Shown: in pieces, positions 1 to 32,000 of the stretch
Layout of the letters: each line of letters opens with the position of its first letter
Position numbering within the stretch: the stretch's first letter is position 1
From: Propionibacterium ruminifibrarum
GTDB lineage: Bacteria; Actinomycetota; Actinomycetes; Propionibacteriales; Propionibacteriaceae
Length of the DNA: 32,000 nucleotides
Direction: 5' to 3'
NCBI RefSeq assembly: GCF_900289195.1
Contig: NZ_OMOH01000012.1
Coordinates: 39,260-71,259, forward strand
Position numbers and translations under genes: made by a program
The notes under the pieces: model-generated
Databases searched by the model: none
What the model saw: only the letters and a program-made list of their open reading frames with translations
Told to the model about the DNA's origin: nothing

Positions 1-386
1 TCGCCGACGGGCTGCCGGTGCTGGCCACCTGCGCCGGGATGGTCGCGTGCGCCCGCGAGCTGTACGACGCAGCGCCCGGACAGCAGTGTCTGGGCGTCCT
101 CGACATCGGTGTGCACCGCAATGCCTTCGGTTCCCAACTCGACTCCTTCGAGACGCGTCTTGACGTCGACGGTGTCGGCGCGGACATCGAGGCCGTTTTC
201 ATCCGGGCGCCCGCCGTGACCCGGGTCGGTGGTCGAGTTCGTGTCATCGCGACCGTGGGGGACCGGGTCGTCGGCGTGCGTCAGGGCGCGATCACCGCCC
301 TGTCCTTCCACCCCGAGCTCACCAGTGACCGACGGGTGCATCGCGCTCTCGTCGAGCAGGCCCGGGCCCGCCGGAACCGGCCCTGA
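1..386 (+). CDS. pdxT: Pyridoxal 5'-phosphate synthase glutaminase subunit PdxT, 3' portion (5' end outside window)
   Basis: Frame is open from the window edge. The translation ...HRNAFGSQLDSFETRLDVDG...VFIRAP...LSFHPELTSDRRVH matches the conserved C-terminal half of PdxT/SNO glutaminases (RNxFGRQxDSFE, FIRAP, FHPELT). Confidence 0.85.
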   Translation, partial: ADGLPVLATCAGMVACARELYDAAPGQQCLGVLDIGVHRNAFGSQLDSFETRLDVDGVGADIEAVFIRAPAVTRVGGRVRVIATVGDRVVGVRQGAITALSFHPELTSDRRVHRALVEQARARRNRP

Positions 387-493
387 CCGGGTGTTCGCGC
401 CGTCCTTGTGCCCCAGGCCCCGGGATCATGCCCACCGCTTGGCCGTGGCGCCGCGCGAGGTGGCCGCAGGGATCACCCGAATTGAGGCAAGGC

Positions 494-581
494 TTACCAA
501 AATGAGTGGTAAAACCCCTAGCTGCTGTCGTGATTCGCTGTGGACGATGGGGTTTGACAGTGCCCCGATTTAGGAAACAAT
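494..581 (+). promoter_or_regulatory. Candidate sufR/suf operon control region: inverted repeat TTACCA-N7-TGGTAA (494-512) plus TTGACA (554-559) and AACAAT (576-581) hexamers
   Basis: Locally AT-richer intergenic DNA upstream of sufR. The 6-bp inverted repeat and a TTGACA with 16 nt spacing to AACAAT are seen directly. This -10 sits about 7 nt before the ATG at 588, suggesting a leaderless or very short-leader mRNA. Function is inferred only. Confidence 0.25.
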
Positions 582-587
582 GGGGTT

Positions 588-1292
588 ATGAAATCGGTGA
601 CGGAATTCGAGGACGAGCCCGAACGGGGCGAGTACTCCACCCGTCACCAGGTGCTGCACGAACTCCTCGTCAACGGGTCCGCGACGACCGCTGAACTGGC
701 CGACCGCCTTGGCGTCACCCCGACGGCCATCCGTCGTCACCTGGGCATCCTCGAGGCATCGGGTCAGGTCGTCGAGAAGGAGCGCTATGTCCGCGGCCGG
801 CGCGGCAGGGGCCGCCCCGCCAAGGCGTACGCCCTCACCGACCGTGGCCGCTCATCCTTCTTCCAGGACTACGACACTCTCGCCCTGCAGGCGCTCGGCG
901 CTCTGGTCGAGGCGGCCGGCCCAGAGGCCATCGTCACGGTGGGGGAGCGTCGTTACGGCGAGGTCGAGGCCCGCTATCACCAGCTCCGCGCAGAGGCCCC
1001 GGACGCCGATCCGGTCGAGGCGCTGGCCATCGTCCTGCGTGAGGAGGGATACGCGGCTCACGTCAGCGAGGTGCCAGGCGGCCACCAGTTGTGCCAGTAT
1101 CACTGTCCGGTCGCCCATGTCGCGGCCGAGTACCCGCAGCTGTGCGAGGCCGAGACGAGCATGTTCGCCAGGCTCTTCGACACCCCGGTGCAGCGGATCG
1201 CCACCATCGCCCACGGCGATGGCGTGTGCACCACCAACATCCCGTTGGGCACCCCCAACGGTCCCCACAAGCGAGAGGCAACACGCGCATGA
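588..1292 (+). CDS. sufR: SufR-type transcriptional regulator (winged HTH, ArsR/DeoR-like N-terminus, Cys-rich C-terminal Fe-S sensing region)
   Basis: The N-terminal HTH reads [23 protein letters not shown]. The C-terminal Cys motif reads [21 protein letters not shown]. It lies directly upstream of sufB and overlaps it by 4 nt (ATGA at 1289-1292). Confidence 0.8.
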
Positions 1293-2731
1293 CGCAGGTT
1301 GATACGAGGCTCGAGAGCAGACTCGCCGAGCGCGACGAGCTGGTCGAGGACCTGACCACCTACAAGTACGGCTGGCACGACGCAGACGACTACTCGGCCG
1401 CCTTCCAGCGGGGCCTCTCCGAGGATGTCGTGCGCAGCATCTCCGGGCTCAAGAACGAGCCGGCGTGGATGCTGGAGCGGCGGCTGAAGGGCTTGGAGCA
1501 GTTCGAACGCAAGCCCCTGCCCACCTGGGGCTGCGACCTGTCGAAACTGCGTTTCGACGACATCAAGTACTTCGTCCGTGCCCAGGACAAGCCGGCCAGT
1601 GACTGGAATGACCTGCCCGAGGACATCAAGAACACCTACGACAGGCTGGGCATCCCCGAGGCCGAGAAGGCGCGTCTGGTCGACGGTGTCGCCGCCCAGT
1701 ACGAGTCGGAGGTGGTCTACCACAAGATCAACGAGGAACTCGGCCGCCAGGGCGTCATCTTCACCGACACCGACACCGGGCTGAAGGAGTACCCCGAACT
1801 CTTCAAGGAGTACTTCGGCACGGTCATCCCCGCCGGCGACAACAAGTTCGCGGCGCTGAACACGGCGGTGTGGAGCGGGGGCACGTTCATCTACGTGCCC
1901 AAGGGGGTGCACTGCACCATCCCGTTGCAGGCCTACTTCCGGATGAACACGGAGAACCTCGGTCAGTTCGAGCGGACCCTCATCATCGTCGACGACGACG
2001 CCTATGTGCACTACGTCGAGGGCTGCACCGCCCCCATCTACAAGACGGACTCGCTGCACGCCGCCATCGTCGAGATCATCGTCGGCAAGAACGCGCGCTG
2101 CCGCTACACGACCATCCAGAACTGGTCGAACAACGTCTACAACCTGGTGACCCAGCGGGCCACCGTCGCCGAGGGCGGCACCATGGAGTGGATCGACGGC
2201 AACATCGGGTCCAAGGCGAACATGAAGTACCCCGCCTGCCTGCTCATGGGGCCCCACGCCAAGGGCGAGGCGCTGTCGATCGCCTTCGCCGGCGAGGGCC
2301 AGCACCAGGACACCGGCGCCAAGATGGTGCACACCGCGCCCCACACGTCGAGCACGATCGTCTCGAAGTCGATCAGCCGCAACGGCGGACGCACCGGCTA
2401 CCGGGGCCTGGTCGCGGTGGCCGAGGGGTCCCACCATGCGATGTCCTCGGTCAAGTGCGATGCCCTGCTCGTCGACAACGTCTCACGCTCCGACACCTAC
2501 CCCTACGTGGACGTGCGGACCGACGACGTGCAGATGGAGCACGAGGCCACCATCTCCAAGATCTCCGAGGACCAGCTGTTCTACCTGATGCAGCGCGGTC
2601 TCAACGAGGACGAGGCGCGTGCCATGATTGTGCGCGGCTTCGTCGAGCCCATCGCTCGCGAGCTGCCCATGGAGTACGCACTCGAACTCAACCGCCTCAT
2701 CGAGCTTCAGATGGAAGGCGCGGTGGGCTGA
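1289..2731 (+). CDS. sufB: Fe-S cluster assembly protein SufB (480 aa, no intein)
   Basis: The ATG at 1289 lies inside the long ORF 1091..2731. The translation [10 protein letters not shown]...YKYGWHD...FIYVPKGV...[15 protein letters not shown]...[21 protein letters not shown] is a typical SufB. Confidence 0.95.
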
Positions 2732-3951
2732 TGTCGCAGAGGAATGGAGCTGTTGCCGTGGCCGAACCGATGAGCCCTGGCGCCGAGGCGGTGGGCAACG
2801 CCATCGAGACCGTTGCCTCGCATCTGCACCCGAGGGTCTCGTGGAACCTCGATGACCATCCCGTACCCACCGGCCGCGAGGAGGTCTGGCGGTTCACCCC
2901 GGTCGACGCGGTGAAGGGGCTCCTCACCAGTGGTCCCACCGGCATCGAACTCGACTGCGAGCTCAGGCTGCCCGCCGGCGTGACCGCCGGGTTCATCGAG
3001 GGCGACGCCGTGCGCGCGGCAGCCGTCGAGCCCCCGGCCGACCGCACCTCGGCCGTCGCCGCCGCCAACACGGACCGGGCGCGCCTCGTGCAGGTGCCCG
3101 CCGGTCTCGAACTGGACGAGCCCATCGAGCTCAACTTCACCGGCACCGGCGTCGACGGCTTCGCCTACGGGCAGACGATCATCGAGGTCGGCGCCCATGC
3201 CACGGCCCAGATCCTGCTGCGCTACGAGGGTTCGGCCCAGGTCGCGGACAAGATCGACGTGCGGGTCGGTGAGGGGGCCCGCCTCGACCTGGTGACCCTG
3301 CAGGACTGGGCGCCGGACGCCGTGCACGTCGGACAGTCCTCCCTGCTCGTCGGGCATGACGCCACGGTCCGCACCGTGCAGGCCTCGCTCGGCGGGGCGG
3401 TCACCAGGATGCTCGAGCGCGCCAGCTACGAGTCCTCGGGCGGTGAGCTCGAGCAGTTCGGCCTCTACTTCGTCGATTCGGGCCGCCACGTCGAGCACCG
3501 TCTGTTCGTCGACCACAACCAGCCGCTGAGCCGCTCGAACATCGACTACCGCGGGGCCCTGCAGGACAAGGGCTCACTCGGCGTGTGGGTGGGTGACGTG
3601 CTCATCCGCAAGGAGGCCGAGGGCATCAGCACGTACGAGGCCAACAAGAACCTGCTGCTCACCGAGGGCGCCCGGGCCGAGTCGATTCCGAACCTCGAGA
3701 TCGCCACCGGTGACATCGAGGGCGCGGGCCACTCGTCCACCACCGGTCGATTCGACGACGAGCAGCTGTTCTACCTGCGCAGCCGGGGCATACCCGAGGA
3801 CGAGGCCCGGCGCCTGGTCGTCCAGGGCTTCTTCGTGGAGATCGTCCGCCGGATCGGCATCCCCGAGGTCGCCGAGCGACTCATCGCCGTCGTCGAGCGC
3901 CAGCTGGACGCCATCGCCCCGGACTGGGGCGCCCAGGAGCCGGCCTCGTGA
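2731..3951 (+). CDS. sufD: Fe-S cluster assembly protein SufD
   Basis: The ATG at 2731 overlaps the sufB stop (TGATG). The C-terminal region ...NLLLTEGARAESIPNLEI...HSSTTGRFDDEQLFYLRSRGIPEDEARRL is SufB/D family, and it sits between sufB and sufC. Confidence 0.9.
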   Translation: MSQRNGAVAVAEPMSPGAEAVGNAIETVASHLHPRVSWNLDDHPVPTGREEVWRFTPVDAVKGLLTSGPTGIELDCELRLPAGVTAGFIEGDAVRAAAVEPPADRTSAVAAANTDRARLVQVPAGLELDEPIELNFTGTGVDGFAYGQTIIEVGAHATAQILLRYEGSAQVADKIDVRVGEGARLDLVTLQDWAPDAVHVGQSSLLVGHDATVRTVQASLGGAVTRMLERASYESSGGELEQFGLYFVDSGRHVEHRLFVDHNQPLSRSNIDYRGALQDKGSLGVWVGDVLIRKEAEGISTYEANKNLLLTEGARAESIPNLEIATGDIEGAGHSSTTGRFDDEQLFYLRSRGIPEDEARRLVVQGFFVEIVRRIGIPEVAERLIAVVERQLDAIAPDWGAQEPAS

Positions 3952-4060
3952 ACCCGACACGTCTCATACCGCACATTCCCACACCCATGTACCCAGTTCG
4001 CGCCGAGGACGCCCCGGTTCTCGTCGGCATCGAACGCCCCGTGAAGGAGAACTGAAGAAG

Positions 4061-4810
4061 ATGGCTGAACTCGTCATCAAGGATCTGCATGTCGATGTCG
4101 ACACCGAGAATGGCCCCAAGGAGATCCTCAAGGGTGTCGACCTGACCGTCAGGGACGGTGAGGTGCACGCCATCATGGGCCCCAACGGCTCCGGCAAGTC
4201 GACCCTGGCCTACGCCATCGCCGGCCACCCGAAGTACACCATCACCCAGGGGTCGGTGACGCTCGACGGCGTCGAGCTGTCCGATCTGCCCGTCGACGAG
4301 CGCGCCCGCGCCGGCCTGTTCCTCGGCATGCAGTACCCGGTCGAGGTTCCCGGCGTCTCGATGGCCAATTTCCTGCGCACCGCCAAGACGGCTCTTTCCG
4401 GTGAGGCCCCCAAGGTCAGGACCTGGCCCAAACAGGTCAACGAGGCCCTGACCGTCATGGACCTGACCAGCGACTTCTCCGAACGCTCCGTCAACGAGGG
4501 TTTCTCCGGCGGCGAGAAGAAGCGCGGCGAGATCGCCCAGCTCGAACTGCTCGATCCGCGGGCCGCCATTCTCGACGAGATCGACTCCGGTCTCGACATC
4601 GACGCCCTGCGGGTCGTCTCGGCCGGCATCGAACGGTTCGCCAAGAAACCCGACAAGCTGGTGCTGCTCATCACGCACTACACGCGCATCCTGCGCTACG
4701 TGCACCCCGACCGCGTCCACGTCTTCGTGGACGGTCGGGTCAAGGTCTCCGGCGGCCCCGAGCTCGCCGACAACCTCGAGGAGCGGGGCTACGAGCAGTA
4801 TGCGAAGTGA
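4061..4810 (+). CDS. sufC: Fe-S cluster assembly ATPase SufC
   Basis: The start MAELVIKDLHV follows a GAAGGAGA RBS. It has Walker A GPNGSGKST, the signature FSGGEKKR and Walker B LDEIDSGLD. Confidence 0.95.
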   Translation: MAELVIKDLHVDVDTENGPKEILKGVDLTVRDGEVHAIMGPNGSGKSTLAYAIAGHPKYTITQGSVTLDGVELSDLPVDERARAGLFLGMQYPVEVPGVSMANFLRTAKTALSGEAPKVRTWPKQVNEALTVMDLTSDFSERSVNEGFSGGEKKRGEIAQLELLDPRAAILDEIDSGLDIDALRVVSAGIERFAKKPDKLVLLITHYTRILRYVHPDRVHVFVDGRVKVSGGPELADNLEERGYEQYAK

Positions 4811-6053
4811 CGTCGACGTCGAGGCGATCCGCCGCGACTTCCCGATCCTGGGACGGCAGGTGGGGCCCTACCCCCTCACCTACCTGGACAGTGCGAACAC
4901 CTCCCAGAAGCCCCTCAGCGTCATCGAGGCGCTGACCAGCCACTACCGTGAGCACAACGCCAATGTCGCCCGCGCCATGCACGTGCTCGGCGCCGAGTCG
5001 ACGGCGGGTTATGAGGGTGCTCGCGCGAAGGTCGCCGGCTTCATCGGGGCGAAGGACCCCGCGGAGGTCGTCTTCACCAAGAACGCCTCGGAAGCTCTCA
5101 ACCTGGTGGCGAACACTCTCGGGAACCGGCTGGGGCCCGGTGACGAGGTCGTCATCTCGGTGATGGAGCACCACTCGAACCTCATCCCGTGGCAGATGGT
5201 GTGCGAACGCACCGGGGCCACGTTGCGCTGGTTCGACATCACCGACGAGGGCCGTCTCGACCTCGAGGCGGCCGAACGGGACGGGCTCATCAACGAGCGC
5301 ACCAGGATCGTCTCGCTGGCCTGGGTCTCCAACGTGCTGGGCACCGTCAACCCCATCGCGCGCATCGCCGAGCAGGCCCACGCCGTCGGCGCGGTCATGG
5401 TGGCCGACGGCTCCCAGGGGGTGCCCCAGCTGCCCACGGACGTGTCCGAACTCGGCGTCGACCTGCTGGCCTTCACCGGCCACAAGATGCTGGGACCGAC
5501 CGGCGTGGGGGTGCTGTGGGGCAGGCGCGCCCTGCTCGACGAGTTGCCGCCCTTCCTGGGCGGCGGCGAGATGATCGGCGTCGTCACCATGGAGGGCGCC
5601 ACCTGGGCCGACGTGCCGCACAAGTTCGAGGCCGGCACCCCACCGATCGCCCAGGCCGTCGGTCTCGGCGCCGCCGTGGACTACCTCGCGAACGTCGGCA
5701 TGGAACAGGTCGCCGCCCACGAGCACGAGATCACCGAGTACGCGCTGGCCCGGCTCGGCGAGATCCCCGCCGTGCACGTCATGGGGCCGACCACGGCCGT
5801 CGAGCGTGGGGGAGCGATCAGCTTCACCGTCGACGACGTGCACCCGCACGACCTCATGCAACTGCTCGACTCACGGGGCGTCGCGGTGCGCGGCGGACAC
5901 CACTGCGCCGAACCACTGCACCGGCGCCTCGGTGTGCAGAGTTCGGCTCGGGCATCCGGGTATCTTTACACGACGAAGGCCGAGATCGACGCCCTCTGCG
6001 AGGCCGTCGTCTGGGCCCACGATTTCTTCACCGGGAAGCTGAGAGGCCGCTGA
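4800..6053 (+). CDS. sufS: Cysteine desulfurase SufS (class V aminotransferase, group II)
   Basis: Contains YLDSANTSQKP, the PLP-Lys region FTGHKMLGPTG, and RGGHHCAEPL with the active-site Cys. It overlaps the sufC stop by 11 nt. Confidence 0.9.
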   Translation: MRSDVDVEAIRRDFPILGRQVGPYPLTYLDSANTSQKPLSVIEALTSHYREHNANVARAMHVLGAESTAGYEGARAKVAGFIGAKDPAEVVFTKNASEALNLVANTLGNRLGPGDEVVISVMEHHSNLIPWQMVCERTGATLRWFDITDEGRLDLEAAERDGLINERTRIVSLAWVSNVLGTVNPIARIAEQAHAVGAVMVADGSQGVPQLPTDVSELGVDLLAFTGHKMLGPTGVGVLWGRRALLDELPPFLGGGEMIGVVTMEGATWADVPHKFEAGTPPIAQAVGLGAAVDYLANVGMEQVAAHEHEITEYALARLGEIPAVHVMGPTTAVERGGAISFTVDDVHPHDLMQLLDSRGVAVRGGHHCAEPLHRRLGVQSSARASGYLYTTKAEIDALCEAVVWAHDFFTGKLRGR

Positions 6054-6514
6054 TGAACGTCGAGGAGATGTACCAGGACATCATTCTGGACCACTACCGC
6101 GAGAAGCACCACAGCGGGCTGCGCACCCCCTTCGGCGCCGAGGTGCACCACGTGAATCCGAGCTGCGGCGACGAACTGACGCTGCGCGTGGCGATCGACG
6201 GTGACCGGATCGGGGATGTGAGCTACGCCGGTGAGGGGTGCTCCATCTCCCAGGCCTCCAGTTCGGTCATGACCGATCTGGTCATCGGTCACACCGTCGA
6301 GGAAGCAATGGACGTCTTCTCGGTGTTCAAGCAGATGATGGAGAGCCAGGGCCGGATCGAGCCCGACGAGGACGTCCTGGAGGACGCGATCGCGTTCGCC
6401 GGCGTCTCACAGTTCCCGGCACGCGTCAAGTGCGCCATGCTGAGCTGGATGGCTCTGCGCGATGCGCTCGCCCGTGCCGGCGCGAACATCAGCGACGAGA
6501 AGGAGACAGAATGA
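6053..6514 (+). CDS. sufU: Fe-S cluster scaffold / sulfur acceptor SufU (IscU/NifU-like)
   Basis: Begins MYQDIILDHYREKHH. The conserved Cys positions are present (NPSCGDEL, GEGCSISQAS, VKCAML). Its ATG overlaps the sufS stop (TGATG). Confidence 0.85.
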   Translation: MNVEEMYQDIILDHYREKHHSGLRTPFGAEVHHVNPSCGDELTLRVAIDGDRIGDVSYAGEGCSISQASSSVMTDLVIGHTVEEAMDVFSVFKQMMESQGRIEPDEDVLEDAIAFAGVSQFPARVKCAMLSWMALRDALARAGANISDEKETE

Positions 6515-6921
6515 CTGAGCAGCAGTCACTCAACGGCGGTATGACGCCCGGGCAGCGCCCGTCCGACTTGGTGCGCGACAGGCTGCCCGACGCCCCGACC
6601 GGCGTCACCGAGCCCCCGACCCAGGATCAGGTCCTCGAGGCCCTCAAGGAGGTCATCGACCCCGAGCTCATGGTCAACGTCGTTGATCTGGGACTCGTGT
6701 ACGGCGTCGAGATCGACGAAGAGGCCAATGTCGTCGTCGACATGACATTGACGAGCCCGGCCTGCCCGCTCACGGACCAGCTCGAATGGGGTGCCCAGTC
6801 GGCTCTCGACGGGCTCGTGAACTCGGTGACGATCAACTGGGTCTGGCTGCCGCCGTGGACCCTGGACCGCATCACCGACGACGGACGGGAGCAGTTGCGG
6901 TACATCGGCTTCAACGTCTGA
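6511..6921 (+). CDS. sufT: SufT-like Fe-S assembly protein (DUF59 / MIP18 family)
   Basis: Carries the typical DUF59 core VIDPELMVNVVDLGLVYGV...TLTSPACPL. It is the last gene of the suf cluster, with a 4-nt overlap with sufU. Confidence 0.75.
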   Translation: MTEQQSLNGGMTPGQRPSDLVRDRLPDAPTGVTEPPTQDQVLEALKEVIDPELMVNVVDLGLVYGVEIDEEANVVVDMTLTSPACPLTDQLEWGAQSALDGLVNSVTINWVWLPPWTLDRITDDGREQLRYIGFNV

Positions 6922-6931
6922 ATCGGCACAG

Positions 6932-6983
6932 GGCACGTGATGGGGGTTGCCGTGCACCGGGCACGCAGCCCCCATCACGTGCC
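6932..6983. terminator. Strong hairpin between convergent genes (likely bidirectional intrinsic terminator)
   Basis: A perfect 15-bp inverted repeat, GGCACGTGATGGGGG (6932-6946) and CCCCCATCACGTGCC (6969-6983), flanks a 22-nt loop that itself holds a small CGTGC/GCACG stem. It lies 11 nt after the sufT stop and 27 nt after the stop of the minus-strand gene. Confidence 0.6.
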
Positions 6984-7009
6984 TGCCCCGACCCGGGCGG
7001 GTTCGGGGG

Positions 7010-7222
7010 TCACTCGTTGTGAATCCGTTCGGGGCCGAAGGAACCGGCCCAGCCCATCAGGACGGCTGAGACGAACCAGCAGACGTTCTCGATGACGCCC
7101 AGCCAGGTGCCGACGAAGACCTGGATGAGCGCGTTGATCGCCATGACGACCACGACGATGAGAACGAAACGCGCCACGAGGGCACGCCGGCTTGGGCGCG
7201 ATGCACGTGAGGCATCTGACAT
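7010..7222 (-). CDS. Small hydrophobic membrane protein (70 aa), function unknown
   Basis: ATG at 7222 (MSDASRASRPSRR...) is followed by two hydrophobic stretches (FVLIVVVVMAINALIQVFV, VCWFVSAVLMGWAG). GC3 is high in this frame. The longer ORF to 7273 is possible. Confidence 0.5.
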   Translation of the reverse strand: MSDASRASRPSRRALVARFVLIVVVVMAINALIQVFVGTWLGVIENVCWFVSAVLMGWAGSFGPERIHNE

Positions 7223-7495
7223 CTGGTTCGCTTTCGTCGTCCTGTGCTGCCTATGGGGGTGGCGGGGGTACATGGCGCCTGCTCCCGGGTACCTCGCACG
7301 ATCGGGGGGCGTTTGCGACGATGACGCGACACGCAGGTGTCTTCATTGTGCGACGGAACGTCCCCTGTGACCAAATCGAAAGAACCTTTTTCAACCATTT
7401 TGTTGTCCCCATGACGCGGACGGGCGACTTTTGTGCGGGGCCGGCGCGTGCGGGAGAATGGACGACGGTCCATCGTCGAGGAGTGCAGGAGCACA

Positions 7496-9094
7496 GTGTT
7501 ACAAGCCAATGACCTGGAGGTACGTGTCGGCGCCCGCCTGCTGCTGGCTCCCGTGAGCTTCCAGGTGGCCGACGGTGACAAGATCGGGGTCGTCGGCCGC
7601 AACGGTGCCGGCAAGACGACGACGATGCGGATCCTGGCCGGTGAGAGTCTTCCATCGGGGGGCGTGGTCAGGCGCTCGGGCCGGATCGGATACCTGCCGC
7701 AGGACCCCCGGGAATCGGACCTTTCGATCACGGCTCGGTCGCGCATCATCTCGGCCCGCAACATCGAGTCCCTGATGACCAGGATGAGCCGGGCCACCGA
7801 TGACATCTCCCGCACCAGCGGAGCTGAACGCGAGAAGGCGCTCGCCGCCTACGACCGAGCCGAGGCCGCCTTCGTCGCTGCCGGCGGCTACGGCGCCGAG
7901 GCCGAGGCCGCGCGCATCGCGTCCAACCTGGGTCTGCCCGACCGGGTCCTCGCCCAGCCGCTGCACGAACTGTCGGGCGGCCAGCGACGCCGCGTGGAGC
8001 TTGCCCGCATCCTGTTCAGCAATGCCGACACCCTGCTGCTCGACGAGCCGACGAACCACCTCGACACCGACTCGATCACCTGGCTCCGTGATTTCCTGGC
8101 GTCCTACGCCGGCGGTGTCATGATGATCAGCCACTCCACCGAGTTGCTGGACGAGACGGTCACCAAGGTCTTCCACCTCGATGCGAACCGGGCCACGCTC
8201 GATGTCTACTCGATGGGGTGGAAGCTCTACCTGGCCCAGCGCCAGGCCGATGAGAAGCGCCGCCGCCGGGAGAGGCTGAACGCCGAACGCAAGGCCGCTC
8301 AACTGCTGGCCCAGTCCGAGCGGCTGCACGCCAAGGCGACCAAGGCGACCGCCGCTCAGAACATGGCCCGCCGCGCCGAGAGACTGCTGGCCGGCACCGA
8401 GACCGAACGGACCCAGGACCGGGTTGCGGCGATCTCCTTCCCCGATCCGGCTCCCTGCGGCAGGACACCGCTCATGGCCGAGGGACTGTCGAAGGCCTAC
8501 GGCTCGCTGGAGGTCTTCACCGACGTCGACCTCGCCATCGACAAGGGCTCCCGGGTCGTGGTGCTGGGGCTGAACGGTGCCGGCAAGACGACCCTGCTGC
8601 GCCTGCTGTACGGCGCCGAGAAGCCCGACACCGGCGAGGTGCTGCCCGGTCACGGCCTCAAGCTCGGCTACTTCGCCCAGGAGCACGACATGCTCGACAT
8701 GGACGCCACCGTGCTCGAGAACATGCAGGCCGCCGCACCCCAGCTGAACGAGACCGATGCCCGTGCGGTACTCGGCGCTTTCCTCTTCACCGGGGATGAC
8801 GACCACAAACCGGCGCGAGTGCTGTCGGGCGGCGAGAAGACCCGGCTGGCGTTGGCCACGCTCGTCGTCAGCGCGGCCAATGTGCTGCTGCTCGACGAGC
8901 CGACGAACAACCTCGACCCGGCGAGCCGCGAGCAGGTGCTGGGCGCGATCCGCGCCTACAAGGGCGCGATGGTGCTCGTCACTCACGACGAGGGCGCCGT
9001 CCAGGCCCTCAGCCCGGACCGTGTCCTGCTGCTGCCCGACGGGGACGAGGACCTGTGGAACGAGGACTACGCCGAGCTCGTCGCGCTGGCCTGA
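7496..9094 (+). CDS. ABC-F family ATPase (two fused ABC domains, no transmembrane domain); ribosome-associated/translation-factor type
   Basis: Two Walker A motifs (GRNGAGKTT, GLNGAGKTT) and two signatures (LSGGQRRR, LSGGEKTR) are separated by a charged linker (QRQADEKRRRRERLNAERKAAQL). GTG 7496 is preceded by AGGAG at 7486-7490. An alternative GTG lies at 7433. Confidence 0.85.
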   Translation: MLQANDLEVRVGARLLLAPVSFQVADGDKIGVVGRNGAGKTTTMRILAGESLPSGGVVRRSGRIGYLPQDPRESDLSITARSRIISARNIESLMTRMSRATDDISRTSGAEREKALAAYDRAEAAFVAAGGYGAEAEAARIASNLGLPDRVLAQPLHELSGGQRRRVELARILFSNADTLLLDEPTNHLDTDSITWLRDFLASYAGGVMMISHSTELLDETVTKVFHLDANRATLDVYSMGWKLYLAQRQADEKRRRRERLNAERKAAQLLAQSERLHAKATKATAAQNMARRAERLLAGTETERTQDRVAAISFPDPAPCGRTPLMAEGLSKAYGSLEVFTDVDLAIDKGSRVVVLGLNGAGKTTLLRLLYGAEKPDTGEVLPGHGLKLGYFAQEHDMLDMDATVLENMQAAAPQLNETDARAVLGAFLFTGDDDHKPARVLSGGEKTRLALATLVVSAANVLLLDEPTNNLDPASREQVLGAIRAYKGAMVLVTHDEGAVQALSPDRVLLLPDGDEDLWNEDYAELVALA

Positions 9095-9151
9095 GGCGCC
9101 GTGAGGCGGCCGGCGGCCGCCGGACGGGCGCGATGAGCGGCCCGGACGGGG

Positions 9152-9832
9152 TCAGGGCCACCCGAGCGTGCGGACCACCTCGTCGAAGGTGTTGTCGGTG
9201 CGTTCGCTGCGGTTCAGGTGGAGTTCGGCCTGGGCCTGATCCATCTCGATGGCCATGGCGGCGGGGTCATCGGCGGCGGCCGCCGGCAGGGGATTCCTCG
9301 TCGTGGCGTTGAGGCGGACGAAGGCGGCGAGCTCATCGGCCGCCCGATCGATGTGGGCGCGCACGTTCTCCATGTCCCCGCCCAGCTCGCTGGTCGTCAG
9401 GTAGACGCCGGTCGGTGTGGTCATGGTGCGCAGATAGCTGAACAGCGGACGCATGGCGTGCTCGATGACGAGCGAATGACGTTCGGAGCTCCCGGTGGCG
9501 CCGAGCAGCACCGGCTTGTGGACCAGGTCGGTCGGCGGCAGCAGGTCGATGAAGGACTTGAACAGGCCCGAGTACGAACCCTGGAAGGTGGGGGAGACGG
9601 CGATGAGGGCGTCGGCGTCCTTCACCGAGGCGATCACCTCTGCCAGATTCGGATGGGTGAAACCGCCCAGGAGCGCGTCGGTGATGGCCTGCGCGTAGTC
9701 GCGCACCTCGATGCTGGTCACGGTGAGCGGCCCGGGAAGCCGCACGCACACCGCCTCGGTCAACTCGTCAGCCAGCATTCGCGTCGTCGACGGTGCGCGC
9801 ATGCCGGCACTGACCACGGTCAGGGTCGTCAT
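9152..9832 (-). CDS. NAD(P)H-dependent FMN reductase family protein (SsuE/MsuE-like)
   Basis: MTTLTVVSAGMRAPSTT...ADALIAVSPTFQGSYSGLFKSFIDLL matches the flavodoxin-like FMN reductase pattern. The ATG at 9832 is chosen inside ORF 9152..9928. Confidence 0.75.
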   Translation of the reverse strand: MTTLTVVSAGMRAPSTTRMLADELTEAVCVRLPGPLTVTSIEVRDYAQAITDALLGGFTHPNLAEVIASVKDADALIAVSPTFQGSYSGLFKSFIDLLPPTDLVHKPVLLGATGSSERHSLVIEHAMRPLFSYLRTMTTPTGVYLTTSELGGDMENVRAHIDRAADELAAFVRLNATTRNPLPAAAADDPAAMAIEMDQAQAELHLNRSERTDNTFDEVVRTLGWP

Positions 9833-10018
9833 GGTGATCTCCGTTCTCACCCCGGATCGTAAGGCCTCCAGACGGCCGACGACCACGCCGAAATGGATAT
9901 GTGCCGGACGAGGACATGATCGTGACACCCGACTTCCGGCGTCACCCCTAGCCGGAGGGCGCCATCACGGTGTTAAGCCGCTCGCGAGTTTCCCGGGCGG
10001 GGCCGAGGCGGCCCCGGC

Positions 10019-10879
10019 TCACCGGGCCGTTCGCGTCCAGACGCTCACGAGAACGCTCACGGTGATGGTGCCGGGCCCGTTCGGCCCGGCGTGCTCGTGG
10101 AAGGCGTTCGGTCCCATGGCCACCAGGTCGCGCAGCTGATCCAGGGTGCATGCGGCCTCGAACTCGACGAGGCGCCGGCCGGCCAGTTCGAGACCGGCCC
10201 CGCCCATCTGCTCTGCGAGCCGCTCGGTCTTGTCACCGGCCACGTCGAGCAGCCCGAGCATCGCTCGCAGGCCGGCCAGGTGGGCGGTTTGCGGGGTGGC
10301 GACCACGACGCGTCCCGCGGGCGACAGGACGCGGGCGAATTCCTCGGCGTTGCGTGGGGCGAAGACGCACAGCAGCGCGTCGACGCAGCCAGAGCACACC
10401 GGCAGCCCCGCCCAGGTGTCGGCCACGACCGATGCGAGGCCGCGGGCGGCGGCCCGCCGGAGCGCGGGCACCGAGACGTCCATGCCCAGCGCCGTGGCCC
10501 CGGGGTTGGCGGCTGCGGCACCGGCCAGGTACCAGCCGGTGCCGCAGCCGGCCTCGGCGAGGCGTGACGGCGTCCCGCAGGCTTCGACGACCGCGGTGCG
10601 CAGTGGCTCGTAGACGCCCGAGGCGAGGAAGCGGTCGCGGGCGTCGAGCATGCGTGGGGTGTCCGCGTTGCGCGGCTGGCCCGTCCCGGAAAGGTTCACG
10701 TATCCCTGCCGTGCGACGTCGAAGACGTGCCCGTGCGGGCAGTGCAGGGTTCGCCCGGACATGGCCAGTGGCACGTCCCGGGTGCCCCGGCGGGCGCACA
10801 CCGGGCAGGCCAGCAGCGGGCAGGCCCGCCCCAGGGCGTCCAGGCGCTGCGCGATCGGGACGGGGCCCTGCCCGATCAC
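10019..10879 (-). CDS. rlmA: 23S rRNA (guanine-N1)-methyltransferase RlmA/RrmA family
   Basis: The Zn-ribbon CPVC...CPHGH is followed by ARQGYVNL and DARDRFLASGVYEPLR, paralleling E. coli RlmA. The SAM motif is EAGCGTGWY. GTG 10879 forms a GTGA overlap with the upstream SDR stop; an alternative start at 10918 would overlap it by 43 nt. Confidence 0.75.
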   Translation of the reverse strand: MIGQGPVPIAQRLDALGRACPLLACPVCARRGTRDVPLAMSGRTLHCPHGHVFDVARQGYVNLSGTGQPRNADTPRMLDARDRFLASGVYEPLRTAVVEACGTPSRLAEAGCGTGWYLAGAAAANPGATALGMDVSVPALRRAAARGLASVVADTWAGLPVCSGCVDALLCVFAPRNAEEFARVLSPAGRVVVATPQTAHLAGLRAMLGLLDVAGDKTERLAEQMGGAGLELAGRRLVEFEAACTLDQLRDLVAMGPNAFHEHAGPNGPGTITVSVLVSVWTRTAR

Positions 10880-11619
10880 AGCCCGCGGAGCATCCCGCCG
10901 TCGACGGGCAGGAGGCATCCGGTGAGGTAGCTCGCCGCGTCGGAGAGCATGAAGGCGGCCACGGCGCCGAACTCCTCGGGCGTGCCCAGGCGCTCCATCG
11001 GGATGCCGGCGCGTCGGGCGTCCTCGGCGGTCGGTTCATGCCCCAGCAGGTCGACCATGCGCTGCGTCGCGATGTTGCCCGGCAGCAGACCGAAGGTGCG
11101 GCCGCCGTCTCGGGCGATCTCGTCCCCCAGCTGCTTGACGAGCATCGCCAGGCCGGGGCGCAGGCCGTTGCTCGGCGCCATGTCGGCCAGCGGCATCCTG
11201 GCCGAGACCGACAGGACGAAACCGAGGCGGGCGGCCGGGTTCGCGCCCAGCACGGCGCGCGCGGTGCGGAGCGCGGCGAGGAAGACGGAGTCGAAGGCGC
11301 CGAGCCACTGCTCGTCTGTGGTGCCGGTGACGGTGCCCTTCGGTGGGCCGCCCACCGAGACCATCGCGCCATCGAGGCGTCCCCACGTGGCCAGCGCCAG
11401 GTCGACGGCCTCTGGCGCCGTGCCGGGCAGTGACAGGTCCGCCGCCAGGGCCGTGGCGTTGTCGCCGAGCTCGGCGACGGCGGCGTCGAGGGCCTCCCGG
11501 CGGCGGGCCACGAGCACTGCGCGGGCCCCCTCGGCGACCAGCGCCCGGGCACTTGCCAGTCCCAGACCACTGCCGGCGGCCGTGACGATGAACACCCTGT
11601 CGTGCAATCCGAGATCCAT
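10876..11619 (-). CDS. Short-chain dehydrogenase/reductase-fold protein, atypical (no catalytic Tyr)
   Basis: This is the 3' part of the spurious 781-aa ORF. From ATG 11619 it reads MDLGLHDRVFIVTAAGSGLGLA (TGxxxGxG-like), with C-terminal ASYLTGCLLPVDGG. The only Tyr in the protein is in ASYLTG. Confidence 0.75.
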   Translation of the reverse strand: MDLGLHDRVFIVTAAGSGLGLASARALVAEGARAVLVARRREALDAAVAELGDNATALAADLSLPGTAPEAVDLALATWGRLDGAMVSVGGPPKGTVTGTTDEQWLGAFDSVFLAALRTARAVLGANPAARLGFVLSVSARMPLADMAPSNGLRPGLAMLVKQLGDEIARDGGRTFGLLPGNIATQRMVDLLGHEPTAEDARRAGIPMERLGTPEEFGAVAAFMLSDAASYLTGCLLPVDGGMLRGL

Positions 11620-11685
11620 GTCCTCATCCTGCCGCACTGTGTGCATCGCCACACGCAGGGGCACGAGAACCGGTAGCGTGGCCGG

Positions 11686-12405
11686 GTGAGCAATGAGCAG
11701 AACGGGCGCGTAGCCCTCGTCACCGGAACAAGCCGCGGTATCGGCGCGGCCATCGCCGCCCATCTCCTCGAGGCGGGCTACCGCGTCGCGGGGACCAGCC
11801 GCACGGGCACCGCCCCAGAGGGCGTGCTGGGCATCGCCTGCGACATCACCGACCCGGAGCAGGTCGACGCCGCCTACCAGCGGATCGAGGCCGAACTCGG
11901 CCCCGTCGAGGTCCTCGTCGCCAACGCCGGGGTCACCCGCGACGGCCTCATGGCCATGATGAAGGACGAGGCCTGGCAGGAGGTCATCGACACGAACCTG
12001 TCGGGCACCTTCCGCACCGTGCGCCGCGCCGTGCGTCCCATGACGCGCGCCCGCTTCGGCCGCATCGTGCTCATCAGCTCGGTGTCCGCCTACGTCGGCA
12101 CGCCGGGCCAGGTGAACTATGCGGCCAGCAAGGCGGGGCTCATCGGCATGGCCCGCTCGGTCGCCGGCGAGCTCGGCAGCCGCAACATCACCTGCAACGT
12201 CGTGGCGCCCGGTTTCGTCCGCACCGACATGACCGAGGAGCTGTCCGACGACGTCAAGGCCGACTACCTCAAACGCATCCCGCTGCGTCGTGCCGCCGAG
12301 GTCGACGACATCGCCGCCGCGGTGCGTTTCCTGTGCTCCGACGAGGCCGGCTACATCACCGGCGTCGTGCTGCCCGTCGACGGCGGCATCGGCATGGGGC
12401 GCTAA
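11686..12405 (+). CDS. fabG: 3-oxoacyl-[ACP] reductase FabG (MabA/FabG1-like)
   Basis: Contains VTGTSRGIGAAIA, NAGVTRD, YAASKAGLIGMARS (YxxxK) and GYITGVVLPVDGGIGMG. It has a GTG start and lies directly upstream of an InhA-type enoyl reductase. Confidence 0.9.
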   Translation: MSNEQNGRVALVTGTSRGIGAAIAAHLLEAGYRVAGTSRTGTAPEGVLGIACDITDPEQVDAAYQRIEAELGPVEVLVANAGVTRDGLMAMMKDEAWQEVIDTNLSGTFRTVRRAVRPMTRARFGRIVLISSVSAYVGTPGQVNYAASKAGLIGMARSVAGELGSRNITCNVVAPGFVRTDMTEELSDDVKADYLKRIPLRRAAEVDDIAAAVRFLCSDEAGYITGVVLPVDGGIGMGR

Positions 12406-12435
12406 CCTTCGACGGGAACGAAAGGACAAGGACAC

Positions 12436-13209
12436 ATGGGCATTCTCGAGGGCAAGAAGATCCTCATCACGGGCATCACGATGGACACCTCCATCGCCTA
12501 CAAGGCGGCCGAGGTCGCCCAGCGCGAGGGCGCCGACATCATCGTCACCGGTTTCGGCCGGGCGCTCAGCCTGTGCAGGCGCGTCTGCGCCAAGCTCGAC
12601 CCGGCGCCGCCGGTCATCGAGCTGGACGCCACCAGCGCCGAGAGCCTGGCGGCACTGCCCGGCACGCTGGCCGAGAACGGCTTCGACCACGTCGACGGCG
12701 TGCTGCACTCCATCGCCTTCGCCAACCCCGAGACGGCGCTGGGCGGCAACTTCCTGTCCACCGGGTGGGACGACGTGGCCACCGCACTGCACACCTCGAC
12801 CTACTCCTACCCGGCCCTCGCCGTGGCGCTGAAGGACATGATGGGCCCCGGCTCCTCGGTCGTCGGCCTCACCTTCGACGCCACGATCAGCTGGCCGTCC
12901 TACGACTGGATGGGCGTCGCCAAGGCCGGCCTGGAGTCCGCGAACCGCTACCTGGCCCGCTACCTCGGCCCGGACGGCATCCGCGCCAATCTGGTCTCGG
13001 CCGGGCCGATCGACTCGCTGGCGAAGAAGGCCATCCCCGGCTCGGCCTCGCTCAACGACGTCTGGGACGAACGCGCCCCCCTCGGCTGGGACGCCAAGGA
13101 CGCCACCCCGGTGGGCACCGTGATCTGCGCCCTGTTCAGTGACCTGTTCGCCGCGACCACCGGCGAGATCATCCACGTCGACGGCGGTCTGTTCTCGACC
13201 GGCGCCTGA
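12436..13209 (+). CDS. fabI: NADH-dependent enoyl-[ACP] reductase FabI (InhA-like)
   Basis: Contains MGILEGKKILITGI...SIAY, HSIAFA, YDWMGVAKAGLES and GEIIHVDGG, which are typical InhA/FabI motifs. Confidence 0.9.
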   Translation: MGILEGKKILITGITMDTSIAYKAAEVAQREGADIIVTGFGRALSLCRRVCAKLDPAPPVIELDATSAESLAALPGTLAENGFDHVDGVLHSIAFANPETALGGNFLSTGWDDVATALHTSTYSYPALAVALKDMMGPGSSVVGLTFDATISWPSYDWMGVAKAGLESANRYLARYLGPDGIRANLVSAGPIDSLAKKAIPGSASLNDVWDERAPLGWDAKDATPVGTVICALFSDLFAATTGEIIHVDGGLFSTGA

Positions 13210-13226
13210 TCCCTGGAACACTGCGA

Positions 13227-13260
13227 CGAAGGGCCCGGTCCCTCGGGGCGGGGCCCTTCG
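13227..13260 (+). terminator. Hairpin downstream of fabI (probable intrinsic terminator, no U-tract)
   Basis: A perfect 10-bp inverted repeat, CGAAGGGCCC (13227-13236) and GGGCCCTTCG (13251-13260), flanks a 14-nt loop, starting 18 nt after the fabI stop. Confidence 0.55.
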
Positions 13261-13540
13261 CCATGTTCACGTCCGGGCCCGGCAGCGGCAGGCGCCCTCC
13301 CATCCTCTCGTTCCGGCACGGTGTGGGACCGGTACAGCGCCACATGGGTCCGGCCGGAGGACCGGTCACGGGTCTGCGGGCGCCTCGTCGGGTTCCTCGG
13401 AGCGGCCGCGGCCTGCTCACCGGCCCGCCGCACGGGCGGGACGGGGTGTCCGGTCAACGCTGAAGGATTGCGGGACGGGCGGCCGCTTCTGGCCGGGGGA
13501 TACCCAGAGGAGGGGCGTGGCATAGGGGCCGACGTGCCGG

Positions 13541-14377
13541 TCAGGCGCGGGCCGGGCTCATGTCGGGCCAGCTCGCGGCGGCGCTGATGGCCTCGCAGCA
13601 CAGGGCGTCGAGGCGGCGCAGGTGCGTGAAGCGGATCTGCTGGGCGTGCGAGTGCAGCAGCGCGTCACCGGCGTCCAGCCCGGCCGCGCAGGCCTCGCGC
13701 CAGAGCATCGCCTTGTCGAGCAGCTGCTGGTTGCGGGCCGGGTAGGCCTGCCCGAGGACGACCGACGCCGCGTCCGCCGGCCTGCTGCCGGCCACCACGT
13801 CGAGCGAGGCCAGTTCGCGAGCCGACTCGAGGATCTGCTCGTTGAGTGCCGTCGCCGCCTCACTCGGAGTGGGAGGGGGCAGGGGGCGCTCGGCGCGGGC
13901 CAGCTGCCACTGCATCGCCGGGCCGACCGGGTGGGGGAACCAGACCGCCCCGCCGTCGTGACGGATGACCGCGGCCCCGCAGGCCAGGGCCTGCTCGTTC
14001 ACCGCGGCCGGCCCGCGCAGGCCCCCGAGATCTCCCGGCCGGGCCAGCACCAGCATCCACAGCGCGCCCCGCATCCGGTCTGAGATCCTGGCCAGGGCAA
14101 GCCGCACCGGAACGGCGCCGTCGGTGTCCAGGCCCAGTACGGATTCCGGATCGGCGACGTGGTGGGGACGGTCCGGCTCACCGGCCTCGGTCATGCGCAG
14201 CACATGCTCGGCCTGCGGCGCATCGAGAGCGCCGACGCCCATGGCGTTGAGCAGGCTCACGAGCCGCAGGCACTCGATGACGGAGTCGGACACGGCGACA
14301 AGGTTAACGGCGGTCCCGGCCACGGCTAAGTGGTTGCGTTGCAGGCGAACGCGGGAATCCCCGGCCGATCCGGGCAA
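13541..14377 (-). CDS. Conserved hypothetical protein (about 278 aa), no recognisable motif
   Basis: A long ORF with strong GC3 bias in this frame (e.g. ...GCC CTG TGC TGC GAG GCC ATC AGC...). It occupies the position downstream of fabI. The start is uncertain, with internal GTG/ATG alternatives. Confidence 0.5.
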   Translation of the reverse strand: MPGSAGDSRVRLQRNHLAVAGTAVNLVAVSDSVIECLRLVSLLNAMGVGALDAPQAEHVLRMTEAGEPDRPHHVADPESVLGLDTDGAVPVRLALARISDRMRGALWMLVLARPGDLGGLRGPAAVNEQALACGAAVIRHDGGAVWFPHPVGPAMQWQLARAERPLPPPTPSEAATALNEQILESARELASLDVVAGSRPADAASVVLGQAYPARNQQLLDKAMLWREACAAGLDAGDALLHSHAQQIRFTHLRRLDALCCEAISAAASWPDMSPARA

Positions 14378-14409
14378 CGCGGCGCCGGGCGGGATTGTAA
14401 GGTCTAACC

Positions 14410-15204
14410 ATGGTTTCGGTGGCAGAGCTTGCAGGGGTCAGCGTTCGGCGTGGTGAGAAGCTTCTGCTCGACGACGTGAACCTGAGCATCGACGAGGGCC
14501 AGCGCTGGGTCGTGATCGGGCCGAACGGAGCGGGCAAGACCACGCTGCTGTCGATCCTGGCGACCACCCTGTACCCCACCAAGGGCGTCGTCGGAATCCT
14601 CGGGGAGGTGCTCGGAGCGGTCAACGTCTTCGAACTGCGGCCCCGCATCGGCCTGACGAGCGCCTCGATGGCCCACCGCATCCCCTACCGCGAGAAGGTG
14701 GGCGACGTCGTCGTCTCGGCCAGCTACGCCATCAACGGGCGCTGGCACGAGCACTACGACGAGATGGACTTCGAACGGGCCGGCCGGCTCATGGACTACT
14801 TCGGGGTGGCCCATCTCGCCGACCGCACCTATGGCACGCTGAGCGAGGGCGAGCGCAAACGCGTCGAGATCGCCCGCGCCATGATGACCGACCCGGAGCT
14901 GCTGCTGCTCGACGAGCCGGGCGCCGGCCTCGACCTCGGCGGGCGCGAACGTCTGGTGTCCACGCTCAACCAGCTGTGCGCCAGCCCCTACGCCCCGACG
15001 ACCGTCCTCGTCACCCACCATGTCGAGGAGATCCCGGCCGGCATCACCCACGCCCTGCTGCTGTCCGACGGCCGGGCCGCGGCATCCGGCCCGGTCGGCG
15101 AGGTACTCACCGACGAGAACATGTCCGCCGTCTACGGCATGCCGCTGCACATCGAGCAGGCCGCCGACGGGCGCTGGACCGCCAAGGCCGCCGTCACCGG
15201 CTGA
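14410..15204 (+). CDS. ABC transporter ATP-binding protein, stand-alone (ModF/YlmA-like single ABC domain)
   Basis: Has Walker A GPNGAGKTT, the signature LSEGERKR and Walker B LLLLDEPGAGLD. No permease gene is adjacent. Confidence 0.8.
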   Translation: MVSVAELAGVSVRRGEKLLLDDVNLSIDEGQRWVVIGPNGAGKTTLLSILATTLYPTKGVVGILGEVLGAVNVFELRPRIGLTSASMAHRIPYREKVGDVVVSASYAINGRWHEHYDEMDFERAGRLMDYFGVAHLADRTYGTLSEGERKRVEIARAMMTDPELLLLDEPGAGLDLGGRERLVSTLNQLCASPYAPTTVLVTHHVEEIPAGITHALLLSDGRAAASGPVGEVLTDENMSAVYGMPLHIEQAADGRWTAKAAVTG

Positions 15205-15309
15205 GGCAAGGGCCACGATCCAAGGCGGCGCGGCCCCTGCGTTGTGCACAGCCTGCGGTTTCTGTGTGTCTTTCCACGACGAACGCAGGGCGAAGTCGTG
15301 CAGGCAGGG

Positions 15310-16356
15310 TCAGGTCGAGGGTTTCTCGGTGACGCTCAGCCGCCCGGCCCGCTCGTGCCAGGCGGGGGACTTGGTGCGGTAGCGCCCGGCGATGACGCCG
15401 CAGGCGATCAACTGCGCCATGTGGAAGATCATCAGCGGCAGGACGAGCAGCGGCACCTGGGCGGCGCTGAACAGCACCGAGGCCATCGGGGCGCCGGTCG
15501 CCAGCGACTTCTTCGTGCCGCAGAACTGGATGGCGATCTGGTCGCGGCGCCCGAAACCGAGCCGGCCGGGCAGCCACCACGTGATGGTCAGCATGACCGC
15601 GAGCACGACGAGCAGCACCGGCAGCAGCCGGACGATGTCGAACGCGCCGACCGTGTGCCAGACGCCCTCGTTGATGCCGTCGCTGAAGGCGCTGTAGACG
15701 ACGCAGACGATGCTGAACTGGTCGACGAGCTTCAGTCGCGGGTGCGATGTGACGAAACCGGCCGTCCAGCGCCGGGTGAGCTGGCCCAGCACGAACGGCA
15801 GCAGCAGCTGCACGCACAGGTCGAGGATCGAGCTGGGTTCGATGACCAGCCCCCCGGTGCTCATGACGACCATGGCCAGCAGCGGCGTGAAGAAGACGCC
15901 CAGGATGTTCGACAGCGAGGCCGAGACGATCGCCCCGGCCACGTTGCCGCCGGCGATCGAGGTGAAGTTGATGGAGCTCTGCACCGTGGACGGCAGGATC
16001 GACAGCCACAGCACACCCAGGTACAGCTCGGGGCTCAGGTAGTGCCCCGACAGCGGGCGCAGGGCGAGCGCGATGAGCGGGAAGACGACGTAGGTGAAGA
16101 CCAGGATCGTCACGTGCAGGCGCCAGTGGGTCAGGCCGGCCAATGCCTCCCGGGGGGCCAGCCGCACGCCGTACAGGTAGAACAGGATGAAGATCAGCAC
16201 CTTGACGGCCCAGTCAAGCACGTGATTCGCCTCACCGGTCGCCGGCAACAGGGTGGCGACGACGGCGGAGACGACGATGGCCGTCACGAACCAGTCGACG
16301 CGGATCCGCCGGTACCAGGGCCTGTGCTCGTGCGGTGGGGTCTGCGACGTAGTCAC
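15310..16356 (-). CDS. Bile acid:Na+ symporter (BASS/YfeH-like) family membrane transporter
   Basis: A polytopic hydrophobic protein of 348 aa. WFVTAIVVSAVVATLLP...FILFYLYGVRL...LSILPSTVQSSINFTSIAGGNV...FCGTKKSLATG is a typical YfeH/BASS pattern. Confidence 0.75.
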   Translation of the reverse strand: MTTSQTPPHEHRPWYRRIRVDWFVTAIVVSAVVATLLPATGEANHVLDWAVKVLIFILFYLYGVRLAPREALAGLTHWRLHVTILVFTYVVFPLIALALRPLSGHYLSPELYLGVLWLSILPSTVQSSINFTSIAGGNVAGAIVSASLSNILGVFFTPLLAMVVMSTGGLVIEPSSILDLCVQLLLPFVLGQLTRRWTAGFVTSHPRLKLVDQFSIVCVVYSAFSDGINEGVWHTVGAFDIVRLLPVLLVVLAVMLTITWWLPGRLGFGRRDQIAIQFCGTKKSLATGAPMASVLFSAAQVPLLVLPLMIFHMAQLIACGVIAGRYRTKSPAWHERAGRLSVTEKPST

Positions 16357-16394
16357 GCGGTCAGTCTAGGATCGAGCGGGCCGGGTGACAGCCG

Positions 16395-17243
16395 GTGCCC
16401 ACCGCCGGCAGCAACTACTCTTGCGCCGTGGCAACCCTCATCCCGGTCACCGACCCCGAAGACGAGCGCCTGGGCGACTACGTGCGGCTGCGCGACGTCT
16501 CACTGCGCCGATCGCTCGAGGCCGCCCACGGCCTGTTCATCGCCGAGGGCGAGAAGGTCATCCGGCGGGCCTGCGAGGCTGGTTACGAGCCGCGCTCCTT
16601 CCTGCTGGCCGAACGCTGGATCGCCGGGCTGAGCGAGGTCCTCGACCGGTTCGACGTGCCCGTCTACGTGGTCGACGAGGCGCTTGCCGAACAGGTCACC
16701 GGCTTTCACGTGCACCGCGGTGCCCTCGCCTCGATGAAACGCACCACCCGGTGGACCATGAGCGACCTGCTGGGGGCCCGGCGGCTCGTCGTGGCCGAGG
16801 ACATCGTCGACCACACGAACGTCGGCGCGATCATCCGGTGCGCCGCCGCTCTCGGCTGGGACGGCGTGCTGCTCGCCCCGCGGGCCGCCGACCCGCTCTA
16901 CCGCAGGGCCATCAAGACGAGCATGGGTGCGGTCTTCTTCCTGCCCTGGGCGCGCATGGACGACTGGGCAGGGGGCCTCGACGTGCTCAAGCGGGCCGGC
17001 TTCACCGTGGCGGCGATGGCCCTGCGCGACGACGCCGTGACGCTCGACTCGTTCGCCGCAGAACTGGCCGGCGAGTCCCGCAAGGTGGCCCTCCTCATGG
17101 GCACCGAGGGCAGCGGGCTCAGCTCGCGGTGGCTGCGCCAGGCCGACGTCGCCGTGCGGATCCCGATGGCCCGCGGCATCGACTCCCTCAACGTGGCCGC
17201 TGCGGCCGCGGTCGCCTGCTACACGCTGCGACCCGGGGAATGA
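16395..17243 (+). CDS. TrmH/SpoU-family RNA 2'-O-methyltransferase
   Basis: Contains HTNVGAIIRCAAALG, LLMGTEGSGLS and IPMARGIDSLNVAAAAAVACY, the three SpoU motifs. The start is GTG 16395 or GTG 16428 (VATLIPVTDPEDERL). Confidence 0.85.
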   Translation: MPTAGSNYSCAVATLIPVTDPEDERLGDYVRLRDVSLRRSLEAAHGLFIAEGEKVIRRACEAGYEPRSFLLAERWIAGLSEVLDRFDVPVYVVDEALAEQVTGFHVHRGALASMKRTTRWTMSDLLGARRLVVAEDIVDHTNVGAIIRCAAALGWDGVLLAPRAADPLYRRAIKTSMGAVFFLPWARMDDWAGGLDVLKRAGFTVAAMALRDDAVTLDSFAAELAGESRKVALLMGTEGSGLSSRWLRQADVAVRIPMARGIDSLNVAAAAAVACYTLRPGE

Positions 17244-17347
17244 GCCGATCACTGCCGCCCTCACCGCCCGTCGTCAGTCCCCGTACGGGGGAGAGAGGGC
17301 TGTGCCACTGTGGCCCGAACGGTGACGGCGAATGGGACAACTCGCTC

Positions 17348-18139
17348 TCAATCGGCGGTTCGGCTTCCGGGACCGCCTCTGGCATCCTGCCCGGTGACCG
17401 GCCGCTCCGAGACCAGCGTCCCGATCTGCTCGGTGAGCTCGGCGACCTGCCGCTGCAGATTGGTCACCTGCGCCCGGGTGGCCGCCTCCTCCTCGGCGCT
17501 CTCCACGGCCATCGTGCTGACGATCCACGACGCGAGGGTCGCGGTGATGACGCCGATGAGCGTGATGCCGCCGATCATGAGCAGCGCCGCGACCGTGCGC
17601 CCGATCGCGGTGACGGGGGCCAGATCGCCGTAGCCGACGGTCGTGATGGTCACGAGCGCCCACCACAACGCGTCGGGGAAGGTCGTGATCGAGGTGCCGG
17701 GGGTGTTCCGCTCGGCCTCCAGGACGGCCAGCGAGGCCACGAAGGTGATGAGTGCCGCCCCGCCGGCCGCGTAGATCATGATGCGGCCCCGCAGGGCGAG
17801 ACCCGCGTTGCGCTGCAGCACCCTCACGAGCGCCACGACGCGCAGCAGGCGCAGTGGTCTCAGCAGGGGGAGCGCGACGGCCGCGAGGTCGAACAGGTGC
17901 TGTAGGAACCAGCGCCCCCGCGCCGGTGCGAGGGCGAGGCGGACGAGGTAGTCGACGATGAAGACCACCCAGACGGCGTTCATCACGACCTCGGTGACCG
18001 TGCGCGCCGTGCTCCGCAGATCGGCGATGACCTGCCATGCGTAGGCGGCGAGGAAGACCAGGGCGGCGACGATCAGCGGCCACTCGGTGACCCGCTCCCA
18101 GGTGAGCAGCCGGTCAGCGCGGACATCACTCCTTGCCAT
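17348..18139 (-). CDS. Potassium channel family protein (ion transport domain with TVGYGD filter)
   Basis: The selectivity filter is TTVGYGD. There are multiple TM helices, an S4-like RLLRVVALVRVLQR segment, and a C-terminal coiled tail. ATG 18139 is chosen inside ORF 17348..18169. Confidence 0.85.
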   Translation of the reverse strand: MARSDVRADRLLTWERVTEWPLIVAALVFLAAYAWQVIADLRSTARTVTEVVMNAVWVVFIVDYLVRLALAPARGRWFLQHLFDLAAVALPLLRPLRLLRVVALVRVLQRNAGLALRGRIMIYAAGGAALITFVASLAVLEAERNTPGTSITTFPDALWWALVTITTVGYGDLAPVTAIGRTVAALLMIGGITLIGVITATLASWIVSTMAVESAEEEAATRAQVTNLQRQVAELTEQIGTLVSERPVTGQDARGGPGSRTAD

Positions 18140-18268
18140 GACTGGATCATAAGTGTCCGGGGGCGGCACTGTCGCCGGTAGCGCTCATCCAGATCAGGCG
18201 ACTCGCCGTGACGGGGATCGGTGATCAGCCCGGTGGCCCGGTGTGCCGCAAGGCCTCGTGGAGGCGCC

Positions 18269-18327
18269 GACGGTGGCCGGCCGATGACTGGCCCGGCCGG
18301 CCACCGTCAGAAGGGGAGGCCCTCCCC
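18269..18327 (-). terminator. Two tandem GC-rich hairpins downstream of the lipoprotein gene
   Basis: GACGGTGGCCGGCC (18269-18282) and GGCCGGCCACCGTC (18295-18308) form a perfect 14-bp stem. GGGGAG/CTCCCC (18313-18327) forms a second stem. They lie 80-140 nt after the stop of the minus-strand gene ending at 18409. Confidence 0.45.
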
Positions 18328-18408
18328 GTGCGGAAACAACTGAAGAGAGGAGGTGAAGGAATCACGGGGAGGGCCGGTACTGGGTGCGGGCGTCAGCCCG
18401 CCGCTGTG

Positions 18409-18945
18409 TCAGCTGTGGAAGATGACGTTCTTGTAGGTGAAGTCCGGGGCCACCTCCAAGACCAGGTCGGCCGGGTCGTTGACGCCGAAGGCGATCTGGA
18501 ACTGCACCTCACGGCCCGGCAGGAGCGAGGTGGACGGGCTGTCGCCGAGCTGCCCGGAGTCGTACACCTGGCTGGCCTCCTGGTTCCCTGACTGGAGCGT
18601 CGCGTAGAACAGGCTCGGGTCCCAGTTCTCGCTCGTGCCGTTGACGATGCGCACGGTGAACACGACGAAATCGCTGTAGCCATCGGAGCCGATCGCGTAC
18701 TCGCCGGGGGTGAAGGGCTCGGGTGCGCTCACCTCGATCGCCAGTCCGTCGTCCCAGGTGTATGCGGTGCCGAAGGTGGCGTCGGTGCCCTGCGTCGTGC
18801 CAGAGGAGTCCTGGGCGGGTTCGCTCGCCGATCCCGCGTTGACTCCGGCCGGTGCGCTGTCCGAGTGGCTGGCCTGCACTGTGCTGCACGCCGTCATGGT
18901 CAACGCGGCGAGACAGAGGCCGAGCCCTGCGATCTTCTTCATCAT
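18409..18945 (-). CDS. Secreted lipoprotein (DUF4352-like beta-sandwich suspected)
   Basis: The signal peptide and lipobox MMKKIAGLGLCLAALTMTAC are followed by a Ser/Ala/Gly-rich linker and a beta-rich domain. Confidence 0.7.
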   Translation of the reverse strand: MMKKIAGLGLCLAALTMTACSTVQASHSDSAPAGVNAGSASEPAQDSSGTTQGTDATFGTAYTWDDGLAIEVSAPEPFTPGEYAIGSDGYSDFVVFTVRIVNGTSENWDPSLFYATLQSGNQEASQVYDSGQLGDSPSTSLLPGREVQFQIAFGVNDPADLVLEVAPDFTYKNVIFHS

Positions 18946-19041
18946 GGTGACTCCTTGATCGGAACAGATGTGGTGCCGGTCATGAGCTCACCGGCGGTGT
19001 GACTCAACTGTCGACCAGACCGTTGACAGCCACAACATGAG

Positions 19042-19067
19042 TGACTGATAAGGCCCCTTATCGGTCA
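19042..19067. promoter_or_regulatory. Near-perfect 12-2-12 palindrome in the promoter region of the R-M operon (candidate operator)
   Basis: TGACTGATAAGG cc CCTTATCGGTCA has 11 of 12 complementary positions. It lies 69-94 nt upstream of the ATG at 19136, in a locally AT-richer divergent intergenic region. A TTGACA is present at 19023-19028. Confidence 0.4.
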
Positions 19068-19135
19068 TTCAATGAAAAAGTGAAACAGTGCGATCTAGGC
19101 TTGGGGCACCGCGAACACAGGAGCACGGAGGCACG

Positions 19136-21066
19136 ATGAACGGTCTTTCCCTCGGTGACGTGGCCCGGCTGGCGCGCGTCCGGCGTCCGGTCGTGTCGAT
19201 GTGGCTCAAACGGCACAAGGACGGCCTGCCCTTCCCCGAGCAGGACGCCGAAGGCCGTGTCGACGCCGACGAGCTCGTCGACTGGCTCGAGGCCACCGGT
19301 CGGGGCAACAACCCCGATGCCCGCGCCGAGGTGGCACTTCACAAGACGCTCACCCCGGGGGTCCCGGTCGAAGAACTCGAGGCGGTCCTCACCCTGCTTG
19401 CCGCCCGGGCCGTCACCGGTGTCGACGTTGTCGGCCTCGACCGTGACGACCTGCTCGACCGCGTGGAGGAACTCGACCCCGATGACGAGTGGCTGCTCGA
19501 CGAGACCGAACGGTGCTGGACGCCCGAACTCGCCGCCCGGGCCGATGCCGTCGCCGACGCCGCATGGAATGACGCCGCGGCCTACGAACTGCTCCACGGG
19601 CACCATCTCGCTCGTGGGGAGGCGACACGGCTCGCCGAACCCCTGGTGCGGCTGCTCGCCTCCACCGCACAGTCCATGCTGGACGACACGGGCCTGCTCG
19701 TCGATGTGCGGGGCAGCTGCTGCGATGTCGTCGTCGCGCTCGCAGCGGACGAGGAGCACGAGATGCCCGGGCTGCTGCTCGTCGCCGGCGACCTCGACGG
19801 GCTGCGCCCGATGCGCAGGCGGCTCGCGGTGCACGGGCTGAGCCCCCTGGTGGCCCGGCTCGACGAGGACTGGGCGCCACCGGCCGGTTCGGTCGTCCTG
19901 GTTCGGCTGTCCGATGCCTCGCCGGACGGACTCGACCTGCTCGACCGGGTCTCGCTGCAGTTGGGCGAGCAGGTGAGCCTGCTCGCCGTCGGCCCCTCGT
20001 CCCTGCTGGTCGACCCGCTCAGTGACACGACGGCTACGAGGCGCGACGAGTTGCTGCGCTCGGGCGTGGTCCGCGCCGTCGTCCAGCTCCCGGCGGGCGT
20101 GCTGCGGGGCGGCAGGGGCCGAACGGCCCTGTGGCTGTTGCGGGGAGGATCGGGGCAGGGGCCTCGTGGCGTCGTGCGGGTCGGCGATCTGTCCGGGCGT
20201 CGGTTCGACGCGGCTGTCCAGCAGGGGCTGCTCGATGACCTGCTCGCCAGCGCCGAGGCCTCCGGCTCGCATGTGTTCTCGGTGCTGCGTCCCGTGGCCA
20301 GGGCGCACCTGGTAGCCGGCCGGGGCCCTCTCGTGACGCCGGAGCGCGTCACCGTCCCGGTCATCGGGGCCACGCCGAGGCAGGACGCCGCACGCATGCA
20401 GCAGCTCTACGACTCGCTCGCCCAGGTGTTGCCGCCCTTCGGGAAGGGTTTCGATGTGGCCGTCGCGGACGACGACGTGCTGAGGGTCGAACGCATCTCA
20501 CTCGGCGCCGCTCTCGTGCGCCGCGGGGGAGAGACGTTGCTGAGGCTGCGCAAGGGGCGTCGTCTTCCCGAACTGGCGTCCGGCGAGTTGAGGCGGTGGA
20601 GGGCCGAGGACGTCGCGGCCGGTGCGCCCTCGCGGGTCGACAGGCTGGCGCTGACCGGGGCCGTGCCCGACCACGAGCTGACCGAGCCGGGCGACGTCGT
20701 CTTCACCGTGAGTCCGCGGCCCGCCGCCGTCGTCGACCGCAGCGGCGGTGCCGTGGTCGCCTATCCGGCGCGGGTCCTGAGGGTGACCGATCCGCAGCGG
20801 AGGCTGTCGGCGTCGGCCATCGCCGCGGTGATCAACGCCCGGGGTTCGGGGGACAGGGCCTGGCGCGGCTGGCTCGTACCGGTACGGGCCGTCGGTGCCG
20901 GGGACCCGGAGGAGTTCCTGACACACTTGGAGGGCTGGCGGGCCCTGCTGGAGCAGTGGAAGGCCCAGATCGACGAGCTGGGGGCCATGGTGATCGACTC
21001 GGCGCTGTCCGGGGCGGTCACCATCGGGGCGCGCGATGACGACAGGAACAACGAGGAAGGCCGCTG

Positions 21067-21067
<1 letters not shown>
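19136..21067 (+). CDS. HTH-domain protein with a degenerate N6-adenine-methyltransferase-like core and a TRD-like C-terminus (643 aa); first gene of the type I R-M operon
   Basis: ATG 19136 follows a GGAG RBS. The N-terminus LSLGDVARLARVRRPVVSMWLKR is MerR/excisionase-type HTH. The middle region parallels the adjacent HsdM segment by segment, but motif I is DVRGSCCD (versus DPCCGSGG) and motif IV is VRLSDAS (versus ANPPFNIS). The C-terminus parallels an HsdS target-recognition domain plus helix. Its stop overlaps the hsdM ATG (TGATG). Confidence 0.55.
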
Positions 21068-22736
<1,669 letters not shown>

Positions 22737-22737
<1 letters not shown>

Positions 22738-23912
22738 TGAGACTTGATCAAATTTGTACCCATATCGTTGACTGTGAGCATAAGAGTGCCCCGATTACTC
22801 CAGGTGGTGGGTTTTTTGCGGTCGGGACGCCGGCTATGCAAGGCAACGTCATTACTTACTCGGAGGCTCGCGAGATATCTGCAGAAACATTTGATCTGTG
22901 GACCCAGCGTCTCAAGCCCGAGAAAGGTGATCTACTTTTTGCTCGGGAAGCTCCAGTTGGTCCCGTTGTGATTATTCCTGCTGCGCTCAATGTTGCGCCA
23001 GGGCAAAGAACGGTTTTACTTCGCCCTGATCCGAGACTGGTTGATTCAAAATTTCTGTATTATAAAATTTCAAGTCCCGGGGTACAGAATAGCATTATGA
23101 ATTTTGCCATGGGGTCCACGGTGGCTCACATGAATGTTGTGGATGTGCGATCACTAGACCTTCAACTCCCATCTCTGGGTGAGCAGCGGGCAATTGCAGA
23201 GGTGCTGGGGGCTCTGGATGACAAGATCGCCGTAAATCGACGGCTTGTTGAGTCGATGGAAAGACTTCTCCGAGCTGAGTATCAAAAAAATATTGCCTCT
23301 AATGATGCTCCGAAGGTGCCATTATCTGATGTGGTGGAACTCAATCCTAGGCGCTTTATAAAAAATGAAGTGGCTCCTCGTATTCCCATGCAGTCACTTC
23401 CCTCTCCTGGTATGACAGTTGATCACATCACCTTCGAGAAGCCTAATGGTGGTGTCCGGTTTATGAATGGTGATACTATCTTGGCTCGCATCACGCCGTG
23501 TCTTGAGAATGGGAAAACGGCGTACATAGCTTGTCTGCAAGAAAATGAGGTGGGTTTTGGTTCAACCGAATACATTATCATGCGATCGCGAAATGGATAT
23601 CCTCTTGTGCTGACCTATTTCATTGCAACTGATGCAAGATTCAGGTCTGCCGTGATTCGACGCATGGTTGGAAGTTCGGGTCGTCAGAGGGTAAAGGCCT
23701 CGGATATTGAAGATCTCCCTGTTTTTCTGAATGGTGATCATGATGCGATGATGATTTTTGGGGAGCAGAGTGAAAAACGGATTATCTTGATGCAGAATCT
23801 GTCGGCGGAGTCCCGCACCCTCGCCTCGCTCCGCGACACGCTCCTGCCGGCCCTCATGAATGGCACCCTGCGCGTCAAGGACGCCGAGAAGCAGGTGGGG
23901 GAGGTGTTGTGA
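22737..23912 (+). CDS. hsdS: Type I restriction-modification system specificity subunit HsdS (two TRDs)
   Basis: Two TRD-plus-conserved-helix units are present (LPSLGEQRAIAEVLGALDDKI..., and C-terminal LASLRDTLLPALMNG). TRD1 starts IVDCEHKSAP. Its ATG overlaps the hsdM stop. The sequence is AT-rich except for the last ~110 nt. Confidence 0.9.
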
Positions 23913-26900
23913 TGATCACCGAGGCGCAACTCGAGGACAGCCTGCTCGACTGGCTCGGCGACCTGGGATGGGAACCCGGCACCGGGGCAGAACTGGAGTC
24001 CCAGCGGGCCACGCTGGGCGACCTTGTGCTGACCGGGGACTTCGTCGAGACGCTGCGGCTGCTCAACCCGTCCGTGCCCGACCAGTACCTGCGAGAGGCG
24101 GCCGCCGACATGGTCAGGGCCCGCTCCCAGGACGCGCCGGCCGAGAACAGGGACTTCCACGTCCTGCTCGTCCACGGCTACCGGGGCCTCACCTACGTGG
24201 ACACCAACGGCCGCGAGCAGATCCCCACCATCCGCCTGCTCGGCGCGCCGGAGCAGAACCGATACCGGGCCGTGCGGCAGGTGCGGCTCCGCCAGGGCGA
24301 CAACAGCCGTCGTCTCGACGTGGTGCTCTACGTCAACGGGCTTCCCCTGGTGGTCGTCGAACTCAAGCAGGCGGGCACGAGGAACGCCACCATCGCCAAG
24401 GCACACGCCCAGCTCGGCGCCTATCTCGCCGAGTTCCCGGCGGCCTTCCGCCCGGTCGTCGCCACCGTCGTGAGCGACGGCATCAACGCCCGCTACGGCA
24501 CGCCGTTCACCCGGCTCAACCACTACAGCCCGTGGAACGTCGACGAGGACGGCGCGCCCAGGCCGGCCGACGGCGAGCAGCTGCTCGAGCTGGAGAACCT
24601 CGCCCACGGGCTGCTGGAACCGGCCCGCCTGCTCGACATGGTCCGCAATTTCACGGCCTTCGACGAGACCGACGAGGGGTTGATCAAGCGCATCGCCAAA
24701 CCCCACCAGTACTTCGCCGTGCGCAAGGCGATCGACAGCACACTGGCGGCGCTGGGAAGCAACGGCAAGGCCGGGGTCGTGTGGCACACGCAGGGCTCGG
24801 GCAAGTCGATGGAGATGGAGCTCTACGCCAATCTCGTCCTCACGCACCCGCGCATGCACAACCCGACGATCGTCGTGATCACCGACCGCAACGAGCTCGA
24901 CGGTCAGCTGTACGACACCTTCGCCCGCTCAACGCTGCTGCCCGATCAGCCCAGGCAGATCAAACGCCGCTCCGAGCTGCGCAGCGAGCTCTCCGGCCGG
25001 GTCAGCGGGGGCATCTACTTCACGACCCTTCAGAAGTTCGGTCGTACCGCCTCCGAGCAGGACGCCGGTCACGCGCACCCGCTGCTCACCGACCGCCGCA
25101 ACGTCATCGTCATCGTCGACGAGGCCCATCGCAGCCACTACGACGACCTCGACGGCTACGCCCGGCACCTGCGCGACGCCCTGCCCAATGCCACACTCAT
25201 CGCGTTCACCGGCACGCCCATCAACGAGACGGACCGCAACACTCGCGAGGTGTTCGGCGACTACGTCGACATCTACGACCTGTCACGGGCCGTCACCGAC
25301 GGCGCCACCGTGCCCGTCTACTTCGAGCCCCGCCTCATCGAGGTGCGGCTCGATGATGACATGAGCGCCGAGAAACTCGATGAACTCGCCGACGAGCAGA
25401 CCTCCGGCCTCGACGACGAGGCGCGCGAGCGGGTCGAGCGCTCCGTGGCCGAACTCAACGCGATCTACGGCGCCCCCGAGCGCATCGACGCCCTGGCACG
25501 CGACATCGTCGAGCAGTGGGAGCGGCGCCGCGGGGCCATGACCGAGTTCTTGGCCCCCACCGGGCCCGACGAGAACCCGGACCCGCACGGCAAGGCCCTC
25601 GTCGTCTGCGCCACCCGCGAGATCTGCGCGCGGCTCTACGCCAGGATCGTCGAACTGCGCCCCGGCTGGCACTGCGACCAGGACGACCGGGGCCTCGTCA
25701 AGGTCGTCTACTCGGGTAGCCCCTCCGACCCCGAGCCGATCCGTGACCATGTGCGCCGCGACTCGCAGAACAAGGCGATCAAGAACCGGCTCCGTGACGT
25801 GGACGACGAACTCGAACTCGTCATCGTCAAGGACATGCTGCTCACCGGTTTCGACGCCCCGCCCCTGCACACCCTCTTCCTCGACCGGCCCCTCAAGGGC
25901 GCCCTGCTCATGCAGACGCTCGCCCGCGTCAACCGCACCTTCCGGGGCAAGCGGGACGGGCTGCTCGTGGCCTACGCGCCGTTGACCGAGAACCTCAACA
26001 AGGCCCTGCGGGAGTACACGGCGACCGACCAGGCGACCCGGCCCGTCGGGCGGGACAGCGACGAGGCCGTCCGAGTCACCGTGGAACTCGTCGAGGCCCT
26101 GCGCGTACTGCTGGCCGGCCACGACTGGCGCACCACGGCGACCAGCGGGGCGAGGGACGCCGGCCTGCGGGCCGTCGGCGAGACCGTCGAGTACCTGCGC
26201 TCCCCGGCCACCCCCGGCAACCAGGCCGAGCAGGAGGGCCAGACGCTCGGCGAACGCTTCCGCGCGCTGTCCGGCCGACTCGCCCGCATGTGGGCGCTGG
26301 CGGGCGGGGCCGAGAAACTCTCCGAGATCGCCACGGAGGTGCGCTTCTACGAGGAGGTGCGCGTGTGGATGGCCAAGCTCGACGCGCGCCAGCGCGAGGC
26401 GAGCGGCCAGCCCGTGCCAGAGGAGATCGTGCGCGTCCTGCGTGGGGCGGTGGCCCAGGCCACCGCTGCCGGCGACATCACCGATCTGTACGAGGCGGCC
26501 GGGCTGCCGAGGCCCTCCCTGCAGGAGCTCGACACTCAGACGCTCGACCAGATGCAGCAGGCCCCCAACCGGCACCTGGCGGTCGAGGCGCTGCGTGATC
26601 TGCTGGTGAAGGAGGCCGAGGCGGTGACGCGGAACAACGTCGTGCGCCGCAAGACCTTCAGCGAACGCATCAGCGAACTCATGATCCGCTACACGAACCA
26701 GCAGATCACCGCGGCCGATGTCATCTACGAGCTCGGCAGGATCGCCGAGGAGGTCAGGGGCGAGGCCGATCGCGGCACGAGCTTCGACCCGCCACTGAGC
26801 CACGACGAACTTGCCTTCTACGACGCGGTGAGCCAGAACGACTCGGCAGTGCTCGCCCAGGGCACCGACGTGCTGGCCCAGATCGCCCGCGAGCTCGTCA

Positions 26901-27094
26901 CGGTCATGCGCCGCGACACCCGCACGGACTGGACGCGGCGTCCGGAGGTGCAGGCGAAACTGAGGGCCAGCGTCAAACGGCTGCTGCGCCGCTACCACTA
27001 CCCGCCGGACAAGCAGAAGGGCGCGGTCGAGCTGGTCATCGAGCAGATGGAGACACTGGCGCCGAATTATGCGAGGGGGGAAGATTTGCTGTGA
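23909..27094 (+). CDS. hsdR: Type I restriction enzyme endonuclease/translocase subunit HsdR
   Basis: The N-terminal nuclease-type domain is followed by SF2 helicase motifs: TQGSGKS (Walker A), DEAHRS (DEAH box), and MLLTGFDAP...QTLARVNR. The protein is 1061 aa. GTG 23909 or ATG 23912 overlaps the hsdS stop. Confidence 0.95.
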   Translation: MMITEAQLEDSLLDWLGDLGWEPGTGAELESQRATLGDLVLTGDFVETLRLLNPSVPDQYLREAAADMVRARSQDAPAENRDFHVLLVHGYRGLTYVDTNGREQIPTIRLLGAPEQNRYRAVRQVRLRQGDNSRRLDVVLYVNGLPLVVVELKQAGTRNATIAKAHAQLGAYLAEFPAAFRPVVATVVSDGINARYGTPFTRLNHYSPWNVDEDGAPRPADGEQLLELENLAHGLLEPARLLDMVRNFTAFDETDEGLIKRIAKPHQYFAVRKAIDSTLAALGSNGKAGVVWHTQGSGKSMEMELYANLVLTHPRMHNPTIVVITDRNELDGQLYDTFARSTLLPDQPRQIKRRSELRSELSGRVSGGIYFTTLQKFGRTASEQDAGHAHPLLTDRRNVIVIVDEAHRSHYDDLDGYARHLRDALPNATLIAFTGTPINETDRNTREVFGDYVDIYDLSRAVTDGATVPVYFEPRLIEVRLDDDMSAEKLDELADEQTSGLDDEARERVERSVAELNAIYGAPERIDALARDIVEQWERRRGAMTEFLAPTGPDENPDPHGKALVVCATREICARLYARIVELRPGWHCDQDDRGLVKVVYSGSPSDPEPIRDHVRRDSQNKAIKNRLRDVDDELELVIVKDMLLTGFDAPPLHTLFLDRPLKGALLMQTLARVNRTFRGKRDGLLVAYAPLTENLNKALREYTATDQATRPVGRDSDEAVRVTVELVEALRVLLAGHDWRTTATSGARDAGLRAVGETVEYLRSPATPGNQAEQEGQTLGERFRALSGRLARMWALAGGAEKLSEIATEVRFYEEVRVWMAKLDARQREASGQPVPEEIVRVLRGAVAQATAAGDITDLYEAAGLPRPSLQELDTQTLDQMQQAPNRHLAVEALRDLLVKEAEAVTRNNVVRRKTFSERISELMIRYTNQQITAADVIYELGRIAEEVRGEADRGTSFDPPLSHDELAFYDAVSQNDSAVLAQGTDVLAQIARELVTVMRRDTRTDWTRRPEVQAKLRASVKRLLRRYHYPPDKQKGAVELVIEQMETLAPNYARGEDLL

Positions 27095-27259
27095 TCATCA
27101 GGAATTACGGAGCTAGAGTCGGTGATTTATACAGGTTCTCGAATGATTCAGCTGTCGCTGCTTCCGATTCAATGTGAAGGTTCGTCTAACTCAGATCCGC
27201 AGTAAATAAAGAGTATATGATGTCATTATTAACTCATTTTGTATGATTGGAGTTCTGCA

Positions 27260-28153
27260 ATGTTGGCGTACCGTAGTTCTTTTCATGTTTCGCAGCCCGT
27301 TGAAGAAGCATGGAGGACTGTCTCTTCGACGATGGTTAACTGGGCTGAGCGTAAACATCGCAAACAGCTAGGTCCAAAGGGTCTCTACGCACTGGAACCT
27401 AATTCTTCAATCGCCCTTAAATCGGGAATCAAGTTTACGATTATTGATTCGATTCAGCAGCCAGGTGATCGAATCTTTGGGTTTCAATCGGTCGAGCCAG
27501 ATGGCGATCACAAATGGACGAGTAAAGTTTTGGTTGCCGGTAATCCAAAACGAGATGATGAATCGGTTGTATCAATAATTATTGACGCGCCTGCAGATAA
27601 GCATGATCCCCTTCGTCCTAAATATGCAGAAGTTCCTAGGTTTGTGCGAAGTATGTTAGATCAGATGGATTGCGATGATTGTGGAATTCATCTGGGGAAT
27701 AAGCCTCGACAGCTAGATGTTGCCCTGATACCCACTCTTATTCGTGAACTGAAGGAAGATGATCATCACGGCTTAGTTCTTGTAGCGGGAACGCCGGCTG
27801 ACTTTCCATTTGAGCCGTGGAAGGAATTCATTGCTGACACGACCAAAAATACTGTAGGTCAAAGTGCAACGTACGTTTTGGATGTTGAAGCTACTAACTA
27901 TTTCAACCAGCACGTGTCGAAATACCACAGGGTAGATCCAGGATCTCTTCGGAGCTTTGTTCCAGGGGCAGACTTTGACGATCCCCTAGACGGAAAACGC
28001 CATAGGTTTATAACAGCTAAAACGCTGGCTGATGATCAGCTGAGAAAAGCAGCATCCAGCATCATTACGCGTCGTTCTCGGGCGTTCACGAACTCGCGAC
28101 CAATTGATAGAAAAACTCGTCGATACAATGAGGCTTATTCACAGCTCCAATGA
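27260..28153 (+). CDS. Hypothetical protein (297 aa), AT-rich orphan gene immediately downstream of hsdR
   Basis: ATG 27260 follows GGAG (27248-27251) with 8-nt spacing. It is a long uninterrupted ORF in AT-rich DNA, where random ORFs are short. I recognise no motif in MLAYRSSFHVSQPVEEAWRT... Confidence 0.6.
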   Translation: MLAYRSSFHVSQPVEEAWRTVSSTMVNWAERKHRKQLGPKGLYALEPNSSIALKSGIKFTIIDSIQQPGDRIFGFQSVEPDGDHKWTSKVLVAGNPKRDDESVVSIIIDAPADKHDPLRPKYAEVPRFVRSMLDQMDCDDCGIHLGNKPRQLDVALIPTLIRELKEDDHHGLVLVAGTPADFPFEPWKEFIADTTKNTVGQSATYVLDVEATNYFNQHVSKYHRVDPGSLRSFVPGADFDDPLDGKRHRFITAKTLADDQLRKAASSIITRRSRAFTNSRPIDRKTRRYNEAYSQLQ

Positions 28154-28288
28154 ATCAATCCATGACTAGGGGTTTCATCACCCTCTGGGTCTCTGTGAAT
28201 AAGCCTCAATGAGATATTCGATCAAAAAATTCGAGGAATTGATTCCCTGGCTCGATCTAGTACCAATGTTGATGGTGCTACTAAAAAA

Positions 28289-29230
28289 ATGGAGCCAGTG
28301 GCAGTGCAAGTCAAAGCAAATGCTGCTCACAAGTTGTCTCCGAAGTCAAATAATAGTGCTAGCGTCAAAGAGCTTACACCGCTCCAAAAAGATCTTGACC
28401 AAGTTCGAATGCAACTCGCCGAAGAACGGCAGAAGAATTAAGAACTGCGATTCAAATTCGAATATGCACGGTTTCTTCTGGAACAGCGCGCGGAAGAGCT
28501 TAACACGTTAGAAGACCGGCTGAAGGTGGTAGTTTCTGAACGAGATGAACACGAACTCAACTATACGGTAGTCTTAGAAGAAAAAGATGATGCGCTTACG
28601 CGCGCAGAAAAATCTGAGGCTCGAGTGTCGTATTTGTTGTCAAGATTACAGCAATCGGAACTGACAGCTGATGATTGGGGCTGGCAGTCTAGTGTTGAAG
28701 AAGTAAAAACCCCATCAAGTTGGACCGAGCTTGTCGAATGGGCTAATTCTGGATATTTAGAAAAGTGTTTGCCGTGGCTTTGTTTTACGTGTGATTGGGA
28801 TCGTGCGTTAGATCTTGATGACCAAAATGAGTGCGCTTGGATAGCTACTACTTGGGATATAATCAGAACTCTCAATGATTATGGGCGCGCCTGTCAAGAC
28901 GAGAAAATATCTGTGACTAGTCTCTATAATTATCTCAAGGAGCCTCCTTCTGGGTATAGATCTGTTCCGCTGAGGCGTTATAAAGCAACCGAATCTGAAT
29001 CTGTTACAAATCGAAAACGCTATCGAATAGAGCGCATCTTCCCGGTTCCGCAAGAAATTGAAGGTCGTGATGAGAATGGCATGATATATATGGATAAACA
29101 CTTTGTTATTGCCAAAGCTGGAATGATATCACCACGTCTATACTGTCATGATGGCACTGGTAATCGTAGGTATGGCAAAGTCGTCATTGGCTATATTGGC
29201 CGCCATTTGACTAATGATCAGACGAATTAA
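28289..29230 (+). pseudogene. Coiled-coil protein gene interrupted by an in-frame TAA (28439-28441); unknown C-terminal globular domain
   Basis: The same frame reads MEPVAVQ...TPLQKDLDQVRMQLAEERQKN * ELRFKFEYARFLLEQRAEELNTLEDRLKVVVSERDEHE..., so heptad-like sequence continues across the stop. Downstream of the stop the only in-frame start is GTG 28526, which has no convincing RBS (track ORF 28526..29230). Confidence 0.5.
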
Positions 29231-29256
29231 ATATGGCCATGATGAAACAAAGAGAT

Positions 29257-30066
29257 TTATTTAGGGTGTAGGTGAATGTGATTCCGAGTATTGCAGTGAT
29301 GGTGTCGGGAGGCGTCTGTGGCGGGTTTTGAGAGTGTGCCAGGTTTTGAGATTGGCATGACCTGTTCGATCTGCCATCTGATTTTGTTGATGGCCCGGTT
29401 GTAGTTCTTGTGGGTTTCTGGTTTGGGTAGTCCGGCTGGTTTCTTGACGGGAGTTATCAGCCCTGTTCCGGCGTATCTTTTGTCTGCGATGTGCCGGATG
29501 AGAGGGCATCGGGGTGGATCATTGCTCGTGAGCTCACTGTTGGGGTGGAGGAGGCCTGATTCGGTGAGGGCCCGGGCGTCGTGGGTGCGGCCGGGTAGCG
29601 GGTCGGACACCCAGGCGAGGTGTCCGGTCAGGGTGCAGGCCACTTGGAGGTTGGCTCCGGTGGTGTGGTGTTTACCGGAGTAGAGTTCGGGCTTGTCGCG
29701 CCATGCCCAGCAGGGTATGAGGGTGCCGTCGATGATCAATTGGGTGTCCGGGTCGAGGCCGTCGGCGGTGGGGACGTTCTGTTCAAGGATGCCGGCGATC
29801 AGGGGTGTCCAGGCGGTCAGGACGCGTGAGACGGTGGGCTGGGAGATGCCGAAGAGTTCTGAGAGGGATTCTTGTTCGAGGTTGTGGCGTAGGCTGGCCA
29901 GGACGAGTCGGATGCTCTGGTAGGGGCCGAGCCTACGTGATCCGGCCGCTGGCAGGGCACCATTGACCGTTGCATGGATTTTCTGGCACAGGTCTTGTAT
30001 CTGAGTGTGGGTCAGTCGTGTGATAGCATGTGGCCTGCGGCCTGTCCCTTGATTGTTTCTTTTCAC
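29257..30066 (-). CDS. IS5-like DDE transposase (DDE_Tnp_4 type), probably frameshifted near its C-terminus
   Basis: It has an HTH (LSELFGISQPTVSRVL), then LIIDGTLIPC, YSGKHHTTGANLQV, IADKRYAG and NRAINKIRWQIEQV. The expected continuation (I)ANLKTWHTLKT... is found in another frame (track ORF 29261..29509), implying a 1-nt indel near 29355-29362. Confidence 0.7.
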   Translation of the reverse strand: MKRNNQGTGRRPHAITRLTHTQIQDLCQKIHATVNGALPAAGSRRLGPYQSIRLVLASLRHNLEQESLSELFGISQPTVSRVLTAWTPLIAGILEQNVPTADGLDPDTQLIIDGTLIPCWAWRDKPELYSGKHHTTGANLQVACTLTGHLAWVSDPLPGRTHDARALTESGLLHPNSELTSNDPPRCPLIRHIADKRYAGTGLITPVKKPAGLPKPETHKNYNRAINKIRWQIEQVMPISKPGTLSKPATDASRHHHCNTRNHIHLHPK

Positions 30067-30153
30067 ACATTAATCATCTCGGGACAGGCCGTCCCTTCGT
30101 CTTCAATGACACGCCTCATACGAGATCATCCAAAACCACTCGAACAAACCCTA
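29262..30153 (-). mobile_element. Small IS5-like insertion sequence (~0.9 kb, DDE_Tnp_4/HARBI1-type transposase)
   Basis: It is GC-richer than the surrounding AT-rich DNA. Its ends are TAGGGTGTAGG... (29262) and ...ACCCTA (30148-30153), imperfect inverted repeats sharing the terminal TAGGGT. It sits between two convergent genes. Boundaries are approximate. Confidence 0.55.
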
Positions 30154-30168
30154 TGAATGAGCCTCACT

Positions 30169-31101
30169 CTAGGGTGAATTTCTTGATTCCATGGCTCGCG
30201 ATGGGTCGGCAAACTGCTCGTCTGTGAGCGGTGGTCGATTTATTCCATATTCAGGATCATCATGCACATCGAATCCTGACGTATTTCGAATGAAGCGGTA
30301 AACGGGGCTTACGAGAACACATGAGGGAAGAATAAAATGTTTGACAAAAGGGTTGGATTCTGATTCTAGGCGAACGTAATACCGCCCCTTTGGCCCTCGG
30401 AAATAGTAAGGGCTCTCGCCTATTGGTTGAAAAATGCGCTCTATCAATGAGCTGATTTGTTGTATGGCTGTGAGCGCAGTTTCTCGTGCTTCGCCTGAAT
30501 CAAGTTCGGACTGATAATGGATAGCCGTGTTGCGCATCTTCATCAAAGCTCTGTACCCTCTCACTGTTTCATCATCGAAGATGCCCCATTCTCGTAAAGC
30601 ATCGATACACTTGTCCCACTTATTGATAGACTCCTTGCTTTTGACATACTTAGTTGCAGGGCAGTTTTTATATTTGTCCTCGTCTCTTAATGTGAGAACC
30701 AATTGGTTTAGGATTCTTTCGCCAAGCCCGCAGGCTCCTAGGAGTGCCGGATAATAGCACTGTGCAACAAAGGCGTCTCGAATCTGTTCTAGATAGATAC
30801 TATGAAGTGCGATAATCGACCAAGGGGCGTTGCCAAGATCAATGAAATTTTGAACTTTATGTCGATAATTATTAGCTCCGAAGTCATGGATTAGAGACTC
30901 CCTGATCTTGGCCTGATTTTCTTCCCATTGAGCCCTTATGAGTGGGGCACAATCCTCCTCAAGTGGAACAGTTAGACAGTGTGATCGTGTATCGAATGTC
31001 ATATTGACAGGGAGGAAACGGCGCGATCCATCATTGGGTCCCCGCTTGCGTCCGGGTTCAATCTTGACGGCTTGAGCTTTGTCATTGGTGAGATCTGTCA
31101 T
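30169..31101 (-). CDS. HEPN-motif protein (310 aa), candidate abortive-infection/RNase-type defence effector
   Basis: ATG 31101 follows an AGGAA RBS. The Rx4H motif RNTAIH (nt 30534-30517) lies in an alpha-helical context (YRALMKMRNTAIHYQSELDSGEARETALTAIQQISSLIERI). Upstream, YYPALLGACGLGERILNQLVL resembles helix 1 of HEPN domains. The gene is AT-rich. Confidence 0.6.
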   Translation of the reverse strand: MTDLTNDKAQAVKIEPGRKRGPNDGSRRFLPVNMTFDTRSHCLTVPLEEDCAPLIRAQWEENQAKIRESLIHDFGANNYRHKVQNFIDLGNAPWSIIALHSIYLEQIRDAFVAQCYYPALLGACGLGERILNQLVLTLRDEDKYKNCPATKYVKSKESINKWDKCIDALREWGIFDDETVRGYRALMKMRNTAIHYQSELDSGEARETALTAIQQISSLIERIFQPIGESPYYFRGPKGRYYVRLESESNPFVKHFILPSCVLVSPVYRFIRNTSGFDVHDDPEYGINRPPLTDEQFADPSRAMESRNSP

Positions 31102-31269
31102 TTTGAGTTCCTAAGATATTGATGCTTATCCATAGGACAAGCTTGGATCATTGTCAGTTGCCTTGCGTGGGGCGTGTCGCAGGAGGCGAAAGAGCGGTCC
31201 GCGCTGAGACAATTAATGCGTGGCCAAAACAATCAAAGAACAGACTGCATGCCATATGCTATCACGCGG

Positions 31270-32000
31270 CTAGCTGTAGTTGCGCATGACGTTGGTGATG
31301 CCGGTGGGGAGTCGTGTGGCGGGGGGCTGGTCTCGGCAGGCGGTGTGGGGTCGGTGGTAGTTGTAGTGGATGTTCCAGATGGCGACGGCTTGGGCTCGTT
31401 CGGTTTCTGAGTGGTAGGGGCGGGCGTAGAGAAGCTCCTCGGCCAGGATCCGGTTATAGCGCTCAACCTTGCCGTTGTGTCGTGGCGTGTAGGGCCGGGT
31501 CCGCTGATGGGTGATGCCCTGGGTTTTGAGTCGGGCGGTGAACAGTTCGCTGGTGTAACACGGCCCGTTGTCAGTAATCACGCGAGTGATCTCGGTGATG
31601 CCGTGGGCGGCGAAGAAAGCTTGCGCGTTGCGCCAAAACTCCAACACGGTGGCGGCTTTCTCATCGGTATGGGGTTCGGTATAGGCCAGCCAGGAGAACC
31701 CGTCGATTGCCGAGTGCAGGTAGGCGTAGCCGACCTTCTGCCGCGGGCCAGCCTTGCCGCGGCCGCGAGACCGCCAGCCCCCACCATCGAGGATCCGTCC
31801 GACCTTCTTCACATCCAGGTGGACCATGTGGCCCTTGTAGCGGGCAGTGATCTTGCCCGGCTTGCGCAACAGCTCGCCGTCGACATCAAACCAGCGGCGA
31901 CGATTCAACCCCAGCCGACGAAGCCAACGACCGACAGTGGCCTGAGAGATCTCGACGCCTGTGTCGGTGAGCTCGATCCAGATCAACCGCGCCGACCACT
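31270..32000 (-). CDS. IS481-family transposase (rve integrase core), N-terminus outside window
   Basis: HLDVKKVGRI...GYAYLHSAIDGFSWLAY...VITDNGPCYTS...RPYTPRHNGKVERYNRILAEE...YNYHRPHTA is typical of IS481/IS3-superfamily DDE integrases. The frame stays open to the window edge. The IS end probably lies between about 31150 and 31270. Confidence 0.85.
   Translation of the reverse strand, partial: WSARLIWIELTDTGVEISQATVGRWLRRLGLNRRRWFDVDGELLRKPGKITARYKGHMVHLDVKKVGRILDGGGWRSRGRGKAGPRQKVGYAYLHSAIDGFSWLAYTEPHTDEKAATVLEFWRNAQAFFAAHGITEITRVITDNGPCYTSELFTARLKTQGITHQRTRPYTPRHNGKVERYNRILAEELLYARPYHSETERAQAVAIWNIHYNYHRPHTACRDQPPATRLPTGITNVMRNYS

What the first reader, a model, noticed from the sequence alone, without database searches (positions are those of the whole stretch)
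19136..21067. Catalytically degenerate methyltransferase+TRD fusion with an N-terminal HTH leads the type I R-M operon
The 643-aa product can be laid segment by segment against the HsdM encoded next to it.
- GEATRLAEPLVRLL aligns with GGEFYTPASVVRTI.
- LLVDVRGSCCDVVV aligns with RVYDPCCGSGGMFV (SAM motif I).
- MRRRLAVHGL aligns with AKMNLAIHGL.
- VVLVRLSDAS aligns with DFVMANPPFNIS (catalytic motif IV).
- VVRAVVQLPAGVLRGGRGRTALWLL aligns with LVAAMVALPEKLFRSTGIPVCLWFF.

The fold-defining segments are kept, but the SAM-binding glycines and the NPPF tetrad are lost. The C-terminal ~190 aa follow the pattern of an HsdS target-recognition domain plus conserved helix (TEPGDVVFTVSPRPAAVVD...ARVLRV...EEFLTHLEGWRALLEQWKAQIDEL). 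The N-terminus is a MerR/excisionase-like HTH.

The gene is translationally coupled to hsdM (TGATG), and hsdM/hsdS/hsdR are coupled the same way, so it is a fixed fourth component of the system. I know of no canonical type I R-M subunit with this architecture.

Possible roles, all inference:
- a sequence-specific controller of R-M expression;
- a decoy or sensor for anti-restriction DNA mimics;
- a scaffold that changes HsdM/S/R stoichiometry.
Basis: partly seen in the sequence, partly recalled or inferred. Interest (0 to 1): 0.8.

Follow-up and report, generated by a model that had tools for sequence, protein, structure and literature searches.

The report
Dead methylase-like regulator leading type I R-M
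The first gene of this type I restriction-modification operon encodes a DNA-binding domain fused to a catalytically dead copy of the system's own methylase and specificity subunits, and it comes with a near-invariant 20-bp operator, so it is probably a previously undescribed built-in regulator found across Actinobacteria.

Summary
Window 19136-21067 (+) encodes a 643-aa protein ("X") with five parts: a MerR-like winged HTH, an HsdM_N-like helical domain, a gamma-class N6-adenine MTase fold without catalytic motifs, an HsdS-like TRD, and an HsdS-like conserved helix. It overlaps hsdM by 1 nt.

Pfam, NCBIfam and PADLOC give no hit. An AlphaFold2 model (pLDDT 89) matches HsdM and MTase+TRD enzymes by Foldseek at 1e-13 to 1e-6. 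Profile-profile comparison to HsdS gives 92% probability. None of 84 homologues has a (D/N/S)PP(Y/F/W) motif.

The family is large: 599 clusters at E<=1e-30, and 161 species genomes. All 80 named genome loci are Actinomycetota, and some copies sit on conjugative plasmids. hsdM follows X directly in 133 of 135 loci.

New finding: the palindrome cTGATAAs-N4-sTTATCAg (window 19045-19064) lies about 75-155 bp upstream of X. It is exact in 135 of 154 loci and within one mismatch in 151. The flanking 1.2 Mb holds one exact match.

Best reading: X is a dimeric operator-binding autoregulator of the operon, derived from an HTH-MTase-TRD fusion. A Corynebacterium plasmid carries a near-intact intermediate. 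Still unresolved: whether the HTH or the TRD reads the operator, whether regulation is positive or negative, and what the dead methylase body senses.

The parts
19045..19064 (.). Conserved operator palindrome CTGATAAGG-CC-CCTTATCGG. The core GATAA-N6-TTATC is at 19047-19062, and a longer imperfect inverted repeat spans 19038-19071.
   Evidence: Inverted repeat found. The core occurs once in the window (the other hit, at 31115, has one mismatch), against 0.04 matches expected by chance at up to one mismatch. At the same position upstream of X it is exact in 135 of 154 non-redundant loci and within 1 mismatch in 151. There is 1 exact match in 1.23 Mb of flanking DNA.
19096..19101 (+). Candidate -10 box TAGGCT (TAnnnT type) of the operon promoter. 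It would place the operator centre about 50-55 bp upstream of the transcription start.
   Evidence: This is weak evidence. Positions +48 to +53 from the palindrome show a T-A-n-n-n-T preference of about 0.46-0.50 in a logo of 78 loci anchored on the palindrome. The consensus sigma-70 scan found no promoter. Inference only.
19127..19131 (+). Shine-Dalgarno GGAGG, 4 nt before the ATG
   Evidence: Read directly from the sequence.
19136..19315 (+). X residues 1-60: MerR/excisionase-like winged HTH (recognition helix RPVVSMWLKR), followed by the conserved TGRGNNP loop.
   Evidence: The domain model has pLDDT 92.8. Foldseek hits are CarH, RacA, BldC, HiNmlR, SoxR, CadR and BmrR DNA-binding domains, rmsd about 3 A over 52-56 residues, E 0.2-1.5. 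It is the most conserved part of X: 57.6% mean pairwise identity.
19316..19678 (+). X residues 61-181: all-helical HsdM_N-like domain with a conserved DPDD motif
   Evidence: All-helical in the AF2 model. hhalign of X 60-345 against HsdM covers HsdM residues 38-401, which includes the HsdM_N region, at E=3e-4.
19679..20155 (+). X residues 182-340: class I (gamma N6-adenine) MTase fold with degenerate motif I (VDVRGSCCD) and motif IV (RLSDA). The LPxG...LW strand pair is retained.
   Evidence: Foldseek against the PDB: HsdM subunits at 9e-14 to 1e-6. Family profile against 2okc HsdM: E=6e-4. Motif census.
20156..20470 (+). X residues 341-445: linker region of mixed helices and strands. It is the less conserved part of the protein.
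   Evidence: Secondary structure. Mean pairwise identity 34.8%.
20471..20890 (+). X residues 446-585: HsdS-like target-recognition domain (TEPGDVVF...AVVD...PARVLR)
   Evidence: hhalign against 71 HsdS sequences: probability 91.9%, E=7e-7. It is more conserved (42.8%) than the real TRDs in the same loci (19-28%).
20903..21010 (+). X residues 590-625: long C-terminal helix that aligns to the HsdS central conserved (coiled-coil) region. It is the probable dimerisation element.
   Evidence: AF2 helix at residues 592-624. Aligned to the HsdS conserved region. Its role in dimerisation is inferred.
21064..21068 (+). TGATG stop/start overlap between X and hsdM
   Evidence: A gap of -1 nt occurs in 45 of 72 loci, and nearly all are within +/-20 nt.
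21067..22737 (+). hsdM, an intact type I methyltransferase
   Evidence: Pfam HsdM_N 2e-25 and N6_Mtase 8e-105. PADLOC MTase_I 2e-175.
22737..23912 (+). hsdS specificity subunit. It is hypervariable between loci and has low GC.
   Evidence: Pfam Methylase_S 1e-11. PADLOC Specificity_I 8e-68. Mean pairwise identity 29%. GC is 0.51 over 23001-24000.
23909..27094 (+). hsdR restriction/translocase subunit
   Evidence: TIGR00348 3e-142. PADLOC REase_I 2e-233.

Best explanation
X is the built-in transcriptional controller of a four-gene type I R-M operon (X-hsdM-hsdS-hsdR).

Shown: X is a fusion of a MerR-like winged HTH to a complete but catalytically dead 'M plus half-S' module. That module comprises an HsdM_N-like domain, an MTase fold lacking the catalytic tetrad, a TRD, and an HsdS conserved helix.

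Inferred: two X chains pair through the C-terminal conserved helices, as half-HsdS proteins do. The dimer then places two identical DNA readers about 11 bp apart. It binds the single, near-invariant palindrome cTGATAAs-N4-sTTATCAg, which sits just upstream of the operon's promoter, and so sets transcription of its own gene and of hsdM, hsdS and hsdR.

I think the HTH pair is the more likely reader of the GATAA half-sites (about 65%). The unusually conserved TRD pair is the alternative, or a co-reader. I lean towards negative autoregulation (homeostatic control of a dangerous enzyme), but the sign is not determined.

The dead methylase/TRD body is under purifying selection. It most likely provides dimerisation plus a sensing or partner-binding surface, for example for DNA, SAM or Hsd subunits.

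The ancestor was probably an active HTH-MTase-TRD enzyme. A near-intact version occupies the same position on a Corynebacterium plasmid.
For: Architecture:
- AF2 model with pLDDT 89.
- Foldseek hits to HsdM and MTase+TRD enzymes at 1e-13 to 1e-6.
- Family profile against PDB HsdM 2okc, E=6e-4.
- hhalign to HsdS 92%, E=7e-7, and to HsdM E=3e-4.
- N-terminal model matches MerR-family DNA-binding domains.

Catalytic death:
- 0 of 84 members have a [DNS]PP[YFWH] motif.
- The catalytic N/D position is Y, F, L or V.
- An Asp replaces a motif I glycine in 69 of 84 members.

Operator:
- GATAA-N6-TTATC is exact in 81 of 88 genome loci and 49 of 54 metagenome loci. The combined non-redundant count is 135 of 154 exact and 151 of 154 within 1 mismatch.
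- It always lies 75-155 bp upstream of X. The flanking 1.23 Mb holds 1 exact match.
- It is kept even in the 27-32%-identical RPVVTTW clade.
- HsdS varies (29% identity), so the site cannot be the R-M target.
- The HTH is the most conserved part of X at 57.6%.

Linkage:
- hsdM follows X directly in 133 of 135 loci.
- A 1-nt stop/start overlap occurs in 45 of 72 loci.
- The module is on conjugative plasmids.

Evolution:
- Corynebacterium p48A encodes an HTH + N6_Mtase (Pfam 2e-26; FDPTCGTSG, SEPPF) + TRD protein in the X position.
- It matches the X profile at 97% probability, E=3e-11.

Precedents for leading-gene or fused regulators of R-M:
- RptR (PMC12255303).
- C proteins, including one upstream of a Mycoplasma type I operon.
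- HTH-MTase dual-function repressors such as M.SsoII and M.EcoRII (PMC12707154).
Against: - No binding, expression or methylation data exist. That X binds the palindrome is inferred from co-conservation only, and a host factor could bind it instead.
- Foldseek E-values for the isolated HTH are not individually significant (0.2-1.5), and a profile of the N-terminal domain hits nothing in PDB sequences.
- A covariation test between recognition-helix residue 22 and the A/G variant of the half-site failed: 10 of 10 Thr22 loci keep GATAA. So nothing ties the HTH, rather than the TRD, to the site.
- The candidate promoter is weak. The operator appears to lie upstream of the -35 rather than over the core promoter, so repression is not obvious.
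- A 640-aa protein conserved along its whole length and translationally coupled to hsdM is more than a simple repressor needs. That hints at an additional role inside the R-M complex.
Confidence: 0.6

Rival explanations
1. X is primarily a structural or regulatory subunit of the restriction complex. As a dead M2S1-like dimer, it would bind HsdR, or would replace or compete with HsdM/HsdS. That would titrate or gate restriction activity, for example delaying restriction while a new host genome is being methylated. The operator would be secondary. This reading is not exclusive of the best explanation.
For: - X keeps all the domains HsdM uses for assembly (HsdM_N-like domain, MTase core) plus its own TRD and conserved helix.
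- The whole length is under purifying selection, 33-43% identity outside the HTH.
- A 1-nt translational coupling to hsdM is conserved.
- Linkage to hsdMSR is near-obligate.
Against: - It does not explain the HTH or the near-invariant operator.
- No interaction data exist, and no complex modelling was possible with these tools.
- The partner HsdM looks complete on its own.
Confidence: 0.2
2. X is a decoy or sensor for DNA-mimic anti-restriction proteins such as Ocr and ArdA. The dead M2S1-like DNA-binding groove would capture the mimic, either sponging it away from the real enzyme or releasing X from the operator to boost R-M expression.
For: - X has the fold of the surface these mimics target. 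The top Foldseek hit happens to be a type I MTase-Ocr complex, 7eew, and EcoR124I-Ocr/ArdA complexes also appear.
- The TRD is conserved rather than diversifying. That fits a fixed ligand.
Against: - This is purely circumstantial. Those PDB hits reflect HsdM homology, not mimic binding.
- No anti-restriction gene association was examined.
- The conserved TRD is equally explained by the conserved operator.
Confidence: 0.08
3. The palindrome is the binding site of an unrelated host regulator or a structural promoter element, and X has some other function.
For: No direct evidence links X to the site. The covariation test was negative.
Against: - The site travels with X across many actinobacterial orders, onto conjugative plasmids, and next to unrelated divergent neighbours.
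- It is essentially absent elsewhere in the loci. A host factor would have to be conserved across all of these hosts.
- The Corynebacterium variant, which has a diverged HTH and TRD, lacks the site.
Confidence: 0.08
4. X is an ordinary second, active DNA methyltransferase with unusual motifs.
For: - It has the MTase fold.
- Most family members keep a partial motif I, DPTxGGSD.
- The Corynebacterium relative has near-canonical motifs.
Against: - No member of the X family proper has the catalytic tetrad (0 of 84).
- The catalytic N/D is replaced by a hydrophobic residue.
- An Asp sits in the glycine loop.
- Pfam N6_Mtase does not reach threshold: no hit for the window protein, and the best among 39 members is E=0.005.
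Confidence: 0.03

Closest known systems
HTH-MTase dual-function repressors of type II R-M systems (M.SsoII, M.Ecl18kI, M.EcoRII, M.MspI), as reviewed in PMC12707154
   Same: An N-terminal HTH is fused to a methyltransferase body. The HTH binds a palindromic operator in the system's own promoter region and sets expression of R-M genes.
   Different: Those are active C5-cytosine MTases of type II systems, and they are the system's only methylase. X is a gamma-class N6-adenine fold with a fused TRD. It is catalytically dead, has a MerR-like rather than Xre-like HTH, and is an extra component beside an intact HsdM/HsdS in a type I system.
Controller (C) proteins, including the C homologue upstream of the Mycoplasma gallisepticum type I hsd operon (PMC12707154)
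   Same: The gene leads the operon. Regulation is presumed autogenous, through a palindromic operator next to the promoter.
   Different: C proteins are Xre-type HTH proteins of about 80 aa that bind C-boxes. X is 643 aa with an unrelated HTH type and operator, and it carries a whole pseudo-methylase.
RptR, the RMS-proximal repressor of type I R-M in Gammaproteobacteria (PMC12255303)
   Same: It is a conserved regulator encoded at the head of type I R-M loci and has a conserved binding site. Defence genes are often inserted between hsdS and hsdR in both cases.
   Different: RptR is a 79-aa bZIP-like dimer that binds TAGCTA repeats. It has no sequence, fold or operator similarity to X and occurs in a different phylum.
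Single-chain MTase+TRD enzymes: type IIG BpuSI/MmeI, M.TaqI, M.BseCI, CamA, and fused or minimal type I MTases (7eew)
   Same: They share the domain order MTase then TRD (then helix). The overall fold matches by Foldseek at 4e-11 to 1e-5.
   Different: Those enzymes are active, with intact motifs I and IV. They lack the N-terminal HTH, and type IIG enzymes carry a nuclease domain. X has none of the catalytic signatures.
Half-HsdS proteins that dimerise to recognise symmetric bipartite sites. This comparison is from my own knowledge of type I R-M biology and was not checked in a paper here.
   Same: One TRD plus one conserved helix per chain. A dimer would read a symmetric site of the form half-site-N6-half-site, which is exactly the format of GATAA-N6-TTATC.
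   Different: Half-HsdS proteins work with active HsdM to methylate their site, and their TRDs diversify. X's TRD is conserved and its site is invariant.

Membership tests
Gamma-class N6-adenine DNA methyltransferase (Pfam N6_Mtase PF02384 / HsdM) | Class I Rossmann-like MTase fold related to HsdM | tested here: met
   Foldseek of the AF2 model hits 7eew 9e-14, 3lkd 7e-13, 2okc 2e-9, and EcoR124I and EcoKI HsdM. The beta1-beta7 order is seen in the model.
Gamma-class N6-adenine DNA methyltransferase (Pfam N6_Mtase PF02384 / HsdM) | Scores above the Pfam/NCBIfam family threshold | tested here: not met
   No Pfam, NCBIfam or PADLOC hit at E<=1 for the window protein. Only 3 of 39 relatives hit N6_Mtase, best E=0.005.
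Gamma-class N6-adenine DNA methyltransferase (Pfam N6_Mtase PF02384 / HsdM) | Motif IV catalytic tetrad (D/N/S)PP(Y/F/W) | tested here: not met
   0 of 84 family members have it anywhere. The aligned position reads L-S-D-A in the window protein and Q-(Y/F/L)-P-S-P in the family.
Gamma-class N6-adenine DNA methyltransferase (Pfam N6_Mtase PF02384 / HsdM) | Motif I SAM-binding glycine loop (DPxxGxGxF) | tested here: not met
   The window protein has VDVRGSCCDVV. The family consensus is FVDPTxGGSDLL, which keeps the D, P and first G in many members. The second G is mostly S, and an Asp (69 of 84) replaces the next small residue. SAM binding itself is not testable here.
HsdS target-recognition domain (Pfam Methylase_S PF01420) | Profile similarity to a TRD plus the adjoining conserved helix | tested here: met
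   hhalign of X 440-630 against 71 HsdS sequences gives probability 91.9%, E=7e-7, aligned to HsdS residues 8-190.
HsdS target-recognition domain (Pfam Methylase_S PF01420) | Scores above the Pfam threshold | tested here: not met
   No Methylase_S hit at E<=1.
HsdS target-recognition domain (Pfam Methylase_S PF01420) | Hypervariable between systems, as a specificity determinant | tested here: not met
   X's TRD-like domain has 42.8% mean pairwise identity, against 27.8% and 19.1% for the two real TRDs in the same 71 loci.
MerR/excisionase-like winged HTH (Pfam HTH_17 / MerR DNA-binding domain) | beta-alpha-alpha-beta-beta-alpha winged-helix fold matching MerR-family DNA-binding domains | tested here: inconclusive
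   The domain model is confident (pLDDT 92.8). The Foldseek list is dominated by MerR-family DNA-binding domains at rmsd about 3 A, but E is 0.2-1.5. Pfam HTH_17 matches 2 of 39 members at E<0.1. A profile against PDB sequences finds nothing.
MerR/excisionase-like winged HTH (Pfam HTH_17 / MerR DNA-binding domain) | Sequence-specific DNA binding | not testable with these tools
   There is only the co-conserved palindrome. The covariation test was negative.
R-M controller (C) proteins | Small Xre-type HTH protein that binds C-box operators | tested here: not met
   X is 643 aa, gives no significant HTH_3 hit (1 of 39 members at E=0.2), and has a different operator sequence. Only the position at the head of the operon is shared.
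RptR family | 79-aa bZIP-like dimer that binds TAGCTA | tested here: not met
   Size, fold and operator all differ (PMC12255303).
Type I R-M system (as an accessory component) | Encoded in one operon with hsdM, hsdS and hsdR | tested here: met
   hsdM is immediately downstream in 133 of 135 loci. hsdS follows, and hsdR lies 0-4 kb beyond.

The most novel reading that the evidence does not exclude
X is a catalytically dead, M2S1-like DNA clamp that reads its operator through its conserved TRD pair. The operator has exactly the half-site-N6-half-site format of a type I recognition sequence. In this reading X works as a molecular mimic of the real methyltransferase. Anything that attacks or saturates type I enzymes, such as DNA-mimic anti-restriction proteins (Ocr, ArdA) or perhaps free HsdR, would also displace X from the operator and switch expression of the R-M operon. 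That would make it a built-in sensor of anti-restriction, a regulatory logic not described for any R-M system.
Probability: 0.08. Interest if true: 0.9.

Novelty: new variant of a known kind. Interest (0 to 1): 0.72.

Why it matters
Transcriptional control of type I R-M systems is poorly understood. The few cases I found are a C-protein homologue in Mycoplasma and the recently described RptR in Gammaproteobacteria.

This result defines a large protein family with no model in Pfam, NCBIfam or PADLOC. It has at least 600 clusters at 50% identity and occurs in 161 species genomes (all 80 named loci are Actinomycetota), including on conjugative plasmids. It forms a fourth, near-obligate component of one type I lineage, and it comes with a precisely defined, almost invariant 20-bp operator.

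It is also a clear example of a defence enzyme's own subunits (M plus half of S) being duplicated, fused to a DNA-binding domain, inactivated, and kept as a regulatory or sensing module. An apparently transitional form still exists.

The operator and the domain boundaries make the hypothesis directly testable by EMSA, reporter assays and methylome sequencing.

In practice, the element could matter for the genetic tractability of Arthrobacter, Rhodococcus, Propionibacteria and Streptomyces, and for annotation: RefSeq currently calls these genes 'hypothetical protein'.

Tried and rejected
1. Direct family scans of X against Pfam, NCBIfam and PADLOC gave no hits. A sequence search of X against the PDB gave only noise.

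2. A profile of the N-terminal domain alone against PDB sequences found nothing relevant. The HTH therefore rests on fold evidence.

3. In the first sample both Thr22 loci had GGTAA. A targeted metagenome sample then showed 10 of 10 Thr22 (RPVVSTW) loci with GATAA, and both variants occur within the RPVVTTW clade. The idea is rejected.

4. I asked whether the divergently transcribed upstream gene is a fifth conserved component. It is conserved only within clades: a lipoprotein in Propionibacteriales, a coiled-coil membrane protein in Arthrobacter, and a ~470-aa protein in Pseudonocardiaceae and Kribbella. The idea is rejected. The AnnnTA signal at -40 in the anchored logo may reflect that clade bias.

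5. I considered whether the palindrome is the R-M system's own recognition site. This is rejected because HsdS TRDs differ between loci (19-28% identity) while the palindrome is invariant.

6. The sigma-70 consensus promoter scan found nothing. Only a weak TAnnnT signal appears in the anchored logo, so the sign of regulation could not be inferred.

7. My first locus search with the 39-sequence alignment failed for lack of a conserved stretch.

8. The first genome-locus sample was partly biased to Met22 by one of its two search patterns. The metagenome sample was used as an independent check.

9. Literature searches found no description of this protein or of the operator. The library is open-access papers only, so absence is not proof.
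Full report
**1. What is in the window**

Window 19136-21067 (+) is a 643-codon ORF. It starts at an ATG preceded by GGAGG (19127-19131). Its TGA stop overlaps the ATG of the next gene by one base, TGATG.

The next three genes are an intact type I R-M set:
- hsdM, 21067-22737: HsdM_N 2e-25, N6_Mtase 8e-105.
- hsdS, 22737-23912: Methylase_S 1e-11, PADLOC Specificity_I 8e-68.
- hsdR, 23909-27094: TIGR00348 3e-142.

These three overlap each other by 1 and 4 nt. The 643-aa protein, called X here, has no hit at E<=1 in Pfam, NCBIfam or PADLOC, and nothing by sequence in the PDB.

**2. Architecture of X**

*Homologues and sequence evidence.* A word-indexed search found 53 homologous clusters, nearly all labelled hypothetical. 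A 39-sequence alignment (A1) used as a profile hits the StySJI HsdM structure 2okc at E=6e-4, and EcoKI M more weakly. The match is confined to the region after motif IV.

*Fold evidence.* An AlphaFold2 model built on that alignment is confident: pLDDT 89.1, pTM 0.76. Foldseek against the PDB returns type I HsdM subunits: 7eew 9e-14, 3lkd 7e-13, 3khk, 2okc, EcoR124I and EcoKI. It also returns single-chain MTase+TRD enzymes: BpuSI 4e-11, PacII, M.BseCI, CamA and M.TaqI. The model shows the canonical beta1-beta7 order of a class I MTase.

*Profile-profile comparisons.* Larger alignments from fetched loci give E=3e-4 for X 60-345 against HsdM residues 38-401, which covers the HsdM_N-like helical domain plus the MTase core. 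X 440-630 against 71 HsdS sequences gives 91.9% probability, E=7e-7, aligned to TRD1 plus the central conserved helix.

*N-terminal domain.* The N-terminal 75 residues, modelled alone (pLDDT 92.8), superpose on MerR-family winged-HTH DNA-binding domains. These include CarH, RacA, BldC, HiNmlR, SoxR, CadR and BmrR, several of them solved on DNA, at rmsd about 3 A over 52-56 residues. The individual E-values are weak, 0.2-1.5. Pfam HTH_17 is seen only marginally.

*Conclusion.* The architecture is HTH, then an HsdM_N-like domain, an MTase fold, a linker, a TRD and an HsdS-type helix. The HTH assignment is the least secure element.

**3. Catalytic state**

At the motif IV position, where HsdM has A-N-P-P-F, the window protein has R-L-S-D-A and the family has Q-(Y/F/L)-P-(S/A/D)-P. 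No [DNS]PP[YFWH] occurs anywhere in 84 family members.

Motif I is S-C-C-D in the window protein where HsdM has G-S-G-G. Across the family the consensus is FVDPTxGGSDLL. It keeps the Asp-Pro and often the first Gly, but places a conserved Asp (69 of 84) in the glycine loop.

X is therefore very unlikely to be a methyltransferase. Residual SAM binding cannot be judged here.

The strand pair corresponding to the HsdM DNA-facing motif (RLPxGL...LW) is invariant or nearly so.

**4. Family size, distribution and linkage**

*Size.* An exhaustive HMM search of 1.84 billion representative proteins finds 1,832 clusters at E<=1e-3, 1,116 at <=1e-10 and 599 at <=1e-30. The best 150 are all about full length.

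*Distribution.* In one-genome-per-species data, 161 genomes encode a relative. All 80 returned loci are Actinomycetota: Propionibacteriales, Micrococcales (many Arthrobacter and Pseudarthrobacter), Rhodococcus, Nocardia, Pseudonocardiaceae, Kribbella, Nakamurella, Actinomyces and Cellulomonas. Three conjugative Arthrobacter or Paenarthrobacter plasmids and a Streptomyces plasmid carry the module, annotated 'hypothetical protein'.

*Linkage.* Across genome, metagenome and plasmid loci, hsdM follows X directly in 133 of 135 cases with enough downstream sequence, then hsdS, then hsdR 0-4 kb later. The two exceptions are an AbiEi antitoxin gene inserted after X on a short contig (L086) and a truncated X next to unrelated genes (L170). 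The 1-nt stop/start overlap with hsdM is present in 45 of 72 loci.

*Conservation (71 loci).*

| Protein or region | Mean pairwise identity |
|---|---|
| HsdM | 76% |
| X, whole protein | 40% |
| HsdS | 29% |
| X, HTH | 57.6% |
| X, TRD-like domain | 42.8% |
| Real HsdS TRDs | 19-28% |

Within X, the HTH is the most conserved part and the TRD-like domain is second.

**5. The operator (new)**

The 190-bp region upstream of X holds an inverted repeat, TGAGTGACTGATAAGG/CCTTATCGGTCATTCA. Its core GATAA-N6-TTATC recurs upstream of X in distant homologues.

- The core occurs once in the 32-kb window (the other hit, at 31115, has one mismatch), against 0.04 matches expected by chance at up to one mismatch.
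- It occurs exactly once in each of L001, L002, L003 and L008, always upstream of X.
- In 88 loci it is exact in 81 and one mismatch off in 6, at -75 to -155 from the start codon. The remaining 1.23 Mb of the same loci holds one exact match.
- That sample was partly biased to one HTH variant by a search pattern. I therefore drew an independent metagenome sample, which gave 49 of 54 exact and 5 with one mismatch.
- The 27-32%-identical RPVVTTW...TGRAER clade still has CTGATAAC-N4-GTTATCAG, or the symmetric variant CTGGTAACCC/GGGTTACCAG.
- The non-redundant total is 135 of 154 exact and 151 of 154 within one mismatch.

The consensus is cTGATAAs-N4-sTTATCAg with a G+C-only spacer. The half-site centres are 11 bp apart, one helical turn.

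The site cannot be the R-M target, because HsdS differs from locus to locus. The divergent upstream genes are clade-specific, so the site belongs to the X operon.

A weak TAnnnT signal lies 31 nt downstream of the palindrome (TAGGCT, 19096-19101). If it is real, the operator lies just upstream of the -35 region. No consensus promoter was detected.

**6. Evolutionary intermediate**

Corynebacterium glutamicum plasmid p48A carries an hsdM 65% identical to the window's. In the X position it has a 680-aa gene annotated 'N-6 DNA methylase'. That protein has:
- the same N-terminal HTH type (LSLKDIAELAGVGRPAVSNWRAR...FPAP...WL);
- a real Pfam N6_Mtase match (2e-26), with FDPTCGTSG and SEPPF;
- a textbook TRD and conserved region (IPLLSIEEQQKVV).

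It matches the X profile at 97% probability, E=3e-11. It follows a NYN-domain gene and has no GATAA palindrome.

This supports descent of X from an active HTH-MTase-TRD fusion, followed by loss of catalysis.

**7. Mechanism**

*Shown:* the domain architecture; the loss of the catalytic motifs; the near-obligate operon linkage and coupling; and an almost invariant palindrome that travels with the gene across the family (all named genome loci are Actinomycetota) and onto plasmids.

*Inferred:* X dimerises through the HsdS-type helix and binds this palindrome, autoregulating the four-gene operon.

The HTH is the parsimonious reader. It is the most conserved domain, it has a MerR-type DNA-binding fold, and there are precedents: M.SsoII-type HTH-MTase repressors, C proteins and RptR.

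However, the palindrome also has exactly the symmetric bipartite N6 format expected for a dimer of single-TRD chains, and X's TRD is unusually conserved. TRD reading, or dual reading, therefore stays open. My one covariation test did not discriminate.

The sign of regulation is undetermined. I lean to repression by analogy.

X is conserved along its whole length and translationally coupled to hsdM. This suggests the dead methylase body does more than dimerise, for example by contacting Hsd subunits or sensing a ligand. That is the main rival or complementary reading.

**8. Comparison and novelty**

Functionally X resembles known R-M controllers. It is a member of none of them: C proteins, RptR and the SsoII-type MTases all fail on fold, size, operator or catalytic activity (see the membership table).

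Structurally X belongs to the HsdM/HsdS superfamilies, but it fails their defining catalytic and threshold criteria.

I found no description in the searchable literature. Pfam, NCBIfam and PADLOC have no model for it.

I rate it a new variant of a known kind: an autoregulated R-M system with a new type of controller, a pseudo-methylase/TRD fusion.

Noticed in passing
window 27100-32000: Downstream of hsdR the G+C content drops from about 0.69 to 0.44-0.60. The stretch holds a HEC-07-like candidate defence gene (27239-28153, PADLOC 2e-9) and a weak NsnC-like ORF (28526-29230). It also holds a DDE_Tnp_4 transposase (29257-30066, minus strand), a weak HepT-like ORF (30169-31101, minus strand) and an rve integrase (31270-31986, minus strand). 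It looks like a horizontally acquired defence/IS island abutting the R-M operon.
   Followed up: partly
window 22737-23912 (hsdS), especially 23001-24000: hsdS has much lower G+C (0.51) than its neighbours (0.64-0.69), and is only about 29% identical between loci. This fits recent horizontal replacement of TRDs.
   Followed up: no
window 18409-18945 (-): This divergently transcribed 178-aa gene has a lipoprotein-type signal (LTMTAC) and no Pfam hit. It sits next to X in the Propionibacteriales loci at 40-73% identity, but other gene families take its place in other clades. It is probably clade synteny rather than part of the system.
   Followed up: yes
L089 (C. glutamicum plasmid p48A, NZ_CP014329.1) 2381-4877: A NYN-domain (predicted RNase) gene directly precedes the near-intact HTH-N6_Mtase-TRD relative of X. 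A different direct repeat, AATGACATTCACG / AATGTCATTCACA, lies upstream of it instead of the GATAA palindrome. It may be an ancestral, possibly active, form with a different operator.
   Followed up: partly
L004/L005 13068-16105; L006 12859-13956; many loci: Extra genes are often inserted between hsdS and hsdR: HEPN, SLFN/AlbA_2-HATPase_c_4, and YhcG/DUF1016 nuclease. Gaps of 1-4 kb at this position are common. The RptR paper notes the same insertion hotspot for Gammaproteobacteria.
   Followed up: no
L086 4152-4967: An AbiEi antitoxin gene (AbiEi_1, 1e-20) overlaps the stop codon of X by ATGA, in the place where hsdM normally sits. The contig ends before any hsdM could be seen.
   Followed up: partly
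L006 7893-7924; L090 about 2556-2579; L167: A minority operator variant has G instead of A at half-site position 2, GGTAAC...GTTA(C/T)C. In L167 it is fully symmetric. It does not track HTH residue 22. What protein change, if any, accompanies it is unexplained.
   Followed up: partly
window 31115-31130: There is a second, one-mismatch match to the operator core, GATATTGATGCTTATC, inside the low-GC island. It is probably chance, given the A+T-rich context.
   Followed up: no
X residues 54-60 (window 19295-19315) and 114-117 (window 19475-19486): Two short motifs outside any recognised catalytic or DNA-reading element are nearly invariant across the main family: TGRGNNP, directly after the HTH, and DPDD in the helical domain. 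The distant RPVVTTW clade has TGRAER in place of the first. Their roles are unknown.
   Followed up: no

Follow-up and report, generated by a model that had tools for sequence, protein, structure and literature searches.

The window analysed here is the whole stretch of 32,000 nucleotides from a Propionibacterium ruminifibrarum contig, and the question that it raises is what the AT-rich DNA on the 3′ side of its type I restriction-modification (R-M) operon encodes: a two-gene defence system, as a sequence-only reading had proposed from two consecutive open reading frames (ORFs) co-oriented with hsdR, or a single gene. The R-M system is complete and consists of hsdM (21067-22737, plus strand; PADLOC MTase_I, E = 2e-175), hsdS (22737-23912, plus strand; PADLOC Specificity_I, E = 8e-68; Pfam Methylase_S) and hsdR (23909-27094, plus strand; PADLOC REase_I, E = 1.6e-233, full length), all upstream of, and co-oriented with, the main gene at 27260-29230. 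The switch to AT-rich DNA could be observed directly past the hsdR stop at 27094, where GC content falls from 0.692 in hsdR to 0.39-0.46, and the span 27095-31150 has an overall GC of 0.476, but it is not uniform, because an IS5-like element inside it reaches 0.58. In addition, hsdS is AT-rich too (GC 0.495, with a GC3 of 0.48 versus 0.93-0.94 in hsdM and hsdR), and hsdM has a GC of 0.678. The cassette is a decayed defence islet: as had been suggested, its composition is foreign (low GC relative to hsdR) and it is in decay, the main gene carrying a MITE and stop codons. We consider it probable that 27260-29230 is what remains of a single-gene anti-phage system that was acquired horizontally, placed 3′ of the co-oriented type I R-M operon.

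The first of the two ORFs (ORF A, 297 aa, ATG start, 27260-28153), which had been taken as intact, covers only the N-terminal portion of a longer gene: residues 1-290 (27260-28129, plus strand) belong to it natively, and the MITE supplies residues 291-297. ORF A and the coiled-coil ORF that ends at 29230 share a frame. What separates them is an 81-bp MITE insertion, and the in-silico excision of these 81 bp fuses both into a single frame with one stop remaining, the junction (RRYNEIFDQKI) being consistent with the family pattern. This remaining stop is a TAA at 28439-28441 (plus strand) in the coiled-coil linker. The internal stop and the long helix ascribed to the second ORF are indeed present, but the gene (plus strand, 656 codons at present, 629 with the MITE removed, GC 0.446) carries four in-frame stops, three of them inside the MITE. 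No frameshifts are present. In the C-terminal fragment (28526-29230, plus strand; a 234-aa ORF in the annotation), the last part of the coiled coil is followed by a helical subdomain and a putative BECR-type RNase domain. Both halves are joined in single proteins such as P0002, P0003 and P0007, and single proteins of 600-680 aa account for almost all of the 150 listed relatives. That two separate genes co-operate here is therefore extremely unlikely: both ORFs are long, have entries of their own in the public annotation (P0001 and P0006) and give a confident AlphaFold model each on its own, but this reading has to accommodate the shared frame, the MITE-encoded end of ORF A and one more stop codon that must be disregarded in the second ORF.

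The MITE (28130-28207, 78 bp) has perfect 15-bp terminal inverted repeats, GAGGCTTATTCACAG, and is flanked by a 3-bp target-site duplication, AAT, at 28127-28129 and 28208-28210; it brings three clustered in-frame stops into the gene yet preserves the frame. Its terminal repeat occurs five times in the window, against 0.38 expected, and was found in at least 120 metagenome contigs, where 123 copies occupy 113 distinct sites. Most of these copies are 79 bp long (115/123) and 78% have identical 3-bp flanks (96/123); the copy in the window has diverged, with about 75-77% identity to those that are common in the metagenomes. Full IS5-family elements have ends that match these repeats, their own terminal repeats being near-identical.

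Contrary to the view that the ORFs carry no recognisable motif and an unknown C-terminal domain, both match known defence models. ORF A matched the PADLOC HEC-07 profile PDLC04161 (E = 2.3e-9, profile positions 34-305 of 553), as did 59 of the 63 family members, and when the family profile was aligned by hhalign with the tested HEC-07 of P. aeruginosa the probability was 96.6% (E = 5e-10), with an identity of 14% that indicates distant homology. The N-terminal half is, as judged from these alignments, homologous to HEC-07 (Hma-embedded candidate 07), a single-protein defence that shields E. coli from phage (Payne et al., 10.1101/2024.01.29.577857). The N-terminal part was modelled by AlphaFold with a pLDDT of 96.8. 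Its second domain resembles thioredoxins in Foldseek (probability up to 1.00, target TM 0.64) and is devoid of the redox cysteine pair; its first domain gave marginal helix-grip matches only, among which the AdoMetDC fold reported for HEC-07 was absent. Residues 1-290 are presumed to be a sensor or regulatory module.

The C-terminal domain, at about 28970-29227, is of the BECR type and carries the triad H192-R204-H227. The copy in the window matched the PADLOC NsnC profile PDLC03912 with E = 1.1e-4, and this profile was matched by 59 of the 63 family members (best E 6e-14) over about positions 146-314 of 316. H192, P203, R204 and H227 are invariant in the family, and AlphaFold placed a helix followed by four strands in the C-terminal fragment (pLDDT 92.7). 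By profile similarity, this domain is homologous to PB-BECR1, which is the RNase effector domain predicted in Menshen NsnC and has an H-R-H triad (Li et al., NAR 2025, PMC12065111). Hence, only half of the description of the module as uncharacterised was right, with an N-terminal half related to a tested HEC-07 and a C-terminal one related to the NsnC RNase domain. It is possible, though we hold it doubtful, that the family merely represents a diverged orthologue of canonical HEC-07, whose RelE/YafQ-like C-terminal domain became NsnC-like by drift with no exchange of domains. The HEC-07 profile is matched through the N-terminal half and the coiled coil up to about position 413; the catalytic His543 of HEC-07 lies about 10 residues from its C-terminus and the invariant H227 lies 7 from the end; the reference structures 4LTT (HEC-07) and 4NRN (NsnC-C) are both YafQ-family toxins; and length, single-gene organisation and Hma association are shared. 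However, none of the four PADLOC HEC-07 profiles aligned past about position 420 in the ORFs of the window and in the 18 relatives inspected, which leaves the C-terminal ~130 profile positions uncovered, whereas most members have a C-terminus that NsnC profiles recognise, with E values down to 5e-14; furthermore, no listed relative has a full-length HEC-07 match (best score, 93 bits).

The homologues of the main gene comprise 481 representative relatives and sit at 409 places in species-representative genomes; the best 80 genome loci all belong to Actinomycetota. Full-length relatives share the terminus ...GYIG(R/P)HL.N.QTN with the main gene, and the two halves, for which a two-gene system had been proposed, form one gene in every relative. 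Intact relatives adjoin, or lie within, Hma, type I R-M, PDC-S37/Hhe and Wadjet loci: HmaA-HmaB-HmaC lies directly upstream of one relative (locus L022 of Gordonia alkaliphila, 9926-11791), another is situated between HmaA and HmaB (L016), a third has type I HsdR upstream and PD-T4-6 downstream (L023), and Wadjet, GmrSD and HipA are found near a fourth (L004). A Hma, PDC-S37-like helicase or hsdM-like gene lies within 10 kb in 41 of 78 loci, a count in which many loci come from the single genus Micromonospora and some hsdM-like matches may be other methylases. A search of 50,697 phage records for the family gave no match, and the neighbours are defence systems rather than phage structural or metabolic genes, so that the tests by which the sequence-only reading could have been refuted favoured defence. 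Together with the complete co-oriented R-M system upstream, these contexts bear out the proposed defence island. One might instead take the family for an intracellular toxin, an addiction module or a polymorphic toxin that plays no role in phage defence and is close to R-M and Hma through shared variable islands. RNases of the BECR type occur commonly in systems of the toxin-antitoxin and polymorphic toxin kinds (PMC12065111; 10.64898/2026.08.28.747851), and genes of the toxin-antitoxin type (HipA, a YoeB fragment, Fic) lie near some relatives. This we judge unlikely, because a conserved small antitoxin or immunity gene beside the family gene was not noted in the loci examined, the family gene has no secretion-associated N-terminus, its placement directly after or between defence-system genes, co-oriented with them, is repeated, and the related HEC-07 was active as a defence when tested in experiments.

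The ancestral protein of about 630 aa probably consisted of an alpha/beta domain and a thioredoxin-like domain, then a coiled-coil linker that led to a helical subdomain and, at the C-terminus, a predicted BECR-fold RNase with its H-R-H triad. In intact relatives the N-terminal module would hold the RNase silent until a cue of infection is sensed, and the coiled coil may mediate oligomerisation; the RNase would then cut RNA and halt translation, whether in abortive infection or in attacking phage RNA directly. The main gene would have been inactivated twice, by the insertion of the IS5-lineage MITE with its 3-bp duplication and, separately, by the nonsense codon in the linker, and the locus in the window is most likely non-functional, judging from its sequence. 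Both fragments are still long ORFs whose folds and catalytic residues are intact. The confident folds, the retention of all invariant residues in both fragments and the recent disruption suggested by the lack of frameshifts could be read as signs of a locus that still works, e.g., with the free C-terminal fragment acting as an RNase that the N-terminal fragment inhibits in trans. Such a locus is very improbable, since the C-terminal ORF would have to start at a GTG within the coiled coil, an additional stop lies between the MITE and 28526, no promoter-like signal exceeded chance, and no relative has the split arrangement.

The presence of a convergent HEPN-motif gene was confirmed as an intact 310-aa ORF (30169-31101, minus strand) with an Rx4H motif. 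Its Pfam matches are weak, all under threshold and restricted to HEPN-clan models, HepT-like among them (E = 9e-4, 19.3 bits, cut-off 23.5). The motif, R190-x4-H195, is invariant in 30 homologues, and 387 homologues were found at E <= 1e-3, the listed ones being about 300 aa long; relatives adjoin ThsB_TIR, PIN_12 and SIR2_2 genes. From motif conservation, the product is a divergent HEPN protein and a predicted RNase. The gene probably stands alone, independent of the main gene, between two inverted IS5-like ends. The first, a defective IS5-family element (29251-30165, minus strand; Pfam DDE_Tnp_4, E = 9e-18, and HTH_Tnp_4; NCBIfam IS5), contains the DDE_Tnp_4 ORF at 29257-30066 (minus strand) and corresponds to the IS5-like element already recognised from the sequence. 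It shows 79% nucleotide identity to a full IS in L199, differs from the intact 275-aa transposase by two frame changes close to the C-terminus, and its left terminal repeat is degraded. The second is a diverged stub (31121-31274, plus strand), inverted relative to copy 1, that retains an outer end and the start of the transposase gene; it aligns with the 5′ end of copy 1, has a terminal-repeat match at 31121-31135, and shares with it a 45-nt inverted repeat (82% complementary), so that IS5-like ends flank the HEPN gene on both sides. This outer end is cut by the IS481-family element, likewise recognised before, that is inserted in copy 2 from about 31275 to 32000 and past the window end (minus strand; NCBIfam transpos_IS481, E = 3.6e-65, with a score just under the cut-off, since the window end truncates the ORF); its end reads TGTAGTTGCGC, with GCTAGC immediately before.

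Compared with known HEPN RNases (HepT, DUF4145 and Cthe_2314-type), the 310-aa protein has in common the invariant Rx4H, matches to HEPN-clan Pfam models only and relatives in defence or mobile-element contexts, and differs in its size of about 300 aa, which includes an N-terminal extension of ~150 aa that is conserved, in falling under every Pfam HEPN threshold and in having no adjacent MNT-type antitoxin. The MITE is like IS5-family MITEs in being short (78-79 bp) and non-coding, with the perfect terminal repeats of an autonomous IS5-family element, in duplicating 3 bp of its target and in occupying many distinct sites as separate copies, but no named family was matched and the window copy is diverged (about 75-77%). 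With PrrC and RloC-type RNases the main gene shares an RNase gene co-oriented with hsdMSR in a type I R-M locus, and it may likewise serve as a second line of defence once restriction is blocked; it has, however, no ABC-ATPase domain, a different nuclease fold and a position 3′ of hsdR rather than between hsd genes, and the functional coupling is conjectural. Menshen NsnC resembles it in the C-terminal ~150 residues (best E about 5e-14) and in the invariant PB-BECR1 H-R-H triad, but here the inPIN N-terminal domain is missing, the window has no NsnA (ParB-DUF262) and NsnB (ABC ATPase) partners, and the effector is fused to an HEC-07-type N-terminal module, with putative single-gene action. HEC-07 (PADLOC PDLC04158-04161) differs in its C-terminal ~130 profile positions, unmatched by a domain that resembles NsnC PB-BECR1 in sequence, in the origin of the tested protein (Pseudomonas, versus Actinomycetota for the family's 80 best loci), to which identity is only 14%, and in that the window copy is a pseudogene. 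Both are single proteins of similar length with a homologous N-terminal alpha/beta domain and a thioredoxin-like domain without CxxC (E = 2e-9; hhalign 96.6%), followed by a coiled-coil linker and a small C-terminal RNase with its catalytic His near the C-terminus, and both are embedded in or adjoin Hma and other defence systems. The family is a known kind of system in a variant that has been little described.

Downstream of hsdR, two ORFs annotated as "hypothetical proteins", ORF A (27260-28153, 297 aa, 100% identical to PROPJV5_2353) and a 234-aa ORF (28526-29230), had been proposed in the sequence-only reading to form a two-gene system. A single reading frame was found to be common to ORF A, a segment at 28289-28441 and the downstream 234-aa ORF, and straight translation of the whole region (27260-29230, the main gene) meets four in-frame stops, three of them clustered at 28151-28198 and the fourth a TAA at 28439. 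In the databases, the relatives nearest to this gene are P0002 (500 aa) and P0003 (498 aa), each an undivided protein with an N-terminus that matches ORF A and a C-terminus that matches the downstream ORF through the terminal ...GYIGRHLTNxQTN; in a third relative, P0007, the middle segment runs unbroken into the coiled coil and the C-terminal domain. When ORF A was used as the query of an exhaustive HMMER search (E <= 1e-3), 481 representative family proteins were returned, most of them 600-680 aa long, so that the 656-codon read-through in the window corresponds to the normal length of the family. The common C-terminal motif ends six of the seven full-length family proteins inspected. The two-gene proposal is therefore refuted by the single frame, by the single-protein nature of the relatives and by the excision described below, which rejoins the halves: the two annotated proteins are halves of one gene, most likely a dead defence gene.

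The three clustered stops are bracketed by a 19-nt inverted repeat and fall within a 78-bp insert (28130-28207) that has perfect 15-bp terminal repeats (GAGGCTTATTCACAG) and a 3-bp direct duplication, AAT, at each flank. Since the element and one duplicate add up to 81 bp, i.e., 27 codons, both halves of the gene stay in frame, and residues 291-297 of ORF A are element-encoded. When the insert was excised in silico, a 629-codon frame was obtained in which the TAA at 28439 was the sole stop left, and the resulting junction (...RRYNEIFDQKIRGIDSL) agreed with the family pattern at that point. A small inversion as the origin of the 19-nt repeat was considered and rejected, given that the inverted reading still has a stop; the target duplication and the many copies elsewhere identify it as an insertion.

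With up to 3 mismatches allowed, the window contains five occurrences of the terminal repeat where 0.38 would be expected; the ends of the insert account for two of them, and the outer ends of the two IS5-like copies for another two. A metagenome scan for two exact terminal repeats separated by 35-65 bases detected at least 120 contigs. Among those listed there were 123 copies, 115 of exactly 79 bp, with identical 3-bp flanks in 96 of the 123 (1.6% by chance) and 113 different flank pairs, and about twenty of the listed contigs also encode IS5-like transposases. Contig L199 carries a full element with 79% DNA identity to the IS of the window and with the ends GAGGCTTATTCATGG and GAGGCTTGTTCATGG. 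Because it is flanked by target duplications, has copies at many sites and has terminal repeats common to an IS5-family element, the insert is a MITE of an IS5-family lineage, and it combines all the features of this class (short, non-coding, IS-shared terminal repeats, a fixed-length target duplication and many sites). The metagenomic copies (on contigs L097-L216, whose median GC is 0.59) share a central AAACCCCTAGTCA core as well as the 3-bp target duplications, and one MITE-bearing contig, L203, also encodes a distant HEC-07-like member with 31-37% identity to the window fragments. Metagenomes contain this MITE family in abundance, and it could usefully mark IS5-family activity.

The frame of the window copy ends inside the MITE and the remainder contains a further stop, and hence, judged from its sequence, the copy is most likely a pseudogene that does nothing. 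The disruption looks recent, since there are zero frameshifts and all the invariant residues are kept. Promoter and terminator scans gave results at chance level. The GC3 of the main gene is 0.35-0.39, compared with about 0.9 in host genes, and its nearest relative is only 50% identical; this low GC and GC3, together with the distance to any relative, suggests that the gene was acquired from a lower-GC donor that has not been sampled. For the P. ruminifibrarum genome the result is mostly an annotation correction, in which the MITE as the likely cause of death is visible base by base. Damage was also observed in the closest relatives: P0002 and P0003 (loci L001 and L002) lack about 130 residues, with TAAQPAV at the deletion junction, and P0007 lacks a different block of 46 residues, its locus (L003) needing a frameshift to reach the N-terminus. 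Decay of the family gene thus appears to be recurrent.

The main gene follows a type I R-M system, complete by PADLOC, on the same strand, with hsdM (21067-22737), hsdS (22737-23912) and hsdR (23909-27094) all on the plus strand and each full length. Past the hsdR stop at 27094 the GC falls from 0.69 to 0.39-0.46. The earlier description of the next 4 kb as an AT-rich cassette was largely right: the ORFs that it named are all present and the drop is real, but the composition is not uniform, the overall GC of 0.476 (27095-31150) being made up of 0.446 in the main gene, 0.577 in the IS5-like element and 0.457 in the HEPN segment, with 0.629 in the IS481. Within the R-M operon, hsdS is itself AT-rich (GC 0.495, GC3 0.48) between an hsdM and an hsdR with host-like GC3 values of 0.93-0.94, which suggests that the specificity subunit was swapped by horizontal exchange. 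A high-GC ORF of 659 aa (19088-21067), whose stop overlaps the hsdM start, had zero Pfam or PADLOC matches and could be a further gene associated with this operon.

Beyond the main gene, IS5-like copy 1 (29251-30165, minus strand) encodes DDE_Tnp_4 and HTH_Tnp_4 domains; its reading frame changes twice near the C-terminus relative to the intact L199 transposase (275 aa), the terminal repeat on its left is degraded, and its flanks, AAA and ACT, show no target duplication. Copy 2 (31121-31274), recognized by a 45-nt inverted repeat and by alignment, lies on the opposite strand; it is diverged, and it is truncated where an IS481-family element ends (TGTAG...). This end abuts GCTAGC (31269-31275), whose CTAG also gives the transposase stop codon. 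The target preference reported for IS481 is NCTAGN, and GCTAGC fits it.

Segment 30166-31120 is exactly bracketed by the two inverted IS5-like outer ends, in a composite-transposon-like layout, and is filled by the intact HEPN gene (30169-31101, minus strand). Its homologues number 387 at E <= 1e-3, those listed being about 300 aa long, and the motif RNTAIH (R190 and H195; Rx4-6H) was invariant in the 30 homologues compared. The gene remained under the Pfam HEPN thresholds, with 19.3 bits against a cut-off of 23.5 for HepT-like, only 4 of the 30 homologues matched any HEPN-clan model, and there were zero PADLOC matches for the gene. Relatives of the gene adjoin ThsB_TIR and PIN_12, on an element that also carries a TrwC relaxase, and a 1227-aa SIR2_2 protein. 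The locus differs from the HepT-MntA type VII toxin-antitoxin in that the adjacent nucleotidyltransferase gene is absent; the HEPN gene fills the whole 955-bp segment, with no partner ORF.

The identity of the main gene came from profile comparisons. ORF A matched the PADLOC HEC-07 profile (PDLC04161) with E 2.3e-9 at positions 34-305 of 553, and the start of the downstream ORF matched positions 361-419. Among family members, 59 of 63 matched HEC-07, and likewise 59 of 63 matched NsnC (PDLC03912; best E 6e-14), the Menshen protein with a C-terminal PB-BECR1 RNase domain. In the window ORFs and the 18 relatives inspected, the HEC-07 profile never aligned beyond about position 420, and the NsnC matches, where found, fell in the C-terminus, at profile positions of about 133-314. 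For the tested P. aeruginosa HEC-07, represented by its first ~400 residues, hhalign aligned the family profile with 96.6% probability (E 5e-10, 195 columns, 14% identity). The PADLOC scan found no canonical HEC-07 proteins among the shorter family members. Four C-terminal residues are invariant: H192, P203, R204 and H227 (numbering of the 234-aa ORF).

The AlphaFold model of ORF A (pLDDT 96.8, pTM 0.92) contains two domains, the second of which resembles thioredoxins by Foldseek (2n5a, probability 1.00, target TM 0.64; also 7ysi and 3pin); the loop after strand 172-177, AGTPADFPFEPW, is Cys-free. A CDDC at residues 138-141 (window 27671-27682), of which only the first Cys is common to the closest relatives, sits in a hairpin away from the thioredoxin active-site position, and is probably not a redox site. 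For the first domain, the top Foldseek matches were helix-grip, START or Aha1-like and marginal (E >= 2e-3, TM <= 0.37), and neither AdoMetDC nor spermine synthase was among the listed top 50. The C-terminal model (pLDDT 92.7) contains a long helix and a helical subdomain, after which come a helix and four strands, in the order H158-168, E171-173, E186-194, E204-210 and E218-225, which fits the BECR order, and the three invariant candidate catalytic residues lie on or beside the last three strands. Foldseek against the PDB returned nothing significant for the 234-aa model, the C-terminal domain profile gave only chance-level matches to PDB sequences, and hhalign detected zero similarity between the C-terminal profile and E. 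coli YafQ; homology to the NsnC C-terminus is thus the basis of the fold assignment.

Scanning one genome per species with a 12-sequence alignment located 409 places that encode a relative, the best 80 of which are all in Actinomycetota. The family occupies hundreds of places in actinobacterial genomes, annotated only as hypothetical, as are all ten of its matches on actinobacterial plasmids. By PADLOC on a selection of neighbours, the gene lies directly downstream of HmaA (E 0), HmaB (E 0) and HmaC (E 5e-243) in Gordonia alkaliphila (L022), between a type I HsdR and a PD-T4-6 kinase in Lentzea (L023), and downstream of a PDC-S37/Hhe-like helicase and a 278-aa protein in Micromonospora (L024). 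Of 78 loci compared by local tblastn, 13 had Hma within 10 kb (in L016 the family gene is placed between HmaA and HmaB), 17 had a PDC-S37-like helicase and 14 an hsdM-like methylase, some of which are possibly other methylases; 41 of the 78 had at least one of the three. Wadjet, GmrSD_N, HipA and Fic genes were present near metagenomic relatives, and 50,697 phage records yielded zero family matches. The R-M, Hma, PDC-S37/Hhe and Wadjet neighbours, together with the lack of matches in phage records, support the defence-island context proposed earlier. The 1352-aa PDC-S37/Hhe-like helicase, the 278-aa protein (zero PADLOC matches) and the family gene form a co-oriented trio (L024, 4904-11845) that recurs in 15 or 16 further Micromonospora, Salinispora and Verrucosispora loci and may be a multi-gene system; this being one conserved arrangement, the Micromonospora loci count as a single evolutionary event. 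Intact candidates are available in Gordonia, Lentzea and Micromonospora, and few such systems have been tested in Actinomycetota.

In intact relatives, the two-domain N-terminal module and the coiled coil probably restrain the C-terminal RNase, which would be kept inactive until an infection cue is perceived; once freed, the RNase would cut RNA. A joint reading of these data, which we advance tentatively and consider less likely than not, is that these actinobacterial proteins constitute a single-protein defence system distinct from HEC-07 proper, with a HEC-07-type sensor and a Menshen-type PB-BECR1 RNase, that their habitual location (within Hma, type I R-M and PDC-S37/Hhe loci or at the 3' end of these) reflects functional coupling, as a PrrC-like back-up that would fire when the adjoining DNA-targeting system is inhibited, and that the Micromonospora trio would then act as a multi-gene system.

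HEC-07 is a single-protein system that cut phage plaquing in E. coli; it is reported to have an AdoMetDC-like domain, a CxxC-less thioredoxin-like domain and, at its C-terminus, an RNase of the RelE family (10.1101/2024.01.29.577857). The family resembles it in the thioredoxin-like second domain, which also lacks CxxC in ORF A, and in its placement, because HEC-07 is a single co-oriented gene beside or inside Hma or other defence systems, as are the family genes, the window copy lying directly after hsdR; HEC-07 itself was discovered through its embedding in Hma or type I R-M loci, and that pattern recurs here. It departs from HEC-07 at the C-terminus, where the RelE-family RNase domain of the HEC-07 profiles is unmatched in the window ORFs and the relatives inspected, and the NsnC profiles match instead. 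Conversely, the N-terminal inactive-PIN domain of Menshen NsnC is absent, positions below about 133 being unmatched in the proteins inspected and the N-terminal half being HEC-07-like. The NsnC operon with NsnA (ParB-DUF262) and NsnB (ABC ATPase) is absent as well: the window copy is flanked by hsdR and an IS element, and the identified neighbours of the relatives are Hma, HsdR, PDC-S37 and Wadjet genes. The H-R-H triad of Menshen PB-BECR1 (PMC12065111) is also found in the family, as the invariant H192, R204 and H227. These profile matches make the family a variant within a known type, with a HEC-07-type N-terminal half and a predicted RNase of Menshen type; it joins two separately described systems via shared modules, which lends support to the idea that sensors and effectors of defence are exchanged between systems in modular form.
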